Source: Promethearchaeota archaeon (GTDB lineage Archaea > Asgardarchaeota > Lokiarchaeia > Sigyniarchaeales > SOKP01). From it: a DNA stretch of 64,000 nt. Within the stretch, counting starts at the first letter, position 1; each line of letters opens with the position of its first letter. Position numbers and translations under genes: made by a program. Positions 1 to 64,000 of this stretch are shown piece after piece. The stretch lies in contig JBHLOY010000002.1 in the NCBI GenBank assembly GCA_048939995.1, forward strand, positions 224,001 through 288,000. The letters are read 5' to 3'. The notes under the pieces were generated by a model. That model saw only the letters and a list, made by a program, of their open reading frames with translations. It ran no database searches and was not told where the DNA came from.

Positions 1-686
1 ATATATACATCACCATCATTAGTATAAAGGGACCAATTGCAATTTTGCGTGTATTCCACATCATAACTTCTTACTTTTATATCCCCTGTGTTTTGAATAA
101 TTCCAGAAATATTTCCTTCTAGAATACAATAAAAGAAGTCATATTGAATATTACCTTTCATCAAATTGGTTATGATATTTCCAACTGAGACCCCAAGAGG
201 AATAGTTGCTTTAGAGCTTCCTCTAATATCAACCATAGTATTGATATCATAAAGTACATCAGCTTTAAGTGCTACGATTATATCAACATTTTTTATCAAA
301 GATAAAATATCACCTTGCTTTATGCCTTTTTTTAACTCCATTGTAAAATTTACAATAGTGCTTGTATTTTGCCAAAGGATATCGAAATAATCTATATGCG
401 ATTTTCCAACTAAACCTCGACCAATCATTTCAATATTTATATCAATTTTTGCACAATAACTTATTGGATCTGTTATATATTCAATTTCAACTTCTCCTAT
501 ATCGATATCAATATTCAGTTCATTCAAAAATGAAGGTGAGCTAGAATTGTAATAGAATTGAAGAGATTCATCTATTCTGCCATAAGATGAGAGACTTATT
601 GAAAAAATAACAATGGGCGTCGAAAAAATGATAATTAAACTGAATATAAGCATTATAATGATAATTCTAATATCCTTCCTTACCAT
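1..686 (-). CDS. Membrane-anchored extracellular beta-rich protein (DUF4097/adhesin-like), runs off the window edge; paralog of 10418..11467
   Basis: Not in the ORF track. Manual translation from ATG at 686 gives MVRKDIRIIIIMLIFSLIIIF...GEVEIEYITDPISYCAKIDINIEMIG...IPLGVSVGNIITNLMKGNIQYDF, open to position 1 and collinear with GNVEIRYIDPPVDYYVLIDVNIALIG...IPYGVSFRDLLTNVSNGNILYNF of 10418..11467. Confidence 0.8.
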   Translation of the reverse strand, partial: MVRKDIRIIIIMLIFSLIIIFSTPIVIFSISLSSYGRIDESLQFYYNSSSPSFLNELNIDIDIGEVEIEYITDPISYCAKIDINIEMIGRGLVGKSHIDYFDILWQNTSTIVNFTMELKKGIKQGDILSLIKNVDIIVALKADVLYDINTMVDIRGSSKATIPLGVSVGNIITNLMKGNIQYDFFYCILEGNISGIIQNTGDIKVRSYDVEYTQNCNWSLYTNDGDVY

Positions 687-802
687 TGTTAAATCTTTCC
701 AAGAGTAGATAACAAAATTACAAATAATGATATAGGTGAGAATACTATTTAAACCAATCCGTAAAATGCCTTGCTAAAGCGGGTTTTAGTATACTTATAA
801 TA

Positions 803-843
803 TTCGAACTTTGAGCGAAGTTTAGAAGCTATTTCTAAAAATA
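803..843 (+). promoter_or_regulatory. 41-bp conserved motif, copy 1 (dyad TTCGAA-N13-TTAGAA + TCTAAAAATA)
   Basis: TTCGAACTTTGAGCGAAGTTTAGAAGCTATTTCTAAAAATA aligns without gaps to copies at 5875-5915(-), 7482-7522 and 11588-11628. Confidence 0.75.
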
Positions 844-1047
844 GATACCATGTTTAGTTAAACCATTGTCTAAAGTTTTTGTGTGTTACAATGTGTTTCT
901 TTGTTTTGCTAAAATATTGTAAAAGACCCTACCAATTAATCATTCTTTTTTTTTAGTATTTTTTCTTGAGCATAATTTTTTTATATACATAACCCTTATA
1001 AGCTAATTATTAGAATACTATTATTGTGGTGATTCCACCCAATTCTC

Positions 1048-2049
1048 TTGATTAATTTTGATCTTATTGAACGTTTTTTTTCGTCTATTGCAATAGTAGT
1101 AATAATTTTTTGTTTTATATTTTATTTTTCTCAAGGGCGTAAGAAAGAGGTTCTACATGAAAAAATTTTGATGTATAGTTTTGCAAGTTTTTGGCTCAGT
1201 ATTTCTTTAGCAAGAATATTTTATTATTTTTCTGACATTTTTTTAGAGGGAACTTACTCAGGTGATTTAAGCACACTTATTGAATCATATGATCTCTTAA
1301 ATTATATTATTCTTTACTTTTATCTATATTCTCATATATATATTTTAATAAGTATTATAGCATTAAGTGTTATGTTTATATGGTTTTCAATAAAGTCAAA
1401 AAAAGAATTTCAGCTAGTTTCCTCAGTAGTAGCCATTGGATTTACAATATTTTTAATAGGATGGGTTTTTGAAACGACGGCATTAAAGCAATTAAACCTT
1501 ATACCTCCAGCATTACCATCTATTTTTATAATAGTAGGAACCATAATTGCAACGATACCTCTAATTGTGGATATTGAGTTTTTTTCAAGCAAATTAATTA
1601 ATTGGTTAGTTTTAATTTCAATTGTTTTGATTTTACTTTTTTTTAGTTTAACCATTTTTACGAATCTCCCATTAGTACTTTTAAGTCAGATTATAATCTT
1701 AATTTCAACCTCTGTTTTAATTATGGTGATCATTTTTGTGGCATTTTACATAATCAAGAGAATTAAAGTATCAGAAGTTCAGGAAATAGTTCCAAAGGAG
1801 GAACTTAAAGATTTTATAAAGACTTTTATGAAGCCTGCTACCATTACAATCGAGGAAATTCAATTATATAAAGAGAAAGGATTATGTTTGGTGTGTAAGA
1901 GTAAAGTCACACGATTAAATTATGTCTGTCCCAAATGCTATGCATTATATTGTTTAAAATGCTCAAGAGCATTAACTAATTTAGAAAATAGTTGTTGGGT
2001 CTGTGAAACCCCCTTTGATGAATCTAAACCTATGAAAAAGTCTAAATAG
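1048..2049 (+). CDS. Multi-pass (~7 TM) membrane protein with C-terminal C4C4 RING-like zinc finger; candidate E3 ligase
   Basis: About seven hydrophobic segments, then CLVC-x10-CPKC-x4-CLKC-x10-CWVC; lies upstream of the JAMM/E1/E2 genes; TTG start. Confidence 0.6.
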   Translation: MINFDLIERFFSSIAIVVIIFCFIFYFSQGRKKEVLHEKILMYSFASFWLSISLARIFYYFSDIFLEGTYSGDLSTLIESYDLLNYIILYFYLYSHIYILISIIALSVMFIWFSIKSKKEFQLVSSVVAIGFTIFLIGWVFETTALKQLNLIPPALPSIFIIVGTIIATIPLIVDIEFFSSKLINWLVLISIVLILLFFSLTIFTNLPLVLLSQIIILISTSVLIMVIIFVAFYIIKRIKVSEVQEIVPKEELKDFIKTFMKPATITIEEIQLYKEKGLCLVCKSKVTRLNYVCPKCYALYCLKCSRALTNLENSCWVCETPFDESKPMKKSK

Positions 2050-2074
2050 AATAATTAATAGGAAGGTAAAGCTT

Positions 2075-2284
2075 ATGATTGAATTATTAATATTGCTGCT
2101 TCTAATATTTTTAGCAATCCCTTATATTATATTGTCTTTTATAACATTCTGGGTATATAAAGATGCAAAAAAAAGAGATATGAATGTATTTGCTTGGATT
2201 TTGGTAATTTGGTTAATACCATTCTTTATTGGGTTGGTCATTTATTTAAAGATTAGAATACAATATTCTGTCACGAGATTATAA
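2075..2284 (+). CDS. Small 2-TM membrane protein (PLDc_N-like)
   Basis: Two hydrophobic helices separated by WVYKDAKKR; purine-rich GGAAGG upstream. Confidence 0.7.
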   Translation: MIELLILLLLIFLAIPYIILSFITFWVYKDAKKRDMNVFAWILVIWLIPFFIGLVIYLKIRIQYSVTRL

Positions 2285-2303
2285 TATTTTCATAATTTCT
2301 AAT

Positions 2304-2450
2304 TTACTTACATTCTTTGGAATCTTGTTCAATAAAAAATTTTAAGACTTTATCATTTGGAGGGCGATGTTCTGGAATTTTTTTTGCTTCAATTTTCAAA
2401 AATCTTAACTCTTCACTATTGTAATTATGGGTTTTGCTTTTTTTAGTCAC
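2304..2450 (-). CDS. Possible 48-aa charged small protein divergent from the GTPase gene
   Basis: Manual translation from GTG at 2450: MTKKSKTHNYNSEELRFLKIEAKKIPEHRPPNDKVLKFFIEQDSKECK*; fills the gap between genes; no family recognised. Confidence 0.35.
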   Translation of the reverse strand: MTKKSKTHNYNSEELRFLKIEAKKIPEHRPPNDKVLKFFIEQDSKECK

Positions 2451-2549
2451 CTGATTTCACTCAAAATTTCCGTTAAATTATACTTATATTAATTAATGTT
2501 AATAACTATAATAAAATTAATTACATTTATGTAAGCAATATTAATTTCG

Positions 2550-3566
2550 ATGTTAAAGCCTCCTCAAATCTTATTTACCGGAGAAAATGGTGTTGGTAAA
2601 ACAACTATCTTGAATTTATTTCCAGAAGATATTATTTTAGAATTAGACGATAACTTTAATGAAATTTTTCAAAAGCAAGTTAATATTACTGGATTCAAAG
2701 GTATAGAACATTGTATTTTAAGAGAAATTGATTTAAGAGAATTAGTAGACAATTTTTTTTCTTTTCAAAAACTACTACAGGCTCTTGATATCATTCTCAT
2801 TGTAACTGATTCAACTGAACGAAATATTAAATATACTTATAATTTATTTTCTGAATTGAAATATAAATTACCTAAAATTGATTTTTATATAATTGCTAAT
2901 TTTCAAGACAGAAAGTCAATTTCAATGCCCATAGAAAAAATTGAATCTATATTAAAAGAGAAGGTTTTTGGATATTCGGCCATCCAAGAGGATTCAAAAG
3001 ATTCTATGACTGAAATTATTAAAGAGATTTTAGAAATTTCAATTATTAAAAAACAAGGAAAAAAGCTTTCATTTGATAAAATTGATTACAATACAATTTG
3101 GTCAGACATCGAAGAAGCAAGATTGTTGGAAAAGAAAGGAGACCATTATGCGGCATCAAAAAAATTCTCAATTGCTGGATCTAAATTTAAAATACTAAAT
3201 TCAAATGAGGAAAAAGAAGAATTTAAAGCGTTATACAATTTATGTAAGGCTTGGGAGTGTATAGAATTAGCTGAAGAATATGAGGATGTTTCGAAGTTTG
3301 CTGAAGCTGTGAAATTTTTTGATCAAGCAATTGAATCTCTATATGATGAGAAATTAAAATTTTTAGTATCCGCTAATTTAGCACATTGTGAAGCTTTAAA
3401 ATTAGGAATGGAGTCAGATACATCAGATCAACTACATATTAAAGAAAAATTATATTTAGAAATAATCGATTTAATTAACAAAGCAGTTAATTTATATAAA
3501 AGAGGAGGTTTTGAAAAAGAAGCGGAATTTGCTTTAACTACCTTGAATAAATTAAAGAGCCTTTAA
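2550..3566 (+). CDS. Divergent Ras/Arf-superfamily small GTPase domain fused to a TPR-like helical domain
   Basis: G1 GENGVGKT, hydrophobic strand IILIVTD, G4-like ANFQD, G5-like YSA; no DxxG; C-terminal alanine-rich helical repeats. Confidence 0.75.
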   Translation: MLKPPQILFTGENGVGKTTILNLFPEDIILELDDNFNEIFQKQVNITGFKGIEHCILREIDLRELVDNFFSFQKLLQALDIILIVTDSTERNIKYTYNLFSELKYKLPKIDFYIIANFQDRKSISMPIEKIESILKEKVFGYSAIQEDSKDSMTEIIKEILEISIIKKQGKKLSFDKIDYNTIWSDIEEARLLEKKGDHYAASKKFSIAGSKFKILNSNEEKEEFKALYNLCKAWECIELAEEYEDVSKFAEAVKFFDQAIESLYDEKLKFLVSANLAHCEALKLGMESDTSDQLHIKEKLYLEIIDLINKAVNLYKRGGFEKEAEFALTTLNKLKSL

Positions 3567-3619
3567 TTGAGTAAATTTAAAATTTTAGTAAAATATCTTA
3601 AAACATTACAGGAATCAAA

Positions 3620-4114
3620 TTGACGTTATTCGAAAAAGATTTTCTATTTCCAGTATACATCGATAAAAATACTTTAAATCATATTGATGAATTATGCAAA
3701 AATTCTGATAGAGAACTTTTTGGCTATTTAATTGGTTTAATTTTAAAATGGAAAAAGAATAAATATATTATTATAAAAGAACAGATTTATATTAAAAATA
3801 CAGTTAGAAGTAATAAATTTAACACATCCCAAATTGAAGGAACTGCTGGAAAATACGAACAGGAATTTCAAAAGTTGAAACATAGTATGAGGAACGAGAA
3901 TTTACGAGTTGTAGGATGGTGGCATTCCCATATCAATTTAGGGTGCTTCTTATCCTTAACTGATATTCATACACAAGAATATTTTTTTCCTGAACCTTAC
4001 CAAGTTGCATTAGTAGTTGATCCTATTCGAGAGGAATACAAATTTTTTACATTAGATGCAGGCTCAAAAAAGAAATACAAAACGCTAAGTTATGCTATTA
4101 TATCTTCAACTTAA
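3620..4114 (+). CDS. JAB1/MPN+ (JAMM) metalloisopeptidase, Rpn11-like
   Basis: RELFGYLIG (catalytic Glu) and VVGWWHSHINLGCFLSLTD = HxH-x7-S-x2-D JAMM motif; ALVVDP. Confidence 0.92.
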   Translation: MTLFEKDFLFPVYIDKNTLNHIDELCKNSDRELFGYLIGLILKWKKNKYIIIKEQIYIKNTVRSNKFNTSQIEGTAGKYEQEFQKLKHSMRNENLRVVGWWHSHINLGCFLSLTDIHTQEYFFPEPYQVALVVDPIREEYKFFTLDAGSKKKYKTLSYAIISST

Positions 4115-4131
4115 CAATTTAGTTTATATCT

Positions 4132-5013
4132 ATGCGTAAGAAAGAAAATCAAGGAATTAAAGTGATTGGAACGGATTCCATAGATTCAGATAGATTCGAT
4201 CGCCAAAAGAGAATTATTGGTTGGGATCAAACTATTATTTCTAATGCGACAATTATGGTAATTGGTGCTGGAGCTACTGGAAATGAAGTTATAAAAAATT
4301 TAGCTTTAGTCGGAGTTGGAAAGATATTTTTAATTGATTATGATTTCATTGAAACTTCAAATTTAAGTCGTTGTGTGTTGTTTAACCCTAAAGTAGCAAA
4401 GGATAAAGAATACAAAGCAGATGTTATTAAAGATGTGTGTAGAGACTTAAATCCTGATGTCGAAGTTGTTTCAATTAAAAAAGACTTAAATTCAATAGAT
4501 AAAACTCTTTATAGCAAGTGTGATGTAATATGTTCTTGCTTAGATAATCTTGAAGCACGGATAGAAGCTAACAATTATGCATATTATAATCGAATTGCTT
4601 TTGTTGATTCTGGGATCGACGAATTTTTTGGTTCAGTTCAAGCAGTATATTCAGAAGTTGAAAATTCAGCTTGTTTGCAATGCGGTATATCAGAAAAGGA
4701 TTTGGATTTAATGTGGAAAAAATTTTCTTGCACTGGAGAGGAATTAAGGTCTGAAGAAGGTGAAACCACAAATAAAATAGCAACAATCATTACGACTACT
4801 TCAATAATAAGCGGTATTCAATCTCAGCAGGTTTTAAAATTTTTACTTGGAATTAAATATTATAAGGAAGATAAAAAATGGAATCCTTATATTGGAGCAC
4901 CATTGGTTGGTAAGCAATTAATTTATAATGGCCTAACAAACAGTTTCAACATTATTGATAAAATAAAAGATCCAAATTGTTGGACTTGCTCATACAAAAA
5001 ATCTAAGATTTAA
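4132..5013 (+). CDS. Ubiquitin-activating E1-like enzyme (ThiF/UBA family)
   Basis: DRFDRQ, GAGATG, D-x-D-x3-TSNLSR, LDNLEAR, Zn pairs CLQC and CWTC, candidate catalytic Cys in FSCTGE. Confidence 0.92.
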   Translation: MRKKENQGIKVIGTDSIDSDRFDRQKRIIGWDQTIISNATIMVIGAGATGNEVIKNLALVGVGKIFLIDYDFIETSNLSRCVLFNPKVAKDKEYKADVIKDVCRDLNPDVEVVSIKKDLNSIDKTLYSKCDVICSCLDNLEARIEANNYAYYNRIAFVDSGIDEFFGSVQAVYSEVENSACLQCGISEKDLDLMWKKFSCTGEELRSEEGETTNKIATIITTTSIISGIQSQQVLKFLLGIKYYKEDKKWNPYIGAPLVGKQLIYNGLTNSFNIIDKIKDPNCWTCSYKKSKI

Positions 5014-5030
5014 ATTAGGAGGAAATATGG

Positions 5031-5558
5031 ATGCCAGAATTACCCTTTGAGATATGGAAAGAAAGAGTAAATAATGAGATAAAGATCCTAAGAAATATTA
5101 GCCTCATTGAAAATAAATCTATAGCATGGCATGATAATAGTGTAGAATTATGGATTAATTTAAGTGCCTTTGGATTCGTTAAAAGAGAAATTGAAGGAGT
5201 TATCAATGTAAAACCTCAGATGAATCACCGAATTCTCATTAAAATAAATAGATCCTTTCCATATCCAGGAGGGATTGATTTTGCTTGGTATTCAGAAATA
5301 TTTCACCCAAATATCCATCCCATTGAATTAAAAGGATTGAAAACTATAGGCACAGGTTATATTTGTTTAAATATTTTAAGACAATGGACAAAATTATCAG
5401 ATTTGGAAACTACAGTTAAATCCCTTGAAAAATTAGTAGAGAATCCCAATCCAGAGGATCCTCTTCAATATGATATTTGTATTGAAGCTGCTGAATTCTT
5501 TAAAAGAAATTCAATTCAAGAACTTAAAAAGATTTATAAAAAAGAAAATTATATTTAA
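5031..5558 (+). CDS. Ubiquitin-conjugating E2-like enzyme (UBC fold)
   Basis: FPYP...IFHPNI...GYICLNILRQW (HPN motif, catalytic Cys, Trp), NPNPEDPL; AGGAGG RBS. Confidence 0.93.
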   Translation: MPELPFEIWKERVNNEIKILRNISLIENKSIAWHDNSVELWINLSAFGFVKREIEGVINVKPQMNHRILIKINRSFPYPGGIDFAWYSEIFHPNIHPIELKGLKTIGTGYICLNILRQWTKLSDLETTVKSLEKLVENPNPEDPLQYDICIEAAEFFKRNSIQELKKIYKKENYI

Positions 5559-5824
5559 GAATTAAAAAACAAACCTCCAATAACTTTTGTCCATAACATC
5601 AAAATATCATATTCTTTTAACCCAAATTTATGAATTGCCTCCCTAATTGATATTGCATTCGGTAATTCCTTTTCCTTATACACTAAAGCATAAGAACGTT
5701 GTTCTGAACTTATAAAACCCATATGTTTAACAACAATTTCTATAATACGCTCTATTATATGATGTTCCTTTACATCTAACTTTATTCTTTTGCCTGTTCT
5801 GGTATCTTCTATTGATAATTTCAT
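5555..5824 (-). CDS. Ubiquitin-like modifier precursor (GG at residues 83-84 followed by LFFNS)
   Basis: Aligns by eye with ubiquitin: TGKRIKLDV/TGKTITLEV, EQR/QQR, YKEKEL/FAGKQL, LMLWTKVIGG/LHLVLRLRGG; stop overlaps the E2 stop (convergent). Confidence 0.88.
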   Translation of the reverse strand: MKLSIEDTRTGKRIKLDVKEHHIIERIIEIVVKHMGFISSEQRSYALVYKEKELPNAISIREAIHKFGLKEYDILMLWTKVIGGLFFNS

Positions 5825-5874
5825 TTTTTTTTTTTAATTTTTCTTTTAAAGACAAATAAATTTATTCAACTAAT

Positions 5875-5915
5875 CATTTTTAGATTTGAGTTCGAAACTT
5901 TTCACAAAGTTCGAA
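5875..5915 (-). promoter_or_regulatory. 41-bp conserved motif, copy 2, ~50 bp upstream of the ubiquitin start
   Basis: Minus strand reads TTCGAACTTTGTGAAAAGTTTCGAACTCAAATCTAAAAATG (both TTCGAA half-sites perfect). Confidence 0.78.
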
Positions 5916-5922
5916 TTAGAGA

Positions 5923-7218
5923 TTATTCTTGTTCTTTCAACTTTTTATTAATTTCATCCAATATTTTATATTTTGGAAAATCTTTTAAAATTGAGGTTAA
6001 AATGGTTTTTTCTCTTTTTATTCTGTTATAATCCTCTAATTTTAGGTTAATTATATTTTGGAAAGCTAAACCCTTAAACTTGTCTACTAAATCATCTGAA
6101 ATTGTCTCTTTTTGATATTTCCCGAATAAGAAATTGATGTAATCTGGTACAAATTTCTTTAGAGGTGATTTTATATTTCTATCAAAGAGTTTATCAGAAA
6201 TATCATTTAAAATATTGTCTAATAAATCTACGGTTTGTGAATTTCTTTCTTCTTTAGAAATATCAGGTTGTAATCTTTTGAGATAACTAAACTTTAGAAT
6301 GTTCTCATCTATAATTAAATGCAACATTTTATCAATTTTGTCATCCTCTCGAAAATAATATACCACTTCATCATTAAGTCTTAAATTGAAAAATTTTGTA
6401 TCATATAAATCCTCTTCAGTAATCTTTTGCGTACAAAAAGTAAGTGTAGCTAGTTTAATATTATATTTAAGAGAAAAATTTTCTTGTGAAATATATTCTG
6501 GATATCGACTTGGATGATTTATAGAAAGAAATAATAATATTTTATAAAAATCTTCTTTTGATGGGAGTATATTCTCAATGAAGCTATAATTCAAATGATT
6601 GATTAAATCTAGAAATAAAATTTCAATTTGGCTATCTTCAACATTCTGCTCTTTAAGAAACCTTCTGACGTTTTCTTTGATACTTTCTATTTTATCTATT
6701 TCTTCTTCTAAAACTGATTGATAATCTAATTGGTATCTTTTCAGCATTTTATTATATCGTTCCTCACCTATTCTAGTGATTCTGTATTCCATGTTTTCAC
6801 TATCAACAAAACCTTTTTTCATTAAAAGATTTAAATATTTTGATAGAGAATTATGATTGAGAGAAAGAGGTTTTTCAATAAAATCTGACCACTTTAAATA
6901 GTCGTTATTAAATAACATCCACAAGATGATATGAGCATAATTTCTCTTGTTTAAAATGATCTCTGGAGGATATCTTAATTTTCTCTCAAATGAATCTTTA
7001 AATTTTAAATCTATATATCTTTTTTTACCTTCAGCAGTAGCTAGATAAACTCCTTTACTCTTTTTCTCAACATATCCGTTTGAAATTAATAATTTCATGT
7101 ATTTAGACAATGTAGCTAAGCTGATTTCTAACGGCTCATCTAAAAAGACAGACCAATTACATTCCTCATTATTATTAAGCATCCAGAGGATTATATATTC
7201 AAAATCTTTCTTCTCCAT
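5923..7218 (-). CDS. Tandem winged-helix (ArsR/MarR-like) DNA-binding protein with long helical C-terminus; probable regulator
   Basis: Two internal repeats IILWML-x-NN...W...PL...LSKY...L...G[YF]V...Y...T..G..RY. Confidence 0.8.
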   Translation of the reverse strand: MEKKDFEYIILWMLNNNEECNWSVFLDEPLEISLATLSKYMKLLISNGYVEKKSKGVYLATAEGKKRYIDLKFKDSFERKLRYPPEIILNKRNYAHIILWMLFNNDYLKWSDFIEKPLSLNHNSLSKYLNLLMKKGFVDSENMEYRITRIGEERYNKMLKRYQLDYQSVLEEEIDKIESIKENVRRFLKEQNVEDSQIEILFLDLINHLNYSFIENILPSKEDFYKILLFLSINHPSRYPEYISQENFSLKYNIKLATLTFCTQKITEEDLYDTKFFNLRLNDEVVYYFREDDKIDKMLHLIIDENILKFSYLKRLQPDISKEERNSQTVDLLDNILNDISDKLFDRNIKSPLKKFVPDYINFLFGKYQKETISDDLVDKFKGLAFQNIINLKLEDYNRIKREKTILTSILKDFPKYKILDEINKKLKEQE

Positions 7219-7427
7219 GCCTGATGGGTTAATTAAATCTTCTGGAGGATAATTGATTTTTTTAGCACAGATTTTATTTATACACCTATTATTATTTCTT
7301 TATTTTAATTTTCAATTAAATTTTGAGTAATCTCGCTTATATATAAGATATAACAAATATGTTTAAAAAATTTCATTTAAAAATAAAAATCCTCATATTC
7401 AATATTTTTTATTTAAATAACTCAAAC

Positions 7428-7452
7428 TTCGGATTATATGCAAAATTCCGAA
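7428..7452. promoter_or_regulatory. Dyad TTCGGA-N13-TCCGAA, variant of the motif, between the wHTH gene and 7596
   Basis: Perfect 6-bp inverted repeat with the same 13-bp spacer as the four 41-bp copies. Confidence 0.55.
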
Positions 7453-7481
7453 CTGTTTCTTGGAATAATAAGTGGAAGATA

Positions 7482-7522
7482 TTCTAAGTTCGCTAAAGGT
7501 TTCGAACTTAAATCTAAAAATA
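7482..7522 (+). promoter_or_regulatory. 41-bp conserved motif, copy 3
   Basis: TTCTAAGTTCGCTAAAGGTTTCGAACTTAAATCTAAAAATA. Confidence 0.7.
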
Positions 7523-7595
7523 AAGATTAAGCATAATAACCAATTGACACAAATTTGCCAAAAAAGAAAAAGAAAAAAAAAAAAGATGAAAAAAA

Positions 7596-8366
7596 ATGAA
7601 TAGAAATAACCTATCTAAATTGATTCTCTTAACCTTTCTGATGTTCGCTATTTTCAGTTTTATACCAGTAGTTGCAGCAAGCTCAGGTAATGCAACCAAA
7701 AGACCATTAGATGATTGGTTAGATCCGAATTACGCTGCTTTCCCGTGGGGCGAAGAAAATTGGGCTTTTTATGACTTTTGGAGCCCTTATTCTGGTTTAG
7801 TGACGAAGATGGGGTTACCTTGGCCTTTGGCTGGCTTCGGCCCATTTGTTAACGACATGATATACGAAAATAGTTTAGTAATAGGAGATACTATAATTGA
7901 TGGTAATATTAAAGAACGAGCATTAAACGATGGAACTGCTTTAATAACCCTGCAATTAAATGTGAAAAACGCTCCATGTTCAGTTTATGATTACTTCGAT
8001 TTTATTCTTTACTGTCTTGGGGCTGCTCCTTACCCTCAAGCCGTATTGGGAGATGGAATTGATGGGTATATCGATTATACCGTGTTAGTTAAATTTTATA
8101 TCCCTGAACCTGGAGCAGAGCTACCAAATGTATTTGATATGTGGTATTATTATGTCTCGATTAATATTCACGGTATTGGTTATGGAACATTAACAGAACG
8201 TGCAGTTGAGCTCGGTTTTGCCGAAACTGCTGGTGCACCAGGAATGGTAGAACTTCATCACATAGCCCTTTTTAAGCCTGATTTCAAAGAAACTCATCCT
8301 AAATATGATCCATTTTATGGTGATTTATGGCCAGTTGACTCCGTTGAAGTTTATGAATTGAGTTAG
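7596..8366 (+). CDS. Secreted hypothetical protein; paralog of 11681..12478
   Basis: Signal-peptide-like N-terminus; shared blocks RPLDDW, NVKNAP, HG-x-G-x-GT, K-x-DFK-x2-HP-x-Y, LW-x-VD. Confidence 0.85.
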   Translation: MNRNNLSKLILLTFLMFAIFSFIPVVAASSGNATKRPLDDWLDPNYAAFPWGEENWAFYDFWSPYSGLVTKMGLPWPLAGFGPFVNDMIYENSLVIGDTIIDGNIKERALNDGTALITLQLNVKNAPCSVYDYFDFILYCLGAAPYPQAVLGDGIDGYIDYTVLVKFYIPEPGAELPNVFDMWYYYVSINIHGIGYGTLTERAVELGFAETAGAPGMVELHHIALFKPDFKETHPKYDPFYGDLWPVDSVEVYELS

Positions 8367-8420
8367 AAGCAGATTAATGGAGAGAAATACCAAGTGAGGG
8401 TTGAAATTTTTAAATAATAA

Positions 8421-8508
8421 TATAGAACAAGGAGGAAAAAGATTAGAATAATGGCTTCTCGAATGACCACATCCAAACCACTATTCCTCCATTCTTTTTT
8501 TTTTTTTT
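8421..8508 (+). terminator. Stem (GGAGGAA/TTCCTCC) with long loop followed by T14; terminator or structured 3' UTR
   Basis: 8431-8437 complements 8484-8490; T-run 8495-8508; same layout at 12509-12594. Confidence 0.6.
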
Positions 8509-8643
8509 AAAATATTCTTTTTAATTTTTGCTTCTTTTTAGATTCTGATAAAATTATATCTTAAATCTGATTATCATAGACAGAAAAGTTTAAAAATAGA
8601 ATCAACTAATCTTCAAGTTATACATAAATGTGAATTCTATTAA

Positions 8644-10356
8644 ATGATTAAAATGATAGAAAAAGCTTCTTCTAAAAAAAGATTTCCTAATATCAAAGAA
8701 TTCAAGAAAATAATCATAGTTGGAGGGTCAATAATAAGCTTAGCGATAGTTGGGATTATAAGTGGAATTATTATTATGGGAGATATCCCGCAAGGAGGTA
8801 TTCTTAAAGTAGGTATAACTAAACCTATTGGAGAAATTGACCCTCTTATGTATAGCTTTTCTTCAGAAGAAATAGTAATTAATCATGTTACCGAGACGTT
8901 ATTTGATAATATTTATATAGGTGGTAAATCTCAAACTCTTCCTCATCTAGCATTAGATGGAAATTGGAGTTCGGACTACCTAAATTTCACATGCACACTT
9001 AGAAAGAATGTCATGTTCCATGACGGAACGCCATTTAATGCTGCAGCCGTTAAATGGAACTTCGATAGAATTCCTCAAATTATCGATCCATCACTTCCAG
9101 ATTGGTATTGGTGGGCTTACCTATTTCTTTTACCAGATGGGCGCTGGATTGTAAATAAAACTCTAGTCTTAGATTCCCATATTGTAAAATTTGTTTTAAA
9201 TGATGTTTTTGTACCTTTTCGAGAATTATTAACTCATAGTACTACAAGTATTTTATCACCATCATCAACCCCTGCGGATAAACCCCTAAATATACACATT
9301 GATAATTTAGTTGGAACCGGTCCTTTTATATATGATGGTTATGAACCTAATGTCAATATGTCATTATCTCCTAATCAGAATTACTGGGGAGCAAAACCTA
9401 AAATTGATGAGGTAATTTTAAAGTTTTATTCTCCAACTAATCGTACTAATCGTATTAATATTTTATGGAATGCGCTTTTAGCAGGAGAAATTCATATAGT
9501 AGACCGAGATTTTATTAAGTTTTTAATAATGTACTATCCAGACCGATCTATCGAACTCCTTAAAGGAGTTGCAGGAATTACAGTTCAACAAAAGCCTACT
9601 ATAAGCAATTATTATGTTTTTTTTTATCCTAAACTTGTTAATAGTACAATGAGAAAGGCAATATCTTATGCAATTAACTATTCTAATATACTTGAAATAG
9701 TTCCTAACTCTATAACAGCCAGATCCCCAATTCCAGAAGGTATCTCTTACTCTAACATTACTGGTATTGACATTCCTTATTATAACATTTCAAAGGCGAG
9801 ACAGATGTTAATTGACGAAGGTTGGCCTGGAACAGCGGGTTTAACGGCAAATGACAATATTACAGCAGGAAACGAATGGGAACAATTAGTAACTAATGGA
9901 TCCCCTCTTGCAATATATAATTTATCTTATTATACAGAGAATCCATACAATGAATTACCACCAATTCCTTTTCCAGAAAATCTTAAACAAATTGGAGTCA
10001 ATGTATCATGTCGATCAATTTGGAGTGGTGCTCCGTCTCAACTTGAAACATTAATGTGGATGTATGACTATAACGATCCACACACTGGTATTATGATGGA
10101 TTATCATTCAAAATGGACTTTATGGACCGACTTTAATGTTAGTGTATTAGATGAATTGATAGAAGAAGGAATTAAGGAGATAAACCCTGTTTTAAGAGAA
10201 GCGATATACTATAATATTCAAAAACTTATAATCGAGGAAATTTGTCCTGTTATATTTACTCTCTCTCCACGAAATTTAGATATATATGCATCAAATTTAA
10301 TGGACTGGCAAATTTATCCATTCAAAATAGTATTTAAAACAGTTCACTTCGTCTAA
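8644..10356 (+). CDS. ABC transporter substrate-binding protein, family 5 (DppA/OppA-like), membrane anchored
   Basis: N-terminal TM; ETLF, LRKNVMFHDGTPFNAAAVKWNFDR, VGTGPF, RKAISYAINY. Confidence 0.92.
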   Translation: MIKMIEKASSKKRFPNIKEFKKIIIVGGSIISLAIVGIISGIIIMGDIPQGGILKVGITKPIGEIDPLMYSFSSEEIVINHVTETLFDNIYIGGKSQTLPHLALDGNWSSDYLNFTCTLRKNVMFHDGTPFNAAAVKWNFDRIPQIIDPSLPDWYWWAYLFLLPDGRWIVNKTLVLDSHIVKFVLNDVFVPFRELLTHSTTSILSPSSTPADKPLNIHIDNLVGTGPFIYDGYEPNVNMSLSPNQNYWGAKPKIDEVILKFYSPTNRTNRINILWNALLAGEIHIVDRDFIKFLIMYYPDRSIELLKGVAGITVQQKPTISNYYVFFYPKLVNSTMRKAISYAINYSNILEIVPNSITARSPIPEGISYSNITGIDIPYYNISKARQMLIDEGWPGTAGLTANDNITAGNEWEQLVTNGSPLAIYNLSYYTENPYNELPPIPFPENLKQIGVNVSCRSIWSGAPSQLETLMWMYDYNDPHTGIMMDYHSKWTLWTDFNVSVLDELIEEGIKEINPVLREAIYYNIQKLIIEEICPVIFTLSPRNLDIYASNLMDWQIYPFKIVFKTVHFV

Positions 10357-10417
10357 TATATGCCAAGCACATTGGTCTAAAAAACCATAAAAAAATTAAA
10401 AAATTTTTAACATAAAT

Positions 10418-11467
10418 TTATTCAATATAGGGTATACTTGTCAGATCCATGTCAAAATTTCCCTCTAGGATTTCAAACCTGATATTGTAATAATACTTAA
10501 CGATGTTAAGTAGTAAATCATCTGATGTAAAATAAAAAATACCCTCATATGTAGTATGTGCAATACGATTGAAATCAAAACCCTTTACAAGCGGACAGAT
10601 CAGACCAGGAACCTGCAATACACAAGTAGGAAATCCACTTTTATCCATGAATTCCCCTCCGTAGGGAATTTCAAGCATTGCACCAATATCAGCGCTACTA
10701 TCCTCATAAAGAACAAATATCTCTCCATTATTAACTTTGAATATCCCTGTTATGTTAGCACCAATATCTCTATATTGAAGAACTTCAATATCTATATTAC
10801 CCTCTCTAATGTTTATGTCCCAACTACTATTTTGAGCATATTGTACATCATTTGACTTGAAAATTAAATTTCCATCATTTATATTTCCAATTATGTTTCC
10901 TTGAATTGAACAGTGCTCAAAATTATACAAAATATTTCCATTGGAGACGTTTGTTAATAAATCTCTAAAGGAAACGCCATAAGGAATAGTTATTTCAAAG
11001 TTTCCTTTAGTTAGATTGGTAATAATATCAAATACAATATCTTTTCTAATATTTACAACGATGCTTATTTCTTTCTTTAACCAATATAGTGGATTAAACC
11101 AATCATCTGATATTATCTCCATTCTAAAATCTACTGGAAAACTTGAATTGTTCCAAGAAATGTTTAAATAATCATTGTACGATTGACCTGCTAAATTTTC
11201 CCCAATCAAGGCAATATTTACGTCTATTAACACGTAATAATCAACTGGGGGATCAATATATCTTATTTCTACATTTCCCTCATCAGCGTTAATGTACAAC
11301 TTTTCAATAGATGCTGGTGAGCTTGGTTCATAAGTAAAAGAACAAGATTCGTAAATATGGTCATACAATGAAGACCTGAATGATAATAATTGGATTGGAA
11401 TAATTATTATAAGGGAACCCCATAAAATAACCAATATAGCTACTCCAATAACAATTTTTTTCGCCAT
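10418..11467 (-). CDS. Membrane-anchored extracellular beta-rich protein (DUF4097/adhesin-like)
   Basis: N-terminal TM; repeated GN[IFL]-x-[hydrophobic] strands; paralog of 1..686. Confidence 0.75.
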   Translation of the reverse strand: MAKKIVIGVAILVILWGSLIIIIPIQLLSFRSSLYDHIYESCSFTYEPSSPASIEKLYINADEGNVEIRYIDPPVDYYVLIDVNIALIGENLAGQSYNDYLNISWNNSSFPVDFRMEIISDDWFNPLYWLKKEISIVVNIRKDIVFDIITNLTKGNFEITIPYGVSFRDLLTNVSNGNILYNFEHCSIQGNIIGNINDGNLIFKSNDVQYAQNSSWDINIREGNIDIEVLQYRDIGANITGIFKVNNGEIFVLYEDSSADIGAMLEIPYGGEFMDKSGFPTCVLQVPGLICPLVKGFDFNRIAHTTYEGIFYFTSDDLLLNIVKYYYNIRFEILEGNFDMDLTSIPYIE

Positions 11468-11587
11468 TTTTAAATCTATTAATTACAAACAATTAATTCT
11501 ACAATCAATTAGATAAGGTAATTATCTATTTAAATTAATCCCTCAACACTTTTTTTTTTTGACCCTAAAACAGTACAAATTTTAAAA

Positions 11588-11628
11588 TTCGAACTTTGCG
11601 CGAAGTTTCAAAGTCAAATCTAAAAATA
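11588..11628 (+). promoter_or_regulatory. 41-bp conserved motif, copy 4, ~50 bp upstream of 11681
   Basis: TTCGAACTTTGCGCGAAGTTTCAAAGTCAAATCTAAAAATA. Confidence 0.78.
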
Positions 11629-11680
11629 AGATTGTCGACCAAATATCAATCACAGCAATTTAAAAAAAAAGTGAAATCAA

Positions 11681-12478
11681 ATGAACAAAACATATAGAGG
11701 ACTTTTATCAATAACATGTTTAGCAATTTTTGGGATTTTAATCATGGGCGCTATACCAGCAGTACAGGGAGCCTCTTCGATTCAAAGGCCACTTGATGAT
11801 TGGTTTTATGATGTCTTTGGTTTCGATATGAATTATCATGTAGGAGGTTGGGTTGATGGATATCAGGTAAGACCTCAAGGCATAGATTATGATACGACTA
11901 CTGATGAGTGGATCTATCAACCGATTTGGGAATGTACATATGATGGCTATATCCTTGATAGAGATATGCATGATGGCCGACATATGATTACAGTTAATAT
12001 TAACGTCAAAAATGCTCCAGTTATCGTTGCTCCACCTTTTGGGAGTGGAGGATACTATTGGGTCTTCCAAGGTACTATGAATTATAATTATGAATATAAA
12101 TTCATAGTAGATCTAGCAGAATGGGCTTGGTGGTTGATTTTTTTGGAATTTGATGATGATGGCTTTGATGAAAATGGAAATATCCTGTTACCTAGATGGG
12201 ATATACCTATGGTTTATGGCTCAATCTTCGGATTTGAATTCATTTCAGTGCATTTTCATGGCGAAGGAGAAGGAACAATAGTCAATTACTGGGATGAATC
12301 CTGGGTGGGAAATGGAGATCGTATTTGGGAACCAGATGAATCAGCAAAATTGAGTACCAATATGCTTGGACTTGTAAAGGATGATTTTAAACTAGATCAT
12401 CCCAATTATTGGCCCTCTGAATATTCTAGTATACCTTGGAGTGTATTATGGGCAGTTGACTTTGTAAAATTACATTAA
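11681..12478 (+). CDS. Secreted acidic/aromatic-rich hypothetical protein; paralog of 7596..8366
   Basis: Signal peptide ending AVQG/A; shared motif blocks with 7596..8366. Confidence 0.85.
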   Translation: MNKTYRGLLSITCLAIFGILIMGAIPAVQGASSIQRPLDDWFYDVFGFDMNYHVGGWVDGYQVRPQGIDYDTTTDEWIYQPIWECTYDGYILDRDMHDGRHMITVNINVKNAPVIVAPPFGSGGYYWVFQGTMNYNYEYKFIVDLAEWAWWLIFLEFDDDGFDENGNILLPRWDIPMVYGSIFGFEFISVHFHGEGEGTIVNYWDESWVGNGDRIWEPDESAKLSTNMLGLVKDDFKLDHPNYWPSEYSSIPWSVLWAVDFVKLH

Positions 12479-12508
12479 ATTGCTAAAAGAAATTGCTTTC
12501 AATATTAT

Positions 12509-12594
12509 ATATAGAACTGGAGGATTATGACTAAAGAGAGGGCGTTCCAAGAGACTTTATTATAATTCCTCCTTTTCTATATTCCTTTTTTTTT
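12509..12594 (+). terminator. Stem (ATATAGAA..GGAGGA / TCCTCC..TTCTATAT) followed by T9
   Basis: 12519-12524 complements 12567-12572; outer arm also pairs; T-run 12586-12594. Confidence 0.6.
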
Positions 12595-12630
12595 CTATGT
12601 AAGATAAATTTAATATGTTAAGTTAAATAA

Positions 12631-13182
12631 TTGAAATTGATGATACATATTACTTATTTCGTTCATGGTACTTCTATTCATAACAAGAAAGGAATAGTTG
12701 CTGGATGGAAGGGTAGTAAACTTTCTAATAAAGGTAAAAAACAAGCAAAAAAATTAGGATTTTTAGTATCTGATAAAAAATTTGATGTAATTTTTAGCTC
12801 AGATTTAACAAGAGCTATTGAAACCGCTAAATTAGTCTTCTCGAATAAATACAGTATAATTGAAGACAAAAGGTTACGAGAAATTAATTTTGGAGATTAT
12901 ACCAATTTAAGAGTTGCACTATTAAAACCTAAACAAATTAATTATATAGATAATCCGTTTCCTTCTGGTGAAAGCTATAAGGATGTAGAAACCAGGATGG
13001 CAGATTTTCTTAATTTTTTAAAAAATGATTATCAAAATAAACATGTAGTTATTGTGGCACACCAAGCACCCCAGTTAGCTTTAGAAGTGTTATTAAATAA
13101 TAAAACTTGGATTCAAGCCTTCAATGAAGATTGGAGAGTTAAAGGGGAATGGCAACCAGGGTGGGAATATATAATTAATTAA
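12631..13182 (+). CDS. Histidine phosphatase (phosphoglycerate mutase) superfamily protein; likely start ATG 12640
   Basis: VHG (for RHG), SSDLTRAIETA, RLREINFG, GES, IVAH. Confidence 0.85.
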   Translation: MKLMIHITYFVHGTSIHNKKGIVAGWKGSKLSNKGKKQAKKLGFLVSDKKFDVIFSSDLTRAIETAKLVFSNKYSIIEDKRLREINFGDYTNLRVALLKPKQINYIDNPFPSGESYKDVETRMADFLNFLKNDYQNKHVVIVAHQAPQLALEVLLNNKTWIQAFNEDWRVKGEWQPGWEYIIN

Positions 13183-13205
13183 TGATCTTTCTTTTTGATG
13201 ATTTT

Positions 13206-14156
13206 TTAGATATTGAATCCATCGTCAAAATCATCAAACTCATCCTCATCGATTTCAACATCAAATCTCTCTACTTCCTTTTCTTTAAGCTTTTTCTTAA
13301 GTTCTCTTCGTTCTTTGTGGGTTTGATCATAACGTTTAATGTAGACTTTTTCATATTTTTCCCGTAGTTTCTCTACACTCTCAACTTGTCCAATTTTATC
13401 TTGTAATCCATCTTCAAAAAACCAATTCCTTTTAAATTCTTTAGCTGGAATCCCAACATAAATATAATTGTCTTTTAGTATTTGCCCTACTGTTGTAACT
13501 GAATTAGCTGCTAGTACACTTCGTTTTCCAATATGAGTTCCTGGCATTACTATTGCATGTGAACCGATTCTGACATCATCTTCGATTACAGTCTTGCGAA
13601 TAATTAGTAAATTGCCTATAATAACGCTAGATTGGATTATAGCCCCTTGACCAACAACGCAATTCTTTCCGAACTCTATAAATTCTGTATCCACCCAACC
13701 TTCAAAGAGCGAATTTGAAAACTTGGTTTTAACAGAGAAGACTTTAAAACAAACATTATCTAAAAAGGGGAACGGAAATTTATGTGCCAACCAAAAAGGA
13801 AATCTCTTAATTGTGCTTCTCAGGCTCCAATAACGATAGTCTTTATCAGATCGATGCCTAAGGAAAGTCCCTTGACGTGGTTTATGAATTGCATTTACTA
13901 TTACAAGAATAATTTTTGCAAAAAAGATAGCAGAAAATACCGCAGTAACATACATAACAAAACATAAGAGTGGTAAAAAAGTATAGAAATGAATTGGTCT
14001 TACATAATCCCATAACCATTGCCAATATGCCCAAAATTCAAGCAAAATTGGCAAAATTGAAGCCCAAATTATAATAATATAAAATGTTAAATATCGTTTC
14101 TTCACTAAAACCGTCGGTAAGAACGGCCCTACCCTCATCGTATTCGGAACTGACAT
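13206..14156 (-). CDS. 2TM + hexapeptide (left-handed beta-helix) acyltransferase-like protein, class C
   Basis: Two TM helices, KPRQGTFLR..DYRYW, FGKNCVVGQGAII, IEDDVRIGSHAIVMPGTHIG, YVGIPA. Confidence 0.8.
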   Translation of the reverse strand: MSVPNTMRVGPFLPTVLVKKRYLTFYIIIIWASILPILLEFWAYWQWLWDYVRPIHFYTFLPLLCFVMYVTAVFSAIFFAKIILVIVNAIHKPRQGTFLRHRSDKDYRYWSLRSTIKRFPFWLAHKFPFPFLDNVCFKVFSVKTKFSNSLFEGWVDTEFIEFGKNCVVGQGAIIQSSVIIGNLLIIRKTVIEDDVRIGSHAIVMPGTHIGKRSVLAANSVTTVGQILKDNYIYVGIPAKEFKRNWFFEDGLQDKIGQVESVEKLREKYEKVYIKRYDQTHKERRELKKKLKEKEVERFDVEIDEDEFDDFDDGFNI

Positions 14157-14162
14157 ACTTTT

Positions 14163-16055
14163 TCAATCCTCCTTTGTTTTTACTAACTTAAGTTTATCCT
14201 CATCAATATTTACATCATGCTCTACTTCAAACTTCTCAGAATCGTCAACTTCTCTCTTTATTATGATATCCCGTCGTTCTTCAGCATATTTGTTCTCTTT
14301 CAACTTAATTGCTGGAATTCCAAAATATACCCATGCAGGTTCTAGAATTTGATTGACTGTGGTACTTGAAATTGCACCGATGACAGAATCATTCCCCATA
14401 ATTGTTCCTGGGGCTATAGTTGTATGGCCACCCACTAAGACGTAATCTCCAAATATTACCGGCTTTACAATTAAATATTTGCCAACAATCATCGAGGACA
14501 TGATTGTAGCACCTTGACCTATCAAATTCTTTCTTCCAAATGTGATAAATTCACCATCACACCACGCATCATTAAGATGACTCGAGAAATCCATTTTAGT
14601 ACCAAACCATCTAAATGCTAGTACATCTAACCAAGGAAGTGGAGAATTTCTTAAAAGCCACAAAGCAATTTTCTTTAATTCTGTACGAAGAAGCCAAAAT
14701 TCATAGTCCATATCTCTGAGTTGAGCCAGAAAGATTCCCTCCTTAGGATGGTGGATTAGATTTACAAGAATTAATAATAATTTGCTAAAAAGTAAAACTC
14801 CAAGAATAAATATGTATGACATAAAAAGAATTGCTATTGGAAGATATAAAAGTGAGTTTATATGAAAATCATATAGATATAAATGCCATCCTTTTGTTAA
14901 TTCATACCAAAACAAGCAAATAAACAGGCCTGTCAACCATAAGATTGGCAAGTATACTGCTAAGAATTTAATATTGACTCTACTTATTGCACTTGTTGTA
15001 GTAAAATCCAAAGCAAGATCTTCACTTTTTAGATTATCAATATCAATATGTTCAAGATCATCAACATCATGCAATTCTTCTTCTAAGTCTTCCTCTTCTT
15101 CAAATTCCTCTACTTTGATAAGAGATTCTTTTTCATTTTCTTTCATTTTTTCTTTTTTCTTTTTCTTGATATAATTTTCTGGATTTTCGTTTTTTATTAA
15201 ATCTTCTTCAGTTAACCCTAACCAATTCATAATCTTTTTCTTAAAAATCTTTCTCAGAGGAAGACCAAAATAATAATTGTTTTCTCCCTTGAGAACGCTA
15301 TGTGCATTAGTAGATGACAATGGAAGTAAATAAGCATCGCTTTTAATCTCAGAACCTGGTCCAATCTGATTCATAGCAGCAAGAGTAACATTGTCTCGCA
15401 AATAAATTCGAAAATAATTAATATTACCAAATATTCCAGTAAGAATGTGACTAGCTAATGTCGAATTAACTCCTATATAGCAGTTTTTGCCCACGTCTAT
15501 AAACTTATCGGACCCTACCGACTCTTCTATTGTTGTACCCTTCCCTACCTTAGAATCAATCTGCCTAAGATACCACTTTGATATCCAAGGAAATGCTCCT
15601 TTATTAAAAACATTTTTCCCGTATTTATAAATAAAACTCCTTAAATGGTAATAGTTTGCAGTTTTACTCTTAATATTTCTGGGGATAATCCCATCTTTTG
15701 AAGGAGAAATCTTTTCTGTAATTGCCCAAAAAATTCGTGTGATGATTCCTATCAAAAGTAACCTAACCAAATAGCAGGCTATTATGACTAAGGGCATACA
15801 TAATAGAGAAAGTAAAGGTCCTAACTCCGTAAATATGGAAATGAAATTAGCCGTTTCCAAAAAATTAGGGAGAAAAATGAAGAGAACATAAGCAAAGAAT
15901 ATGAAGCCGGGTACTAGCCAAGAACCATAATAAATAATTAAAAAAATCGTAATATAGAGATGAAATTGAAGGCTAACTTCTTCCTTAACCACTTCTTCTT
16001 CATTATTATTATCTGAATCTTCATTCTTTCCTGAATCTTCAGACATTGTTTTCAT
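14163..16055 (-). CDS. Fused double [2TM + LbH] protein, classes A+B
   Basis: Two modules (VGKGTTIE..VGKNCYIG..YFGLP; FGRKNLIGQGA..GGHTTIAPGTIMG..YFGIP) joined by a K/E-rich linker. Confidence 0.8.
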   Translation of the reverse strand: MKTMSEDSGKNEDSDNNNEEEVVKEEVSLQFHLYITIFLIIYYGSWLVPGFIFFAYVLFIFLPNFLETANFISIFTELGPLLSLLCMPLVIIACYLVRLLLIGIITRIFWAITEKISPSKDGIIPRNIKSKTANYYHLRSFIYKYGKNVFNKGAFPWISKWYLRQIDSKVGKGTTIEESVGSDKFIDVGKNCYIGVNSTLASHILTGIFGNINYFRIYLRDNVTLAAMNQIGPGSEIKSDAYLLPLSSTNAHSVLKGENNYYFGLPLRKIFKKKIMNWLGLTEEDLIKNENPENYIKKKKKEKMKENEKESLIKVEEFEEEEDLEEELHDVDDLEHIDIDNLKSEDLALDFTTTSAISRVNIKFLAVYLPILWLTGLFICLFWYELTKGWHLYLYDFHINSLLYLPIAILFMSYIFILGVLLFSKLLLILVNLIHHPKEGIFLAQLRDMDYEFWLLRTELKKIALWLLRNSPLPWLDVLAFRWFGTKMDFSSHLNDAWCDGEFITFGRKNLIGQGATIMSSMIVGKYLIVKPVIFGDYVLVGGHTTIAPGTIMGNDSVIGAISSTTVNQILEPAWVYFGIPAIKLKENKYAEERRDIIIKREVDDSEKFEVEHDVNIDEDKLKLVKTKED

Positions 16056-16209
16056 CTGATTTAAGTTTGAAATGTATAAATAAATTGGTAATTAATTTTT
16101 ACTTAAAATTACTACACTATATTTATAATAGTTATTTTTTTTATCTTTTAAAGTTATATGTGTTAACATTTTCATGATTTTTTTGGATTTATAATAAGTT
16201 TCATCTGGA

Positions 16210-16614
16210 ATGAACATGAAAAGCATGAAAGAAATATGTAAAAATTGTGGAATCTGTTGTCAGAACACAGAAATGTTGTTATCAGAACAAGACATTCGGT
16301 TAATTGAAGAGAAATTGTTGAATATAACTAGAAATGATTTTACAGAATTAAATGAAAGAGGAATGCATCAATTAAAAAATAAAAATAGTCATTGTGTCTT
16401 TTTGGATAATAGCTCAAAAATGTGTACTATATACAAAATCAGACCCCAAGGTTGCAGATTTTATCCCATAGTATATGACTATAATAAAAAAGTGTGCCTT
16501 TATGATAGAGACTGCCCAAGGGTTAAAAAATTTTACTTAGATGACTATAAATTCAAAAAAGTATGCGAAAAAATTAAAAATTTTATTAAATCGGGATTAA
16601 AAGTTAAATTATAA
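16210..16614 (+). CDS. YkgJ family cysteine-cluster (Fe-S/Zn) protein
   Basis: CKNCGICC...CVFL...CTIYKIRPQGCRFYP. Confidence 0.88.
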   Translation: MNMKSMKEICKNCGICCQNTEMLLSEQDIRLIEEKLLNITRNDFTELNERGMHQLKNKNSHCVFLDNSSKMCTIYKIRPQGCRFYPIVYDYNKKVCLYDRDCPRVKKFYLDDYKFKKVCEKIKNFIKSGLKVKL

Positions 16615-17608
16615 AAATGCTTTTAATGTGATCTCTATTTCTATAAGAATTAAATGCCTCTGAGAATTTTACTAAAGGAAATTCTTTCGAAATTAGATTT
16701 TTAACTTTAATCTTGCCCAACTTTATAGCTTCTATTGCTTTTTCGAAAGGACCACATCTGCTTGTATACAATATAATCTCTCTTACAACCAAATCTGTTA
16801 AATTTATCATTGAATCTAACCCATGTGTGCTCTTTATATGAATTTTACCTCGCGTTCTAGTAGAGGCAATGATGTCAGAAATTGCATTTGGATTTCCAGT
16901 AGCATCCAAAGTTATGTCCGCTCCTAAATTATTTGTAACTTCTTTAATGTAATTGGGTATGTTTTTTACTTGTAAACGGTTTATAAGAGTTTTAGCCCCT
17001 AAGTTTTTTGCTAATTTGAGTTTTGTTTCAGACCCATCAATTATAATTACTTCAAGGCCTTTAAGAATAGCGATTTGAGTAATTAATAAACCCAATTTCC
17101 CCGCACCAAAAATCGCTATAGTTCGATCCTGATTCCCTATAGGCATCATTTCAAACGTCTGATAAGCCGCGGCTAAGGGTTCGATAAAGGAAGCTTCCTT
17201 AAATGAAATATTTTCAGGAACTTCATGTAATAAATAGGAATCGACTGCAATATAATTAGCGAAAGCCCCATCAATGTCGATTCCTATAGCTTTTCGCGAT
17301 ACACATTGGGAGAAAATCTTCTGTTGACAAAAATTACAATCAAAATCAATGTTAGCATTTATTTCAGAGGTAACTTTTTTCCCCAGCCACTTAGTACTAA
17401 CTTTCCTTCCTAGCTCTACAATTTCGCCTGAAAATTCATGCCCCAAAACAATTGGTACAGGTGTACTTAACTCTCCTTTTGAGATTGCTAAATCAGTTCC
17501 ACATATTCCCGCAACTTTAACTTCAATTAAAACTTGATTAGCATTGATCTTAGGCTTTTGAAATTCTTTTAATGCTAATTCTTTTCCATCGAATACTATG
17601 GCTTTCAT
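16604..17608 (-). CDS. Zn-dependent medium-chain alcohol dehydrogenase (threonine/sorbitol DH-like)
   Basis: GICGTD, LGHEFSG, EPLAAA, GAGKLG. Confidence 0.9.
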   Translation of the reverse strand: MKAIVFDGKELALKEFQKPKINANQVLIEVKVAGICGTDLAISKGELSTPVPIVLGHEFSGEIVELGRKVSTKWLGKKVTSEINANIDFDCNFCQQKIFSQCVSRKAIGIDIDGAFANYIAVDSYLLHEVPENISFKEASFIEPLAAAYQTFEMMPIGNQDRTIAIFGAGKLGLLITQIAILKGLEVIIIDGSETKLKLAKNLGAKTLINRLQVKNIPNYIKEVTNNLGADITLDATGNPNAISDIIASTRTRGKIHIKSTHGLDSMINLTDLVVREIILYTSRCGPFEKAIEAIKLGKIKVKNLISKEFPLVKFSEAFNSYRNRDHIKSIFII

Positions 17609-17770
17609 AATTTATAGAGTAATTTTAATATTATAAATAAAAAAATTTAATTTCTCAAATTAATATTAAGATTCAGATAAAGCATTTTTATGTAAAATAA
17701 GCCTTACTTACTTTAATTATCTTTATTTTATATCTATTAGAATTCTATTAAATATTATAAAAGTGATTTC

Positions 17771-18307
17771 ATGCAAAAAACTATATTAACATGGGAAATT
17801 ATTGGTATGGTCTTTATTACTTTTTTAGGATCTTTTCTCCATTTCCTCTTTGAATTATCAGGATATTTTCCACCGATTGGAGCGATAGCCGCAGTAAACG
17901 AAAGTGTATGGGAACATTTAAAACTTGGATATTGGCCATTAGTACTTTATTCTTTAATTGAGTATCGATTTATTAGAGATAAGTCAAATAATTTTGTAAT
18001 CGCAAAGGCAGTTGCTGCTTTTGTAATACCTGTCGTAATTATTGTGTTCTTTTACTCGTATACCGCAATTCTAGGGACTGATTTACTATTCTTGGATATT
18101 TTTAGCTTTGTTTTAGCAATTATAATTGCTCAATTAGTCAGTTATAAAATTTTAACTTTACCTAAAATCTCAAATGCGTACACCATTATTTCTTGGATAT
18201 CAATTATCACACTTGGAATCTTATTTGTAGTATTTACTTATTTTCCGCCTTACTTTCCTCTTTTTGAAGATCCAATAACAAATTCCTATGGAATTGTAAT
18301 TCACTAA
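17771..18307 (+). CDS. Membrane protein (DUF6512-like)
   Basis: GSFLHFLFE, VNESVWEHLKL, FTYFPP..PLFEDP. Confidence 0.7.
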   Translation: MQKTILTWEIIGMVFITFLGSFLHFLFELSGYFPPIGAIAAVNESVWEHLKLGYWPLVLYSLIEYRFIRDKSNNFVIAKAVAAFVIPVVIIVFFYSYTAILGTDLLFLDIFSFVLAIIIAQLVSYKILTLPKISNAYTIISWISIITLGILFVVFTYFPPYFPLFEDPITNSYGIVIH

Positions 18308-18396
18308 TAGCCATTAGTTCTATATTCAAATCAATTTACTTTTTTAATTCTTTTACATATATAATTATCTGAAATAAAATTTATTTGATTTAACTC

Positions 18397-20037
18397 ATGA
18401 ATTCATTTGATTTTGATAAAGAGGTCCAAAAGTATTTTAATCGCTCATATTCTGATATAAAATGCGTAGATTGGGAAAAATGGTTAGATGTATCAAGCAG
18501 AGAAGAATATGAGGATTTATCGTTAAAATTATCTGGTTTATCCTCAGTTGATGGGCTTTTTGAGAAAATGCGTACCGAATTAACCGACTCAAAGCAAATA
18601 TCCTTGAATTTAGCAACATTTCTAAACAATTTTGATGATTCAAATATTCCAATATTATGTCATACTTCTGGGACGACTAATAGTGAGATTTCAGCTTTAA
18701 AATGGTTTAACATGTCTAGAGATATAGTTAAAAGAACTTGGGCCCCTGGTATGCAAGCTATTTTTGAATCGAGTGGTTTAAATAGAAGATTATCTGCAGT
18801 AATATTTGTTCCATCACGAATTAAAATAGATGGACTTCAATCATACGAGGGGCAAAAATATCTGTCTTTATATTCGTCAGAATTTTCACAGAGAGTTATG
18901 CTTTCACTAATAAAACCACAAAACTATAGCTTTTATGAGTATAAGAATTCAAAGAATTTGGAGGTTATTTCTAAAATTTTAAGTTTGGAAAAAATAGCTG
19001 TTATCTCTGCTCCCGCAATAACAATCTTAGGATGGGCAGATTTAGAAAAATTCCAAATTGGTTTAAGGAAATCTCTAGAAGATTTACCAGAAGAAAAAGT
19101 TCCAATTCTAGATGAATTATTAACAATTATTGAAAAAAAAGGTATAGAACAGGCATCTGAAATTATTCAAAAGAGACTCTCTGAAAAATTATCTAACGCG
19201 ACCCTAATATTTAGTATAAGTTCTCTTTCTGAACATAATTGGTCTATGATACGTAAATTTATGAGATGGGAAGAAGGTGGAGAACGATTTACTAATCTTT
19301 ATGTAGCCTCTGAGATTGGCCCATTTGCAGCTAGTATTTCAAAAGGAGATTTTAGGCTTTCACGTATGAATAGAATGTATGTTTTTCCCCTTACTTTGCC
19401 TGTCCTCGAATACGGAAACAAAAAAATGCGTATTTCCGAAATTTCAGATCAAACTGGTAAGCTCTTCATTTCAAGAATGGGTGATTCAAAGGCTTTAATA
19501 AATATAGATATTGGAGATATAATTACTGTCAGGAATTCAAATGGTCTACCCCAGATCGATGGAAACATCATTAGATCAAGCTTTCAGTTAAAATATGAAG
19601 TAAAATTATCAAACAAGGTTGAAATTCCAAATAAATTTAGGATTTTAGCTGGAGATTTTTTTTCCTTAAAAAATTTAATAATCAAACAACCGAGAAATTT
19701 GTTAAATTGTCTAAAAGCTAATTGTGAACTAGAAACTGATGCATTATTACTTCTACCAAAGGATGATCAGAGTTGGGATTTAGTTCTACCAGGAGATTTG
19801 AAATCAAACTGTATTAATGAAAAAAAAATATTTGAAATTATCTCAAAATGTCCAACTCAAGCAGATATTTATCAAGCACTCATAAACAATTCAATTAATC
19901 TAAAATTTATAGAAGATCAACCTGTTGATTTTTTGGCTACACGAGAAGAAATATTAAAGAAAGTAAGAGAAGGTCAAATGCCCAAGGGTATTTTAAAGAA
20001 GTGGCCCTTATATGTGATTTCCACTAGAAATCAATAA
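18397..20037 (+). CDS. Adenylate-forming (ANL superfamily) ligase, GH3/PaaK/LuxE-like
   Basis: HTSGTT P-loop, YVASEIG, DIGDII in the expected order. Confidence 0.65.
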   Translation: MNSFDFDKEVQKYFNRSYSDIKCVDWEKWLDVSSREEYEDLSLKLSGLSSVDGLFEKMRTELTDSKQISLNLATFLNNFDDSNIPILCHTSGTTNSEISALKWFNMSRDIVKRTWAPGMQAIFESSGLNRRLSAVIFVPSRIKIDGLQSYEGQKYLSLYSSEFSQRVMLSLIKPQNYSFYEYKNSKNLEVISKILSLEKIAVISAPAITILGWADLEKFQIGLRKSLEDLPEEKVPILDELLTIIEKKGIEQASEIIQKRLSEKLSNATLIFSISSLSEHNWSMIRKFMRWEEGGERFTNLYVASEIGPFAASISKGDFRLSRMNRMYVFPLTLPVLEYGNKKMRISEISDQTGKLFISRMGDSKALINIDIGDIITVRNSNGLPQIDGNIIRSSFQLKYEVKLSNKVEIPNKFRILAGDFFSLKNLIIKQPRNLLNCLKANCELETDALLLLPKDDQSWDLVLPGDLKSNCINEKKIFEIISKCPTQADIYQALINNSINLKFIEDQPVDFLATREEILKKVREGQMPKGILKKWPLYVISTRNQ

Positions 20038-20110
20038 TCAATTGTCTGATTAATAAGTTATAAAAAAACAATATAAATTCCTTTTTGCCTTAAATTATAA
20101 GTAAAATAGA

Positions 20111-20596
20111 ATGGTTTTCAGAATGAAAGATAAATTCAATCTCGTTGGTACAAAGATTACTGAATTTGAATTACCAAATTCTCGAGGAGAAACAAAAAAT
20201 ATTCGAGGTTTACAAGGACAAAATGTGGTCCTTGTACTATTTAGGAGTAAAAACTGACCTTATGCAAAAGCTCATGCTCAGAAACTTAGTAAAGAATATG
20301 ATAAGTTTAAAGATTATAACGCAACACTTTTTACCATTTTACCTGATGATTTTGAGAGTGCTCAAATATTTGAAAAAAATTTTGCAAAGAATGTATACCC
20401 CATATTCTATGATGATACAAAAAAAGTTAATAAAATGTTAAAACAGGAAGTTAAACCTTTAAAACTAGGAAGAATGCCAGCCCTTCTTATTATAGATAAA
20501 GAAGGAATTATCAGATATGCATACTACAGCGATTCGATGTCAGATATCCCCGAGAATGAAGTTGTATTTGAAGTACTCAAAAATCTTAATAAATAA
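20111..20596 (+). CDS. Peroxiredoxin-like (AhpC/TSA, redoxin) protein with in-frame TGA at 20255-20257; probable selenoprotein (alternative start 20123)
   Basis: Manual translation: VGTKITEFELPNSRGETKNIRGLQGQNVVLVLFRSKN*PYAKAHAQKLSKEYDKFKDYNATLFTILPD...YPIFYDDTKKV...GRMPALLIIDKEGIIRYAYY...; the same frame continues to TAA 20594-20596; TGA is at the first Cys position of the redoxin CPYC motif. Confidence 0.8.
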
Positions 20597-20598
20597 TA

Positions 20599-20671
20599 TG
20601 ATTTGGTATGAATAAAATATAAAAAATTGTTGAATTTTATTCTAATAAGTTAGCCATACTTTACCAAATCA
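20599..20671 (+). ncRNA. 3' UTR stem-loop immediately after the TGA-containing gene; candidate SECIS-like element
   Basis: TGATTTGGTA (20599-20608) / TACCAAATCA (20662-20671) perfect 10 bp; inner GAATAAAAT (20610-20618) / ATTTTATTC (20634-20642); ATGA at the base of the inner stem and an A-rich apex; canonical 3' GA not evident. Confidence 0.4.
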
Positions 20672-20757
20672 ACCAATATTTTTACTTTAGAAATAGGAAC
20701 ACTTCTTAAATCTGGATTTGGGAGAAAAAGTATACTGCTGTTAAGCTAGTCAAATTT

Positions 20758-20791
20758 ATTATAGTTATAACTATAATTTTAACTATAATTT
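20758..20791. repeat. 20-bp perfect palindrome overlapping a 12-bp tandem repeat, between convergent genes
   Basis: ATTATAGTTATAACTATAAT at 20758-20777; TAACTATAATTT twice at 20768-20791. Confidence 0.6.
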
Positions 20792-20806
20792 ATTCTTATA
20801 TATGAC

Positions 20807-21700
20807 TTATTTCAAAAAACGTGGATCACTTTCGAGAAATTTAATAGCCTTTAAGACACTTTTTTCCTTATCTTTTATCTCTAACATAATATCAAAATCA
20901 AATTTTTTAGTCTTTTTAATAAATTCTTTAAAGTGGTTAAGATTGACATTATCAGCATGCGTAGGTTTTCCTTTTTTGGGGTGTTGAGAGCTATAATGTA
21001 CAATTGGTTTTCCATCAATAGCCTTCCAAGTTTGAAGGGAAAGTTTAAAGGCACCTTGAAGAGAAAGGCCTGAATTAAAGCATTCATGATGATACACATC
21101 TAATATGAGAGGAATACCTTCAGTCTCACTAATCTTAACACATTCGCTTAAATTATAATTTTTGTCATCATTTTCAATCACATATCTCTTTTTAATCGAA
21201 GATTCCAATGTTTTATAAACTTTTTTAAATCTATTAATACTTGCACTTTTATCGCCATATACACCACCTATGTGGGTCATTATTTTAGCTGTCGAATCTA
21301 ATCTAAGTAAATCTAACACATTAGTATGATATTGTAATTCTTTAATACTATTTGCGACCACATTTGCATTTTTTGAATTTAAAACCGTATACTGTCCAGG
21401 ATGCATAGTTATTCTCATTTTATTCTGTTTAATATATTTCCCAATTTCTCTAAACTTAAGCTTGAAATAATCTTGCCAATCAAATTTCATAATTGGGTGC
21501 GAAGCAAATGGAATCAAATCAGATGTTATTCTAAAGAAAAATATTTTATTCTCACAATTATATTTAAGAATTTGGAGTAAGCAGTCCAAATTCCCTCCAA
21601 TAGTATTAATAAGTCGTTCTTCGGAATAATTCTTTAAGCGAAAGGTTCTACTACTCCTACATTTTAAACTTAAATTAATGCAGGGATATCCAATTTTCAT
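20807..21700 (-). CDS. uvsE: UV DNA damage endonuclease
   Basis: MKIGYPCIN, FFRITSDLIPFASHP, MHPGQYTVLNS, HIGGVYGDK, IENDD, LDVYHH, VHYS, MLEIKDKE. Confidence 0.93.
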   Translation of the reverse strand: MKIGYPCINLSLKCRSSRTFRLKNYSEERLINTIGGNLDCLLQILKYNCENKIFFFRITSDLIPFASHPIMKFDWQDYFKLKFREIGKYIKQNKMRITMHPGQYTVLNSKNANVVANSIKELQYHTNVLDLLRLDSTAKIMTHIGGVYGDKSASINRFKKVYKTLESSIKKRYVIENDDKNYNLSECVKISETEGIPLILDVYHHECFNSGLSLQGAFKLSLQTWKAIDGKPIVHYSSQHPKKGKPTHADNVNLNHFKEFIKKTKKFDFDIMLEIKDKEKSVLKAIKFLESDPRFLK

Positions 21701-21715
21701 TCTAATCGATTTTTT

Positions 21716-22567
21716 CTAGCCTTTTGAAATTATTTTATCTTTTCTCCTAGTATAAAGCTCTTCATATTTCTTTCCTAACTGCTCCATATCATGTTTTTGT
21801 TCAGCAATCACTTCTTCCAATCCTTCCTCAAAAAATACGTCTTTTTTATACTTTCTCGCAGGAGCGCCAAGATAAACCCATCCTTCTTCTAATTCCTGCC
21901 CAACAGTTGTAAGTGAGCTAGCAGCTAATACACAATTCTTATGAATGTGAGTTCCTGGCATAACAACAGAATGGACGCCGATCCTTACATTATCCTCGAT
22001 GATTGTTTTTCTAATAATCAGTAAGTTCCCAATGATTGTAGCAGATTGGATAATACTTGCTTGGCCACAAACTACGTTTTTTCCAAATTCTATAAACTCT
22101 GTATCACACCATGACTCAAAAAGTGAATTTGAAAGAGTTGTCTTAACTCCAAAGAATTTAAAGCAGAGATTATCTAAGAAAGGAAGCGGAAACTTATGAG
22201 CAACCCATATTGGCCACTTTTTAATAGTATTTCGAATACTCCAATAACGATAGTCACGATCCATTGGATCTCTAAGAAATGTGCCTTCACGAGGCTTATG
22301 CAGAAGATTAGCGCAAATTAATAAAAACTTAGCAATTAATAACGATGAAAAAACCAGTGAAACATACATAGTGAATATTAAAAGTGGTAGAAAAATAAGA
22401 AAATGCACAAACCTAGTCGTGTATAATGAACTCCAATACCACCAAAATTCGAACTGGATCACAAAAAGACTAAACCAAATTTCAAAGATGTATAGGATTA
22501 AATATTTTTTCTTTACTAATACTAGACTTGTATGAGGTCCTACCCGAAAATTTCCTGGTACAGACAT
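21716..22567 (-). CDS. 2TM + LbH protein, class C; paralog of 13206..14156
   Basis: MSVP..RVGP..LVKK.YL, KPREGTFLR..DYRYWSIR, hexapeptide repeats. Confidence 0.8.
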   Translation of the reverse strand: MSVPGNFRVGPHTSLVLVKKKYLILYIFEIWFSLFVIQFEFWWYWSSLYTTRFVHFLIFLPLLIFTMYVSLVFSSLLIAKFLLICANLLHKPREGTFLRDPMDRDYRYWSIRNTIKKWPIWVAHKFPLPFLDNLCFKFFGVKTTLSNSLFESWCDTEFIEFGKNVVCGQASIIQSATIIGNLLIIRKTIIEDNVRIGVHSVVMPGTHIHKNCVLAASSLTTVGQELEEGWVYLGAPARKYKKDVFFEEGLEEVIAEQKHDMEQLGKKYEELYTRRKDKIISKG

Positions 22568-23460
22568 TAATCCTCTTCTTCGTGATTATAATTATTATTT
22601 AATAAATTTTTTTTTTCATCATCGATATTAACTTCATGTTCAACTTCAACACTTGTTTCTTCTTCAACATCCCTCTTAAAAATTCTATCTCGTCTTTGTT
22701 GTGCATACTTGTTTGGTTTATACTTCATTGCCGGAAGTCCAAGATAGATCCAGCCAGGTTCTAAAAATTGGTTATAATTTGTATTTGTAAATGCGCCACT
22801 TACGGATTCTTCTCCAAAAATAGTGCCAGGAGAAACATTAGAAACTCCTCCTACTACCGTATAATCTTCAAAAATTACCTTCTTTATAATCAAATATTTT
22901 CCAACAACCATAGAGCTCATAACTATACTTCCTTGGCCTATAGTTATTTTCCTGCCGAACTTAATAAAATCTGTATCTACCCATGCATCTTGAAGATGAC
23001 TAGAGAAATCCATATGGACACCAAACCATCTAAAACCCCACATTACAATCCAGGGCAATGGACTATTTGTCATCAGCCATAATGCTAACTTCTTTAACTC
23101 GATTCGCAATCGCCAAAACTCAAAATCAGTATTCCCGGGCTCTGCTCTAAATACTCCCTCTTTTGGCTTATGTATCATATTTACGATTAATAAACATGCC
23201 TTTGAAAAAATTGCTATACCAAAAATAAAAATAAAGTATAATATAAAAAGCCAAAATGGAATCAGCAGCATACTAGCAATCCAATTATTTAGATATCGAG
23301 AAACATCAAAAAACACAGTAATTGCCATATATCCACTAATCCACAAAATTGGAATGTATAGAACAAGAAATTTCCAACTTATTCTACTTATTGCACTACT
23401 GGTGATAAAATCAATTGTATAGTCTATTTTATCATTTGTTTCGTCTTTAGCTTCACTCAT
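22567..23460 (-). CDS. 2TM + LbH protein, class B; corresponds to the C-half of 14163 and 25468
   Basis: DFITSSAISR, HKPKEGVF..DFEFWRLRIELKK, MDFSSHLQDAW, VEHEVNIDDEK. Confidence 0.8.
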   Translation of the reverse strand: MSEAKDETNDKIDYTIDFITSSAISRISWKFLVLYIPILWISGYMAITVFFDVSRYLNNWIASMLLIPFWLFILYFIFIFGIAIFSKACLLIVNMIHKPKEGVFRAEPGNTDFEFWRLRIELKKLALWLMTNSPLPWIVMWGFRWFGVHMDFSSHLQDAWVDTDFIKFGRKITIGQGSIVMSSMVVGKYLIIKKVIFEDYTVVGGVSNVSPGTIFGEESVSGAFTNTNYNQFLEPGWIYLGLPAMKYKPNKYAQQRRDRIFKRDVEEETSVEVEHEVNIDDEKKNLLNNNYNHEEED

Positions 23461-23470
23461 CTTGCAAACT

Positions 23471-24352
23471 TCACCTTACTTTTTCCTCATTTTTCTTATC
23501 TCTGAGCTTTTCTGCCTTTTCAAAATCTGCTTCAGTTATATCTAAATAGTCTATTACTTTTTTTTTAAAGATACGACGCAATGGAGCACCAAAATAGTAA
23601 TTATCACCTTTTAGGATGTTAAATTTAGTCGCGCCACTCATCGGTAATAACCATGAGTTATCGTTTACTTCTGAACCAGGGCCAACACAATTAAATGCAC
23701 CAGCAGTAACATTATCACCAATTTTAACTCTAAAATAAGAAATATTACCAAATATCCCTTCTACAGCATGAGAACTGATCGCTCCTCCTATCCCAAAATA
23801 ACAATTCTTCCCAATAGTGACGAATCTATCAGCGCCTACATTCTCTTCGAGAGTAGTTCCTTTTCCGATTATATTGGTTCCAATAAAATTGTAAAGCCAC
23901 GTGATTAGCCAAGGAAAAGGACCTCTTATTATAGAATTTTTTGGATATTTTATAACAAAACTTCGAATATGATAATAATTTGCCGTTTTACTAGGAATGT
24001 TTCTAGGGATAATTCCATCCTTAGAAGGTGAAATTTTTTCAGTTGTCCTCCAAATACCTCGTGTGATAAGGGCCATGAAAAACACATGAACTAAATAACA
24101 TAATATGATTATCAATGGCATAAAAATTGAAGCTAAAAGCGGTTCCAGTCGCGTAAACAGCAAAATGAATTTATTTTCTTGCAAAAAATATGGTGAATAG
24201 AATAACATGACATACAGCATGAAAATAATTGCTGGAATAATGAACGACCCAAAATAAATTATGAAAAATAAAATCATATACCAATGAAACTGGAGATTTA
24301 TTTCTTCCTTAGCGATTCCTTTATCAGTTTCATTTATTTGAGTGGTTTTCAT
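23471..24352 (-). CDS. 2TM + LbH protein, class A; corresponds to the N-half of 14163 and 25468
   Basis: EKISPSKDGIIPRNIPSKTANYYHIRSF, IGKGTTLEE, HAVEGIFGNI, YYFGAPLRRIF. Confidence 0.8.
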   Translation of the reverse strand: MKTTQINETDKGIAKEEINLQFHWYMILFFIIYFGSFIIPAIIFMLYVMLFYSPYFLQENKFILLFTRLEPLLASIFMPLIIILCYLVHVFFMALITRGIWRTTEKISPSKDGIIPRNIPSKTANYYHIRSFVIKYPKNSIIRGPFPWLITWLYNFIGTNIIGKGTTLEENVGADRFVTIGKNCYFGIGGAISSHAVEGIFGNISYFRVKIGDNVTAGAFNCVGPGSEVNDNSWLLPMSGATKFNILKGDNYYFGAPLRRIFKKKVIDYLDITEADFEKAEKLRDKKNEEKVR

Positions 24353-24530
24353 CTCTTAACTTATGCACATTTTTTTAAAGTTATCATAGAAATAATTATA
24401 TGAATATTATTATGAGTTCTTTGACTATTTATTATGATATAATTTAAAAATTTCCACACTATTGATTTTAGGAATAATATATTAAGAAAAAATAAAAGGT
24501 TAAATATTATATTTTATTAAAAATTTTGAA

Positions 24531-25367
24531 TCAATCTTTAGGTTTTTCTTTTTTAGGAAACCATGGTATAAATGAGCTAGTTCTCTTCTTGTATGCGGCA
24601 TATTCTTCATTCCCTTCGAATCTCTTATCTAATAATCGTACTCCTGATACTTTTATTATTTGAAACGTAATATATGCAGGGCCAATAAATGTTATAAATC
24701 CGAATGGGACAGCTAATGCTATTACAAAGAGACCCCACCATTGAGTTACTTCTCCAAAATAATTAGGATGTTGCGAATATTTCCATACACTTTTAGTCAT
24801 AATTCTGTTCTTGTTAGCTGGATTTTGCAAAAATTTATAAAGGGAATAATCTGCGATAGTTTCAAAGAGAAATCCTATTAACCAGATTATTGATCCTAAC
24901 CATAAAGTTACTCCTCCAAAATCTAATAAATTGGTTACAGGAGGATTGGCACTTATATTTACAAACCATACAGGGATACAAACGAGAAAAACTATAATTC
25001 CTTGGAATAAATAGACTTTAAAGAGACTTTTTAGAGCAACATTTTTTTTCCAACGTTCACGCATTGCTTTATATCGATAATCTTCAGGTTTTCCTCTATT
25101 TCTTATAAAAACATAGGTTGCTAGCCTAATCGCCCAGATTAATACTAATATCGTTACTATAATTTGACGAATGCAATAACTTGACGTGAATACCAGATTA
25201 AGTATAAGGCTTGTTAATGCAACAACAAAATAAGCAGGGCCATAAAATATGTCCATGATTGCATTATTTCTTTTTATTGTTCCGACTATAAAAGCAATGA
25301 ATATGTATATAAATAGTGCTAATGCTGAGTATCCAATTGTTGTTAACATAATTTCAATAGTTGTCAT
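24531..25367 (-). CDS. DUF1295 / steroid 5-alpha reductase-like membrane protein
   Basis: WAIRLA, EDYRY, ETIADY, WKYSQHPNYFGE, YKKRTSSFIPW. Confidence 0.88.
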   Translation of the reverse strand: MTTIEIMLTTIGYSALALFIYIFIAFIVGTIKRNNAIMDIFYGPAYFVVALTSLILNLVFTSSYCIRQIIVTILVLIWAIRLATYVFIRNRGKPEDYRYKAMRERWKKNVALKSLFKVYLFQGIIVFLVCIPVWFVNISANPPVTNLLDFGGVTLWLGSIIWLIGFLFETIADYSLYKFLQNPANKNRIMTKSVWKYSQHPNYFGEVTQWWGLFVIALAVPFGFITFIGPAYITFQIIKVSGVRLLDKRFEGNEEYAAYKKRTSSFIPWFPKKEKPKD

Positions 25368-25467
25368 AAAAAATACGATTAAATATTAAAATCTTAAAAG
25401 ATGATTATTTGGAAAATATTTATAGTTTATATCTATTAAATAAAGATTTTAAGATTTTTTTTAGGAG

Positions 25468-27288
25468 CTACAGCTTTTTTTTTTTATCCTCTTCGATGTT
25501 TACTTCATGTTCAACATGAAACTTAACTTCTTCATCTACATCTTTTTTAACAATGATGTCCCTTCTCGTTTCGGCATATTTGTTCGGTTTTAGCTTTATT
25601 ACTGGTATTCCTATATAAATGTAGCCTGGCTCTAAAACTTGGTTTAGTGTGGTAATAGAGATAGCAGCAACAACCGTATCCTTTCCAACGATTGTTCCAG
25701 GGGCAATAGTTGTGTGACCTCCTACTAAAGCATAGTCATCTAGAATTATCCTAGAAATTATTAGATATTTCCCGATTACCATTGAGCTCATCAGATTTGC
25801 GCCTTGCCCAATCATTACTTTTCTCCCAAAATAGATAAACTCGCCATCGCACCATGCATCATATAGATAACTTGAATAATCCATTTTGATTCCAAACCAC
25901 TTAAAAGCAAGAGCATCAGCCCAAGGGATAGGGCAATTTCGCATTAGCCATAAAACAACTTTTTTTAACTCAGTACGCAAAAGCCAAAATTCGTAGTCCA
26001 TATCTCTGAGTTGAGCCAAAAAAATTCCTTCCCTAGGGCGATGAAATAAATTGACGAGGATGAGAAACAACTTACTATATAAAAAACAACCTAAAATGAA
26101 AGCAAAATATAGGAAGAATAACAGTGCGGGTAAGAAAAATACGAAGAGGATAGGGTTGGTTACGAACACTGTGTAGGTATAAAATAGGATCCCAACTTGT
26201 AATCCGCTAATCCAGAAGATAGGGAGATAAACTGCCAGAAATTTAATATTAATTCTACTAATTGCTGAGCTAGTAGTAAAATCAACAGTTAAATCTAATT
26301 CTTCATTTTTGATATCATCCTTCTGTTCTTCTTTTAATAATGGATTAGATTCACCTTGAAATTCGTTTAAGATTTTTTTCTTTTTATGCTTCTTGGATTT
26401 TTTATCAGGCACTAAAGTTTTTAAAGAAATCTTATTTTTATCCAATTCTTCTTGCGTTAAATTAAGATATCTCATGACTTTTTTATCAAATATACGTCTT
26501 AAGGGAATTCCGAAATAATAATTATGTTCTCCCTTTAGAACGCTATGCTTAGTGGCAGATGCCAAAGGTAATAGATAAGAATTATCTTTAATCTCTGTTC
26601 CAGGACCAATCTGATTGATCCCTGCTGTGGTAACATTATCTCCAACGTTGATTTGAAAGTATGCGATATTGCCAAAAATTCCTTCTACTAAGTGAGTAGC
26701 TAACGTCGAGCCTACAGCAAAATAACAATTTTTTCCTACAATTCCGAATTTATCATTTCCAACAGATTCCTCAAGTGTACTTCCCTTTCCAATAACCATT
26801 GAACCCACAAAATTAAATAGCCAATTAGAGAGCCATGGAAATAGTCCCTTAACGAACAAGTTCTTAGGATACTTAATGAGAAACGATCTAAGATGATAAT
26901 ATTTCTCAGTTTTACTTCTAATGTTACGTGGAATAATGCCACTTTTACTGGGGGACTTCTTTTCAGTATATCTCCATATTAAACGAGTGATTATTGCGAC
27001 AAATAATAATCTAATAAGGTAACATATAATCAAGACAATTGGCATCGTCAGAAATGCAATTAGCGGCTCAAGTTCGGTAAAAAGACTAACAATATCGGGT
27101 ATAGCTAAAAATTTTGGCAAAAAGAAAGCAAAAACATAGAACATAAATAGAGCGATGGGAACGAGAAAGGATGCTAAATAGATTGTTAATAAAATGACTA
27201 TAGCTGAAAAATATTGAACGCTTAGTTCTTCCCTCTGTACGGGAGGTTTTAACAGTTTAGATGCTTTTACTTGGGGTCTTGATTCCAT
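25468..27288 (-). CDS. Fused double [2TM + LbH] protein, classes A+B; paralog of 14163..16055
   Basis: Same two modules; identical EGIFLAQLRDMDYEFWLLRTELKK segment. Confidence 0.8.
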   Translation of the reverse strand: MESRPQVKASKLLKPPVQREELSVQYFSAIVILLTIYLASFLVPIALFMFYVFAFFLPKFLAIPDIVSLFTELEPLIAFLTMPIVLIICYLIRLLFVAIITRLIWRYTEKKSPSKSGIIPRNIRSKTEKYYHLRSFLIKYPKNLFVKGLFPWLSNWLFNFVGSMVIGKGSTLEESVGNDKFGIVGKNCYFAVGSTLATHLVEGIFGNIAYFQINVGDNVTTAGINQIGPGTEIKDNSYLLPLASATKHSVLKGEHNYYFGIPLRRIFDKKVMRYLNLTQEELDKNKISLKTLVPDKKSKKHKKKKILNEFQGESNPLLKEEQKDDIKNEELDLTVDFTTSSAISRINIKFLAVYLPIFWISGLQVGILFYTYTVFVTNPILFVFFLPALLFFLYFAFILGCFLYSKLFLILVNLFHRPREGIFLAQLRDMDYEFWLLRTELKKVVLWLMRNCPIPWADALAFKWFGIKMDYSSYLYDAWCDGEFIYFGRKVMIGQGANLMSSMVIGKYLIISRIILDDYALVGGHTTIAPGTIVGKDTVVAAISITTLNQVLEPGYIYIGIPVIKLKPNKYAETRRDIIVKKDVDEEVKFHVEHEVNIEEDKKKKL

Positions 27289-27694
27289 ATAAAATATAGT
27301 CCTTTATCAATTATACTTTTTAATTAAGAAAAGATGTAATTTGTACTTTTACTAAATAAAATTATTATTTCAATAAAAACCTCTTTTACATTTCTTCTTT
27401 ATTTATAAAATTTAAAATAAAACGCTAAGCATCGACAAAAAAATAAGTAACCCTTAATTTCCATAATAGTGAAAAATATAAGAGTAAAATATTACCTATA
27501 TCATGAATTATTTTAAGATAATATTGTCAAAAACAGATAACCCTAATCAATCTCTTAATAAACATTATACCATAATTTTATATTATCATAAATCATTAAG
27601 TTCTAGTTAGGTTAAGGCAAATAAAATTATTAAATTATAATAAAAGCCGATAAAATTCAAATATTGATTGTAATCAAGCTTATGGAGGAATTAA

Positions 27695-29935
27695 ATGTCA
27701 GATAATTCTTTTTCATTGATGGATCTGCTTCCCAAATATGTTATTAATTCTAAAGGGGAAAAGAAAAAATTTGAGGAAGAGAATATTGCTAAAATCTTAA
27801 ACAAAGAAACTGGCTTGGATATACATATCGCCGAGAATGTTGCTGAAGATGTGATAAGGAAAATCATTGGTCTTGGGATTGAAGAGATTCGAACTAATTA
27901 TATCCGGGAATTAGTTTGCGTAGAATTAACTCGACGTGGATTAAACAAGCACAGAAATCTATTTGCACGTGCAATTAATTTAGAAAATATCTCATTTAAA
28001 TTAGATGAGAAATTCTTAAAAAAGTACAAAAATAAGCAACCTAATTGGGGCCCACTTGGATATATAACCTATAAAAGAACTTACGCACGAATTATTGAGG
28101 AAGAGAATCGAAAAGAAGAATTTTGGGAAACTATCCGTCGTGTCATTGAAGGATGCTATTCAATACAAAAGGAACATTGTATGAAATTGAGTTTACCTTG
28201 GAGTGATGAGAAAGCGCAGAGATCAGCCCAGAAAATGTTCGAAAAGGTTTGGAATTTCAAGTTCTTACCCCCTGGAAGAGGACTCTGGATGTCAGGAACT
28301 GAATTCGTCCAAAAAAATGGATCTATGTCTTTAAATAATTGTGGATTTGCTTCTACCGAAGACATTAATCGAAAATATTCGAAGGCTTTCGAATTTGTAA
28401 TGGATGCCTTGATGTTAGGTGTAGGCGTTGGATTTGACACTAAAGGAGCAGGTAAAATATTAATAAAAAAACCAAAAGAGGATAATTTTGATTTTCAAAT
28501 ACCAGATAGTAGAGAAGGATGGGTTGAGAGTCTAAGATTAGCTTTAGAAGCATATTTCTTAGGAAAGCAAATCCCAAATTATGATTTTTCACTCATTCGT
28601 CCTGCTGGAGAGCCAATCCGAGGATTTGGGGGTATTGCATCAGGACCAGGGCCGCTAAAAGAAATGTTAGAAGATATCAGAAACGTTTTAGAGAAAAGAA
28701 TCGGAAAACCTATTACTTCGGTTGATATCGTTGATATTATGAATTACATAGGTAAATGTGTCGTTGCTGGGAATGTGCGACGTAGCGCAGAAATTGCATT
28801 AGGTGATCCTACAGATTTAGAATTTGTTACTTGTAAACAAGATGAAAAAGCATTATATTCTCATAGGTGGGCCAGTAATAATAGTGTATTTGCTGTAAAA
28901 GGAATGGATTATTCATTTGTTGCCAATCAGATTGCCGTAAATGGTGAACCGGGTATTTTTTGGCTTGAGAACGCGAGGGACTATTCAAGGATGGGAGATT
29001 CTCCTGATTTCAAAGATAAGCAAGCCGCAGGAGTTAATCCATGCGGAGAACAAACTCTTGAATCATTTGAACTTTGTTGTTTGGTAGAAACTTTTCCTTC
29101 TAATCACGAAACTTATGAGGAATTCCAAGAAACATTGAAGTATGCCTATCTTTATGGAAAATCTGTTACATTGGTGAATACGCATTGGCCTGAAACGAAT
29201 GCAGTAATGCTTAAGAATAGACGAATGGGAATCTCCCAAACGGGTATAGCTGAAGCTTTTGTAAAACATGGGAGGCGGAAAGTGATTGAATGGTCTGATC
29301 GAGCTTATAAATATCTACGAGAATTAGATGAAGAATATTCGAATTGGCTTTGCATTCCCAAAAGCCTTAAGATTACTACTATTAAGCCCAGTGGCACCGT
29401 TAGCCTATTACCAGGTGTTACCCCAGGTATTCATTATCCTCATTCAGAATATTATATTCGGAGAATCAGATTATCAAAAAATTCTGATTTAATAGAACAA
29501 ATTCGCAATGCTGGATATCATATTGAAGAAGATCTATATTCTCCCAATACCGTAGTTGCAGAATTCCCTATCAAAGAGAAATATTATGACAGATCAAAAA
29601 AAGAAGTTTCAATCTGGGAACAAGTAGCTAATGCAATCGATTATCAATCAAAGTGGTCGGATAATCAAGTATCTATTACAGTTACATTTAATCCTGAAGA
29701 AAAAGAAGAAATAAAACGGGTTTTAGAGTTTTGTGAAGATAAGTTGAAAAGTGTAAGTTTTTTACCATTAGAAGAGCATGGTTATAAACAAGCTCCTTAT
29801 GAGGAAATCACTAAAGAACAATATAAAGAAAGAACTTCCAAAATAACTCCTTTGAACCTTAATGATACAAGAGACAGAGCCATTGGTGAGAAATTTTGTG
29901 ATTCTGAGACATGTGAAGTAAGGTTTGATTTATAA
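27695..29935 (+). CDS. nrdJ: Adenosylcobalamin-dependent (class II) ribonucleoside-triphosphate reductase with N-terminal ATP cone
   Basis: YKRTYAR, PPGRGLW, SLNNC, GNVRRSAEI, NPCGEQ, TIKPSGTVSLL, C-terminal CDSETC; N-terminus VINSKGEKKKF..IRELVCVEL; GGAGG RBS. Confidence 0.93.
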   Translation: MSDNSFSLMDLLPKYVINSKGEKKKFEEENIAKILNKETGLDIHIAENVAEDVIRKIIGLGIEEIRTNYIRELVCVELTRRGLNKHRNLFARAINLENISFKLDEKFLKKYKNKQPNWGPLGYITYKRTYARIIEEENRKEEFWETIRRVIEGCYSIQKEHCMKLSLPWSDEKAQRSAQKMFEKVWNFKFLPPGRGLWMSGTEFVQKNGSMSLNNCGFASTEDINRKYSKAFEFVMDALMLGVGVGFDTKGAGKILIKKPKEDNFDFQIPDSREGWVESLRLALEAYFLGKQIPNYDFSLIRPAGEPIRGFGGIASGPGPLKEMLEDIRNVLEKRIGKPITSVDIVDIMNYIGKCVVAGNVRRSAEIALGDPTDLEFVTCKQDEKALYSHRWASNNSVFAVKGMDYSFVANQIAVNGEPGIFWLENARDYSRMGDSPDFKDKQAAGVNPCGEQTLESFELCCLVETFPSNHETYEEFQETLKYAYLYGKSVTLVNTHWPETNAVMLKNRRMGISQTGIAEAFVKHGRRKVIEWSDRAYKYLRELDEEYSNWLCIPKSLKITTIKPSGTVSLLPGVTPGIHYPHSEYYIRRIRLSKNSDLIEQIRNAGYHIEEDLYSPNTVVAEFPIKEKYYDRSKKEVSIWEQVANAIDYQSKWSDNQVSITVTFNPEEKEEIKRVLEFCEDKLKSVSFLPLEEHGYKQAPYEEITKEQYKERTSKITPLNLNDTRDRAIGEKFCDSETCEVRFDL

Positions 29936-30031
29936 TCTAGATTTTAATAAAAAAAAAGTTATTAATAAGGAAAAAAAGATTAAAATTCTTCCTTCTCAAA
30001 GCGTATCATGCCCAAAAAAATATAAACTGAA

Positions 30032-30478
30032 TTAAATATATCTCGGTTTGTCTTTAGTTTCATTATAATAAGATTCAACTCCTATCTCTTTCATTCTATT
30101 ATTCATTTTTAGCCATCTTCGTTTAAGGTGTGGATCAAAATTAGTCTTGTCGCATGGAAATTCATCGCATTGAAAACAAAAATCAACCCTTTTCTCCTTA
30201 GAACAATCTTTAACTTGACAATCGGGGTAAATACAAGTTCCTTTTCTACAGCCATTGCAATTTTCTTTCGTGAAATAGGAAAGCAATTCTTTAAAAGAAG
30301 GATAATGTTTAAAGATGGGAAGAAAAGAAGAAAATCTTTCAGCATATACATCAAAAGAACCTAGTAAATTCAGAAGGGATGTGCTATTTTTCCGTATTTC
30401 TCCATTAGAATGAGCATAACATTTGTAGCAATTAAGCCCGCAAGGAGCAAGTCTTTCTAAAATTTCCTCATATTTCAT
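30032..30478 (-). CDS. Cys-rich DUF3795-like protein
   Basis: APCGLNCYKC, CNGCR, C..KDC, FCFQCDEFPC. Confidence 0.78.
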   Translation of the reverse strand: MKYEEILERLAPCGLNCYKCYAHSNGEIRKNSTSLLNLLGSFDVYAERFSSFLPIFKHYPSFKELLSYFTKENCNGCRKGTCIYPDCQVKDCSKEKRVDFCFQCDEFPCDKTNFDPHLKRRWLKMNNRMKEIGVESYYNETKDKPRYI

Positions 30479-30660
30479 AGTTTATTCCTCATTTCTATTT
30501 TTTAATTATCAATATATAATTAATGATTAATTAAAATTATAAATTGGAAAAAACTTCTTCTGATTAATAAGAATTTAAAGTAAAAATTAAAAACTATCCA
30601 AGAAATGTAATTTTTATTAATTAAGAATTTTATAAATTATGTTAAAATGAGTGATTTTTA

Positions 30661-31596
30661 ATGTCTGAAGAAGATCCAGTTGAAGAATTAGAACAATTGG
30701 CAGAAGAAAAAGAAGTAAGAGCTAAGCCAAGGACTACTCCAACAAAGAAAAAGGCAAAGAAGAAAACAACCACTCCTACAACAGCTGAAGGAGAAGTGAA
30801 AGCTACTAAACAAATTGTATTTAAGAAGATGCTTGTTAATTTTTGGCGTACTCGCCTTCATGATGAAGAACTAGGAGTCCATCAACAGTTGAAGTATCAA
30901 GCAAAAACTAGATGGTATTCCAAGAATTTTGATATGGAAGGTGATATTGAAGAGGATAATGAAAAGAAATATATAATAGCTTTTAGTAAAGAGCAATGGG
31001 AAGAATCTCCTTTAGAAGAGAAACGATTAGTTTGCCGCTTCTTTACAACTATGGAAGAATCATTGGAAAGTCGACCTAAAGGGGGAACTTTCAGGGGAGG
31101 CATTGAATTAAGTATTGCACATTCATTAATACAAAGCTATGAGATAAAACATGCTGCTCCTGTTTTTATAATGCAAATCCCTGGAACGATTAATTTAGTG
31201 AGATTAGTAAGAGGTTGGAGATTAATTGGAACCCGTTGGTCATTTCCTCTTTTACCCGAAGAAAAAGGCGATGAACTTCAAATAGTACGTGCAAGAGGTG
31301 TTGTCGGACCAGGCAGAAACTACAAAATCTACATAGGGAAAAAATTGATTGCTAGAATTGATGGTCATCCAATACAAAAAGAATTTGAAATCGAAATCTA
31401 TGATGAAGATTATGCAAAAGATAAAACCTTTCGTACTTATATGATTTTATTCGGGTGTGCTTGTAATTTTATGGACGGTGCTGATAAAATCATTAAAAGA
31501 CTTTATAAAAAGATGAAAAACACAGGAAGTAGCACCTATAAGCCTCCTAAGAACGAATTAGATCTTTTTAGGAATCCAAGAATGATGCGCAGATAA
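30661..31596 (+). CDS. Hypothetical protein, possibly Tubby-C/LURP-one/scramblase-like fold
   Basis: Low-complexity N-terminus; beta-rich core ending NYKIYIG..IARID...FEIEI and a hydrophobic terminal helix. Confidence 0.55.
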   Translation: MSEEDPVEELEQLAEEKEVRAKPRTTPTKKKAKKKTTTPTTAEGEVKATKQIVFKKMLVNFWRTRLHDEELGVHQQLKYQAKTRWYSKNFDMEGDIEEDNEKKYIIAFSKEQWEESPLEEKRLVCRFFTTMEESLESRPKGGTFRGGIELSIAHSLIQSYEIKHAAPVFIMQIPGTINLVRLVRGWRLIGTRWSFPLLPEEKGDELQIVRARGVVGPGRNYKIYIGKKLIARIDGHPIQKEFEIEIYDEDYAKDKTFRTYMILFGCACNFMDGADKIIKRLYKKMKNTGSSTYKPPKNELDLFRNPRMMRR

Positions 31597-31644
31597 AATA
31601 TATTGACAAATTATAAAAAAATTTTTATTTTTTATATTTAAAAT

Positions 31645-32415
31645 TTAAGGTACATACTTTTTCTTCCATGCCTTATACCCTTTTGTTTCTTTTCCTCGAT
31701 AAATAGCAATTTTTCCGGTTTCTTTTTCATATGTTTTCTGTAAGGTCTCCTCGTCAGCATCTCTTAATTCTTCACGTTTAATTTCTTCTTCAATTTCATA
31801 TTCTTCCTCTATTCTTTTGACCCTCTTCAATACGGCATAAACGGCATGATTCCAAAGAGCGAAACCTATATATACTAAACCTACAATTATCAGAAGTATT
31901 ATACCAATAAGCAAAACCCATTCTCCCCAATTAAAATTAATAATAACAAATACCCATAATTCTCCAATCCAATTCCACAGGAATGAAGGTATAATGACAA
32001 CAATTAGGGTTATGATAAAAATATAGACACTTACTAAAGTGACTGCTAAAAGTAACCGTAAAGTTGTATAATCTTCGTATTTCTTAGCCAATACTCGGTC
32101 TTTAAATAATCTCTGACATAGTTTTAATATTCCTCCTCGAAACAGGATATAAAATAATACTAAAAGAAATAAATGACCTACTACAATACCTATAATGATG
32201 AGTGCGATTGCACCTGGACCCCAACTTACTATAATATCCCATCTTCCCGTTTCAATTAACCAACCAATAATCGTTAGCCAAATTCCAAGTATCGAAACCG
32301 CAGCTCCTATTATAAGAGCATAGTAGATTGTCTTAGCTATGCGTAAGTCCCAAGTACTATATTCGTCTAAGGGATCTGGTTCTCTAGTTGGTGCTTTTCT
32401 TGGTTTTCTTGGCAT
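31645..32415 (-). CDS. Hypothetical multi-pass membrane protein
   Basis: About four TM segments and a charged C-terminal tail. Confidence 0.75.
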   Translation of the reverse strand: MPRKPRKAPTREPDPLDEYSTWDLRIAKTIYYALIIGAAVSILGIWLTIIGWLIETGRWDIIVSWGPGAIALIIIGIVVGHLFLLVLFYILFRGGILKLCQRLFKDRVLAKKYEDYTTLRLLLAVTLVSVYIFIITLIVVIIPSFLWNWIGELWVFVIINFNWGEWVLLIGIILLIIVGLVYIGFALWNHAVYAVLKRVKRIEEEYEIEEEIKREELRDADEETLQKTYEKETGKIAIYRGKETKGYKAWKKKYVP

Positions 32416-32528
32416 ATTTATCTCAACTCAAATTAATTTAAAATAATTAGATTAGAATCAAATTATATAATTTTATATTTTAGGTTATTTGAATATTTTT
32501 CCTATTTATATATTATAGGTTTGATAAC

Positions 32529-33008
32529 TTATTCTTTTTCATACGGTGCTTTTAATGTACTGTGGCAATAAGGACATTTGATATCATCAGGAGAAATATC
32601 TTCACCACAATACGGACAAAAGGTTTTATCGAGAGGAACCTCTTCTTTACCCTCTTCTTGAATTTGAACTTTTCCCTCTTTTTTTCGTGGTTTTATTTCT
32701 TTTCCCGCCTTCTTAAGGATTTTTTCTTTTGGTGTTGAAGGTATTGCTTCTTCCTCCTCTCCTACTTTCTCAACTGGTTCTTTTGAAAATTTTAATCGAG
32801 ATAAACATATCGGGCAATAATTTTTAGGTCTATTTAGATAATAAATCGCAAAAATAAGTGCGGCTATTCCTAAGGTACCCACAATTAAAATGATCCAAAT
32901 TATTTTTTGAAAGGTTTCTAGTGGTTTTCTTGTAGGATTAGTTACTTCCTTTTTACAAACAGAGCAGTATGCATATTGTGTCATAATAGATCCACAAATT
33001 AGTTTCAA
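32529..33008 (-). CDS. LITAF-like zinc ribbon (CxxC-hydrophobic-CxxC) plus C-terminal zinc ribbon; likely start 32984
   Basis: YCSVC...IIWIILIVGTLGIAALIFAIYYL...YCPIC; FCPYCG...CPYC. Confidence 0.65.
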   Translation of the reverse strand: MKLICGSIMTQYAYCSVCKKEVTNPTRKPLETFQKIIWIILIVGTLGIAALIFAIYYLNRPKNYCPICLSRLKFSKEPVEKVGEEEEAIPSTPKEKILKKAGKEIKPRKKEGKVQIQEEGKEEVPLDKTFCPYCGEDISPDDIKCPYCHSTLKAPYEKE

Positions 33009-33106
33009 TTTAACTTAAATAATAGAATATTTTAATTAAAAAAGCCTTTTAAACCTATAATATGGTTTTTAAATTAAATAATTTACACTTTTGAATTGGA
33101 AGCAAT

Positions 33107-34420
33107 TTGGAAAATAATACATTTTATATTGAAACTTATGGTTGTACTTCAAATAAAGCCGACTCATATATAATTTCAAATGTGTTAAAAGAATCAAATT
33201 TCAAACAAGCATCTTTAGATGAAGCTAGGTTCATTATTGTTAATACTTGTGGTGTAAAACAACAGACAGAAAATAAGATAAAGAATCGCTTAAAATTTTT
33301 ATATAATAACTTTAAACTAGGTAGTGATAAATATTTAATAATTACTGGATGCCTTCCTTTTATAGCCGAGTCCTATCTAAAAGTAATCGGAAATATTGTG
33401 CCAAATTTCTCTGCTATCCTTGATTTAGATAGTATTCATGAAATTCCCAAAATTTTAAATCAAATTAATAAGGGCGGTAAAAATTTAATTATTAAATCAC
33501 AACAATCGATTGAAAAAGTGAAATACTTTTTCAATTATCCCGTTGGTAAAATAACTGGTATCGTTCCTATTTCTGAAGGTTGCTTAGGCGCTTGTACTTA
33601 TTGTTGCGTTAAAAATGCTAGAGGAAAGCTTAATTGTTATAACCCTAAAACGATTATTGATAATCTCGAGCATCAATTAAAGCAGGGAATAAAACAGATC
33701 TATTTAACATCGCAGGATTGCAGTACCTATCAATACAATAGTACTCAATTAGTTGATTTAGTTAAAAATATTATAGAATTGGACTTTAAATTTTTTTTAA
33801 GAATTGGTATGCTGAATCCACAATTTCTTAATGAAAATGTGAACCAACTATTTTCAATCTATGCTTTTGACAAAGTCTATCACTTTTTACACATCCCTAT
33901 TCAATCTGGGAGTGATAGTGTACTTAAAGGAATGAAAAGGCCCTATAAAATCGCAGGAATAACTGAAAAAATAAATTTATTACGAAATCATTTCCCATCA
34001 CTTACAATCTCTACAGATATCATCTGTGGTTTTCCGGGGGAGACAGAAGACGATTTTAAAAAAGCAATTGATTTAATAAAATGGTTAAAGCCGGAAATAT
34101 TAAATATTTCTAAATTTACTCCCCGTCCAGGGACTAAAGCAAAAACTATGAAGCAAGTCAATAGTAGGGTAATTAAGGAGCGCTCCATGAAATTGTCTAA
34201 AATATTTCGAGAAAGTTTGATTGATATCAATAAAGAGTGGATAGATTGGGAGGGTGAAGTGTTAATCCTTCATAAAGGTGATACAAAAAATCAGGCATTT
34301 GGTCGGAATTTTGCGTATAAAAATGTTTTTGTTAATGATTTTAAAGGTAATTTTGGGAATTTCTATGACGTTAGAGTTTATAAAGTTAAGGGATTTAACT
34401 TATACGCTAATTTAGTATAA
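33107..34420 (+). CDS. tRNA methylthiotransferase, archaeal MiaB-like (e-MtaB/CDKAL1-type)
   Basis: ETYGC, NTCGVK, GCLP, SEGCLGACTYC, HIPIQSGS, TDIICGFPGET, RPGT, TRAM-like C-terminus. Confidence 0.9.
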   Translation: MENNTFYIETYGCTSNKADSYIISNVLKESNFKQASLDEARFIIVNTCGVKQQTENKIKNRLKFLYNNFKLGSDKYLIITGCLPFIAESYLKVIGNIVPNFSAILDLDSIHEIPKILNQINKGGKNLIIKSQQSIEKVKYFFNYPVGKITGIVPISEGCLGACTYCCVKNARGKLNCYNPKTIIDNLEHQLKQGIKQIYLTSQDCSTYQYNSTQLVDLVKNIIELDFKFFLRIGMLNPQFLNENVNQLFSIYAFDKVYHFLHIPIQSGSDSVLKGMKRPYKIAGITEKINLLRNHFPSLTISTDIICGFPGETEDDFKKAIDLIKWLKPEILNISKFTPRPGTKAKTMKQVNSRVIKERSMKLSKIFRESLIDINKEWIDWEGEVLILHKGDTKNQAFGRNFAYKNVFVNDFKGNFGNFYDVRVYKVKGFNLYANLV

Positions 34421-34936
34421 TTTGAGACCCTAACGGAAATTATCTCGATTTTTATAGTTTTAATGTAAACTTTAGTAGCTTTAAAATATTAGTTTTAAAC
34501 AATTTCTTATTTGAATAAATGATTTTTAAAAAAAATAAATATGTATAAAAATTAACTACCCAAAAAAGAAAAAAATAAATATGATATATGGAAATTGATC
34601 CTTAAATATTAAAGGTTTCAAATCTGATGTGCATGAGTAATGAGTATCCCTATATTTAAAGCAAGAATTTTTAGAATTAAAGTAAAAGCATCAAAAAAGA
34701 GGATATTATTCCCTATAGCAATTATGCTAATTTTTGCGTTAGTCATTATTAGAATTCTATTAATTATCATAATCAATGTTTGTTATAAAGTTCAAAAATC
34801 TTTATCAAAATTATTTTATGAATAAGATCCCACTATTCGAATTCGATTCGAAAAATATCCTTAAATAATGATTTAAGTGAAATTAGATTTCATAAAAAAG
34901 CATTTACCCTTAGGATAAATTTAAAAAATAGATTAC

Positions 34937-35827
34937 TTATTTTAAACCATATTTTTCAAGGAAGCTGGTTAATCTACTTCTATGAAACTTTAATCCCAGC
35001 TCATCGGCAGGAAATCCAAATGCTAATGCCATTAATTCTGTGAGGTATAAAATCGGTATATCGAAACTTTTATTCGCTTGTGTTCCAGCTTTTTTCTGAT
35101 TTGTATCCATCTGTTGAAAACAAGCAGGGCACACAACAACAAAAGCCTCAGCACCAGCATTAATCGCACTAGAAAATTTATTTGCTAATATTGTCATTGA
35201 AGGTTCTTCTTCTGTATTCCCAACTCCTGATCCACAGCAGAGCATTTCTTCTTGATAATCGACTGGTATTGCTCCTGTCGCTGCTACAAGTTCTCTTAAT
35301 TTTACCGGTTCCATTGGGTCGTCTGTTTGCATAATCTCAGAAGGACGATTATAGTGACATCCAGTATGGCATGCAACTTTTAAAGCTGAAAAGTCAACTT
35401 TTATATTTTCTTTTATTTTTTCTGCCCCAAGCTCATGTAACACTTCTACGAAATGTTTAATCTTAATAGAACCAACGAATTCACGATTGATTGACTTCAA
35501 AATTTCATTTATTTTACTCTTTTCATGAGAATCATGTTTTAATTCATGATTTACCGCTTTTAGAGTCTGAAAACATCCATTGCATAAAGAGACGATGTCC
35601 TTATTTTCTTCTTCCGCAATTGTAAGGTTTCTTGCTCCCATTGCCAACCAACTTGTATGATCTACTGCGTGAAACCCAACTGGATCAGGACAACAGGCAA
35701 ATGGAGCATCAGATGCCTTAATTCCAAGAGTATCAAAAACTTTTCGGGCAGAAGCTTCTATAAAGGGGATACGATTACCTATAGTACAGCCTTGGAAAAT
35801 TTTATATTCTCCTTCTGCTTTAGCCAT
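34937..35827 (-). CDS. hdrB: Heterodisulfide reductase subunit B
   Basis: FQGC, CCPDP, ARNL, CNGC, HTGCH, CCGSG, CPACFQQMD (two CCG domains). Confidence 0.9.
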   Translation of the reverse strand: MAKAEGEYKIFQGCTIGNRIPFIEASARKVFDTLGIKASDAPFACCPDPVGFHAVDHTSWLAMGARNLTIAEEENKDIVSLCNGCFQTLKAVNHELKHDSHEKSKINEILKSINREFVGSIKIKHFVEVLHELGAEKIKENIKVDFSALKVACHTGCHYNRPSEIMQTDDPMEPVKLRELVAATGAIPVDYQEEMLCCGSGVGNTEEEPSMTILANKFSSAINAGAEAFVVVCPACFQQMDTNQKKAGTQANKSFDIPILYLTELMALAFGFPADELGLKFHRSRLTSFLEKYGLK

Positions 35828-35970
35828 AATAATATTCTCTTTTATTCTTTATTATAATATATATGGTTTAATAATAAATCAATTAAAAGATTTGCTAAAT
35901 TGAGTAATAAGGTATTTCTGTCATTTTAATAAAGTAAAAAGTAAATAAAAAATATTAAAAATAATAAGAA

Positions 35971-36597
35971 TTAATCAAAGATTTTTCCACAATTGCTACA
36001 AAAATTCGCAAATACGGGTAATTCTGTTCCACATTCAGGGCAATGCTTTTTTTCTAACGGTTGTGATTCTTCAAATACAACTTCTTGTTCAGGTTCTATT
36101 GCTCCTACTTCTTCTTCTTTTTTCTCTCTTATATCCTTTTTAGTTCTCACTTTTCTGACAGATAAACGTCCTATAATTGCAATTACTACTCCTACAAAAG
36201 ATAAACCAGTCCCGTAGTTAAATTGACTATATAGAGTATTTAAGTAACCTAAGATTGTTGGATCGGTTATTATTCCGGTAGCATTTACTATATGTGTAAT
36301 AATCCAGACTATTAAAGCTAGGGTTCCAAAAGCCAATCCGATCCATATTATAAATTTGCCAAATCTTACCGCGCCTAAAATAACGAATATTGCACCCACA
36401 ATGACTGCAAATCCTCCTAAATCTGCAATCCATCTAAAAATGTTAAAAATATAGCTGAATAATACTTGATAATCTGGCCATTGGTCTTTAGCTAACTCAT
36501 AGAGAAATTCAAAGACTCCTATGCTACCAACTGTTGAACTATAAATCATTATAGCCCCACCGATTACTAATAAAATAAATCCTACTTTATGTTTCAT
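35971..36597 (-). CDS. Membrane protein with C-terminal zinc ribbon
   Basis: Four TM segments; CPECG...FCSNCG. Confidence 0.8.
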   Translation of the reverse strand: MKHKVGFILLVIGGAIMIYSSTVGSIGVFEFLYELAKDQWPDYQVLFSYIFNIFRWIADLGGFAVIVGAIFVILGAVRFGKFIIWIGLAFGTLALIVWIITHIVNATGIITDPTILGYLNTLYSQFNYGTGLSFVGVVIAIIGRLSVRKVRTKKDIREKKEEEVGAIEPEQEVVFEESQPLEKKHCPECGTELPVFANFCSNCGKIFD

Positions 36598-36735
36598 TTG
36601 ATTTATTCCTCACAAAAGATTATATTATTAAAGTGATCTAAAAAAATTATTACCTTTATTTGTTTATAATTTTTTTTGAAAGTTTCATATAACCTTGATT
36701 CATTAAAAATAATAAAAATTATTAATAGGATTAAA

Positions 36736-37548
36736 CTAAATGATTTCAACTCTTTCTGGATGAGAATAAATATTCATTCTCCCTCCTCTTACAAATCCAA
36801 TCAATGTAATTCCGTAAGCGAATGCTAATCTAATTCCTGATTCTATTGCTGCTGATAGAGAAGCCACTATAGGAATCCTCGCCCTTATAGCCTTTAGTAC
36901 AGAATCGCCTGTCAATCTTCCCGTAGTTGTAAGGAATATGTTCTCAAATCCATGGTTTTTTATAACCATCTCTCCTATAACCTTATCAATTGCATTATGG
37001 CGCCCTATATCCTCTTTCACACTAAGAATATTTCCTTGGTAATCAAACAGAGCGGCTCCGTGGCAGCCTCCAGTCTCTCTAAATAACTCAGTTTTAGTTT
37101 GCATCTTAATTATGGAATTAAAAATTACTTCAGAAGAAAGCTTCTTAGTTTTACTTGAAGTAATTGCTTCTTTTGACTTTTCAAGAGTTTCTTTTATATA
37201 TTTTCTCCATGGAGATGGAATCCCACATGTTGTATCAATAACCCTGCTTACAGGGTCCATCTCAAATTTGTCTAAATCAAAATTTATTGAATCAATTAGA
37301 TCAATATTAATATTCCCTTCTAATTCATTTACTTCTAAGGTTTTTACATCATTATAATTGTTAATTATCCCTATTGAGAAAGCAAAACCAATAGCTAATT
37401 CCTCTAAACTTTCAGGTAAACAGACAACATTAACTAATGGATTTGAATTTATATAGATATCAATTGGTGTCTCAATTAAAACAGTGTCGTTCTCATCAAT
37501 TTTCTCTTTTTTATTGATTCTTGTGATATTTACTTTCCTTTTATACAA
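36736..37548 (-). CDS. fdhD: Formate dehydrogenase accessory sulfurtransferase
   Basis: TTCG, TGGCHGAAL, EDIGRHNAIDKVIG, TGR, TLIGFVRG. Confidence 0.93.
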   Translation of the reverse strand: MYKRKVNITRINKKEKIDENDTVLIETPIDIYINSNPLVNVVCLPESLEELAIGFAFSIGIINNYNDVKTLEVNELEGNINIDLIDSINFDLDKFEMDPVSRVIDTTCGIPSPWRKYIKETLEKSKEAITSSKTKKLSSEVIFNSIIKMQTKTELFRETGGCHGAALFDYQGNILSVKEDIGRHNAIDKVIGEMVIKNHGFENIFLTTTGRLTGDSVLKAIRARIPIVASLSAAIESGIRLAFAYGITLIGFVRGGRMNIYSHPERVEII

Positions 37549-37663
37549 TGTAATTACCTAAAGGGATATTCCAGAAATGAAAATTTTATTTATTAAATAA
37601 TGAAGTTGTCTTAAAATTAATAATCTTTATAAAAAAAGAATAGACTCAAAATAATAATAAATA

Positions 37664-38515
37664 TTAGGCTGCTACATAGAGTCTCCCATTTGTGCCTAAT
37701 TTTACCTTTCCGGTATTTTTATCTTTTACCGAATGATTTTTCTTGACTGAATGGTCTCCACTATATTCAATGAATTTACCTTTGAGTTTTTCGCCATTTG
37801 GTAACTCAATTTCGTTAATTTCACCTAATTTCTTGAATGAAGGCAAAATCTTTGAGATTTTACCCTTGACAACGATACTTCCTTGAATTTGATCCGCTCC
37901 AGCACAGCGATCCACATTCCCGTTAACAATAATAGTGGCACCATGATTATGAATACCTAAAAAAGAACCTGCTGCACCACATATAAGTGTTGGAAATCTT
38001 TTAGCAGCGATTGATGATCTTGCCCATGATAAAGCTTCATTTCCAATTTTTCCTTTTACTTTAATCGTACCATTTTTCATTCCCTGCCAAAAACCTCGGT
38101 ATGCAGCTCCAACATAATGGCCAGCATTACCATTTATTTCTAATTCTCCTCCTCGAAGCATAGCACCCGCCCAATCATCTGTATCACCATTAACAATTAT
38201 TTTCCCTCCTTCCATTTGGTTACCAACATGCATTCCAACATTTCCATTAATTATAATTTCTCCATCAGTCATTTTCTCTCCAATACGTTTGACATTGGAT
38301 AAATCACCTTCGATAATGATTTTTGTATCTTTAATGTCAGATGATTTTCCAGTGACATCGAAAAAATCTCCTAATTTAACAATCTCCTTTCCAAGGAATA
38401 ATTCTAATTTTTTTATTTCTGCAACTGTCTTTCCTACAAAGTTGTCTGGTGTTATTGCATCTGCTTCTAATGGAATTGTTGGTTGCTTTTTTAACTTGAG
38501 TTTGATTTCTGCCAT
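37664..38515 (-). CDS. fwdC: Formylmethanofuran dehydrogenase subunit C
   Basis: PLEADAITPD, GXGXG-type repeats (IGEKMTDGEIIINGNVGMHVG), GAAYRG. Confidence 0.92.
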   Translation of the reverse strand: MAEIKLKLKKQPTIPLEADAITPDNFVGKTVAEIKKLELFLGKEIVKLGDFFDVTGKSSDIKDTKIIIEGDLSNVKRIGEKMTDGEIIINGNVGMHVGNQMEGGKIIVNGDTDDWAGAMLRGGELEINGNAGHYVGAAYRGFWQGMKNGTIKVKGKIGNEALSWARSSIAAKRFPTLICGAAGSFLGIHNHGATIIVNGNVDRCAGADQIQGSIVVKGKISKILPSFKKLGEINEIELPNGEKLKGKFIEYSGDHSVKKNHSVKDKNTGKVKLGTNGRLYVAA

Positions 38516-38518
38516 GAT

Positions 38519-39847
38519 TCACTCACCAATCTTTGTTTTTACCTTCTCGATTAACTGTTCTAATATTTGTTTATCCGAATGGGTTTCACCTGGAGCATCT
38601 TTTACTTTCCTTAATCTCAATGGAACTTTATCCATCCTATATGCTGTACCTTCACATTCTATTCCAGCAATTGCTGCTGGTAATATTACATCTGCAAATG
38701 CTGAAGTAGGGGTCTCATGGGGTTCAATAGCAATTAAAGGATGCTTAAACATGTTCTTTACTGCGGTAGCTGGAAAATTACTTGCCGGATCTGATGCGAC
38801 TATTAAACAAGCATCGACTTCATCTCTTATAAGTAAATCAACTGAAGAAAATTCTCCTGGATTATAGCGAGGATATCCCCTTGAAAAATCAATTGAATAT
38901 GCATAACCGGTATTCCATGTAAATACTTGATTAGCTCCAGTAACATTATAGTGTCCTCGCATAGGTTCTAGTAAAAATTTAGTATGATCATTTAATTCTC
39001 TTGTTAAGCAAATTGCAGCATCAATATTTCGATGATGCCCTAATGTTTGAGTTAAACCCATCCCGAAAAATATTACTCCAAACTTGCATGATTTTACTAT
39101 TTCAACCAACTCTTTTATTTTATCTATAGGAACACCGGATACTTCCTCTGCATCTAATTCAACACCCCTAAGTATAGCTCTTATGGCATTAACTAATTCA
39201 TAATCTTCGTTAGGATTAACTTGAATGTACAAATCTGCGATTTGAGCCGTATGAGTATTCCTCGGATCAACAACAACAATAAATCTGTCATTTCTTCCAT
39301 CTTTCCTGAAATATCCTCTTACAAACTCACTATATCTCCCTAAATGTCGTGGATGAGCGTGAACAGGGTTACAACCCCAAAAGATAACTAAATCAGCTCT
39401 ATTTTTATATTCTCCTAACGTTGATAAAGGTGCTCCGACATCTTGAATTGCTAGTAATGAAGGACCGTGACAAACTGAAGCGGTATTATCTAGTATCGCA
39501 CCCAAAATTTCAGCTAATTCTACTCCTTTACTTTGCGCTTCACACTCAGTAGATGAAAATCCATAAAGTAATGGTCTTTTTGCTTTAATTAATATATCTG
39601 CTGCTTTATCCAAAGCTTCATCCCAAGAAACTTCCTTATACTCTCCATTAGATTTAATTTTAGGTTTTAAAAACCTATGCCCACCTGGATTTGAAGCGAA
39701 ATATTTCTTTGTTCCGATTTGACATCCATTTCTTACTTCAATAACAGAATCCGTCTTAATATCAATATCTACTTCAAGGTCATCACAAAGAGTTCCACAG
39801 AAAGGACACACCACATCATAAACAGTTTTAATTTTCTTTTCTACCAT
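38519..39847 (-). CDS. fwdB: Formylmethanofuran dehydrogenase subunit B (Cys form)
   Basis: CPFCGTLCDD, DNTASVCHGPS, WGCNPVHAHPRH, MRGHYNV, GTAYRMD. Confidence 0.95.
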   Translation of the reverse strand: MVEKKIKTVYDVVCPFCGTLCDDLEVDIDIKTDSVIEVRNGCQIGTKKYFASNPGGHRFLKPKIKSNGEYKEVSWDEALDKAADILIKAKRPLLYGFSSTECEAQSKGVELAEILGAILDNTASVCHGPSLLAIQDVGAPLSTLGEYKNRADLVIFWGCNPVHAHPRHLGRYSEFVRGYFRKDGRNDRFIVVVDPRNTHTAQIADLYIQVNPNEDYELVNAIRAILRGVELDAEEVSGVPIDKIKELVEIVKSCKFGVIFFGMGLTQTLGHHRNIDAAICLTRELNDHTKFLLEPMRGHYNVTGANQVFTWNTGYAYSIDFSRGYPRYNPGEFSSVDLLIRDEVDACLIVASDPASNFPATAVKNMFKHPLIAIEPHETPTSAFADVILPAAIAGIECEGTAYRMDKVPLRLRKVKDAPGETHSDKQILEQLIEKVKTKIGE

Positions 39848-39850
39848 TGT

Positions 39851-40246
39851 TTATCCCTCCCTTAATTTCCTTATAAGCTCTAATGCATCTAGTACTCTAC
39901 CGTTTTTCATAACTTCCACTTTAGCTTTCATTCCCTTAAATGTAGGAGTTCCACATGCTTGAGAATTCGGATTTACTACCTGATTCGACCAAGGACCCAT
40001 TGGGATGAAAATAACTCCCGGGTGTGGACCTTCTTCTGTAATAGTCGAATAAACAACCACTTCGCCGTAATCTGTGATGACTTTGACGGGAGTACCTACT
40101 AAACAATCTAGTTTCTTAAAATCTTCTCTATCAAAGGTGCAAATCGCAGCAGCGCGAACATTTTCCATAGTAGTTTTACCTCCTTCAAGAGCAACTCCTT
40201 GGTTAATAGTACGACCCGTGAGTAAGATTAAATTATTTAAGCTCAT
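39851..40246 (-). CDS. fwdD: Formylmethanofuran dehydrogenase subunit D
   Basis: TGRTINQG, FIPMGPWSN, GTPTFKG. Confidence 0.92.
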   Translation of the reverse strand: MSLNNLILLTGRTINQGVALEGGKTTMENVRAAAICTFDREDFKKLDCLVGTPVKVITDYGEVVVYSTITEEGPHPGVIFIPMGPWSNQVVNPNSQACGTPTFKGMKAKVEVMKNGRVLDALELIRKLREG

Positions 40247-40252
40247 CTTCTC

Positions 40253-40969
40253 TTATTCCTCCTCTTGTGGCCATCGTAACTTCTTTAATCGCTCTACTAA
40301 CGGAGGCCAGAATAATTCGCTAAATTCTCCTGAACTTTTTACTTCAGAAATTTCTAACTTTATAGCGCCTGTCGGACACGCATTATCACAAGCTCCGCAA
40401 AATACGCATTTTTCTTCATCTACGACTACATTTGGAGCAGTTTCCCATCCTTTTTCTGGCTTGGGAGGAATAGTTATAGCGCCTGAAGGACATACATCAG
40501 CACATGTTTGACATCCACCTGCACATTCTTCATCTACCACACTTATTTTTCCAGTATTATATTGCTTTACTATTCGCTCCTTTCCTTCGTTATTCTTTAT
40601 CTTTTTGGTTTCAAATTCAAGTTTGGGTACCACTTTTTCTTTAACAATAGTTATATCTTCTAAATTTATAATTTCTCCATCTTTTTTAAGAGTAAGTGAA
40701 CTAAAGGGACATATATAGACACATGTTCCACAAAAAACACAAAGTTTAGGATCATAAAGCTCTGGAATAATATCCTCTTGCTTTGGGAATCTACGTGAAG
40801 TTCCCACCGGTCCCCTTGAAATAGCGTCCTTTGGGCAAACACGAGCGCATGTTCCACACCCAACACATTTTTCTCTGTTAAGTATTAATTCTAAACTCTC
40901 TAAAAGGAATTTGACTTCAACTTTTTCTTCTTCCTTATTAATGGTTCTTGAAATTTTTGGGAATGACAT
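40253..40969 (-). CDS. fwdF: Polyferredoxin, short FwdF-like (four [4Fe-4S] motifs)
   Basis: CVGCGTC..VCP, CVFCGTC..ICP, CAGGCQTC..VCP, CVFCGAC..ACP; operon context. Confidence 0.7.
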   Translation of the reverse strand: MSFPKISRTINKEEEKVEVKFLLESLELILNREKCVGCGTCARVCPKDAISRGPVGTSRRFPKQEDIIPELYDPKLCVFCGTCVYICPFSSLTLKKDGEIINLEDITIVKEKVVPKLEFETKKIKNNEGKERIVKQYNTGKISVVDEECAGGCQTCADVCPSGAITIPPKPEKGWETAPNVVVDEEKCVFCGACDNACPTGAIKLEISEVKSSGEFSELFWPPLVERLKKLRWPQEEE

Positions 40970-40972
40970 TTA

Positions 40973-41230
40973 TCAAACCTCCTCCATACACTCAATTCTA
41001 ATTGCCACCTGTGGACACATTTTAACACAAACACCGCATCCATCGCAATTTATTTTACGTTCTTCTTTATAAATAGGAAAAGCAATTCCATTTTTTACTA
41101 AAATTACCGCATTATCTTCATTTAAATAACTATGAAGTCTTAATTGATTAAAATTTATTGGACAACTTACAACACATGCATTACAGCCAGTACATGTGTT
41201 TTTATTAATTTTTAATTGATAGACTTGCAT
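40973..41230 (-). CDS. fwdG: 2[4Fe-4S] ferredoxin, FwdG-like
   Basis: CTGCNACVVSCPIN, CDGCGVCVKMCP; first gene of the fwd operon. Confidence 0.75.
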   Translation of the reverse strand: MQVYQLKINKNTCTGCNACVVSCPINFNQLRLHSYLNEDNAVILVKNGIAFPIYKEERKINCDGCGVCVKMCPQVAIRIECMEEV

Positions 41231-41590
41231 GATTTAAGAAGTAAATTATAATATCCTATGAAAAATATCTATTCAACTTAATTTTTAGAAAGTAGTGTAT
41301 TTTAAAAAATTTAGTATATCAATTATTAAGTGCATAGGTTTTAAAAGGACATTTGAAAGAATTTATGATTTATGAATTTAAAGATAGAAAATAAATTGTA
41401 TTAACTTAAAAGTGGCTATATTTTTTGAAAAAACAAGTTATGATTAAAATTTAGATATGTGAAATTATGCAAAATTTTCAAAAACATTCTTAATAATTTA
41501 AAGAGAATTCTGAATCGTTCAATAAGTGGACCTTAAACTTTATTAAGACAACTTTGATTAATTATTATTGAAAAAAGAATCCTATAAGTT

Positions 41591-42715
41591 ATGTCAAATC
41601 TAAAATATCAATTATCCAATTTCTTTAAGCATAAATGCGCTGTATGGGAAATCACGTTAAAATGTAATAGTAGATGTATTCATTGTGGTTCATCAGCTGG
41701 TAAATCTCGTTTAGATGAACTCGATACAAAAGAGGCATTAAATTTAGTTAAAGAATTAAAATCATGTGGATATGATGGGATTGCCTTAATGGGTGGCGAA
41801 CCTTTTCTAAGAGAAGATTGGTATGATGTTGCCCATGAAATCAAGAGAAACAAAATAAAACTAACAATTGTCTCCAATGGCTTAGAAATCAAAAGTCAGA
41901 TTCCTGAGTTAAAAGTATTAAAAACAGATTGTGTTTCCTTAAGTCTAGATGGCGCAACTGCTAAAACCCACGATCATATAAGGGGAATTAAGGGTTCCTA
42001 TGATAGGGTTTTAAGTTCTATAAATTTACTTCAAAAGGCTCATATTCCAGTTAGCGTTATAACCACAATTAGTAAAATTAACTTTAAAGAGTTAAAAATG
42101 ATTCGAGATTTACTGCTTAATAAAGGAATTGCTTGGCAAATTCAAATAGCATTACCAATTGGCAGATTTCCAAGAGAATTAGTTATTTCTCGAGAAGAAT
42201 TTTATGGTATTGCTATGTTTATAGCATTGAATTGCAAAAGATATTCAATAAGAGAATTACCATTAATAGGAGCTCACTGTTTTGGATATTTTTCAAACAT
42301 GTTGCCTGAAGTAGGATTGGAACCTTGGATTGGGTGTCAAGCAGGCAAATCTGTTTTAGGAATTCAGAGCAATGGAAACATTAAAGGTTGTTTGACTTTA
42401 CCAAATAAATTTATTGAGGGCAACATTAGAACTTCAAATCTCTCTGATATTGTCAATTGTAGAATCGATTCTGATTATTATAATTACATCCAAAAAACAG
42501 ACTCAAAAGATTATTGTTTTACATGTAAAATGTTCAAAAAGTGTAATGGAGGATGTTTAGGAACAAAAATCGCATTAAATTCTCTATATGCCCCTTATTG
42601 TTTAAGAGCTATTGAGGATGATTTATTTAGTGATCAATCCATACCGCTTAAGTGGAAGATCAATTCAAAACTTTCAAGATATAAATATCTATATCAAAAA
42701 ATTTTGCTAAAATGA
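41591..42715 (+). CDS. Radical SAM protein with SPASM domain
   Basis: WEITLKCNSRCIHC, GGEP, SLDG; CQAG...GC...CFTC...CNGGC...C. Confidence 0.92.
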   Translation: MSNLKYQLSNFFKHKCAVWEITLKCNSRCIHCGSSAGKSRLDELDTKEALNLVKELKSCGYDGIALMGGEPFLREDWYDVAHEIKRNKIKLTIVSNGLEIKSQIPELKVLKTDCVSLSLDGATAKTHDHIRGIKGSYDRVLSSINLLQKAHIPVSVITTISKINFKELKMIRDLLLNKGIAWQIQIALPIGRFPRELVISREEFYGIAMFIALNCKRYSIRELPLIGAHCFGYFSNMLPEVGLEPWIGCQAGKSVLGIQSNGNIKGCLTLPNKFIEGNIRTSNLSDIVNCRIDSDYYNYIQKTDSKDYCFTCKMFKKCNGGCLGTKIALNSLYAPYCLRAIEDDLFSDQSIPLKWKINSKLSRYKYLYQKILLK

Positions 42716-42744
42716 ACATAAAATAAAAAATTGAGAGGAAAATT

Positions 42745-43005
42745 ATGGTTATTAAAGAGCTTTTTCAATTCTATAAGATAGGACAGGAATTAGGATTATC
42801 TCGAAAAGAAATTAACAGCATATTGTTGTTTAAAAATCGGTATCCATTAATGTTAGCGATAATATTGATCGTAATTATTTCAGTTTTTGCCATTTTTTTT
42901 TGGAACGTTGCTTTAATTCTATACGCTAAATCGACTGAACCGGTTTATCCTCGTGGAGCAATGTATTCTAGTATTAGTATCAAAGATTTCAGAGATAAAA
43001 GATGA
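42745..43005 (+). CDS. Small single-TM protein
   Basis: GAGGA RBS; ATGA overlap with the next gene; one hydrophobic helix. Confidence 0.7.
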   Translation: MVIKELFQFYKIGQELGLSRKEINSILLFKNRYPLMLAIILIVIISVFAIFFWNVALILYAKSTEPVYPRGAMYSSISIKDFRDKR

Positions 43006-44345
43006 AGTTGAATATTGGTTGCGGTAAGAAATATGAGCCAGATTATTATAATATAGACTTATTTGATGACTTAATTGCTGATAAAAAGATGTCTGCTCTA
43101 GATCTTGAATTTGATGACAATTCTTGCCAAGAGATTAAGGCAATTCATCTAATCGAGCACTTAGGATTTTATCAATCTATTTATGCCCTGGGTGAGTTTT
43201 TCAGAGTTTTAGAACCAAAAGGCAAATTAATTATAGAAACTCCTGATTTAGAAAAAGCTTTTCGTACCTATTTAAACTCAAATTATGGACAAAAAAATGA
43301 TGTACTAAGTTGGATATATGGACTCCCTCATGAAGGGCTTGAACACAAATTTTGTTTTCCCCCTCAGTTATTATATGAGATATTAGAAAAGATTGGGTTT
43401 GAGAATGTAAATTATATGAGTTTTTATAATAGTGAATCAATTCCTACTGTAAAATTTGAAGTTAATAAACCAGAAGTCAATGAGTTTGTTGAAATCTTTC
43501 AAATTTTTTCTCACATTCGTAAAGAAATGTTAAAAAATAAGGTTGTCAACTTTAAGGATTTATTCACAACGAAAGAAAAAGAAGACCTTTTGAATTTATT
43601 ATTGATAGAATCGCTTGATTTTATTAAAAATAAACGAGTAAAAAATCAAATAAATTGTATAAAAAAATCATTAATAATTTCACCCCAGATTGTAAAAATC
43701 TTTATAGAACAAATAAAAAATGTTCAAATATTTTCCGATTTAGAGAGAACTCAAATCTTAGAAATAATAGAATCTCTTATTAAATTCAAATTTCATAAAA
43801 TTTTATTAACTACTCTTATGAAAGCCCCTTTAATACCAGGTGGTCAAAAAGTTCTTTTGTCTTCGATTGAATCATTCGGTTTGGCAATAATTGATAAATT
43901 GGGCTCTCCAGAAAAAGATAAGATGACAGAAAAGTTAAAGGAATTAGCCCTCAATTTAGAGAATCATGATCTTTCACTATTTTCCGCTAATATAATAAAA
44001 AGAACGTCTTTAGATTTCTTTTATCTGGGTATAAAAAGTTTCTATAATCAAGATTATAAGACTGCCTTAAATAAGATATTAATAGCTATAAAGATATATA
44101 GAGACAATTTTTTGTACTATTGGAACTTAGCCAAAATATTAGTCAACTTGAACTTAAAACAAAAAGCGATAAAATATTATAAAAGAACATTGAAATTGTT
44201 GTATCTAAGTAAACTTGCGAATAAATCCCAAATTAAGGATGATATAAAAAAAGAATTAAATTCAATAAGAAAATTAAAAGCAAAAACATTGTTATTAGAA
44301 CCGATATTAACTCTTGATAAATATGAATCTAATAAATTAATCTAA
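43002..44345 (+). CDS. Class I SAM methyltransferase domain fused to helical/TPR region
   Basis: KLNIGCG, HLIEHL, RVLEPKG..IIETPD; TPR-like GIKSFYNQDYKTAL...YWNLAKIL...AIKYY. Confidence 0.8.
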   Translation: MKLNIGCGKKYEPDYYNIDLFDDLIADKKMSALDLEFDDNSCQEIKAIHLIEHLGFYQSIYALGEFFRVLEPKGKLIIETPDLEKAFRTYLNSNYGQKNDVLSWIYGLPHEGLEHKFCFPPQLLYEILEKIGFENVNYMSFYNSESIPTVKFEVNKPEVNEFVEIFQIFSHIRKEMLKNKVVNFKDLFTTKEKEDLLNLLLIESLDFIKNKRVKNQINCIKKSLIISPQIVKIFIEQIKNVQIFSDLERTQILEIIESLIKFKFHKILLTTLMKAPLIPGGQKVLLSSIESFGLAIIDKLGSPEKDKMTEKLKELALNLENHDLSLFSANIIKRTSLDFFYLGIKSFYNQDYKTALNKILIAIKIYRDNFLYYWNLAKILVNLNLKQKAIKYYKRTLKLLYLSKLANKSQIKDDIKKELNSIRKLKAKTLLLEPILTLDKYESNKLI

Positions 44346-44346
44346 A

Positions 44347-45375
44347 GTGATTGAAATGAAAGAAGAATCAATTAAAATATCGAGAACCAAGATAATCTTC
44401 CTTGGTTTGGTAATAGTATCTGCATTTCTATTAGTTATCAATTTAATTCCAAATTTTGTGGTAAACGAGGGAATAACCACTCACTTCTCAGATACTTTAT
44501 CGACTAACAGACAGACATTTGTAAATAAAAGTAATCCTGACTTTAACTATAATATTTACGAGTATTACACAATTATTAGCAACTCTTGCGAAACTTATAT
44601 CCACTATAATCTGGAATTATTGCCAGAGGAAACTGAGGAATTACATTTTTTTATGCATTCATCTCCTGTAAATATTGAAATAAATTTAATTTTAGTTGGA
44701 TCTAATTGGAATTCTTCTGAAATAACTTGGAATACTAAACCTGAACATGAACAAATTATCGATACAGTAAATATTTCTAGTATCACTCAGAGCCCTTTTC
44801 AAGAATATTACAATTTTGAAGAAACTATTAATTTAACACGATTGATTGAAAATAATCATCTTACTGAAATCAGTTTTTGCATAAATATCACGGAGAATAA
44901 TGTAGAACTAAATGAAAGTGTTGGATTATGGGGAATGCTACTTATGTGGAGGTATGAGAAACTTCTCTTATCCTATACCACTATTGTTACCTCAATCATC
45001 ATTTCCTTCATATTGATAGGAACGATAATATATAATCATATAGGGGTATATTCTTGTCCAAGCTGTAAAACTAAAAGTAAAGTAATTGATAAATTTTGTT
45101 TATCCTGTAGAAATGATTTTAAAGAGGATTTTTTAAGCAAAAATGCTGATTATCAATTAGCATTGATTGTCTTATGGATCTTTGCACTTTTTGAGGGCAG
45201 CTTCCTAATTTGGGGAGTGCAAATGGTTTATAAGACATATCGTATAATGTATATTCCATTTTTTATATTCTTAATAATTAATTGGATTGTCTTTTGCTCA
45301 ATCCAACTAAACTTTAAAATTAACAAATATAAACGGATAAGAGATGTCTTAAAATTTTTTACAATAACAAATTAA
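44347..45375 (+). CDS. Membrane protein with extracellular DNRLRE/CBM96-like domain and cytoplasmic zinc ribbon
   Basis: TFVNKSNPDFNY, WNSSEITWNTKP; CPSC..CLSC; four TM segments. Confidence 0.7.
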   Translation: MIEMKEESIKISRTKIIFLGLVIVSAFLLVINLIPNFVVNEGITTHFSDTLSTNRQTFVNKSNPDFNYNIYEYYTIISNSCETYIHYNLELLPEETEELHFFMHSSPVNIEINLILVGSNWNSSEITWNTKPEHEQIIDTVNISSITQSPFQEYYNFEETINLTRLIENNHLTEISFCINITENNVELNESVGLWGMLLMWRYEKLLLSYTTIVTSIIISFILIGTIIYNHIGVYSCPSCKTKSKVIDKFCLSCRNDFKEDFLSKNADYQLALIVLWIFALFEGSFLIWGVQMVYKTYRIMYIPFFIFLIINWIVFCSIQLNFKINKYKRIRDVLKFFTITN

Positions 45376-45376
45376 G

Positions 45377-46402
45377 ATGATAAGCCAATCAATTAAGAAA
45401 TCGAGAAGTCATATAATTTTTCTTAGTTTGCTAATAGCATCTATCTCTCTATTTATTATTAATTTCATTCCAATCTTTATATCAAATGAGGGAATAACTA
45501 CTCAATTTTCAGATAATTTATGGCCTAACAGAGAAATGTTTGTAAATAAAAGTAATCCCAACTTTAATTATAACATTTATGAGTATGCAGGAATTATTAG
45601 TAATTCATGTGAAGCATATATTCACTTTAATCTTGAATTGTTACCAAGAGAAACTGAACAATTATATTTTTTTATGTATCATTATCATTTTATAGAAAGT
45701 TATCCCCCACCTGTAGAAGATATTGAAATAAATTTAATTTTAGTAGGATCTAATTGGAGTTCTTCTGAAATAACTTGGAATAATAAACCTAAACATGAGC
45801 AAATCATCAATACTGTGAATGCTTCTAATATAGTCCAAAGTCCTCTTCTACAGTATTACAATTTTGAAAAAACTATTGATTTAACAGAATTGATTGAAAA
45901 TAATCATCTCAGTGAAATTAGCTTCTGTATAAATATCACAAAGAATAATGTAGTGTTAAACGATAGCATCGAATTATGGGGAATCCAACTAATTTGGAGG
46001 TATACAAAGCTTCTTATCTCTAATACTACAATTATTACATCTATTATTATTTTCTCGATTCTAATTGGAACGATTTTGCATATCAGAAAAGATATAAGTT
46101 CTTGTTCAATTTGCAAAACAAAAAGAAAGCTTACTGATAAGGTTTGCTTATCATGTAAAAACAATTTTAGAGAGGAAACTTTTATTAAAAGTGCAGATTA
46201 TCAATTAATTTTGGCAATATTCTGGATATTTGCACTTTTTGAGATTAACTCTTTAATCTGGATTTGGAACAGATATGTGTGGCCATTATTTGTTTTGACT
46301 CTATTGTCTGGTATCATTTTAATTAATTGGACTATGATAGCTATAGCTCAAATCGTGCTAAAATTAAAGAAATATGGGAGAATAAGAGCACTTTTAAGAT
46401 AA
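45377..46402 (+). CDS. Tandem paralog of 44347..45375
   Basis: FVNKSNPNFNY, WSSSEITWNNKP, CSIC..CLSC; DNA-level similarity visible. Confidence 0.75.
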   Translation: MISQSIKKSRSHIIFLSLLIASISLFIINFIPIFISNEGITTQFSDNLWPNREMFVNKSNPNFNYNIYEYAGIISNSCEAYIHFNLELLPRETEQLYFFMYHYHFIESYPPPVEDIEINLILVGSNWSSSEITWNNKPKHEQIINTVNASNIVQSPLLQYYNFEKTIDLTELIENNHLSEISFCINITKNNVVLNDSIELWGIQLIWRYTKLLISNTTIITSIIIFSILIGTILHIRKDISSCSICKTKRKLTDKVCLSCKNNFREETFIKSADYQLILAIFWIFALFEINSLIWIWNRYVWPLFVLTLLSGIILINWTMIAIAQIVLKLKKYGRIRALLR

Positions 46403-46503
46403 AAGATACTTCATAGGTTTTTTTTTCTCATAGATAATATTCTTCCCTTGAATTTATATTCAAATACTAATTTAATATTATTTATAGAAAAAAGTGATAA
46501 AGA

Positions 46504-47232
46504 ATGGAATTAGAAGAAAAAATTGACCAATATTTGAAACTTAAAAGAGCGTTTAAATCCCAGATTATTCCTCATGAAACGGCTCTTATTATTATTGATA
46601 TGCAAAACTATCAAGTGAAGCAAACATCTGCTATCGTTGAATCTTTTGAAAAATCAGTCCCAGGGTTAATTCAATATTTTGTAAAACAGGTCGAAGAAGT
46701 AGTAACTCCAAATATAATACGATTATTAGAATTTTTTAGAGAACATAAACTTCAAGTAATTTACACTAAATTTGCCAGTCGTAGAAAAGATCGTAAGGAT
46801 TATTCAAATAACATTCGGGAAATAAATGAAAGGTTTGAGAATATGTTTGGAAAATACATTTTCCCGTCTATTCAAGAAGTAGATGCAGATATTATCCCTG
46901 AATTAAAGCCAGAAGAAAATGACACCATTATCTTAAAAACAACTAATGGAACATTTAGCTCGACTGATCTTGAGCATCAATTAAAAAATCTAGGAGTGAA
47001 TACTGTTATAGTCGTCGGAGTTGTTACTCATATATGCGTTGAGAATACCGCAAGAATAGCATTTGATTTAGGGTTCAATGTTTTTGTGGTTAATGATGCA
47101 AGTGCAGGATGGACTCCAACTTTACATAATGCTGCATTGAGAAGTATGGAGTTATTCTTTATAGATGTAGTATCTACTAATGAAGTTCTAAAATCCATGA
47201 AAAAACAATTGAAAAAAAAAAATAAAGATTAA
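46504..47232 (+). CDS. Isochorismatase-family cysteine hydrolase
   Basis: ALIIIDMQN, K-x4-F, GVVTHICVENTAR. Confidence 0.9.
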   Translation: MELEEKIDQYLKLKRAFKSQIIPHETALIIIDMQNYQVKQTSAIVESFEKSVPGLIQYFVKQVEEVVTPNIIRLLEFFREHKLQVIYTKFASRRKDRKDYSNNIREINERFENMFGKYIFPSIQEVDADIIPELKPEENDTIILKTTNGTFSSTDLEHQLKNLGVNTVIVVGVVTHICVENTARIAFDLGFNVFVVNDASAGWTPTLHNAALRSMELFFIDVVSTNEVLKSMKKQLKKKNKD

Positions 47233-47347
47233 ACATTCTATATCGAATAAATAAAAAATTCAACATTGAATGACAAAAATTTAGATTTCTTAGTTAAAAT
47301 TTATTTTAACTTTTCTAAAATGAAAAATAATCTCAAGGTAAGGTAAA

Positions 47348-48481
47348 ATGAATGAAAATTTTAAAGTAGATGTATATCGAGAATTGCAGCAACATTTAGA
47401 TACATTTCCAGTGGGTTTTCCTGCAACAAGATCAGGAGTAGAAATACGTTTATTAAAACAACTTTTTAGTCCTGAAGAAGCAAAAATTGCCTCCAAATTG
47501 AAATTTTCATATGATAATTTTGAAACTTTAGAGACAATTCATAAACGCCTAAGCTTATTAGGGTTTAGATTTACAATAGACGAATTAGAAAATCATTTAG
47601 ATAACATGGCTAAAAAAGGCGCGATTAAATACTTAAAAAAGGGGAATCAGAAGACTTATAGTGCTGCAATATTTATACTTGGCATGTTTGAGTATCAAGT
47701 GAATAAATTAACTAAAAAGTTCGCTGAAGATACAAAGAGATACTTGCGAGAAGCTCTTATAACAGATATGGGAAAAAATCTTCCACTTCAGCTACGTACA
47801 ATTCCAGTGGGGGTTGGAATTGAACATAACATTAATATAGCGAATTTTGAAGACATTCAAAAGATTATAGAAAATGCTGATGGCCCATTTGCAGTACAAA
47901 ATTGTATATGTCGCCAATCAAGTCAATTACTAGGAAAATCTTGTAGGGTTACCTCTAGATTGGAGACATGTATAGGAGTTGGTATCGTAGCTGAAATGTA
48001 CATAGATATGGGATGGGCTCGTGAAATTAATAAAGAAGAAGCAATCGAAATATTTAAGATGAATGAAGAAGAGGGATTAGTGCTCCAACCTGGAAACGCA
48101 CAGGAGCCTCACTTTATTTGTAGTTGTTGCGGTTGCTGTTGTGAGGAATTAGTAAGCGTAAAAACATTCTCTAGTCCCGCAAATATTGTTTCTACAAATT
48201 ATTATGCTGAAATTGATCCTGATATGTGTTCAGGATGTGGAACTTGTAGTGAGCGTTGTCAATTAGACGCAATAACTCTTGAAAGTAATATATCTTCAAT
48301 TAATCTTCAAAGATGTATAGGCTGTGGAAACTGTACCTTAGTTTGTCCCTCAGAAGCTATAAACTTGGTAGAGAAAAAAGCAGCGTTTATACCGGCGAAA
48401 ACAATGTCAGAGTATTATGAACAAAATTTGAAAACTAGAACAAAACGTAAGGAAAGAAAGTTAAGGAAAGTATTGAATTAG
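47348..48481 (+). CDS. 4Fe-4S dicluster domain protein with N-terminal HTH-like region
   Basis: CICR, ICSCCGCCC, CSGCGTC..RC, CIGCGNC..VCP. Confidence 0.85.
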   Translation: MNENFKVDVYRELQQHLDTFPVGFPATRSGVEIRLLKQLFSPEEAKIASKLKFSYDNFETLETIHKRLSLLGFRFTIDELENHLDNMAKKGAIKYLKKGNQKTYSAAIFILGMFEYQVNKLTKKFAEDTKRYLREALITDMGKNLPLQLRTIPVGVGIEHNINIANFEDIQKIIENADGPFAVQNCICRQSSQLLGKSCRVTSRLETCIGVGIVAEMYIDMGWAREINKEEAIEIFKMNEEEGLVLQPGNAQEPHFICSCCGCCCEELVSVKTFSSPANIVSTNYYAEIDPDMCSGCGTCSERCQLDAITLESNISSINLQRCIGCGNCTLVCPSEAINLVEKKAAFIPAKTMSEYYEQNLKTRTKRKERKLRKVLN

Positions 48482-48651
48482 GAAATATAAGAAAAATGCC
48501 TTTCTCTAAAGCACTTTAACTTATAAATCATAGTTAGACTTCCTAAATTTACAACTAAAATTTATAAACCATATATTTAAATAATTTTGGTCAAATCCAA
48601 ATATATTCTCATAGAGAATTTATATAAATTATATATAAGGAGACAATTTAA

Positions 48652-50310
48652 ATGGAATCCGAATTATTTACATTTCTGGTTGGTGGGAAAGCAGGGGAAG
48701 GTATAAAAAAAGCTGGCTCAGTAGCAGCACAAATTTTTTCAAAGATGGGACGGCATGTATTTCAAATGGATGATTATATGTCTTTAATACGTGGTGGTCA
48801 TAATTTCTCAGTAGTAAGTACAGATATTATACCACTAACTAGCCAATACCTAAAAGCTCAAGTATCAGTTAATTTTGATATAAGAAGTTATGAAAAACAT
48901 AGGAATGATTTAATGGAAGATGGCATAATGATATATAATTCTGACGAGATTAAGAATGGGAAGGGTATTGGAATTCCTTTTAGTTCAGAAGCAAAAAAGT
49001 ATCCATTAAAGACTCTGATGTTTGGAGTAGGAGCAGTTGCAACATTATCCGCAATAATAGGGGTTGATAAAAAAAGGATGAACGTAATCATAAGAGAGGA
49101 ATATCCAAGAGGCATTGAAGATAATATTGCTTATGCAGAAAAAATCTATGATTTAATCTATCCAGACTGCTATAATAAATTTCAATTACTTAAGGGAGAT
49201 AATAAAAGACCTATAATATCTGGAAATGAAGCAATTAGTTTAGGCGCAGTGGCAGGAGGTTTAGATGCATATTATGCATATCCCATGACTCCCGCTTCCT
49301 CGATTCTTCACTTTCTAGCTAGTCATGCTGAAGATTTTGGTGTAGTAGTAGTTCATCCAGAAAGTGAAATCGCAGTTGTTAATATGGCAATAGGTTCTGC
49401 ATTTACTGGTGCAAAATCAATGGTTGGAACAAGTGGTGGAGGTTTTGCTCTTATGGCAGAAGGAATCTCATTAGCGGGAATTACTGAAACTCCTCTCTTA
49501 ATAGTATTATCAATGAGACCTGGCCCAGCAACTGGAGTTGCAACCTATACAGAACAAGGAGATTTAGGATTTGCGCTAAATGTTGGCCATGGAGAATTTC
49601 TACGAATTATTGCTTCTCCTGGATCGGTTAAAGAGGCATTTTATTTAACTTCTGAAATGTTAGATTTAGTGTGGAAATTCCAAACACCAGGGATCTTATT
49701 AACAGAAAAGCATTTATCTGAAAGTAGTATGACTGTTAATCTTAATGTTCAAAAGGCAAAATGGGTAGAACCTAAAATTCATGAAGGCAAGAATTATTTG
49801 AGATATTTAGATACTGAAGATGGAATCTCCCCGCTATTATTTCCGCCAAATAAGGAGATAATTAAATACAATTCTAATGAACATGATGAGGAGGGAATAT
49901 CAACAGAAGAGCCAGAGATTATTGAAAAAATGCATAATAAAAGAAAAAGGAAGATCAAAGCACTTGAAAATTATTTGAAAAATGTAAATACAGTAAATGT
50001 TTACGGCTCAGAAGAACCGTTTATATTTACTTATGGCTCAACAACAATGAGTGTACTTGAAGCATTGAAGTATGTTAAAGTGAAAGCTACAGTCGTCCAA
50101 CCAATATACTTGAATCCATTACCGGTGTGGATTCTTGATAAATATAAAGAAAAGAAAGCAATTGTTATTGAAATGAGTTCTATAGGTCAATTCTCACAAT
50201 TACTCCAAGAAAAAGTTGGTATTAAATTCCATTCAGAAATTAGAAAATATGATGGACGCCCATTCGATCCAATAGAATTATCAAATAAACTTATGGAGGT
50301 TTTGAAGTAA
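48652..50310 (+). CDS. korA: 2-oxoacid:ferredoxin oxidoreductase alpha subunit (gamma-alpha fusion)
   Basis: GGKAGEGI, IRGGHN, GNEA, YPMTPAS, ESEIA, TSGGGFALM, RPGPATG. Confidence 0.9.
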   Translation: MESELFTFLVGGKAGEGIKKAGSVAAQIFSKMGRHVFQMDDYMSLIRGGHNFSVVSTDIIPLTSQYLKAQVSVNFDIRSYEKHRNDLMEDGIMIYNSDEIKNGKGIGIPFSSEAKKYPLKTLMFGVGAVATLSAIIGVDKKRMNVIIREEYPRGIEDNIAYAEKIYDLIYPDCYNKFQLLKGDNKRPIISGNEAISLGAVAGGLDAYYAYPMTPASSILHFLASHAEDFGVVVVHPESEIAVVNMAIGSAFTGAKSMVGTSGGGFALMAEGISLAGITETPLLIVLSMRPGPATGVATYTEQGDLGFALNVGHGEFLRIIASPGSVKEAFYLTSEMLDLVWKFQTPGILLTEKHLSESSMTVNLNVQKAKWVEPKIHEGKNYLRYLDTEDGISPLLFPPNKEIIKYNSNEHDEEGISTEEPEIIEKMHNKRKRKIKALENYLKNVNTVNVYGSEEPFIFTYGSTTMSVLEALKYVKVKATVVQPIYLNPLPVWILDKYKEKKAIVIEMSSIGQFSQLLQEKVGIKFHSEIRKYDGRPFDPIELSNKLMEVLK

Positions 50311-51149
50311 TGGAAAATCTAAAAACTAATGCTGAGATCACATGGTGCCCAGGTTGCGGAAACTTTGCCATTCTAACTGCAGTTAGAAAAGCTATTTTAC
50401 AAATAGAAGAGAAGGGTTTAAAAAGAGAGAATATTTGTATCTCTTCAGGAATAGGATGTCACGCAAAGATATTCGATTATTTAAATCTAAGTGGAATATA
50501 TTCATTACATGGTAGAGATATTGCTACGGTACAAGGAATGAAGCTGGCAAATCCTGATTTGAAGGTTATAACATTTTCAGGAGATGGGAATGCTTTAGGA
50601 GAAGGACTAGCTCACACTCTGTTCGCAGCAAAAAGAAATCAAGATATGACATTAATTCTCCATAATAATAGTGTATACGCTCTTACTACTGGACAATTCA
50701 CTCCCTTAACCGAACAAGGATGGAAAGGACCCTCTACTCCAAAGGGAAGTATAGAAAAACCATTTAATGCGCTTTCTTTAATAATACAAGCGGGTGGTAC
50801 CTTTGTAGCACGAACTTTCGCTGGAGAAATTAATCATTTAACCGAAATAATGATCCAAGCAATCGAACATAAGGGATTTTCATTCGTTGAAGTTTTGCAA
50901 CCTGCTGTTCCATATCATTCTTGGAATGAATATCGTGATAAAATAGAGTTTCTCGATAAAGAGCCAGAATCTTTTGAAGAAGCGTTATCTATGGTTAATA
51001 AAAAACATGTATATACTCTTGGAATATTTTATAAAACTCAAAAACCAGTATTTCATGAAGAATTGTATGGAGATTATAATCCAGTTGTAAATAAAATAAA
51101 TCAAAAAGAAAGACATAATAAAATTATGGATTTATTAAAATCCATGTAA
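50310..51149 (+). CDS. korB: 2-oxoacid:ferredoxin oxidoreductase beta subunit
   Basis: WCPGCGNF, SGIGC, HGR, GDG...NN TPP motif, TGQFTP. Confidence 0.9.
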   Translation: MENLKTNAEITWCPGCGNFAILTAVRKAILQIEEKGLKRENICISSGIGCHAKIFDYLNLSGIYSLHGRDIATVQGMKLANPDLKVITFSGDGNALGEGLAHTLFAAKRNQDMTLILHNNSVYALTTGQFTPLTEQGWKGPSTPKGSIEKPFNALSLIIQAGGTFVARTFAGEINHLTEIMIQAIEHKGFSFVEVLQPAVPYHSWNEYRDKIEFLDKEPESFEEALSMVNKKHVYTLGIFYKTQKPVFHEELYGDYNPVVNKINQKERHNKIMDLLKSM

Positions 51150-51172
51150 AACTCTTTTTAGATCTTAAAGTA

Positions 51173-52870
51173 TCATATATATACGGAATAAGCAGCAAGT
51201 TTATTTAAAGCATTATAATATACACCTTGTAGATCAGCTGAATGAACATAAATAATTTTTGAATGACAAACGAAACAATGAGGATAGAACCGATTAGCTA
51301 GGTACCACTGAATATTCTTGTAAATGATGTTTCTTGCTACATTATCTGTAGTTCTTATTGCAAGCTCCATCATGATATTTAATTTAGTGTCGTTAACTTG
51401 AGCAAAGTTAGCATAAGATGTGGGATTAAATAGTGGATCGAAAACAATAAAGGGGTCCTTATAATCTGGAAACCAACCCATCCAAAAAAGCCCTAATTCA
51501 TCTTGATCATAAAATAATTTTCTAAGATATGCACTCAATGGAACCCCATCATCTATTACTTGAACTCCTATAACAGAAAGAGAAGATTCCAGAAAATATA
51601 ATAGACCAAAGTTAACAGAACTACTTATATAATAAGTATAGTTAACTGTAAATAAAGTCGCATTTGACCACGTGATATCTAAAGGATCGTTGTTTAAGGG
51701 AAATCCCGAAGCAGCAGGGACATTATCAATTATAGTCTGCCGAGCTATCATTAAATCATAATCTGCAGCACTATTAGAGGCGTTATAGGATGCCCCATAG
51801 CCAGGGGAGATAGGACTATTAGCTCTTATGACTGTTCCTTGCATTAGTTCATTAATAATGTAGCTATAATTGATGGCATAAGATATAGCTTTTCTCCAAT
51901 AACTAGGGATGAGTATATTATTCATTCCAAGATATTGATATAATAATCCAGGAAGACCTATATCATCAGTAAAATGTTTAACAGTAATAGTAGGATCAGC
52001 TTCAAAAAATGGAAGATAAGAACTTGTAAACCCTCGTAACCAATGAATTTCATGATTTAGCATTGCATTATTTCGGATTGTAGGATCAGAAATAGATACC
52101 ATAAATAGTTCATAAAAATAAGCGGATCCTTGCCAATAATTATCAAAACGATCAAACCGCACTTCGAGATTTGGAATAAAATGTCCAAATGAAAAAGGCC
52201 CAGTTCCCACTACTACTCCAGATGGCATAGGGATATAATCATATGAAGGAGTAGAGTTAGGAGATACCATAGCACTAGAAATATGACATAATAAGTCTAA
52301 CAACGGAGCAAAAGGACTATTAAGATAAATAGTAACGTTATAAACTGTTTCAGCATCAATATGGTTTATGATGGGAGTGACTTCATCGGAGAAGTAATAT
52401 AAAGAGGCGGGTTCAGCCACAGTCATGCTACTGGGGAGAGTACCTGTGGCATTTGTTAAATATAATAACCTATCGAGATTCCATTTAGTAGCATTAGCAT
52501 TAAAAGTTGTAGAATCATGGAAAAAAATTCCTTCTCGAAGTTTAATATGAAGTATTGTTGCATTTTGCCACCACCAAGTTTCAGCAAGAAGAGGCATACG
52601 TGGCAAATTAAGATTAGATAGATTATAAGTAAATAAAGTTTCAACTACTTGCTCCAATACATTGCTAGACGATTGATCCCAACAATTAACTGGATCAAGT
52701 GTATAAGGACCAGATGACGTACCAACTACTAAAGAAGTAGGAAGTATGTTAATATATGGTCTAGGTAAATTTATTATATATATCACTAAGTTTCCAATTC
52801 CAGTTATAGCTAAGACTATAATAAGAATGCCTACTGCTATGTGTTTTTTGCCATTTTTTTTATTTCTCAT
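51173..52870 (-). CDS. ABC family-5 substrate-binding protein (array copy 5)
   Basis: TLDP, ETLFTY, VGTGPF, RKAISYAINY. Confidence 0.9.
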   Translation of the reverse strand: MRNKKNGKKHIAVGILIIVLAITGIGNLVIYIINLPRPYINILPTSLVVGTSSGPYTLDPVNCWDQSSSNVLEQVVETLFTYNLSNLNLPRMPLLAETWWWQNATILHIKLREGIFFHDSTTFNANATKWNLDRLLYLTNATGTLPSSMTVAEPASLYYFSDEVTPIINHIDAETVYNVTIYLNSPFAPLLDLLCHISSAMVSPNSTPSYDYIPMPSGVVVGTGPFSFGHFIPNLEVRFDRFDNYWQGSAYFYELFMVSISDPTIRNNAMLNHEIHWLRGFTSSYLPFFEADPTITVKHFTDDIGLPGLLYQYLGMNNILIPSYWRKAISYAINYSYIINELMQGTVIRANSPISPGYGASYNASNSAADYDLMIARQTIIDNVPAASGFPLNNDPLDITWSNATLFTVNYTYYISSSVNFGLLYFLESSLSVIGVQVIDDGVPLSAYLRKLFYDQDELGLFWMGWFPDYKDPFIVFDPLFNPTSYANFAQVNDTKLNIMMELAIRTTDNVARNIIYKNIQWYLANRFYPHCFVCHSKIIYVHSADLQGVYYNALNKLAAYSVYI

Positions 52871-53063
52871 TTCTTAGGAAAAAATATCTTGCAGATTTCA
52901 CAGTATTTTATCCTACTGATACATTTAAACTTTTCATTTAAAATAATAATCTTTCAATAAAATGATTTGAATTTATATTCTGTACGTCTGTTACAGTTTA
53001 TTGATCTATCAACACAATGTTTAAATATATTAATAATCGAATAAGAAGTTAAAAATTTGAGAC

Positions 53064-54749
53064 TTATACCCGATATATCGGATAGGCATAGAACTTACCA
53101 AAAGCATTATAAGGCACACCTCGTAGATCTGCTGAATGAACGTAATATATATTTGAATGGTAGAGAAAGATGTGAGGATATAGTCTATTGGATAAATACC
53201 ATTGAATATTTTTATAGATAATATTTCGAGCTGTATCATCTGTCGTTTCTAGAGCAAGTGTCATCATAACATTTAATTTTGTGTCATTCACTTGAGCAGC
53301 ATTAACTCTTGATATTGGGTTAAACAATGAATCAAGCTCATAAAATGGATCTTTATAATTGCGTATGCTTGGGTATATCAAAAAAAATAGACCTAATTCA
53401 TCGTGATCACTTGATAACTTTCTTAAAAATTCACTCCATGATACTTCATTAGTAATTACTTGTATTCCTATTGCAGGAAGCCAATTATTCAAAACTATTC
53501 CAATTTCCTCATATATTGCAGAACCAACATGGGTATAATTAAATGAAATAAGAGGGTTTGTTAACCAATAAATGTCATTAATATCTGAATTTATTGGGTA
53601 TCCTATAGCGATACCTGCATCAACCAAGGTTTGTCGAGCAGTTATTAAATCAAAATCTGCAGCTGAATTGGATTGATTAAAAGCAGCCCCATAACCTGGA
53701 GAGATTGGACTATTAGCTCTAATATAGGAGTTATTCTGCAGTATTTCTATTATATATGTGTAGTTAATCGCATAAGAAATTGCTTTTCTCCATGTTACAT
53801 TAATTAATTCATTATTCATACCTAGGGAAGCAAAACTAAGATCTGAAATACCATAGGTTTCAGTAAATTTTTCATAATGAATTGTAGGATTTCCTTCAAA
53901 AGTAGGGAACATACCAGTTAGAGCTCCACTTAACCAATCAATTGAATTATTTAACATTGCGTTATTTCGGTTCATATCATCAGAAATGATAGTCATAAAT
54001 AGATTTTCAAAAAAGGCTGGTTCTTTCCAATATGATTCAAAACGTCCCAATCTAATTTCGACATCTGGAACATAAAATTCATAAACAAAAGGACCAGTCC
54101 CCACAATTCTTCCAGATGTAAGATCAATATAATCATCAACTGGAGTAGCATTGGTAGATAACATAGCACCTGCAGTATAACACAATAAATCTAAGAAGGG
54201 GGCAAATGCATTATTAAGATAGATTGTTACATTATATGCATAGTCAGAGACAACGCTGTTTATGATAGGGGTCACTCCATCAGAGAAATAATACAAAGAA
54301 GCGGGTGCTCCTACCTCTATACTACTTGGTAAAGTCCCTGTGCAATTGAATAAATATAACATTCTATCTAAGTTCCATTTAGTAGCATTCGCGTCAAACG
54401 GTGTGAGATCCTGAAACGTAATATCTTCTCTTAGTTTAATGTGAAGTGTTGTTGTATTTTCCCACCAATAACTTTCAGCTAGGTGAGGGACTCGTGGTAA
54501 ACTGTGATCCAAAAGATTGTATGTAAAAAGCGTTTCCACAACTTGTTCAATGACTAAATTAGATGATGAATCAAATGAGTTCACAGGATCAAGCACTTGT
54601 GGTGGTGATGAAAGCCCAACTATAAGGGTTCTAGATACAGGTACTCTAAGCCTTGCGTTTGGTAATCCAATTATAATATTAATAACTCCAAAACTAACCA
54701 TTACAACTGCCAATACAAGAATGGCAATATTTTTCTTTTTATAACCCAT
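53064..54749 (-). CDS. ABC family-5 substrate-binding protein (array copy 4)
   Basis: Same motif set. Confidence 0.9.
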   Translation of the reverse strand: MGYKKKNIAILVLAVVMVSFGVINIIIGLPNARLRVPVSRTLIVGLSSPPQVLDPVNSFDSSSNLVIEQVVETLFTYNLLDHSLPRVPHLAESYWWENTTTLHIKLREDITFQDLTPFDANATKWNLDRMLYLFNCTGTLPSSIEVGAPASLYYFSDGVTPIINSVVSDYAYNVTIYLNNAFAPFLDLLCYTAGAMLSTNATPVDDYIDLTSGRIVGTGPFVYEFYVPDVEIRLGRFESYWKEPAFFENLFMTIISDDMNRNNAMLNNSIDWLSGALTGMFPTFEGNPTIHYEKFTETYGISDLSFASLGMNNELINVTWRKAISYAINYTYIIEILQNNSYIRANSPISPGYGAAFNQSNSAADFDLITARQTLVDAGIAIGYPINSDINDIYWLTNPLISFNYTHVGSAIYEEIGIVLNNWLPAIGIQVITNEVSWSEFLRKLSSDHDELGLFFLIYPSIRNYKDPFYELDSLFNPISRVNAAQVNDTKLNVMMTLALETTDDTARNIIYKNIQWYLSNRLYPHIFLYHSNIYYVHSADLRGVPYNAFGKFYAYPIYRV

Positions 54750-54819
54750 TTAATAATATTTTCTCCTAAGTTAATGTTTTTTAGATTAATTATAGTTAAA
54801 AAAGTATGTTCTATGAAGA

Positions 54820-54834
54820 CATATAAAGTTTTTG
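54820..54834 (-). promoter_or_regulatory. BRE/TATA-like promoter CAAAAACTTTATATG
   Basis: Identical 15-mer at 57213-57227; near matches at 61022-61035 and 52922-52935; all upstream of minus-strand starts. Confidence 0.6.
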
Positions 54835-54894
54835 TCAATTTATCTAACCCAAAAAAATTTAATTATTTCATAAACTGTTCAAGATTTCTAAAGG

Positions 54895-56601
54895 TCAATC
54901 CCTATATGTTGGATATACATATAACTTTCCCATAAAATTGTAAGGAACGTTCCTTATATTAGCTGAATGAACAAATACTATCTTTGGGTGAAATCCAAAG
55001 CAATGTGGGTATAATCTATTAGCCAGATACCATTGAATATTTTTATAGAGGGTATTTCTTGCAGTATTATCTGTTGTTTGGAAAGCAAGATTCATCATAG
55101 TATTTAGTTTTGAGTCATTTACTTGAACAGAATTTAGGTAGGAGATAGGATTAAAGAGTGAATTGAGCATATTAAAGGGTTCAAGAATTTGATTTGATTT
55201 CCAATCAAGCCAAAAAAGCCCTAATTTATTATGATCACCTATGATTCTCCTATTAAATTCACTCTTTGGTAGTTCATCATCTATTAATTGTATCCCTATT
55301 GCTGGAAGCGTAGAATTTAATTGATTACAAATATCATCTCTAAAGGAATTTCCACTATCATAAGTATAGTTAACTATAAATAAAGTGCTTCCTAACCAGG
55401 TGGCATCAATTGGATCAGCATTCACTGGGAACCCGGAAGCTGCAGGGACATTATCGACAATTATTTGGCGAGCAACTTGCAAATCATAATCTGGTGCTGA
55501 GTTGGATGCATTCCATGCTGACCCATATCCAAGAGATATCGGACTATTAGCTCTAACCGCTAAATCCAACATTAAATCTTCAATAATATATGTGTAATTA
55601 ATAGTGTAAGAGATTGCTTTTCTCCAATAAATAGGAATTTCAATTGTATTCATACCGAGGTAATAGTAATCCAAACCAGGAATACCATAGCTATCAGTAA
55701 ATTTCATAGCTGTAATCGTAGGGTCTGCTTCAAATGTGGGAATTAATTCAGGGATAAATCCATCGAGCCAATCAATTTCATGTCCTAACATTGCATTGTT
55801 CCTAGTCGTAGGGTTATTAATGAAAGCTATAATCACATCTGAGAACCAAGGGGCTCCTCCCCAATTATAATCAAAACGAGCTAGACGAACTTCAACATTA
55901 GGAACATAATGCTCAAAAATAAACGGTCCTGTTCCCACAATTGTTCCATATATAAGAGATATATAATTATCTTCTGGAGTTGAGCTTGGAGAAAGTATGG
56001 AACTTGATGGATGACATAATATGTCCAAAAAAGGGGCATAATACCCATTAAGATAAATAGTTACATTATAGGCACCATCAGAATCTACATGATTTATGAT
56101 AGGAGTTTCCCCATCTGGAAAGAAGTATAATGATGCTGACTTTGCTGTATATTTTGTGCCGGGTAGAGTCTCTGTACAATTAGTCAAGTATAACAATCTA
56201 TCAATGTTCCATTTAGTAGCATTTGCATTAAAATCAGTAAAATCATGGAATATAATATTTTCCCGAAGTTTTATATGAAGTGTTGTTGTGTTTTCCCACC
56301 AATAGCTCTCCACTAATTTTGGGATACGTGGTAAAGATTGATTGGAAAAATCGTAAGTAAAGAGTGTTTCAGCTAATTGTTCGATCACAAAATTAGAATT
56401 TCTGTCTGTTGAATTTAATGGATCAAGAGTAGAAGGAGGATTCGGATACCCTATGACGAGAGTCCCTGATGGCTGAGGAAGTGGAAAAGGATAAGTCCTA
56501 GGTTGATTAATTATGATTAAATAACCAAAGAAGGCTATATTTAGAATTATTCCTATGATTATGATACTATTAAGTAATTTATCCTTTTCTTTTCCTCTCA
56601 A
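54895..56601 (-). CDS. ABC family-5 substrate-binding protein (array copy 3)
   Basis: Same motif set; TTG start. Confidence 0.9.
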   Translation of the reverse strand: MRGKEKDKLLNSIIIIGIILNIAFFGYLIIINQPRTYPFPLPQPSGTLVIGYPNPPSTLDPLNSTDRNSNFVIEQLAETLFTYDFSNQSLPRIPKLVESYWWENTTTLHIKLRENIIFHDFTDFNANATKWNIDRLLYLTNCTETLPGTKYTAKSASLYFFPDGETPIINHVDSDGAYNVTIYLNGYYAPFLDILCHPSSSILSPSSTPEDNYISLIYGTIVGTGPFIFEHYVPNVEVRLARFDYNWGGAPWFSDVIIAFINNPTTRNNAMLGHEIDWLDGFIPELIPTFEADPTITAMKFTDSYGIPGLDYYYLGMNTIEIPIYWRKAISYTINYTYIIEDLMLDLAVRANSPISLGYGSAWNASNSAPDYDLQVARQIIVDNVPAASGFPVNADPIDATWLGSTLFIVNYTYDSGNSFRDDICNQLNSTLPAIGIQLIDDELPKSEFNRRIIGDHNKLGLFWLDWKSNQILEPFNMLNSLFNPISYLNSVQVNDSKLNTMMNLAFQTTDNTARNTLYKNIQWYLANRLYPHCFGFHPKIVFVHSANIRNVPYNFMGKLYVYPTYRD

Positions 56602-56634
56602 TATCTATTTTCCTCTAATATAAGAAATTATTTT

Positions 56635-57192
56635 TTAAATAAAATATAATGCTTGAAAAGGAAATATCCACAAGCTGATGCCTATACCTAATATGAAAGT
56701 AGCAAAATTCGCCTCTAATATGCTTAAACCAGTTACTTTTGCAGGGATTGGAGATCGAAAATAACCTCTACTTAAAAATTGTTTAAATATCTTCAATAAT
56801 AATAAGAATTCTAAGATAACTGGAATTAATTCAATTATGAAATAAAAAATAAACGATGTCTGTATAAATGTGATGGCAACCATTTGCGTTAGTGGATAAG
56901 TAAGTAAATTAACGGACACAACTGCCTTACGCAGCTTTGATTTCAATAAATTCTCTGATACAATTGTCTTACGCAATTTTGATCTCTTTGTATTATCATT
57001 TTTTAGAAAATGATAAATAATATTAAACTCTATTACGTAGGTTAAATAAAAGAGTATAGTATAAAGGTGAAATACAGCTCCCGGATGAATTGAATAAACA
57101 GGAATTGGATTTCCCCAAGCGAGAGGAATATTTATTAAGAAGACCCCTAAACAAAGCAAAAAGAGTTGTATAATCCGTTTAATCTTCATCAT
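56635..57192 (-). CDS. Multi-pass membrane protein of unknown function (start revised from 57231 to ATG 57192)
   Basis: Signal-like N-terminus ending AWG/NPIP; IE..., NLLTYP, ANFATF motifs; TATA-like box ~21-28 nt upstream of 57192. Confidence 0.7.
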   Translation of the reverse strand: MMKIKRIIQLFLLCLGVFLINIPLAWGNPIPVYSIHPGAVFHLYTILFYLTYVIEFNIIYHFLKNDNTKRSKLRKTIVSENLLKSKLRKAVVSVNLLTYPLTQMVAITFIQTSFIFYFIIELIPVILEFLLLLKIFKQFLSRGYFRSPIPAKVTGLSILEANFATFILGIGISLWIFPFQALYFI

Positions 57193-57470
57193 AGATCTGT
57201 TTTTTGTGTAACCATATAAAGTTTTTGACATTTAATTCTAAAAATCAAATATGTACCCATATAGAGTGGGGGGTTTATTGAGTCTTTAATTTTGCTACCT
57301 TCTAAGAATATATAGATGATTTTAAACTCTATTAAATAAGTGATATAAAAGAATATTGTATAAAATGTAACCCCTAGAAATCCTAGATAAATTGGATAAA
57401 CTATAGATGATGCAGTTAATGCAATAATTATTCCTACAATAAAAATACATTTCTTATCTTCTTTTAGCAT
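57189..57470 (-). CDS. Short chimeric-looking membrane ORF or pseudogene fragment
   Basis: N-terminus resembles the SBP anchors; middle TIFFYITYLIEFKIIYIFL matches TILFYLTYVIEFNIIYHFL of 56635. Confidence 0.45.
   Translation of the reverse strand: MLKEDKKCIFIVGIIIALTASSIVYPIYLGFLGVTFYTIFFYITYLIEFKIIYIFLEGSKIKDSINPPLYMGTYLIFRIKCQKLYMVTQKTDL
57213..57227 (-). promoter_or_regulatory. BRE/TATA-like promoter, consistent with a leaderless transcript starting near 57192
   Basis: CAAAAACTTTATATG, identical to 54820-54834. Confidence 0.55.
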
Positions 57471-57507
57471 TTGACTATAACATCTTATAATCTAATTGAA
57501 AATTCAC

Positions 57508-59214
57508 TTATACCCTATATACTGGATAGACGTAAACCTTGTTCAAAGCATTATACTGAACCCCATGTAAATCTGCTTTATGAACATAAATCATTTTTGA
57601 ATGATATCCGAAACATTGCGGGAATAGCCGATTAGACAGGTACCATTGGATATTTTTATAAATAGTATTTCTTGCAGTATCATCTGTCGTTTGCAAAGCC
57701 AGATTCAACAAATTATTCAATTTTGTGTCATTCACTTGAACAGAGTTAGCGTATGATGTAGGATTAAATATTAGATCAAGCATATTAAATGGATCCTTAT
57801 AATCTGGAGCCCAACCCACCCAAAAAAGATGAAATTCATCCTGGTCTTCAAATAACTTTCTTAAGAATGCAGCCCAAATGACTCCGTCGTCAATTACTTG
57901 TATACCTATTGCTGGAAGCCAAACTTCCAATGCATCATATATATCTTCTCTGATTGAATTGCCTATATTATAAGTATAATTCAATGAAATAAGAGGGTTA
58001 GTTAACCAATAAGGATCACTAAGATTTGCGTTTATTGGGTATCCTACAGCAATACCCGCATCCACCAAAATCTGTCTAGCGATGATTAAATCATAATCTG
58101 CTGCACCAATAGAAGCGTTATAAGCATCCCCAAAACCGGGTGAGATTGGTGAATTTGCTCTAACTACAAAGTCATTAAGTAATTCTTCTATAATATAAGT
58201 GTAATTAATCGCATAGGATATTGCTTTTCTCCAAGGGAGACTGATGTGTTTATTATTCATACCAAGATATTGATAATCTAATCTCGGGAGACCATAAATA
58301 TCAGTGAATTTCATTACAGTTGCATAATCATATGTTTCAATTGTAGAAATGTCATATGTTAGGAAATTTGTGGGCCAGTCAACATCATAATCTATTATAT
58401 ATGGACATCTCCATGTTGGGTCATAAAAAACGACAATTATTTCTTTGAAAAAAGGTTCTTCTTGCCAATATAGACGAAAAGAATCCAGTCTTAATTCAGC
58501 TACATAACTTTTATAACGAGGTAAGAAATATTTATATATAAAAGGACCAGTTCCCACAATTCTTTCATATTTCGGTTCAATATAAGAATTATCTCGAGTA
58601 GAATAGGGAGATACCATAGCAGAAGATATATGGCATAATAAGTCTAAAAAAGGAGCATAAGAACCATTGAGAAAGATAGTTACGTTGTACTCTCTATTAG
58701 AATCGACATGATTTATGATTGGAGTTACCCCATCAGGCATAAAATATAACGAAGCATATTCACCGAGACTTATGGTGCTTGGAAGTAAGCTCGTACAATT
58801 AGAAAGATATAGTATTCTGTCGAAATTCCATTTCGTTGTATTTGCATTAAAAGCGGTTAGATCATGGAATAAAATGCCTTCTCTAAGTTTTATATGAAGC
58901 GTGGTTGCATTTTCCCACCAATAACTCTCTGCTAAATGTGGAATTCGTGGTAAACTAAGGCTGGAAAGATTATATGTAAAAAGGGTTTCAACTACTTGTT
59001 CTAGAAAAAGTTTCGATGCAAAATCCACAGCATTTAAGGGATCAAGAATGAGGGTAGCTGGGTTAGCACTGAGAACCAATGGTTTGTTAGGAGTAATTTC
59101 TGGTTGAAGTTGCCGAGTAGCAAGTAGTACATTACCTACTCCCGATGCTGCTAATGCAATAGCAAGCCCAACAATAATAATATTTTTTTTTTCAAATATT
59201 CCTACTTTCCGCAA
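57508..59214 (-). CDS. ABC family-5 substrate-binding protein (array copy 2)
   Basis: Same motif set; TTG start. Confidence 0.9.
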   Translation of the reverse strand: MRKVGIFEKKNIIIVGLAIALAASGVGNVLLATRQLQPEITPNKPLVLSANPATLILDPLNAVDFASKLFLEQVVETLFTYNLSSLSLPRIPHLAESYWWENATTLHIKLREGILFHDLTAFNANTTKWNFDRILYLSNCTSLLPSTISLGEYASLYFMPDGVTPIINHVDSNREYNVTIFLNGSYAPFLDLLCHISSAMVSPYSTRDNSYIEPKYERIVGTGPFIYKYFLPRYKSYVAELRLDSFRLYWQEEPFFKEIIVVFYDPTWRCPYIIDYDVDWPTNFLTYDISTIETYDYATVMKFTDIYGLPRLDYQYLGMNNKHISLPWRKAISYAINYTYIIEELLNDFVVRANSPISPGFGDAYNASIGAADYDLIIARQILVDAGIAVGYPINANLSDPYWLTNPLISLNYTYNIGNSIREDIYDALEVWLPAIGIQVIDDGVIWAAFLRKLFEDQDEFHLFWVGWAPDYKDPFNMLDLIFNPTSYANSVQVNDTKLNNLLNLALQTTDDTARNTIYKNIQWYLSNRLFPQCFGYHSKMIYVHKADLHGVQYNALNKVYVYPVYRV

Positions 59215-59251
59215 TTAACTAAGCCTTCTTTTAATCTAATTAAAATTTTTC

Positions 59252-60946
59252 TTATACCCTGTATACAGGATAAGCGTAAAACCTAGTTAGAGCATTATAC
59301 GGTATCCCATGTAAATCTACTTTATGGATATAAAAGATTTTTGGATGATATCCGAAGCATTGCGGGAATAGTCGATTGGATAAATACCATTGTATATTTT
59401 TATAAATAATGTTCCTCGCAGTATCATCTGTCGTCTGTAAGGCAAGTACCAGCATAGCATTTAATTTAGTATCATTCACTTGAGCAGAGTTAGCATATGA
59501 TGTTGGATTAAATAATTGATCAAGCATAGTAAAGGGATCCTTATAGTCCGGACCCCACCCTACCCAAAAGAGATGCAGTTCGTCCTGGGTTTCAAATAGC
59601 TTTTTAAGATAAGCACTCCAAGTTACTCCATCATCTATTACTTGTATTCCTATTGCCGGAAGCCAAGTTAACAACGCGTCATATATATCTTCTCTGAAAG
59701 AGTTTCCAATATTGTAGGTATAATTCAATGAAATAAGAGGGTTAGATAACCAATAGATATCATTAGGATCAGAGTTTATTGGATATCCTGCAGCAATACC
59801 TGCGCCAACTAAAGTTTGTCTTGCCATGTTTAAATCAAAATTCGCGGCATTAACAGATGCATTGTGAGAATCCCCAAAACTAGGTGATATAGGGGAATTC
59901 GCTCGCACCCCCAAGTTGTTCATTAATTCTTCAATAATGAAAGAGTAATTAATCGCATAGGATATTGCTTTTCTCCATGTGACATTGATTTTTTTATTAT
60001 TCATACCAAGGTAGTAATATATTAATCCAGGAAGATTATAATTGTCAGTAAAATGTTCTACGTGAATTGCGGGATCTTCATCAAAAGTTGAAATTAATGA
60101 AGGTATAAGACTAGTTAGCCAGTCGATTTCATATTTTGGTGGAGTACCACCACAATTACGAGTTGTATAACATCTAATCCAATAAGGATAAGCATATAGA
60201 ATTATTTCTTCGAGGAATGGCGCCCCTTGCCAATAGGATTCAAAACCCCTAAGTTTCACTTCAATATTAGGAACGTAGTATTCATATATAAATGGACCAG
60301 TTCCAATAAGTCTTCCATAAGTACGAGAAATGAAATCATCATCTGGAGTGGATGTGGGAGATAACATTGCGCTAGCTATGTAGCATAAAAGATCTAAGAA
60401 AGGAGCAAAAGGGGCATTTAGAGTGATCGTTACATTATAAGTACCATCAGAAACGACATTATTTATGATAGGAGTCACTCCGTCGGAGAAAAAATATAGT
60501 AAAGAAGGGTCTCCAGGAACCATTGTGTCTGGGAGGATTCCAGTACAATTAGTTAGATATAATAATCTATCTAAGTTCCATTTTGTAGCATTTGCATTAA
60601 AAGGAGTTAAATCATGGAAAAAAATTCCTTCTCTAACCTTTATGTGAAGAATAGTATCAGATTCCCACCAATAACTTTCAGCAAGGAGAGGAACACGTGG
60701 TAAAGCATGATCCGAAAGATCATAAGTAAAAAGTGTTTCAACAACTTGGTCAAATACTCTTAGAGATGCATATTCCAAACAATTTACTGGATCAAGAACA
60801 TAAAGACTTGGATCTGGACCTATCACGAGCCTTTTATTAAGAGGGAGTTCTCCTTGATATGGGGTAGATACAAGTATCACATTTCCTACTCCAGATGCAG
60901 CTAACGCGATAACCAATCCGATAATGATGATATTTTTCTTTTCCAT
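59252..60946 (-). CDS. ABC family-5 substrate-binding protein (array copy 1)
   Basis: Same motif set. Confidence 0.9.
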   Translation of the reverse strand: MEKKNIIIIGLVIALAASGVGNVILVSTPYQGELPLNKRLVIGPDPSLYVLDPVNCLEYASLRVFDQVVETLFTYDLSDHALPRVPLLAESYWWESDTILHIKVREGIFFHDLTPFNANATKWNLDRLLYLTNCTGILPDTMVPGDPSLLYFFSDGVTPIINNVVSDGTYNVTITLNAPFAPFLDLLCYIASAMLSPTSTPDDDFISRTYGRLIGTGPFIYEYYVPNIEVKLRGFESYWQGAPFLEEIILYAYPYWIRCYTTRNCGGTPPKYEIDWLTSLIPSLISTFDEDPAIHVEHFTDNYNLPGLIYYYLGMNNKKINVTWRKAISYAINYSFIIEELMNNLGVRANSPISPSFGDSHNASVNAANFDLNMARQTLVGAGIAAGYPINSDPNDIYWLSNPLISLNYTYNIGNSFREDIYDALLTWLPAIGIQVIDDGVTWSAYLKKLFETQDELHLFWVGWGPDYKDPFTMLDQLFNPTSYANSAQVNDTKLNAMLVLALQTTDDTARNIIYKNIQWYLSNRLFPQCFGYHPKIFYIHKVDLHGIPYNALTRFYAYPVYRV

Positions 60947-61052
60947 TAAAACTCGACAAATAATTTAAGAGCTGGATTTTTAATTTTCCGATTTCAACAT
61001 GGTATTCTATCCTCTGGAAAAATATAAACTTTTTGACAATTTTTTCAAACTG

Positions 61053-62285
61053 TTAACTTTCCAATATTGGTTTTAAAATATGGAAAAATTTTTCAGGAAT
61101 TACCCTATTGAGATAGATTTCAGCACAATTATTAAATTTAGCAAATAGGGAGATTCCCTCGCTTAATCTAGAGATTAAATTGTCGTTTAAATCCGTATAA
61201 ATATAGATTGTAATAAGTTCCAGCTTTTTTTCTTTTCTATGAACTTTAGCATCAATATTGCCTATTAGTTCACAGTTATCTAAGATTGGTAAGAGAAAAA
61301 AACCCAATTCTCGTTTATTCTTCGGAACATAAGCTTCAAATTTATAATCAAAGTTCCAAATTTTTTTTGGATAATATCGATCTCTTATTAGGTTATCAAA
61401 AGGGCTTAATAGCTTTACAGGAGAATTCTCTGCTACTTTAGCTGGAGTTTTGGATAACTTATTATAATCTGTTTCAGTAAGGTAAAATTTATCCTTAATA
61501 GTTTCAATATTTATAGGAATTAAAGCTCCTTCGCTAATAGATTCTTCTAAAAATTTAGTTAGCTTTTGTTTATCATTATTCCATATAACTTTTGGGAAGA
61601 TAGTACCTAAATAATTCCAAATGTCATCAACGCTGGCAAGACCTAAAGCACGCAACACGATTTCAAGCATATGATGAGGTAATTCATCCCTTTCCGTAGG
61701 TTCTGAACTGATATTAGGAGGTAAGACTCTTTCTGGTATATCATAATAGCGTTGAAACCCTTTTCTATGAGACACAAGTAATTTTCCTGTATGAAATAAA
61801 TATTTTAGAGCGATATTCTCTGCTTTTAATTCCCACCAACCTTCTCTCTTTACTTTAGTTGCATTTTTGAAATCAGCGCTACAAGTTGGACCAGATTTCT
61901 TAACATGATTAAAAACGCGATCAATGATCGACTTATTTTCTGGTAACCAATTTTTTGTCCAATTTCCTGGATTTTTGCTCATATAATTTATTATCCAAGT
62001 ATAAAAAGGATATTCTTCAATGGGTAAAAAGCATAAGACGTGAGAAAAATATTCAAAAATTTTCTTTTGTTTTTCATATTTCCACACATCTTTTTCTTTG
62101 TAGTTCAGTACACGATTGAATAAGGTAAGATCATGAGCTCGTGTTACAACTGAAATTGTATCAATTTGCACATTATGGATTTTTTTTATAACCTTAAGTA
62201 TGTTATCTGTTGGATGATCGGTTCTGAGGTATTGGTTATCTAAAATAAATCTTCTTACTTGATTAATACTAACTTTTTCAGTCAT
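61053..62285 (-). CDS. ycaQ: YcaQ/AlkZ-family (HTH_42) interstrand-crosslink DNA glycosylase
   Basis: VQIDTISVV (QxD motif), RYYDIPERVLP, LLSPFDNLI.DR, YKFEAYVPK.KR..G. Confidence 0.82.
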   Translation of the reverse strand: MTEKVSINQVRRFILDNQYLRTDHPTDNILKVIKKIHNVQIDTISVVTRAHDLTLFNRVLNYKEKDVWKYEKQKKIFEYFSHVLCFLPIEEYPFYTWIINYMSKNPGNWTKNWLPENKSIIDRVFNHVKKSGPTCSADFKNATKVKREGWWELKAENIALKYLFHTGKLLVSHRKGFQRYYDIPERVLPPNISSEPTERDELPHHMLEIVLRALGLASVDDIWNYLGTIFPKVIWNNDKQKLTKFLEESISEGALIPINIETIKDKFYLTETDYNKLSKTPAKVAENSPVKLLSPFDNLIRDRYYPKKIWNFDYKFEAYVPKNKRELGFFLLPILDNCELIGNIDAKVHRKEKKLELITIYIYTDLNDNLISRLSEGISLFAKFNNCAEIYLNRVIPEKFFHILKPILES

Positions 62286-62310
62286 ATCTCTTCAAATGTT
62301 AAAAGGAAGT

Positions 62311-63663
62311 TTATTTTCGACCAATTGCTCTGAATGGTAAAGCTTTATTAAATGTTTCAAAATCATAAAGTCTTCTGCCATCAATTAAATTCGGAATCTT
62401 CATATAGTTTTTAAAATCATCGGGAGTCAGTTTTTCAAACTCTTTCCATTCAGTTATTAATAAAGCACAATCAGAATCTTTCAGTGCTTCCTCAATTGAA
62501 GGAGCATAATATGTAATCTTTTCACCCATTTCAATTTTAGCAGTTTCATTAGCTTTTGGATCATATCCCACGATCTCTTTAACATTTCTCTTATGTAATT
62601 CATTTATAACTCTTATACTAGCCGCTTCCCTCATATCATCCGTCCCAGGTTTAAAAGCAAGACCCAATAGTGTTAATCTTTTCCCTTCCAAGTTTCCTAA
62701 TAATTCTTGAGCTAAATCTACTATATGGATTGCTTGATCGTCATTTATATCCAAAACAGCTCCTAAAAGTCTCGAACTATATCCCTTTGATTTTGACCAT
62801 GCTTTGATGGCATTAACATCCTTATGAAAACATGATCCTCCAAATCCGGCTCCCGCTCGTAAATATCTTGAGTTTATGCGATAATCAAGTCCAACTCCCT
62901 TCATTACTAGATTTACATCCACGTTAGGGACTAATTCCGCAAAGTTGGCAAACTCATTAGCATAACTGATTTTAGTTGCTAACAGACAGTTATTACCGTA
63001 TTTAACTAACTCAGCACTTTCAATATTCATTCTTAATATAGGGCAGTTTTGTAGATGTTCACCATAGAAGTATTGATAGAATTCTTGAAGCATATTACCA
63101 CTTCTTTCATCATACTCACCTATTACAATTCTATCGGGATGTAAAGTATCTTCAATTGAACGACCTTCAGCTAGAAACTCAGGTTGCATAATTAAACCTA
63201 CATCTTTGCCGATTTCTTTACCGGAAACTTGAGTAATTATTTTTCCAACTAGATTACGAGTAGTTCCGGGCACAACTGTTGACCTAACGACCACTAAGTG
63301 ATATTTATCTTTTTGTTTTAAAGCTTGACCTATTTCTTTAGCTGTGCTTTCTATAAAGCTTAAATCAATACTCTTATCTTCTCTCATTGGGGTTCCTTGG
63401 GTTATCATTGAAATATCTGATTCGATAATTGCTTTAATTGGATCAGTTAAGCATTTGAGCATTTCAGGCTTCTTTTTCTTGATATTGTCCATCATCTCTT
63501 GTAATCTGGCTTCATAGAAGGGCGCTTTTCCTTCATTTATTATAGCAGACTTTCTTTCATTATGAGTTGAAGCTAATACCTTTATATCTTTATCCGCAAA
63601 ACATACAGCAGAACACAAACCAATAAAACCAGTTCCTAAAATTGATACTTTGTATTTAAACAT
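62311..63663 (-). CDS. UDP-glucose/GDP-mannose dehydrogenase family protein
   Basis: GTGFIGL, STVVPGTT, PEFLAEG, GFGGSCFHKD, GLAFKPGTDDMRE, DGRR. Confidence 0.93.
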   Translation of the reverse strand: MFKYKVSILGTGFIGLCSAVCFADKDIKVLASTHNERKSAIINEGKAPFYEARLQEMMDNIKKKKPEMLKCLTDPIKAIIESDISMITQGTPMREDKSIDLSFIESTAKEIGQALKQKDKYHLVVVRSTVVPGTTRNLVGKIITQVSGKEIGKDVGLIMQPEFLAEGRSIEDTLHPDRIVIGEYDERSGNMLQEFYQYFYGEHLQNCPILRMNIESAELVKYGNNCLLATKISYANEFANFAELVPNVDVNLVMKGVGLDYRINSRYLRAGAGFGGSCFHKDVNAIKAWSKSKGYSSRLLGAVLDINDDQAIHIVDLAQELLGNLEGKRLTLLGLAFKPGTDDMREAASIRVINELHKRNVKEIVGYDPKANETAKIEMGEKITYYAPSIEEALKDSDCALLITEWKEFEKLTPDDFKNYMKIPNLIDGRRLYDFETFNKALPFRAIGRK

Positions 63664-63845
63664 TTTATGGACGCCAATTATTATTCATTCTTGTTTCTAA
63701 GTATAGTTTATGATATCTGAAATTCTAATTAAAGATTTTGATGTTAATCAAATAAATTTAAAATAAGATGAATCTAGTATTACATTTATGGTTTCTTTTC
63801 GAAATATTTCAAAATGTACTAAAATGATGAAGGTAAATAAGAACT

Positions 63846-64000
63846 ATGAAAGAATTAAGAAAAAAACTAAGAATTCCAGATAAGGCTTTAAAAACGGTTA
63901 ATGAATTCATTTTAGATGAAAATAATCCATTAATTAACGATCTTTTCGAGTTATTGGATAAATATGGTGGGATAGAGGAGATTAATAGAAAAGCGAAAGA
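63846..64000 (+). CDS. 5' part of a hypothetical protein truncated by the window end
   Basis: MKELRKKLRIPDKALKTVNEFILDENNPLINDLFELLDKYGGIEEINRKAK..., open to the end. Confidence 0.65.
   Translation, partial: MKELRKKLRIPDKALKTVNEFILDENNPLINDLFELLDKYGGIEEINRKAK

Follow-up and report, generated by a model that had tools for sequence, protein, structure and literature searches.

The window analysed here is a stretch of 64,000 nucleotides from a Promethearchaeota archaeon, an Asgard archaeon of the Loki type. Domain matches identify an operon on its plus strand (1048..5558) that encodes a RING membrane protein, the product of a small ORF, a P-loop/TPR protein, a JAB protein, an E1, and an E2. Convergent with the JAB-E1-E2 genes lies the gene for a ubiquitin (Ub)-like modifier (5555..5824, minus strand). 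Its 89-aa translation has a GG motif with five residues after it and shows weak similarity to ubiquitin/NEDD8 (E 0.0023), and it is the sole copy in this genome (one match in G000). Adjacent to it, 5923..7218 on the minus strand encodes a 431-aa multi-winged-helix protein, which we propose as the regulator of this locus. Two plus-strand genes encode secreted proteins, namely a 256-aa protein with a hydrophobic N-terminus (7596..8366) and its 265-aa paralog (11681..12478; 23% identity, E 6e-12). No Pfam or NCBIfam family was assigned to the 256-aa protein and the ESM Atlas gave no usable match. The Ub-like and secreted-protein genes adjoin genes for the multi-pass membrane RING ligase, the P-loop/TPR protein, and orphan peptide-type solute-binding proteins. 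Comparison with known anti-phage defence systems that use Ub-like conjugation (PADLOC models) gave generic domain matches only, and the locus was not assigned to any of them: the ThiF and JAB domains matched CBASS-type models (E 3e-15 and 3e-6), and no PADLOC match was found for the Ub, E2, RING, or secreted proteins.

The intergenic regions of the locus contain copies of a 41-bp element made up of two parts. The first is a 25-bp imperfect palindrome with two TTCGAA-type hexamers 13 bp apart, whose inner bases are conserved and partly asymmetric. The last 15 bp, which are as conserved as the dyad, consist of an A-rich BRE-like stretch and a TATA-like box. We collected 37 distinct instances, which are free of indels and of which 26 have the box. 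The distance between dyad and TCTAAAAAT box is invariant in all 26 of these proximal instances, the right half-site ending 6 bp before the box, as the original prediction of a fixed distance had it. All four predicted copies were re-located in the sequence at 803..843 (copy 1, plus strand, 33.4 bits), 5875..5915 (copy 2, minus strand, 34.1 bits), 7482..7522 (copy 3, plus strand, 25.8 bits), and 11588..11628 (copy 4, plus strand, 35.0 bits). An ORF map places them between genes, each aimed at a downstream start (1048, 5824 on the minus strand, 7596, and 11681, respectively). Copy 1 lies 204 nt upstream of the RING gene start. Copy 2, the promoter module of the Ub-like gene, begins 7 nt past the regulator stop codon and ends 50 nt ahead of the Ub ATG. 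Copy 3 is divergent from the regulator gene and precedes the gene of the secreted 256-aa protein, and copy 4 precedes that of the 265-aa paralog. When the copies were compared with their surroundings, similarity stopped sharply at about 42 bp, and the flanks of paralogous copies are unrelated.

The element is highly specific for this locus. The 25-bp dyad pattern with up to three mismatches matched three times in the window, copy 3 being more diverged, against 0.00 matches expected from 100 shuffles; a reversed-pattern control matched 0-1 times in 42 genomes. Scanning the whole 3.75-Mb assembly with a PWM of the dyad, as had been suggested along with the original prediction, yielded six sites at 25.8-35.0 bits, all within 16 kb (C17:220056-235628). 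Two of the six, C17:220056 and C17:220154, lie outside the window, 3.8 kb upstream of it. The next-best site (22.4 bits) is located before the closest paralog of the regulator on C37, and the background stays at or below 18 bits. The sites are restricted to one island and the upstream region of this paralog, and a genome-wide regulon was therefore rejected. Related dyads were not found before the other six regulator paralogs of this genome. The circuit is self-contained in a variable island between an AlaX-like gene and hexapeptide acyltransferase genes.

All orthologous loci that we examined (G000, G010, G018, G021, G043, G045, G054, L053, L055, and L057) retain the order regulator-module-Ub. 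It persists with diverged flanks in related Promethearchaeia, namely in at least 10 assemblies, and in 6 metagenome contigs, although these co-occurrence counts are not independent because most of the carriers belong to one clade. When metagenome contigs were scanned blindly with the motif, every locus recovered was of the regulator-module-Ub type (6/6). Within the spacer between regulator and Ub gene, conservation is confined to the module, and orthologous sites persist where the regulator is only 60-72% identical and the flanks are randomised. Copy 2 occupies the same position in all orthologous loci. Copy 3 is identical in G010, and in other species the orthologous modules face secreted or beta-helix genes; copy 4 is present in G010 and was not seen in more distant genomes. 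We found no genome with a regulator ortholog that lacks the motif. A regulator ortholog was not found in two module-bearing genomes, G044, which has lost the island except for a remnant, and G047, whose assembly is 92% complete and consists of short contigs.

Copy 1 deviates from this pattern. It is missing from the closest relative, which has a regulator of 94% identity, as well as from all other species (G010, G054, G045, G043, and L055), and it lies inside a 260-bp segment (708-967) that replaces 83 bp of the closest relative. T5, T4, T9, T6, and T7 runs separate it from the RING start. The RING operon has its own promoter at about 975-1040, and this promoter and its leader are conserved in four genomes in which the dyad is absent. 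The proposal that the RING membrane protein belongs to a conserved regulon did not hold up against these observations, and the RING operon as a conserved target of the module is not supported. The original prediction cautioned that copies 1 and 4 may share ancestry, which is correct and extends to a third copy. Together with the distal copy C17:220056, they form a set of positional homologues, all three of which precede a divergent member of a single paralogous gene family by 107-121 bp. Copy 1, taken alone, is possibly a mobile-repeat or duplication relic.

The 431-aa protein encoded between copies 2 and 3 is the predicted reader of the palindrome. It comprises a first winged helix-turn-helix domain (wHTH1, residues 6-72), a second one (wHTH2, 94-161), a third winged-helix-like domain (196-290), and a helical C-terminus. 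Among orthologs, conservation is highest in the N-terminal wHTH region. Two Pfam families pass their cut-offs, HTH_45 with 46.2 bits (cut-off 25.5) and HTH_34 with 30.3 bits (cut-off 27), and the NCBIfam models Sso10a, Sta1, and Lrs14 score below theirs. A sequence search of solved structures returned nothing at E ≤1. With the whole AlphaFold2 model (pLDDT 84), Foldseek found no match at E ≤0.001, one of its top rows being 1p4x, a SarS-type protein (probability 1.00, E 5.8e-3), under the significance line, so that a domain-level search was needed. With residues 1-84 and 88-165 separately, VIA-align gave MarR/PadR/ArsR matches with Z 10-11 and rmsd 2-3 Å over 70-83 residues. Genes for the tandem winged-helix proteins of ESCRT-II (Vps22/Vps25) often neighbour Asgard Ub genes. 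Human ESCRT-II appears in the Foldseek listing at rank 36 (E 0.23), and no EAP30/Vps25 Pfam match was found at E ≤0.01; these searches gave no support to an ESCRT-II-like reading, and the best matches are DNA-binding regulators. RNPP-type peptide-sensing regulators combine an XRE-type HTH with a TPR sensor domain and work with a secreted peptide and Opp import. The protein is not of this type, as it has no TPR match and its HTH is of the winged-helix type. TPR arrays occur only in longer paralogs of the regulator. None of the 431 residues forms a recognisable sensor domain. Related dyads also lie upstream of a paralog with 46% identity and of the genes orthologous to this paralog in G008 and G004. 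The fold of the two domains, the gene order kept in all orthologous loci, and the outcome of the motif-only scan agree with the original proposal that ties the element to the adjacent tandem winged-helix protein.

A further dyad with the same spacer, also part of the original prediction, is present at 7428-7452. It lacks a TATA-like box and is upstream of both copy 3 (by exactly 54 bp) and the regulator ATG (by about 210 bp). Its PWM score is only 16.3 bits, yet it matches the repeat TTCGRA-N13-TYCGAA perfectly; of the four occurrences of this pattern in the genome, three are in this locus. The offset recurs: orthologous loci (L053, L055, L058, L059, L079, and L082) have a strong dyad at the 54-bp or a 43/44-bp offset, and G054 and G021 have a lone dyad upstream of the regulator. 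The divergent promoter of the regulator contains a conserved second site pair, phased by 54 or 43/44 bp and facing a secreted gene. A second, TATA-less dyad occurs upstream at two promoters, and before the beta-helix gene its offset is 98 bp. The dyad at 7428-7452 is likely a cooperative and/or autoregulatory site, and the upstream TATA-less dyads would probably serve cooperative binding and autoregulation.

Each mapped proximal module aims at a gene start 35-121 nt away. Ahead of the Ub and 265-aa starts, the centre of the box is found at a distance of 55-58 nt, at which TATA-type words peak across the genome. The leaders are rich in A and contain no T-runs. A single invariant C sets the box apart from the most position-enriched upstream word(s), a consensus which was derived de novo from crude ORF calls and whose positional signals are weak. 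We infer that the box is a TATA element; that it is a weak one we likewise only infer, because the TATA/BRE consensus of the genome is crudely resolved. Archaeal activators typically bind just upstream of the BRE, at promoters with an off-consensus BRE or TATA (PMC5512572), and here the palindrome lies immediately upstream of the BRE/TATA-like part in 26 of 26 proximal instances, if the box is indeed the TATA element. This placement favours activation. We consider it quite probable that the 41-bp element is a composite archaeal promoter containing the operator of the regulator, which most likely activates the Ub-like and secreted genes from a predicted transcription start. In the proposed mechanism, the two MarR/PadR-like winged-helix domains probably sit on the two half-sites, and the regulator bound directly upstream of the BRE/TATA most likely helps TFB/TBP to load and would therefore activate. 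Activation would fire the Ub-like gene, the divergent promoter region of the regulator itself, and genes whose products are secreted, among them beta-helix proteins.

The same site and regulator could instead act in repression, with binding flush to the BRE blocking TFB/TBP until a signal arrives, or with a dual action set by occupancy of the distal site. This would accommodate the short distance of 6 bp between the right half-site and the box as well as the best structural matches of the regulator, MarR/PadR-type proteins, which are mostly repressors; the box, one base from the most enriched upstream word, may also be strong enough alone. However, archaeal repressors usually overlap or sit downstream of BRE/TATA and upstream sites are typical of activators (PMC5512572). 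Spacing that is exact to the base in 26 instances fits a stereospecific contact better than occlusion, and the conserved off-consensus C fits an activator-dependent box, so we regard repression as unlikely, though deserving of consideration. That another factor reads the module, either a different transcription factor or a specialised TFB/TBP paralog on an extended promoter, is suggested by the BRE/TATA-like part being conserved as much as the dyad. We judge it improbable, since the motif adjoins the regulator in every locus, including the six blind metagenome matches, a related dyad precedes the closest paralog, and TATA-less distal dyads exist, for which a basal factor would have no need.

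As inert leftovers of a segmental duplication or a small mobile repeat, the copies would have no present function, and both the positional homology of copies 1, 4, and C17:220056 beside paralogous genes and the recent gain of copy 1 in one genome point this way. Such leftovers would hardly persist at orthologous sites amid randomised flanks, nor would their similarity end sharply at the module and their orientation always be toward a gene start; terminal repeats were not found, nor were dispersed copies elsewhere in the genome, and this explanation appears very improbable. A MITE-like mobile repeat was rejected for the core sites, as all copies lie in one 16-kb locus and the flanks share nothing past the module. 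The dyad folds weakly (-3.5 to -6.8 kcal/mol), and copy 2 begins so close to the regulator stop codon that an RNA or DNA hairpin, acting, e.g., in termination of the regulator gene or as a leader structure, could be imagined. We rejected it as hardly credible: among 31 distinct dyads, the ten outer arm pairs show many one-sided and no compensatory changes, only the innermost, variable pair has two compensatory cells, and most copies have no co-directional upstream gene. Moreover, archaeal termination depends on poly-U and not on hairpins (PMC7289017).

The arrangement of site and promoter resembles that of Ptr2 of Methanocaldococcus jannaschii, EarA of Methanococcus maripaludis, and TFB-RF1 of Pyrococcus furiosus, whose sites are also immediately upstream of BRE/TATA. 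At their promoters, BRE or TATA is off consensus, multiple sites are present per promoter, and TBP or TFB is recruited (PMC5512572). Ptr2 belongs to the Lrp/AsnC family and EarA and TFB-RF1 to others, whereas the regulator here is a 431-aa chain with two MarR/PadR-like wHTH and a third winged-helix-like domain; furthermore, activation is a prediction in our case, and the regulon includes a Ub-like gene. With MarR/PadR/ArsR regulators, including archaeal BldR, RosR, and Sso10a-type proteins, both N-terminal domains share the wHTH fold, and the operator is likewise a palindrome whose half-sites are separated by about two helical turns. Each chain of those proteins has a single wHTH, and they bind as homodimers, whereas here two tandem wHTH are followed by about 270 more residues, which include the third winged-helix-like domain and the helical tail. 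Because of the multiple wHTH domains in one chain, the regulator is not a canonical member of the class but a relative by domain. SarS-type proteins of Staphylococcus, with two SarA/MarR-like domains per chain, also combine two wHTH in one polypeptide; they are bacterial and share no sequence similarity with the regulator beyond the fold. By analogy, the tandem wHTH domains could work as a pseudo-dimer within one chain, each bound to one part of the site, and two reading heads that differ from each other would match the imperfect, partly asymmetric dyad.

In the TrmB/TrmBL1 regulons of Thermococcales, too, a local archaeal regulator has a palindromic motif; it controls genes of extracellular solute-binding proteins, and the position of the site relative to BRE/TATA sets the sign of regulation there. 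TrmB contains a sugar-binding domain, of which the regulator here has no recognisable counterpart; motif and family differ, and those regulons are not known to include a Ub-like gene. The gene set itself, a Ub-like modifier with a C-terminal extension, E1, E2, a JAB/Rpn11-like protease, and a RING protein, is that of the Ub-E1-E2-RING-Rpn11 cluster of Caldiarchaeum subterraneum and of Asgard Ub-ESCRT clusters. These operon descriptions name no dedicated regulator or operator, and the word 'transcription' is absent from the text of the Asgard Ub-ESCRT paper. Unlike in these operons, the modifier gene here is a separate convergent unit with its own predicted regulated promoter.

Interest in Asgard ubiquitin systems stems from their role as forerunners of the eukaryotic system, and we know of nothing on the timing of their expression. 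Our analysis adds a precise DNA site, a named candidate regulator, and a defined set of targets, namely the modifier gene and secreted proteins. We regard this local regulon as solid and testable. The proposal that the Ub-like gene shares its control with secreted-protein genes gains support from the same module before each. Because this module, the predicted site of the adjacent regulator, precedes both, Ub and surface proteins appear to be turned on and off in concert. Ub loci of two kinds occur in the clade, one without this control and one wired to it, and the only modifier gene of this genome is of the wired kind. Recombinant protein and synthetic DNA suffice to test site, regulator, and targets, so that the organism need not be cultured. 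If transcript data confirm the circuit, ubiquitylation would be conditional here, which would narrow the search for its substrates and role. More speculatively, and with considerable doubt, ubiquitylation in this clade may be an inducible, island-borne response rather than a housekeeping function, in which one regulator switches the sole Ub-like gene together with secreted beta-helix and surface proteins. If true, this would be a prokaryotic circuit leading from an outside signal via a transcription factor to ubiquitin, and could represent an early version of a system in which signals control the ubiquitylation of membrane proteins.

Four copies of a 41-bp module, in which a 25-bp imperfect palindrome (dyad) is followed at fixed spacing by a BRE-like stretch and a TATA-like box, are present at 803+, 5915-, 7482+, and 11588+. 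As originally predicted, the ORF map places all four between genes, each facing a gene start. With up to three mismatches, the dyad pattern matched three times in the window (0.00 expected from shuffles). The window corresponds to positions 224001-288000 of contig C17 in the source assembly G000 (3.75 Mb, 30.5% G+C), and scanning this whole assembly with up to five mismatches returned only six matches. Three of these were previously unseen: a full module at C17:220154 and a dyad without box at C17:220056, both upstream of the window, and a weaker dyad match on contig C37. In a position weight matrix (PWM) scan for the dyad, six sites scoring 25.8–35.0 bits all fell within C17:220056-235628, and the rest of the genome scored clearly lower (C37 site, 22.4 bits; background, at most 18.0 bits). 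The fifth dyad, proposed to have the same spacer, is indeed a perfect TTCGRA-N13-TYCGAA repeat at 7428 and reaches a PWM score of just 16.3 bits. This repeat occurs four times genome-wide, three times in this locus, and versions with spacers of 9–12 and 14–17 bp gave 0–2 matches each. Likeness among the copies ends abruptly at ~42 bp.

In gene order, the locus comprises a multi-pass RING protein (1048-2049), a small ORF, a P-loop/TPR protein, and JAB, E1 (ThiF), and E2. An 89-aa ubiquitin-like gene on the minus strand (5555-5824) converges with them. These are followed by the candidate regulator, a 431-aa winged-helix protein (5923-7218, minus strand), and by a secreted 256-aa protein, a family-5 solute-binding protein, an unknown membrane protein, a secreted 265-aa paralog, and a histidine phosphatase. 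Five residues follow the C-terminal GG motif of the modifier, whose similarity to ubiquitin/NEDD8 is weak; the secreted proteins share 23% identity (E 6e-12) as distant paralogs. The C17:220154 module precedes a secreted right-handed beta-helix gene, which is followed by another solute-binding protein. The entire system lies within a variable island reaching from an AlaX-like gene to hexapeptide acyltransferase genes. The island (G000:C17:216275-238156, window -7725 to 14156; also L042:9025-11687) carries solute-binding proteins, secreted proteins, RING, Ub, and the regulator, and measures ~21 kb in G000, ~14 kb in the related genome G054, and ~1 kb in G044. PADLOC models gave only generic domain matches for the locus proteins, so a defense role is unsupported.

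The dyad pattern is found in 11 of 42 genus genomes, against 0–1 matches for a reversed-pattern control. The order regulator, module, Ub-like gene is common to G000, G010, G018, G021, G043 (counted with a variant site), G045, and G054, and recurs in the assemblies behind loci L053, L055, and L057. At syntenic loci, 7 to ~35 nt separate regulator and module and 35–50 nt separate module and Ub start (up to ~140 nt in L057), and conservation across ten aligned regulator-Ub spacers is limited to the module. Second, the beta-helix gene that follows the AlaX-like gene is a conserved target in G010, G018, G021, G043, G047, and G054. The third conserved feature lies in the divergent promoter of the regulator, with a TATA-less distal dyad and a proximal module facing a secreted gene; in other species the divergent genes encode NosD-like beta-helix proteins. 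Distal and proximal sites are spaced by 54 bp in G000, G010, L053 (twice), L055, and L079 and by 43/44 bp in L058 and L059, a difference of one helical turn. G054 and G021 carry a lone dyad ~180 bp upstream of the regulator gene, a position that leaves the regulator itself as the sole possible target. At the beta-helix promoter (L001:10056-10194, L043:6179-6317), the distal and proximal dyads are 98 bp apart, and the distal one retains a decayed box, as if it had once been a proximal module.

A blind exact-pattern scan of a metagenome collection yielded six contigs, and all six encode the regulator, the module, and a Ub-like gene. Among the genomes searched, no short regulator ortholog was found without the motif, and a module without a detected regulator ortholog occurs in two, G044 and G047. 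The island is deleted in G044, where only ~1 kb separates the AlaX-like gene from the acyltransferase genes and the module stands ahead of a 53-aa signal-peptide remnant; G047 is 92% complete, with its module on a 9-kb contig. One ~22-kb contig of MAG DZ2M.350 (L056 + L057) carries two regulators, both 60–62% identical to the query, three Ub-like genes, one of them with a merely degenerate module (17.4 bits), and three RING modules.

Altogether, the collection comprises 37 distinct instances, 26 with and 11 without a box, and none of the 26 shows an indel between dyad and box. The box is centered 55–58 nt before the Ub and 265-aa start codons, and TATA-type hexamers peak genome-wide 52–60 nt upstream. 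The octamers most position-enriched upstream are of the AATTTAAA type, from which the module box differs by one invariant C. Archaeal BREs are A-rich and juxtaposed to TATA (PMC7289017). Box position, octamer likeness, and these BRE features support the promoter reading. A hairpin is disfavored, since the arms show numerous one-sided substitutions and the ten outer pairs lack compensatory change, the two compensatory cells falling solely at the innermost, variable pair; the dyad thus appears to be read as double-stranded DNA. In archaea, activator sites typically lie immediately upstream of the BRE, at promoters whose BRE/TATA departs from consensus, and repressor sites overlap the promoter or lie downstream (PMC5512572). 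Because the position, rigid spacing, and conserved box deviation fit the activator pattern, we favor activation by the candidate regulator. Repression, in which the bound regulator would block TFB, is possible.

The regulator passes the Pfam cut-offs for HTH_45 and HTH_34. Its predicted model (mean pLDDT 84) consists of two winged-helix domains, a long helix, a third wH-like domain, and a helical tail. Foldseek found nothing significant for the whole model, the top rows being multi-wH proteins such as RPC62 and SarS. In a structure search against every representative chain, residues 1-84 and 88-165 matched MarR, PadR, ArsR, BldR, RosR, and Sso10a-2 (Z 10–11). This tandem wHTH region is the best-conserved part among orthologs, and the inner conserved bases of the dyad are asymmetric, which suits two non-identical reading heads. 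The family has eight copies in G000, most of them longer; the one longer copy scanned (C37, 822 aa) has a C-terminal TPR array. The closest paralog (C37, 46% identity) has a related dyad upstream of its own gene, as do its orthologs in G008 and G004, and its locus may represent another circuit of this kind. This 822-aa paralog (L049:6398-8981, G000:C37:24398-26981) combines the same N-terminal module with the TPR array; its dyad lies 157 nt upstream of the start, an Hrq1/MrfA-type helicase gene lies alongside, and genes for a Ras-family small GTPase and a 644-aa TPR protein follow.

The original prediction also placed the RING membrane protein in the regulon. This part is not supported, as five observations argue against copy 1 being a conserved RING promoter. 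Copy 1 is absent from G010, whose regulator is 94% identical, and from all other species. G000 and G010 are collinear at 84–93% identity, except that window 708-967 stands in place of 83 bp in G010. Over window 93-760, the sequence is similar to a paralogous membrane-protein gene, covering its 5' part and the region upstream of it, and copies 1, 4, and C17:220056 each lie 107–121 bp upstream of members of that family. This shared placement indicates spread by segmental duplication, so the suspected common ancestry of copies 1 and 4 extends to C17:220056. The RING promoter and leader region is kept in four genomes and is dyad-free. Finally, the 204 nt from copy 1 to the RING start contain T5, T4, T9, T6, and T7 runs, whereas the other four leaders (50–101 nt) are A-rich with no T-run of four or more; poly-U stretches end archaeal transcription (PMC7289017). 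Given these observations, copy 1 may start a transcript that stays short, act on the divergent gene, or have no activity, and sequence comparison suggests that the RING gene would be regulated on its own. The RING promoter (window 975-1045, alignment A2) shows a T-rich TATA-like stretch and a ~25-nt conserved block, and the word GGTGATTCCA just before the RING start belongs to the leader conserved in four genomes. Between G000 and G010, identity falls to ~60% in the membrane-protein gene that precedes RING (window 3-686 plus L001:13685-13999 versus L043:9801-10796), against ~90% in its neighbors; either this gene was replaced or it evolves fast, and copy 1 arrived with it.

Of the 42 genus genomes, 16 carry a Ub-like gene, and two kinds of locus can be distinguished. 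Type A encodes a short RING protein, Ub, E2, E1, and JAB behind a different conserved upstream word, and neither regulator nor dyad was found at these loci (L062-L074); most type A copies share a GAAATTCA-type word ~40 nt before the ATG. Type B (L039, L041, L004, L005) has a membrane RING, a small ORF, and a P-loop/TPR gene convergent to Ub with the regulator module. Because type B often lacks E1, E2, and JAB, it would rely on type A loci in trans. Several genomes contain both kinds; G000, G010, and L055 have a single merged locus, and the sole Ub-like gene of G000 is the one with the regulator module.

The architecture of the module resembles archaeal UAS-type promoters, e.g., those of Ptr2, EarA, and TFB-RF1, and the reading heads are of the MarR/PadR type, arranged in tandem as in SarS, yet the regulator is not a canonical member of the Ptr2, EarA, TFB-RF1, MarR/PadR, or SarS families. 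The Asgard Ub-ESCRT paper describes no regulator, and our literature search turned up no paper addressing how archaeal ubiquitin genes are transcriptionally controlled. That module and regulator form a local, testable regulon is well supported, and this opens the expression logic of an Asgard ubiquitin system to direct tests.

Follow-up and report, generated by a model that had tools for sequence, protein, structure and literature searches.

The 64,000-nucleotide window analysed here comes from the genome of a Lokiarchaeon (Promethearchaeota) and holds, near its start, eight open reading frames whose coordinates, order and orientation agree with the original prediction. A seven-transmembrane (7TM) protein with a C4C4 finger, a small membrane hairpin, a GTPase–TPR protein, a JAMM protease, an E1 and an E2 are encoded in turn on the plus strand, facing a ubiquitin-like modifier (Ubl) and a tandem winged helix–turn–helix (wHTH) protein on the minus strand. 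All eight frames are under purifying selection (dN/dS 0.02–0.31). The gap downstream of the hairpin gene contains a conserved antisense frame of about 50 codons (2310..2460, minus strand), with the same PE.RPPN motif in four loci, and an AT-rich block (2485..2549, plus strand) that is conserved in window-like and satellite loci and is the probable promoter of the GTPase gene. A sigma-70 promoter scan, the wrong model for archaea, gave chance-level results (54 versus 48 ± 8). As had been predicted, inspection of the window's open reading frames by eye, with some Pfam scans, revealed no ESCRT, proteasome or ribosomal gene. The lack of ESCRT genes is uninformative, since the ubiquitin and ESCRT regions of Lokiarchaeota lie apart in any case (PMC9192718).

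The JAMM/MPN+ metalloprotease (3620..4114, plus strand; a predicted pro-Ubl maturase and deconjugase), the 293-residue minimal E1 (4132..5013, plus strand) and the E2 (5031..5558, plus strand) match the Pfam families JAB (PF01398, 4.8e-11), ThiF (5.8e-45) and UQ_con (2.5e-10), all above cut-off. Their catalytic motifs, predicted to be intact, are conserved without exception: HxH-x7-S-x2-D in 64/64 JAMM orthologs, GxGxxG in 66/66 E1 orthologs and HPN..ICL in 66/66 E2 orthologs, with E1 Cys200, E2 Cys112 and Ubl Gly83-Gly84 invariant. The E1 consists of an adenylation domain, a zinc site and the catalytic Cys200; it carries a short Cys loop in place of a large Cys domain, and 4–9 residues follow its last CxxC, as opposed to 84–154 in canonical Asgard E1s. 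The E2 has HPN at residues 92–94, a 10-residue insert and archaeal proteins as its nearest named relatives; the acidic/hydrophobic (acidic/IIII) C-terminal tail kept in 64 of 66 orthologs has been lost here. Two features had been overlooked in the original prediction, namely that a C-terminal ubiquitin-fold domain (UFD) is missing from the E1 and that the E2 tail was lost through a deletion of about 41 bp.

The Ubl gene (5555..5824, minus strand) encodes a pro-protein ending in GG-LFFNS, the extension after the diglycine ranging from 0 to 11 residues among orthologs without conservation. Its profile matches ubiquitin, NEDD8 and RUB1 weakly and TUG-UBL1 at 1e-3, below the Pfam cut-off, while the ESM Atlas places it among ubiquitin-like clusters (0.92–0.95). 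The AlphaFold2 model, built from 12 near-identical sequences, was of low confidence (pLDDT 51) and was set aside. The protein evolves under strong constraint (dN/dS 0.02–0.04), and no similarity was detected between it and the canonical Ubl of the same genome.

The canonical Asgard ubiquitin locus of this genome lies on a different contig. In an E1 tree with long outer branches, from which eukaryotic and Caldiarchaeum rows were left out, the cassette E1, the Micrarchaeota E1s and L148 form one clade (100/99); the E1s of C23, C24 and L033 fall outside it, as do the other E1s and the MoeB-like proteins of the source genome. By profile the cassette E1 is nearest to UBA1 (3e-31), then MoeB (3e-19) and BubCD (4e-12). 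The original prediction had set the cluster beside the known Caldiarchaeum and Asgard ones; it is instead a second system of different E1/E2 lineage.

The 333-residue 7TM protein (1048..2049, plus strand) is a candidate membrane E3. Its AlphaFold2 model (pLDDT 77) agrees with the predicted 7TM RING-like architecture, showing seven long helices and a Cys8 domain (C4C4, Cys280–Cys319), and basic loops 1 and 3 and C-tail with an acidic loop 2 indicate an N-out/C-in topology. The zinc domain matches zf-C3HC4_3 at 1e-3, below the Pfam cut-off. RNF4 came first in a profile search (3e-5), and the top Foldseek matches are the RING E3s TRIM37, RAD18, HRD1 and Ring1B (probability 0.8–0.99 but E > 0.7); C1, PHD and TFIIH p44 fingers are also matched by Pfam and PDB profiles. 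Zinc ligands are conserved across the RING family (54 C4C4, 8 C4HC3), and the usual Pro after Cys7 and basic linchpin after Cys8 are absent. A complex model of E2 and RING scored 0.68 against 0.02 for the best control, although such a textbook pair may pass by likeness; the mark used is reached by 58 of 80 solved and 2 of 110 mismatched pairs, and the runs had at least 36% of contacts in common with partner pLDDT of at least 73. The modelled contact is the canonical interface (E2 helix 1, loop 4 and loop 7). Ten of the 12 E2 residues involved are invariant in 67 sequences, though conservation of helix 1 may instead reflect E1 binding.

For the 7TM bundle, Foldseek and VIA searches gave no convincing match, and no transmembrane similarity to Hrd1 or MARCH was found in the fold searches. 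The best GPCR alignment (Z 10.3, rmsd 3.1, 155 aligned residues, first five helices only) lies in the range of unrelated helical bundles, and neither GPCR nor rhodopsin homology is claimed. The same RING output is joined to either of two unrelated 7TM classes, to FG-GAP propellers, to TPRs or to zinc ribbons, and occurs on soluble and single-pass ectodomain proteins. One member of the commoner 7TM class is HisKA_7TM-like (1e-4), and in the source genome this class is joined to TIR in place of the RING.

The GTPase gene (2550..3566, plus strand) encodes an Arf-like domain, with ARL5, ARF1 and ARL3 first in profile searches (E~5e-5), fused to a TPR-like helical domain (8e-5, below the Pfam cut-off). 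It was rightly called degenerate: the G1 P-loop is kept, the G3 position reads EIDL (DxxG in 0 of 82 relatives) and G4 is NFQD where NKxD is expected. The longin domain found in most relatives is missing. The 69-residue two-helix hairpin (2075..2284, plus strand), for which PLDc_N/YxlD is a lead only, is present in 21 of 71 loci, mostly adjoining a transmembrane RING (ESM Atlas 0.86–0.90; dN/dS 0.03–0.10). The wHTH protein (5923..7218, minus strand; HTH_45 at 4.7e-12 over two stretches) is a truncated, TPR-less member of an eight-copy wHTH–TPR family, and its gene lies 98 bp upstream of the co-oriented Ubl gene. Inversions have not moved this short form from its place upstream of Ubl, and satellite loci retain the same arrangement. 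At 13 loci the five non-enzyme genes form such a satellite, lacking the enzymes, so the wHTH belongs with the system, without this proving it a regulator. The proposal that the locus encodes its own regulator is thus only half shown: the wHTH travels with Ubl, but it is a truncated member of a multicopy family and a putative regulator.

Synteny holds across 71 loci despite changing flanks and gene order. The GTPase gene is directly upstream of JAMM in 54 of 61 loci and present in 40 of 42 well-flanked orthologous loci, where the RING is found in 35. Among 135 family genomes, which are non-independent samples, 69 have cassette E1 and RING, one has E1 only, 11 have RING only (two with parts of the core, several incomplete) and 54 have neither. 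RING genes thus accompany the E1 in 69 of 70 genomes, in 1–18 copies with 7TM, beta-propeller or TPR inputs. These counts, with the structural checks, support the prediction of a ubiquitylation module at the membrane with the 7TM-RING and the GTPase as members; both co-occur with the E1/E2/JAMM core in related genomes. Chance adjacency was rejected because the source genome has just one complete RING of this family, besides a fragment, and a single close GTPase, whereas Rab-like GTPases (39 of 71 loci) were discounted as members given their 55 copies in the genome. All cassette parts also occur, as scattered orthologs, in the Sigynarchaeum-type family, and we therefore dropped the statement that the cassette is confined to one family; 14 genomes of a sister family yielded no copy. 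NCBI labels on ortholog contigs (e.g. Hodarchaeota, Thorarchaeota) conflict with GTDB kinship (L076 and G032 are the same genus) and were set aside.

The cassette shares with the Caldiarchaeum subterraneum Ub/E1l/E2l/srfp/Rpn11 operon and Asgard Cluster I/II (PMC5654768; 10.1101/2023.07.25.550441) a clustered pro-Ubl with GG and extension, E1, HPN-type E2, RING and JAMM. It differs in that its E1, from another clade, is devoid of both the C-terminal UBL/UFD and the Cys domain, in that its RING is a 7TM C4C4 protein of an expanded family rather than a small soluble RING-H2 (srfp), in its fixed pseudo-GTPase member and in coexisting with a canonical locus. As described in the text of the PMC5654768 supplement (notes 4 and 6), Cluster III resembles the cassette in an E1 without C-terminal UBL, but its E2s group with bacterial ones; the same supplementary text knows only small RING proteins in archaea. 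Short-E1 cassettes of Micrarchaeota, Thermoplasmatota and Theionarchaea (L141, L148), for which we found no paper, have E1s of 39–40% identity that share the motif preceding the catalytic Cys, a related E2 N-terminus and hydrophobic tail, Ubl and JAB; the loci read have no longin/GTPase or 7TM-RING, and some have Ubl–E2 fusions. According to the available text on Asgard longin–GTPase fusions and ArfR (10.1101/2020.10.19.343400; 10.1101/2024.02.28.582541), these have an Arf-like G domain, usually behind a longin, whereas in the cassette GTPase G3 and G4 are replaced, the amphipathic helix is absent and the longin is lost; that text makes no mention of linkage to ubiquitin cassettes. No description of the cassette was found in the literature, although an earlier listing among the asCOGs or in a figure of gene clusters is possible.

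On balance, we favor the view that the cassette gives two Lokiarchaeal families a second, accessory pathway of Ubl conjugation that serves as an output of membrane signalling. The cascade is very probably active. By analogy with Caldiarchaeum, JAMM would trim pro-Ubl after GG and later strip Ubl from targets. The minimal E1 would adenylate Ubl and hold it on Cys200, from where Ubl would be handed on to E2 Cys112 by a docking route that needs no UFD. The linked cytoplasmic C4C4 RING of the 7TM protein is modelled to bind charged E2 through helix 1, loop 4 and loop 7, and would promote transfer of Ubl from the bound E2 to lysines of membrane-proximal targets. The switch-less GTPase–TPR protein may be an adaptor or substrate, with hairpin and wHTH as putative accessories. 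We consider it likely that the RING family is the E3 of this E1–E2 cascade, although a gene for a multi-pass protein that ends in a RING-like region is found at the canonical locus too, so RING–E2 pairing could cross systems. Loss of the E2 tail in this copy also weighs against the favored reading, as do the missing Pro and basic linchpin of the RING. One E1 and one E2 would serve 1–18 RINGs with interchangeable receptor-like inputs, which suggests that the signal enters via the membrane or extracellular part of the E3. Among the three roles first proposed (signalling, quality control and defence), receptor-coupled signalling fits best, and we put the chances that it is the purpose at about even.

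The main alternative, to which we give a minor share of probability, is an antiviral or conflict system, with the membrane RINGs as sensors of invasion and viral or effector proteins as the targets tagged by the cascade. Bacterial Bil/Bub and CBASS Cap2/Cap3 likewise combine Ubl, E1, E2 and JAB in accessory cassettes. Patchy presence (70 of 135 genomes), a fixed core with variable receptors and a cassette tree with six genus changes (minimum three), suggestive of some transfer, would fit such a role, as would the joining of TIR, and of a nitrilase domain matching a DRT defence model (3e-13), to members of the GTPase, TPR and 7TM families. However, flanking genes are metabolic or housekeeping rather than defence islands, the E1 is almost always single-copy, the Ubl evolves very slowly, and TIR occurs in only 2 of 42 loci. 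PADLOC returned generic E1/JAB matches and none for E2, Ubl or RING. The cassette further differs from the bacterial systems in its eukaryote-like E1 and E2, the presence of a RING and the lack of a cyclase, and its E2 has the eukaryote-type HPN rather than the CEHH of BilB (PMC11354881).

Constitutive membrane-protein quality control of the Hrd1/Doa10 kind, with the 7TM bundle recognising damaged membrane proteins and tagging them for extraction, is improbable. In its favor, a polytopic bundle with cytoplasmic RING is arranged as in ERAD, the fold matches include the HRD1 finger and a small membrane hairpin is a partner. A function of this kind would be expected in the core gene set, but half of the family has the canonical system and no cassette; Cdc48, proteasome and rhomboid genes are not recurrent neighbours, and the same RING on soluble and single-pass proteins fits poorly, as does the lack of bundle similarity to Hrd1 or MARCH.

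Also quite improbable is a real but E3-independent JAMM–E1–E2–Ubl core; the finger would then mediate interactions, like C1, PHD or p44 fingers, and the membrane genes would encode substrates or be neighbours inherited together with the core. RINGs are often dispensable for UFD-less E1s elsewhere (UBA5, ATG7, bacterial systems), the finger scores below Pfam cut-offs and is hit by models of several finger types, and seven well-flanked loci have no RING nearby. Against this stand the near-perfect genome-level co-occurrence of E1 and RING, the RING ligases among the top fold matches with a canonical modelled interface, and a RING-like finger in the Micrarchaeota relative L141. A sulfur-carrier pathway of the MoeB/ThiF type, suggested by the MoeB-sized E1 with its short Cys loop, is hardly credible given the invariant catalytic E2, an E1 nearer UBA1 than MoeB and outside the genome's MoeB-like proteins, and the absence of rhodanese or cofactor genes among recurrent neighbours.

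Eukaryotic membrane RING E3s (Hrd1, MARCH/Doa10, RNF43/ZNRF3) join a membrane domain to a cytoplasmic RING, with many E3s per E2. The cassette has a similar layout, which is most likely a parallel invention because no homology of the transmembrane bundle was detected and the E1 lineage is non-canonical. The cassette probably informs on parallel evolution and not on direct eukaryotic ancestry, as its enzymes are not of the genome's canonical UFD-bearing lineage. It offers a small soluble system for studying how a UFD-less E1 charges a canonical-type E2; that it was not found in the sister family, which appears to hold the cultured Lokiarchaea, hampers in vivo work.

Under the accessory-pathway reading, two or more unrelated Ubl cascades can operate in Asgard cells, one of them using an E1 shared with Micrarchaeota, and one Asgard lineage has multi-pass and single-pass membrane RINGs, in up to 18 copies, tied to one E1/E2 pair. 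Supplementary note 6 of the 2017 reconstitution paper (PMC5654768), which knew only small soluble RINGs from archaea, singles out E3 expansion as the step still to be explained on the way from archaeal to eukaryotic ubiquitylation. More tentatively, the cassette may be an independent prokaryotic version of the eukaryote-style E3 pyramid, in which a UFD-less E1 and one E2 feed as many as 18 receptor-like membrane RINGs, with 7TM inputs swappable with TIR outputs and satellites without enzymes supplying a Ubl paralogue, a receptor-E3 and a pseudo-GTPase adaptor of their own. If so, 7TM receptors would trigger ubiquitylation of a GTPase switch, with no nucleotide cycling by a G protein.

All eight ORFs of the ubiquitin cassette (window 1048-7218), which lies on contig C17 of a 3.75 Mb genome of ~30% GC and whose homologs bear Promethearchaeota/Lokiarchaeia names, were borne out as originally described. 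Pfam matches for JAMM, E1, E2 and the tandem winged-helix protein (wHTH) exceed the cut-offs; those for RING, Ubl and TPR do not reach them. Since the JAMM, E1 and E2 catalytic motifs, called intact in the original prediction, are invariant across 64-66 orthologs and dN/dS against two relatives is 0.02-0.31 for all eight genes, none of the ORFs is spurious or dead. Between the genes for the hairpin (a two-helix membrane protein) and the GTPase, a small antisense frame (window 2310-2460, minus strand) is conserved in four loci.

The cassette is a second system, beside the canonical ubiquitin locus of the same genome (L149; G000 C23:189322-195816), which encodes a multi-pass RING-like protein, JAMM, E2, E1 (410 aa, with a C-terminal domain) and Ubls. 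The membrane protein there (376 aa) has a C-terminal RING-like finger and no Pfam hit, and the Ubls end in TAG, not GG. The canonical E2 is matched in 125 of 135 family genomes (in seven only via a more distant paralogue) and the window's E1 in 70; no similarity was found between the window's Ubl and the C23 Ubl. The window's E1 shares 27% identity with the C23 E1 and 39-40% with E1s of two non-Asgard short-E1 cassettes, L141:5450-10489 (Micrarchaeota-type) and L148:1018-5208 (archaeal). These form one clade with window-type E1s (100/99), apart from canonical Asgard E1s and MoeB-like proteins, in a tree of non-eukaryotic sequences with long outer branches. In the window's E1, seven residues follow the last CxxC, and the loop after Cys200 is short only. 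The L141 E1 is matched by 517 proteins at E<=1e-40, those with names mostly from Micrarchaeota; a literature search found no paper on such non-Asgard cassettes. Beyond these Lokiarchaea, the nearest E2 relatives come from Thermoplasmatota, Theionarchaea and Micrarchaeota-type contigs, several being Ubl-E2 fusions (P0248, P0250, P0259 and P0261 are Ubl-GG-E2 proteins), and other Asgard E2s score only ~1e-11 vs ~1e-90 for the clade. A short KPR[IV][IV]-like motif turns up repeatedly in the tails of E2s and in neighbouring low-complexity proteins of the non-Asgard cassettes (L141:8831-9625, L143:9064-9261, L148:4405-5208; P0249, P0253, P0257) and may be a docking motif common to them.

Ubl cascades that include RING and JAMM are already known from archaea, and the function of the window's system is predicted; within limited literature coverage, we found no published description of the cassette. 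It is predicted to work as the Caldiarchaeum cascade does (PMC5654768), but the two differ in the architecture and orthology of E1 and in the type of E3. An E1 without the C-terminal ubiquitin-fold domain (UFD) is common to the window's system and to Cluster III, as described in that paper.

Scanning GTDB yielded 71 loci of the cassette, 42 of them well flanked (at least 4 kb on each side). The proposed co-occurrence of membrane and GTPase partners with the core held up in this subset, with JAMM and Ubl in 42 loci, E1 in 41, GTPase in 40, RING in 35, hairpin in 16 and wHTH in 15. JAMM lies directly 3′ of the GTPase gene in 54/61 loci, and RING directly precedes Ubl on the same strand in 31/53; unrelated neighbours each occur in at most 14 loci, a 55-copy Rab-like family excepted. 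The RING family is present in 69/70 E1-positive vs 11/65 E1-negative genomes, counts given without a P value since related genomes are dependent samples; several of the 11 are incomplete and two hold parts of the core. Because cassette presence is patchy within several genera, this co-occurrence goes beyond a single inherited block. In Sigynarchaeum-type genomes longin-GTPase>JAMM>E1 stay adjacent, E2 and Ubl are scattered and there are 6-14 RINGs, and in 14 genomes of a sister family neither the cassette E2 nor a strong RING match was found. In the AMARA_1S genome (L114:6400-10100), E1 and E2 are split by a ~2.7-kb insertion. Around the window's locus lie many orphan SBP_bac_5-type solute-binding proteins (window 8644-10356, 51173-60946; upstream C17:217157-223637), several paired with a single-TM gene of 330-350 aa, and no permease was seen; they recur in only 13 orthologous loci. 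A membrane protein cluster with hexapeptide (left-handed beta-helix) repeats occupies window 13206-16055 and 21716-27288.

Of 18 loci with the short GTPase-TPR form, 17 have RING>hairpin immediately before it (one ends at a contig edge), and in four JAMM>E1 follows, as in the window. In 13 loci of 12 genomes, GTPase-TPR instead converges directly on Ubl and a short wHTH in an enzyme-less satellite, and 11 of these genomes have the E1 core elsewhere. The window is therefore satellite plus enzyme block, the five non-enzyme genes moving as a unit. Satellite Ubls form a separate clade, weakly (84) beside the window's Ubl. Linkage places wHTH in the system, as a putative transcriptional regulator. 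Elsewhere (L159:2-1297, G280), a Ubl of the cassette family lacking GG forms the N-terminal part of a >430-aa fusion protein.

The GTPase is Arf-like by profile, but G3 reads EIDL and G4 NFQD throughout, which makes a normal switch function unlikely; we infer an adaptor or substrate. Related proteins carry additional longin, TPR-nitrilase or TIR domains. The E2 C-terminus carries an acidic stretch and four hydrophobic residues in 64/66 orthologs, a tail resembling a SUMO-interacting motif that, speculatively, may substitute for the missing UFD. It is absent from the window and its nearest relative through a ~41-bp deletion, and an altered stop codon gives the window's Ubl an LFFNS extension. 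Losing the tail either does no harm or marks partial decay, yet selection on the window's genes is still purifying.

AF2 models the membrane protein as a Cys8 domain and seven long helices, for which structure searches found no convincing relative of the bundle; charge distribution puts the finger on the cytoplasmic side. By fold and by profile, the finger matches RING ligases best; C1, PHD and p44 fingers are weaker alternatives. The modelled E2-RING complex scored 0.68 vs 0.02 for the best control, against a mark reached by 58/80 solved and 2/110 mismatched pairs; at least 36% of contacts agree between runs, and partner pLDDT is at least 73. E2 helix 1, Pro77 and 121-124 face RING 281-285, 304-313 and Trp317, contacts of canonical geometry, and 10/12 E2 contacts are invariant. 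Because E2-RING complexes abound among solved structures, the model shows likeness rather than binding.

That the cassette is a defence system seems doubtful to us: its patchy presence, some cross-genus incongruence of its tree (6 changes, against a minimum of 3 and a mean of 12.4 after shuffling) and fusions to TIR and nitrilase domains among its families fit such a role, but housekeeping genes flank it, its core is single-copy and slow-evolving, and PADLOC gave no specific match. The RING family, at 1-18 copies per genome, sits on 7TM proteins of two unrelated classes and also on FG-GAP ectodomains and on TPR and zinc-ribbon proteins. The commoner of the two 7TM classes, found on RINGs in other genomes, is TIR-fused in the window's genome (C17:476434-477660), with two stand-alone copies (C33:271; C23:53175). 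An isolated RING-family fragment lacking the membrane part (C11:489981-490250) is probably a remnant, and in Sigynarchaeum-type G039, G041 and G043 the family lies within open frames of 2000-2800 aa. Mainly because interchangeable inputs on one conserved output are the pattern of receptors, we prefer signalling over quality control as the likelier role of the system.

Follow-up and report, generated by a model that had tools for sequence, protein, structure and literature searches.

A seven-helix membrane protein with a RING-like finger, encoded in a Lokiarchaeia-type ubiquitin gene cluster, is probably a membrane-embedded ubiquitin ligase

The gene that heads a ubiquitin-system cluster of a Promethearchaeota archaeon (TM-RING, Table 1) encodes a protein which is probably a membrane-embedded RING-type ubiquitin ligase (E3) serving the adjacent ubiquitin-like cascade. 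Computation places its C-terminal 85 residues in the cytoplasm, behind seven transmembrane (TM) helices, and models C-terminal residues as a RING/U-box-like finger with eight conserved cysteines. The predicted contacts of the finger with the E2 encoded in the operon are made by L281-S285 of the first zinc loop, by the central helix (K304-E313) and by W317. RING E3s are already known from archaeal ubiquitin operons and, as described in the two reports considered below, two have been reconstituted in vitro. What is new here is the relationship of the two halves of the protein to other families, as judged by sequence comparison: the membrane domain is a homologue of the domain that provides the input of HisKA/HATPase_c kinases in related Lokiarchaeia, and the same RING module is also found behind TPR and LRR domains. 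The window, that is, the whole stretch of 64,000 nucleotides analysed, is AT-rich (26-35% GC) and comes from a genome of 3.75 Mb at 98% completeness; every relative of this genome carries a Promethearchaeota or Lokiarchaeia-type Asgard label.

Table 1. Features of the TM-RING protein and of its gene cluster, with positions in the window.
Feature	Position	Strand	Description
TM-RING gene	1048..2049	+	ORF with TTG start, 333 aa; 7 TM helices, linker and C4C4 RING-like finger
Seven-helix membrane domain	1048..1788	+	Residues 1-247; predicted N-terminus out, C-terminus in
Juxtamembrane linker	1789..1878	+	Residues 248-277; helix with DFIKTFMKP, then pre-RING helix IEEIQLYKEK
RING-like finger	1879..2025	+	Residues 278-326; eight Cys at nt 1885-2004
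69-aa two-helix membrane protein	2075..2284	+	Candidate subunit; next to 27/28 orthologues
P-loop NTPase (GENGVGKT) fused to TPR-like region	2550..3566	+	Weak AAA, small-GTPase and TPR matches
JAB/MPN (Rpn11-like) peptidase	3620..4114	+	PF01398, E 4.8e-11, above cut-off
E1-like ThiF-family activating enzyme	4132..5013	+	PF00899, E 5.8e-45
E2 ubiquitin-conjugating enzyme	5031..5558	+	PF00179 (UQ_con), E 2.5e-10; HPN motif, Cys112
Pro-ubiquitin-like protein ending ..VIGG-LFFNS	5555..5824	-	Assigned from sequence; weak ubiquitin/NEDD8 matches
Tandem winged-helix protein, candidate regulator	5923..7218	-	HTH_45, E 4.7e-12; HTH_34, E 4.7e-07
Operator-like element	800..843	+	Between divergent upstream gene and TM-RING; 205 nt before TM-RING start
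Operator-like element	5876..5916	-	52 nt before ubiquitin-like gene
Operator-like element, further copies	7479-7522 and 11587-11627		Before two paralogous exported-protein genes

The TTG start of the TM-RING ORF is consistent with the N-termini of homologues. A full-length AlphaFold2 model was built on cluster representative P0001, whose sole change relative to the window protein is V163A. It contains seven long helices (residues 6-32, 36-67, 83-116, 119-141, 156-173, 181-204 and 209-247) followed by two linker helices (252-259 and 268-277); its mean pLDDT is 73.6 and the TM part is only moderately confident. In a hydropathy scan (19-residue window) six of the long helices pass the threshold, the exception being helix 2, which is less hydrophobic. 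This agrees with a preliminary description of the sequence, which had noted about seven hydrophobic segments followed by the finger. The membrane domain also carries a conserved outer-loop motif, EGTY(S/T)GD, at residues 67-73.

The loops of the membrane domain show a strong charge bias. In the window protein 14 lysine and arginine residues lie inside and one outside (seven-segment count, inside being the side of the C-terminus), and the corresponding averages for 43 relatives are 12.0 and 1.6. By the positive-inside rule, this bias predicts that the N-terminus lies outside and the finger in the cytoplasm, on the same side as the E2. An extracellular finger, which the preliminary description had named as a possible objection to its own proposal, is thus disfavoured by the K/R counts.

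The cysteine spacing given in that description is matched exactly in the ORF: C-x2-C-x10-C-x2-C-x4-C-x2-C-x10-C-x2-C, corresponding to C280, C283, C294, C297, C302, C305, C316 and C319. The 293 residues outside this stretch hold a single further cysteine, C22. Each of the eight ligand positions is a cysteine in at least 139 of 141 aligned relatives, so that the pattern is not due to chance. At ligand 4 (C297) the residue is Cys in all 141; at ligand 5 (C302) it is Cys in 140 and His in one. Several non-ligand residues of the finger are also near-invariant in this alignment (V282 in 137, K284 in 139, L309 in 129, E313 in 135, N314 in 140 and W317 in 141 sequences). The ligand spacing satisfies the RING consensus, C-x2-C-x(9-39)-C-x(1-3)-[CH]-x(2-4)-C-x2-C-x(4-48)-C-x2-C.

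The main rival to the E3 reading is a non-catalytic zinc finger: an interaction module, C1/PHD-like or ubiquitin-binding, that would tether the membrane protein to partners or lipids, or make it a substrate or a regulator of the cascade, without E3 activity. This is unlikely in our estimation, although some features of the finger itself point that way. Many active RINGs carry an Arg or Lys 'linchpin' after the last cysteine, whereas the residue directly after the last cysteine of the finger is E, N or D in the 141-relative alignment, and never basic. Pfam comparisons lean the same way. The RING model zf-C3HC4_3 matches TM-RING with an E value of 0.001 (19.2 bits, below the cut-off of 27); in a scan of the 43-member family alignment it reaches E<=0.01 in 15 members (best 4.8e-4), against 21 for C1_2, all of these matches being sub-threshold. 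Prok-RING_1 and the double zinc ribbon reach this level in one of the 43 members each. However, C1_2, which represents another cross-brace finger, covers only residues 274-305. The best PDB sequence matches of the finger are RING domains, none of them significant (RBBP6, E 0.018; BRE1A, 0.084; TRIM37, 0.12).

Structural comparison points to a RING more uniformly. Modelled alone (last 79 residues, 141-row alignment), the finger adopts a beta-beta-alpha fold, with two short strands and a helix after the sixth cysteine, at a pLDDT of 88.5, rising to about 94 in the core. Foldseek has fingers of TRIM37, RING1B/BMI1 and HRD1 in its first ten rows (best E 0.013, probability 1.00). A VIA-align search against 48,161 chains gave as top matches Nse1 (Z 5.0, rmsd 2.7 A, 52 aligned residues), the cellulose-synthase (CesA) RING (4.9) and RNF213 (4.6), followed further down by HRD1 (6a3z, 4.4; 6f98, 3.7), TRIM37 (4.3), RNF4 (4.2) and CNOT4 (3.7). 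RING, U-box or E2-E3 complex titles account for 33 of the best 50 VIA-align entries. There are no PHD, FYVE, C1, LIM or B-box titles among these 50 and no PHD, C1, FYVE or LIM entries among the best Foldseek rows, which argues against a non-catalytic module of those kinds; the zinc ribbons, PHD or LIM domain contemplated at the outset have given way to RING/U-box neighbours. All these scores are low (Z<=5.0, Foldseek E>=0.013), as expected for a domain of about 50 residues, and middling Z values are common in VIA-align. The low Z scores count in favour of the non-catalytic module, and the structural case for a RING, which is modest, rests on the uniformity of the match list. The likeness of the model to the RING/U-box fold suggests that the zinc ligands are paired in a cross-brace.

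The predicted complex with the neighbouring E2 provides a different kind of evidence. The identification of this neighbour as an E2 in the preliminary description is borne out by its UQ_con match, by the HPN motif and Cys112, both invariant in 20 of 20 relatives, and by a profile of the protein and 19 relatives which matches 153 PDB E2 sequences. Modelled together (20-row alignment for the E2, 140-row alignment for the finger), the two proteins gave an ipSAE of 0.67 in all three runs, whereas the best of three controls reached 0.01; the runs share at least 64% of their contacts and the pLDDT of the partner is at least 75. In calibration, 116 of 157 solved complexes attained the ipSAE mark, as did 2 of 215 mismatched pairs; these counts apply only roughly here because custom alignments were used. 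Moreover, RING-E2 complexes are abundant among solved structures, so that the pass may reflect likeness to solved pairs.

The location of the predicted interface is also informative. On the finger it comprises L281-S285, K304/C305, A308, L312/E313 and W317/V318; on the E2, helix 1 (residues 2-19) and the loop after W119 (121-124). These are the surfaces of the textbook RING-E2 interface, in which helix 1 and a loop of the E2 meet the zinc loops and the central helix of the finger. They are also the best conserved surfaces of both proteins: 9 of the 12 E2 interface residues are invariant, compared with 48 of 175 E2 positions overall (20 E2 sequences), and V282, K284 and W317 of the finger interface are among the near-invariant residues listed above. 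The finger had been suggested for co-folding with this E2, and it passes the controls at the canonical surfaces. A non-catalytic finger would not account readily for a predicted interface that falls on the most conserved residues of both partners.

TM-RING heads a conserved Lokiarchaeia-type cluster that also encodes the two-TM protein, the P-loop/TPR protein, JAB, E1, E2 and pro-ubiquitin. It lies within a Ub/E1/E2/JAB cluster like the archaeal operon RING E3s of the srfp type. The ubiquitin-like protein has its best ubiquitin/NEDD8 match at E 0.0023 and a TUG-UBL1 match at E 0.001. NCBIfam holds no meaningful family for TM-RING, the 69-aa TM protein, the E2 or the ubiquitin-like protein, and the 69-aa protein has no match in Pfam either. 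An operator-like element of about 41 nt, with the core TTCGAAC..GTTT(C/A)GAA and an A/T-rich tail, occurs at four places in the window; no matches to its pattern are expected by chance, as estimated from shuffles. It is common to the upstream regions of the TM-RING and ubiquitin-like genes. Its link to TM-RING is weaker than to the other genes, because of the 205 nt separating it from the start.

A locus survey, in which one genome per species was scanned, yielded 77 distinct loci, which were sorted by coverage and identity. At the 28 orthologous loci (at least 44% identity over the full length, some cut by contig ends) the small TM gene lies within 10 kb in 27, the P-loop/TPR gene in 23, ubiquitin in 22, JAB in 15 and E1 and E2 in 14 each; at least one ubiquitin-system gene is present within this distance in 23. 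This linkage of the gene to E2 and ubiquitin argues against a non-catalytic finger. In contrast, loci of the ~400-aa paralogues (27-36% identity) have a ubiquitin-system neighbour in 4 of 24 cases and none nearby in the other 20, a distribution more in keeping with that alternative. Loci matched by the RING part only have such a neighbour in 8 of 25 cases. Among these RING-only loci is a membrane class of ~350 aa, which adjoins Ub-E2-E1-JAB in six loci (L058, L062, L065, L067, L070 and L081).

The close relatives of TM-RING number 124, all from Asgard MAGs and all unnamed. A HMMER scan with the family retrieved 815 clusters at E<=1e-3, of which 511 remain at E<=1e-10. In a sample of the phylum, 58 of 301 genomes contain a match, the highest number in one genome being at least six, and strong ones occur only within the window's own family (48 of 68 genomes). 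On these counts the TM-RING proteins are lineage-specific and much expanded. Only nine short proteins related to the finger were found, and most of these resemble C-terminal fragments. An hhalign comparison of class I with the ~350-aa class gave an E value of 1.5e-52, which stems from the linker and RING; the alignment of the TM part is of low confidence and does not support a shared TM ancestry of the two classes. When the family was compared with two RING-H2 proteins of the host genome, used as single-sequence templates, the ligands were in register, but at probabilities of only 9.6% and 11.9%, too low to be relied on. A third match from the same genome, L003, was rejected as a family member: it is a single-pass protein with two zinc ribbons.

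The two halves of TM-RING also occur in other combinations. In the phylum sample, three proteins of 553-567 aa match positions 1-261 of the profile (HMM E values 1.4e-32 to 7.6e-24). The C-terminal halves of these proteins are HisKA plus HATPase_c, above the Pfam cut-offs in all three of those fetched. BLASTP aligns residues 4-267 of the window protein to one of these kinase fusions with 27% identity (E 4e-17), and the match ends at a shared juxtamembrane motif: DFIKTFMKP in TM-RING, DFLAMFTRP in the kinase. The motif, DF..F.(K/R)P, marks a domain-swap point after which either a RING or a kinase follows. Both the kinase forms and the ~400-aa RING forms carry an insertion of ~70 residues. In a quick tree of the TM domain, from which 9 of 46 rows had been dropped beforehand (those where the cut at the motif did not succeed or gave less than 200 residues), the three kinase fusions group together with support 100, and their neighbour is a ~400-aa RING form (support 92). 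Because long branches come together at this point, no direction of exchange is drawn from the tree. The RING module and the helix before it (..ITEEEV..KEKKICLVCK..) also form the C-terminal end of other proteins: of the five fused forms fetched, four are TPR proteins (506-737 aa) and one is an LRR protein.

General searches with the membrane domain were less telling. No Pfam TM-sensor family (HisKA_7TM, 7TMR-DISM) was matched by TM-RING at E<=0.1. In the ESM Atlas, residues 1-250 gave a best score of 0.84 and a HisKA_7TM lead at 0.83, the trusted level being 0.9. The best 50 VIA-align rows for the whole model are led by adhesion-GPCR/rhodopsin-like 7-TM bundles, with Z<=10, below the trusted level for helical bundles.

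The domain held in common with histidine kinases raises the possibility that TM-RING is chiefly a signalling receptor, with a RING-like output that acts in some other pathway, for example with a second E2, and a position in the operon that reflects shared regulation only. The host genome does contain a second E1-E2-JAB set, and E1 and E2 are not found within 10 kb in half of the orthologous loci. However, that second cascade has a membrane zinc-finger protein of its own close by, the adjacent E2 passes the controls in the complex model, and ubiquitin lies within 10 kb in 22 of the 28 loci. An output in another pathway is improbable on this evidence, more so than the non-catalytic finger discussed above.

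The reading as a membrane-embedded ligase for the adjacent cascade is in our view the best account of these observations. The overall layout put forward in the preliminary description, a TM bundle with a cytosolic RING-like finger, was offered as an analogy to membrane E3s and not as homology; it is supported by the fold neighbours of the finger, by the topology and by the E2 complex model. In such a ligase the finger would activate E2~Ub so that ubiquitin passes to lysines of proteins in or near the membrane, or of TM-RING itself. The JAB peptidase would mature the pro-ubiquitin (GG-LFFNS) and could also reverse the tags. The 69-aa two-helix protein and the P-loop/TPR protein may act as its partners.

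The TM domain is more than an anchor, and is probably a sensor, since the same domain serves as histidine kinase input in related genomes. It probably responds to a ligand or a membrane state, with the linker helices relaying this to the RING; another option is that it chooses membrane substrates. A constant finger joined to varied binding or membrane domains is the build of an E3 family, and a membrane domain shared with kinases is the build of a sensor. Both features fit a ligase with a sensing or selecting membrane half better than a channel of the Hrd1 kind. As the membrane domain is shared with histidine kinases, the ligase activity may be signal-gated. It is thus possible, although we hold it with considerable doubt, that TM-RING is a receptor-type ubiquitin ligase of a prokaryote, in which a seven-helix sensor responds to a ligand or to the state of the membrane and switches the cytoplasmic RING via the shared juxtamembrane helix. 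If so, signals would control ubiquitin tagging at an archaeal membrane, much as in two-component signalling but with ubiquitin instead of phosphate, and eukaryotic sensor ligases such as TRC8 and RNF145 would have a forerunner in this protein. The existence of both TM-kinase and TM-RING forms allows direct comparison.

The link between ubiquitylation and membranes underlies ERAD, endocytic/ESCRT sorting and receptor down-regulation in eukaryotes. A conserved polytopic RING protein encoded in an operon of Lokiarchaeia, with E1, E2, Ub and JAB encoded beside it, provides a concrete system for asking how this link first arose. No account of a membrane-embedded RING in an Asgard ubiquitin operon was found in the literature searched. 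Work of Burroughs, Iyer and Aravind from 2011 is said to treat prokaryotic RING fingers and may describe related forms.

Several eukaryotic ligases, namely Hrd1, gp78, TRC8, RNF145 and the peroxisomal Pex2/10/12 (7t92), resemble TM-RING in that a multi-helix membrane domain precedes a RING at the cytosolic C-terminus. TRC8 and RNF145, which couple a sterol-sensing membrane domain to a RING, are the closest functional analogy. The Pex2/10/12 chain 7t92_C aligns with the TM-RING finger at Z 3.7. Unlike these enzymes, whose TM domains show no similarity to that of TM-RING among the listed matches, TM-RING has a C4C4 finger, and its host is an archaeon not known to have endomembranes. This layout, a polytopic TM domain and then a C-terminal RING, could be taken to mean that TM-RING is a true homologue of the Hrd1/gp78-class ERAD ligases, its TM bundle being a retrotranslocation channel, and the HRD1 RING is indeed among the structural neighbours of the finger, alongside many other RINGs. 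Such a homology is very unlikely. No Hrd1 or Derlin-like TM chain is among the listed matches of the PDB profile, of whole-model Foldseek (nothing at E<=0.001) or of the best 50 whole-model VIA-align rows, and the TM domain is homologous to a kinase input domain instead. Moreover, the Hrd1 finger is of the RING-H2 type, with His at ligands 4 and 5, whereas both are Cys in TM-RING. On the matches listed, the resemblance to Hrd1 is one of layout only.

All-Cys ligands are found in the RING of CNOT4 (NOT4; PDB 1ur6), and the finger can be aligned to 1ur6_B over 49 residues (Z 3.7, rmsd 2.2 A). CNOT4 and TM-RING have no architecture in common outside the finger, and this score is equalled or exceeded by those of many other RINGs, which speaks against any special kinship. 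The 7TM-type sensor kinases present the complementary case: in related Lokiarchaeia their TM domain and juxtamembrane motif are homologous to those of TM-RING, and the output is a kinase there and a RING here.

The nearest known systems are those of other archaea. The Ub/E1/E2/Rpn11 operon of Caldiarchaeum subterraneum encodes a small RING finger protein, srfp, likened to the RING-H2 type (PMC5654768), and a Helarchaeia operon encodes a soluble RING E3 (bioRxiv 10.1101/2023.07.25.550441); according to these reports, both cascades work in vitro. Like TM-RING, these E3s are archaeal proteins with a RING-type finger whose genes neighbour those for Ub, E1, E2 and a JAB peptidase, and as described there the pro-ubiquitin, as in the window, has extra residues after GG. 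They are small and soluble by description, whereas TM-RING has 333 residues, seven TM helices, an all-Cys finger and a membrane domain of sensor type. TM-RING thus adds a polytopic, sensor-type membrane domain to the known archaeal operon RING E3s, and is probably a ligase bound to the membrane, a kind of enzyme known chiefly from eukaryotes.

The C-terminal RING module of the TM-RING family (the C4C4 finger with its preceding helix) also forms the end of proteins of other kinds at loci L091-L095, L077 and L080, among them TPR proteins of 506-737 aa and one LRR protein. At L080 it follows a soluble domain, and the L077 reading frame also holds, as judged by eye, the apparent end of an acyl-CoA synthetase. 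The N-terminal membrane domain likewise has homologues on other proteins: three histidine kinases with HisKA and HATPase_c domains begin with one.

Features located in the window, in its genome (G000; C-numbers, contigs) and at other matching loci (L-numbers)
Feature	Locus	Coordinates	Strand
RING-only remnant of the TM-RING family	L002 (G000:C11:488376-491747)	1501-1875	
Further Pfam zf-RING_2 matches (four)	L084-L087 (G000 contigs C11, C38, C6)		
HisKA + HATPase_c histidine kinase	L088	443-2128	
HisKA + HATPase_c histidine kinase	L089	566-2269	
HisKA + HATPase_c histidine kinase	L090	578-2239	
Operator-like element, ~41 nt (four copies)	window	800-843, 5876-5916, 7479-7522, 11587-11627	
Membrane-anchored protein, paralogue	window	3-686	-
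Membrane-anchored protein, paralogue	window	10418-11467	-
Second E1-E2-JAB cascade + membrane finger protein	L083 (G000:C23:184000-193300)	5323-9172	-

The window's genome contains a RING-only remnant of the family, which lacks the TM domain and lies directly 3' of another gene. Its linker and finger are intact, yet Phe replaces the first Cys, and its frame has no start codon upstream of the finger; this remnant is probably a decayed paralogue. Three of the four further zf-RING_2 matches exceed the Pfam cut-off. Among the four are a protein of 94 aa that combines a RING with two zinc ribbons and a RING protein of 191 aa whose tail is helical.

Within the window, the operator-like element is built of a palindromic core and an A/T-rich tail, and shuffles gave a chance expectation of none. 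Copies precede the ubiquitin-like gene and two paralogous exported-protein genes (7596-8366 and 11681-12478), and one lies in the interval that separates the TM-RING gene from the gene upstream of it. The genes of the two membrane-anchored paralogues, for which there was no family match, are each divergently paired with one copy, and the upstream paralogue is conserved in the vicinity of 24 of the 28 TM-RING orthologues compared.

An acidic and hydrophobic C-terminal tail (consensus ..EDDDIIIIDD) is carried by the E2 of most of the 19 relatives aligned with that of the window (alignment A3; L007, L008, L013 and other loci), and is absent from the window's E2 and from L006 and L036.

The second ubiquitin-type cascade of the genome comprises an E1 (410 aa, ThiF E 3.6e-57), an E2 (175 aa, UQ_con E 2.8e-25) and a JAB protein (276 aa), adjoined by a 376-aa polytopic membrane protein. 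In the latter, an S/T/R-rich linker leads to a C-terminal finger, C-x2-C-x16-C-x2-C-x4-H-x13-C-x2-C. This finger had no Pfam match; compared with the RING family by hhalign, it gave a probability of 40% (E 2.9e-4).

Follow-up and report, generated by a model that had tools for sequence, protein, structure and literature searches.

A ubiquitin-like modifier with a probable read-through tail in an accessory ubiquitin system of Lokiarchaeia

Archaeal pro-ubiquitins with residues beyond the terminal di-glycine have already been published from Caldiarchaeum and Helarchaeota, and the locus described here adds a further case of a known kind of system. The full-length Caldiarchaeum pro-ubiquitin is refractory to E1 (PMC5654768). 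The Rpn11-like protease CsRpn11 contacts ubiquitin up to Gly78 and cleaves pro-ubiquitin, GFP fusions and conjugates; a bulky residue at the second place past the GG, as in Gly80Trp, blocks it (PMC6043591). The operon described in Helarchaeota contains a pro-ubiquitin ending in GG-SPKN (bioRxiv 10.1101/2023.07.25.550441). In Lokiarchaeota, the ubiquitin and ESCRT regions lie apart (bioRxiv 10.1101/2023.07.25.550441; PMC9192718).

The analysed window, a stretch of 64,000 nucleotides, contains a minus-strand open reading frame at positions 5555-5824 that encodes 89 amino acids with the C-terminus VIGG-LFFNS (below, the Ub gene). The mature ubiquitin-like domain (5573..5824) has 84 residues and ends in W-T-K-V-I-G-G; the tail LFFNS and the stop codon occupy 5555..5572. 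The frame faces a run of plus-strand genes. These encode a multi-pass membrane protein with a C-terminal eight-cysteine RING-like finger (1048..2049), a small membrane protein, a P-loop GTPase-like protein with TPR repeats (2550..3566), an Rpn11-like JAMM protease (3620..4114; E32, H102-x-H-x7-S-x2-D), a ThiF-family E1 (4132..5013; GAGATG45, two CxxC motifs and a putative catalytic Cys200 assigned by position only) and an E2 with the UBC fold (5031..5558; HPN92, Cys112). Upstream of the Ub gene and co-directional with it is the gene of a tandem winged-helix (wHTH) protein, a candidate regulator (5923..7218, minus strand). Named homologs come chiefly from Promethearchaeota (Loki) assemblies.

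The following components of an archaeal eukaryote-like ubiquitin system were found: a beta-grasp modifier, the di-glycine, linked E1 and E2 genes, and an Rpn11-like JAMM. The catalytic motifs of the three enzymes are intact and there are no broken frames. The JAMM matches PF01398 with 43 bits. The best PDB matches of the E1 are eukaryotic UBA1 and UBA6, and those of the E2, which matches PF00179 with 40.5 bits, are eukaryotic E2s. The E2 residues H92, P93 and N94 and the catalytic cysteine are invariant in 107 sequences. The finger of the membrane protein, which is a candidate E3, matches zf-C3HC4_3 with 19.2 bits, below the Pfam cut-off.

The modifier was predicted by AlphaFold to adopt a beta-grasp fold (pLDDT 86.8), as had been expected from the sequence. 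Foldseek ranks ubiquitin and NEDD8 highest (E 3e-7, TMq ~0.70, 20-25% identity). In a wider structure search ubiquitin, the Ubl domain of parkin, ISG15 and SUMO are level at Z ~11, and thus the modelled fold places the protein in the ubiquitin subgroup but does not allow its assignment to ubiquitin, NEDD8 or SUMO. A Pfam search of the protein gave no match to PF00240. The terminal di-glycine is nearly absolute, with G84 in 119/119 relatives and G83 in 118/119. Compared with the ortholog at 98% identity, the gene has 17 synonymous and 2 non-synonymous codon differences; by codon comparison, it is shown to be under purifying selection.

The Ub gene was found in 13 of the 36 genus genomes searched, and 12 of these 13 also have an E2 ortholog. 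Conversely, all 12 genomes with the E2 ortholog carry the Ub gene, and the E2 ortholog occurs in none of the 23 genomes that do not. A separate JAMM-E2-E1-Ubl cluster is present in the same genome on contig C23. Given this distribution and the separate cluster, the locus is an accessory second ubiquitin system in Lokiarchaeia. The C23 cluster (L040:6486-11817, genome G000) encodes two Ubls in which the N-terminus is acidic and the last residues are STAG instead of GG. The genome also encodes a stand-alone 84-residue Ubl with a one-residue tail, GG-L (L034:1486-1740, G000:C28), and at least four further JAMM-like matches besides the JAMM of the locus. Family f4 has its Ub, E2 and JAMM-E1 genes at separate genomic places.

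Several other arrangements were observed. Genome G061 has three copies of the Ub gene. Genome G036 (99% complete) contains the Ub gene and, with these queries, no close ortholog of the E1, E2 or JAMM. The Ub ortholog L024:1507-1782 (G005:C22) has in-frame stops past residue 29 and is a broken gene, or carries an insertion or an assembly error. At five loci (L002, L006, L030, L031, L033) Ub paralogs lie between wHTH and GTPase-TPR genes, and JAMM-E1-E2 does not adjoin them. Since its gene stands next to Ub even where JAMM-E1-E2 is missing, the GTPase-TPR protein is a candidate target.

The sequence-only reading took LFFNS for a five-residue cap that has to be cleaved off. The tail itself is real: it occurs in contigs of four runs from as many studies, one of the runs possibly being the source sample, and positions 5555-5575 are identical throughout, which rules out an assembly artefact. 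The cap as a feature is contradicted by the closest orthologs. Those at 98%, 94% and 84% identity have TAA directly after GG, whereas the window reads GGA GGT TTG, with TTG as codon 85; this codon is TAA, too, in a relative found alongside it in run X1. Most listed members of the 90% identity cluster have 84 residues, although some 84-residue database records could be partial, and the remainder have differing two-residue tails. The GG-stop was read straight from DNA in L001, L002 (second copy), L004-L007, L009, L010, L020, L030, L031 and L033. Of 119 relatives, 29 are tailless; the other 90 carry tails of 1-12 residues that are unrelated in sequence. A conserved propeptide was thus not found, either in the closest orthologs or among the family tails of 0-12 residues, and a conserved cap is ruled out. 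As the closest orthologs stop right after GG, LFFNS is, by sequence comparison, best read as a recent local stop-loss.

A quick and poorly resolved tree requires at least 21 gains or losses of the tails, five of the changes being forced by strong branches. They are short: 75 of the 90 have at most three residues, against ~20% expected under free read-through, the relatives being related genomes and not independent samples. No pattern links the presence of a tail to an adjacent JAMM; both states occur with and without one.

The other part of the cleavage claim, that this copy of the modifier needs trimming before use by the E1, was upheld: LFFNS follows the GG, and Caldiarchaeum provides the precedent (PMC5654768). 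As the Caldiarchaeum pro-ubiquitin is refractory to E1, the tolerance of tails in the family would imply that they are trimmed, and the pattern of tails indirectly suggests a protease that removes anything after GG. By analogy, the likely trimming enzyme is the Rpn11-like JAMM of the locus, which had been proposed from its position. Its motif is intact, and CsRpn11 (6FJV) is its best match in the PDB; cleavage by this JAMM is a prediction from the likeness. There is one structural difficulty. The second place past GG is Phe in LFFNS, and Phe, Ile, Leu and Tyr are common there across the family, and so the cleft of the locus JAMM would have to be roomier than that of CsRpn11.

One alternative assigns the trimming of short tails to a different enzyme, either another JAMM or a carboxypeptidase, and leaves the neighbouring JAMM to act as a deconjugase only. 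The bias to tails of at most three residues would suit exo-trimming, the JAMM is kept where Ub is tailless, another Ubl of the genome ends in GG-L, and other JAMM-like genes are present. However, CsRpn11 performs both jobs (PMC6043591), and the narrow space between convergent genes could be another reason why tails are short. We regard a separate trimmer as unlikely.

Another alternative is decay at the strain level, in which the untrimmed stop-loss tail inactivates a modifier whose E2 had lost its acidic tail earlier. Indeed, an acidic C-terminal tail, DD-IIII-DD, is present in ~114/120 E2 orthologs (P0124-P0241), even in family f4, and has been lost from the E2 of the window and that of L001. 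The gain of the one tail and the loss of the other are both recent and at the same junction, bulky residues past GG can block CsRpn11, and the system is dispensable, as its occurrence in 13/36 genomes indicates. On the other hand, tails occur in 76% of relatives and many of them are bulky (FF, YY, YFY). The frames and motifs of the enzymes are unbroken, the same allele is seen in four studies, and the only change specific to the window relative to L001 and L004 is the conservative K61R. Decay of this kind appears very improbable.

The explanation that we consider probable is that the product of the gene serves as modifier in an accessory ubiquitin system of eukaryote type whose JAMM trims a drifting tail, LFFNS being a functionless read-through. 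The E1 would adenylate Gly84 and form a thioester at Cys200, and would then hand the modifier to Cys112 of the E2. Transfer to lysines of the targets may be guided by the RING-like membrane protein, and the JAMM would strip the modifier off again. The same JAMM would read residues up to GG, like CsRpn11, and would also trim any short extension. If its recognition ends at GG, the stop codon is free to drift, and LFFNS would be one recent read-through of this drifting stop. Three observations weigh against this explanation: the Phe at the place where Gly80Trp blocked CsRpn11 (PMC6043591); the other JAMM-like matches, at least four in number, so that the trimmer need not be the neighbouring JAMM; and the loss of the E2 tail, which could signal partial decay.

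K52 had been aligned by eye with ubiquitin K48 and taken as a hint of chain formation. The phmmer and profile alignments agree with this equivalence. However, the position holds Lys in only 62 of 119 relatives (52%), against 38 with Gln and 14 with Arg, and therefore gives no support for chain formation. By the same measure K12 (the K11 equivalent), K15, K19, K33 and K66 are conserved in 93-100% of the 119 relatives, and K52 as a chain site is not supported by conservation. Two marks of canonical ubiquitin, a PF00240 match and a conserved K48 equivalent, were not found in the modifier. In Caldiarchaeum, the conserved K48 residue is not among the modified lysines (PMC5654768).

The stop codons of the E2 (5556-5558, plus strand) and Ub (5555-5557, minus strand) genes share the TTAA at 5555..5558. 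This 4-nt overlap had been read as a possible source of antisense interference. The overlap is present, but it is the modal convergent spacing in the genome (36/503 pairs, taken from a crude ORF call). The two genes are convergent in all 18 distinct genus-level E2-linked loci examined, with gaps ranging from -4 to +118 nt, and the gap is -4 in only two of them. Being both ordinary for the genome and not conserved at the locus, the overlap was rejected as a feature with a special role, and nothing seen here points to interference. Neither the overlap nor K52 carries special information.

The Ub gene is preceded by a 25-bp dyad, TTCGAA-N13-TTCGAA, with an A-rich box, TCTAAAAAT (5876..5915, minus strand). 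The motif has six copies in the genome, all inside 16 kb of contig C17; these score 30-58, and two shuffled genomes gave 0 and 2 matches at 17 bits and none at 22 bits. The other copies of the dyad and box are at window positions 803-842, 7482-7521 and 11588-11627 and at G000:C17:220056 and 220154. The copies at 7482 and 11588 lie before the genes at 7596 and 11681, whose products have signal-peptide-like N-termini. Together the six copies define a possible wHTH regulon that does not extend beyond 16 kb. A sigma-70 promoter scan, with a model ill-suited to archaea, gave matches at chance level.

All wHTH-linked loci examined have kept the dyad before Ub, even those of paralogs at ~70% identity without adjacent enzymes, and it was not found in the examined loci that have no wHTH gene. 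The strict pattern is present in the five searched genomes with a close wHTH ortholog and in 0/56 others. The dyad and box are a candidate operator/promoter, and the dyad is most likely the operator of the adjacent wHTH protein, through which this protein probably sets transcription of the modifier in the wHTH-linked subclade. Termination of the wHTH gene at the dyad is disfavoured, as the copies at 7482 and 11588 lie between divergent genes. The copy at 803, before the gene of the RING-like membrane protein, could have coupled Ub to the enzyme operon. This was rejected: the copy is not conserved in L001, L004 and L005, and probably arose as a side effect of the duplication of a neighbouring module. 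The wHTH protein itself (5923-7218) has 431 residues and is a short member of a large genus-specific family; the other members have open frames of ~630-1030 residues, and there are eight matches in this genome.

It had been proposed that the modifier can be switched independently of the enzymes. This is plausible for the wHTH-linked subclade, where the Ub gene has its own conserved dyad, but does not extend to most other genus loci, in which Ub, without the motif, follows a gene of the same direction for a RING-like membrane protein or a GTPase. At many of these loci one to three co-directional RING-like membrane genes precede Ub. Two or three such genes in tandem are directly upstream of it at L007:4305-5729, L009:4273-5735 and L010:3130-5725, and suggest an expanded receptor/E3 family.

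Taken as a whole, the sequence-only reading held that LFFNS is a regulatory cap, that K52 supports K48-like chains and that the Ub and E2 transcripts interfere. The tail, the K52/K48 alignment and the overlap are each present, the convergence is kept in all 18 E2-linked genus loci, and in the wHTH clade the dyad is conserved before Ub, while L001, L004 and L005 do not have it before the gene of the RING-like membrane protein. Against this, 7 of the 18 E2-linked loci are tailless, including the three closest relatives; the K52 lysine is variable; the overlap is the commonest spacing of the genome; and the unlinked genes of family f4 mean that adjacency is not required. We give this combination very little credence. 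The cap, the K48-like lysine and the antisense overlap fail as adaptations.

A more far-reaching interpretation, which we put forward as doubtful yet conceivable, is that the locus encodes a second, non-ESCRT pathway of some Lokiarchaeia, closer in behaviour to SUMO than to ubiquitin. Such a pathway would be inducible through the wHTH operator, which is common to the modifier gene and to genes of secreted proteins; the RING-like membrane receptors would serve as E3 and the GTPase-TPR protein as a substrate, and the usual acidic tail of the E2 would be SIM-like. The DD-IIII-DD tail, in which a hydrophobic core accompanies the acidic residues, resembles a SUMO-interacting motif. When the L004 Ub and the acidic tail of the E2 were modelled as a complex, the score (0.09) was uninformative either way. 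In the literature on Asgard ubiquitin, of which our coverage was incomplete, no paper was found on this Ub family or on a SIM-like tail of an Asgard E2. If true, this interpretation would show several Ubl pathways side by side in an archaeon, with signalling coupled to receptors.

Returning to the explanation by a trimmed, drifting tail, such a freely drifting short tail would be comparative evidence for GG-directed processing in living Asgard cells, and the tails that occur naturally supply a ready-made set of substrates for work on JAMM specificity. As a second and accessory Ubl system of Loki archaea with a candidate regulator, the locus bears on how early several parallel Ubl pathways arose.

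By analogy, the locus may be said to work like the ubiquitin systems of Caldiarchaeum and Asgard archaea. It shares some properties with bacterial E1-E2-Ubl-JAB defence systems (PDB 8TYZ): an accessory distribution, JAB, E1, E2 and Ubl genes together, and the fold of the modifier (Z 10.1). However, its E1 resembles eukaryotic UBA1 (E 2e-24) much more closely than it does CBASS-type E1-E2 models. A search with PADLOC v2.0.0, in which relevant Ubl models may be missing, gave no match for Ub or the E2 and only generic matches for the E1 and the JAB domain.

With the eukaryotic precursors of ubiquitin, NEDD8 and SUMO the modifier shares the fold (Z ~11) and a GG followed by a removable tail, and with ubiquitin also the K11 and K48 equivalents and a basic residue at the position of R72 (118/119 relatives). 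It differs from eukaryotic ubiquitin in a core longer by eight residues, low identity, the variable K48 position and the absence of a lysine at the K63 position.

The Asgard Ub-ESCRT clusters (bioRxiv 10.1101/2023.07.25.550441; PMC9192718) likewise have an Asgard host, a short tail after GG and clustered E1, E2, RING and JAB genes. No ESCRT or UEV genes were recognised among the scanned neighbours of the locus, and in contrast to these clusters it is a patchy second system in a genome with another cluster on C23.

In Caldiarchaeum subterraneum (Ub/E1/E2/srfp/Rpn11; PMC5654768, PMC6043591), as in the locus, a beta-grasp modifier extends past GG and is accompanied by a stand-alone E1 and E2 with an Rpn11-like JAMM adjoining. 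However, CsUb has a propeptide of nine residues and is 31% identical to human ubiquitin, whereas the Ub of the locus has a labile tail and 20-25% identity. In the latter, which unlike CsUb does not match PF00240, R9, V48 and W78 replace the L8/I44/V70 patch. Finally, CsUb is in an operon with a small soluble RING protein, whereas the Ub gene of the locus faces its enzymes and the E3 candidate is a membrane protein.
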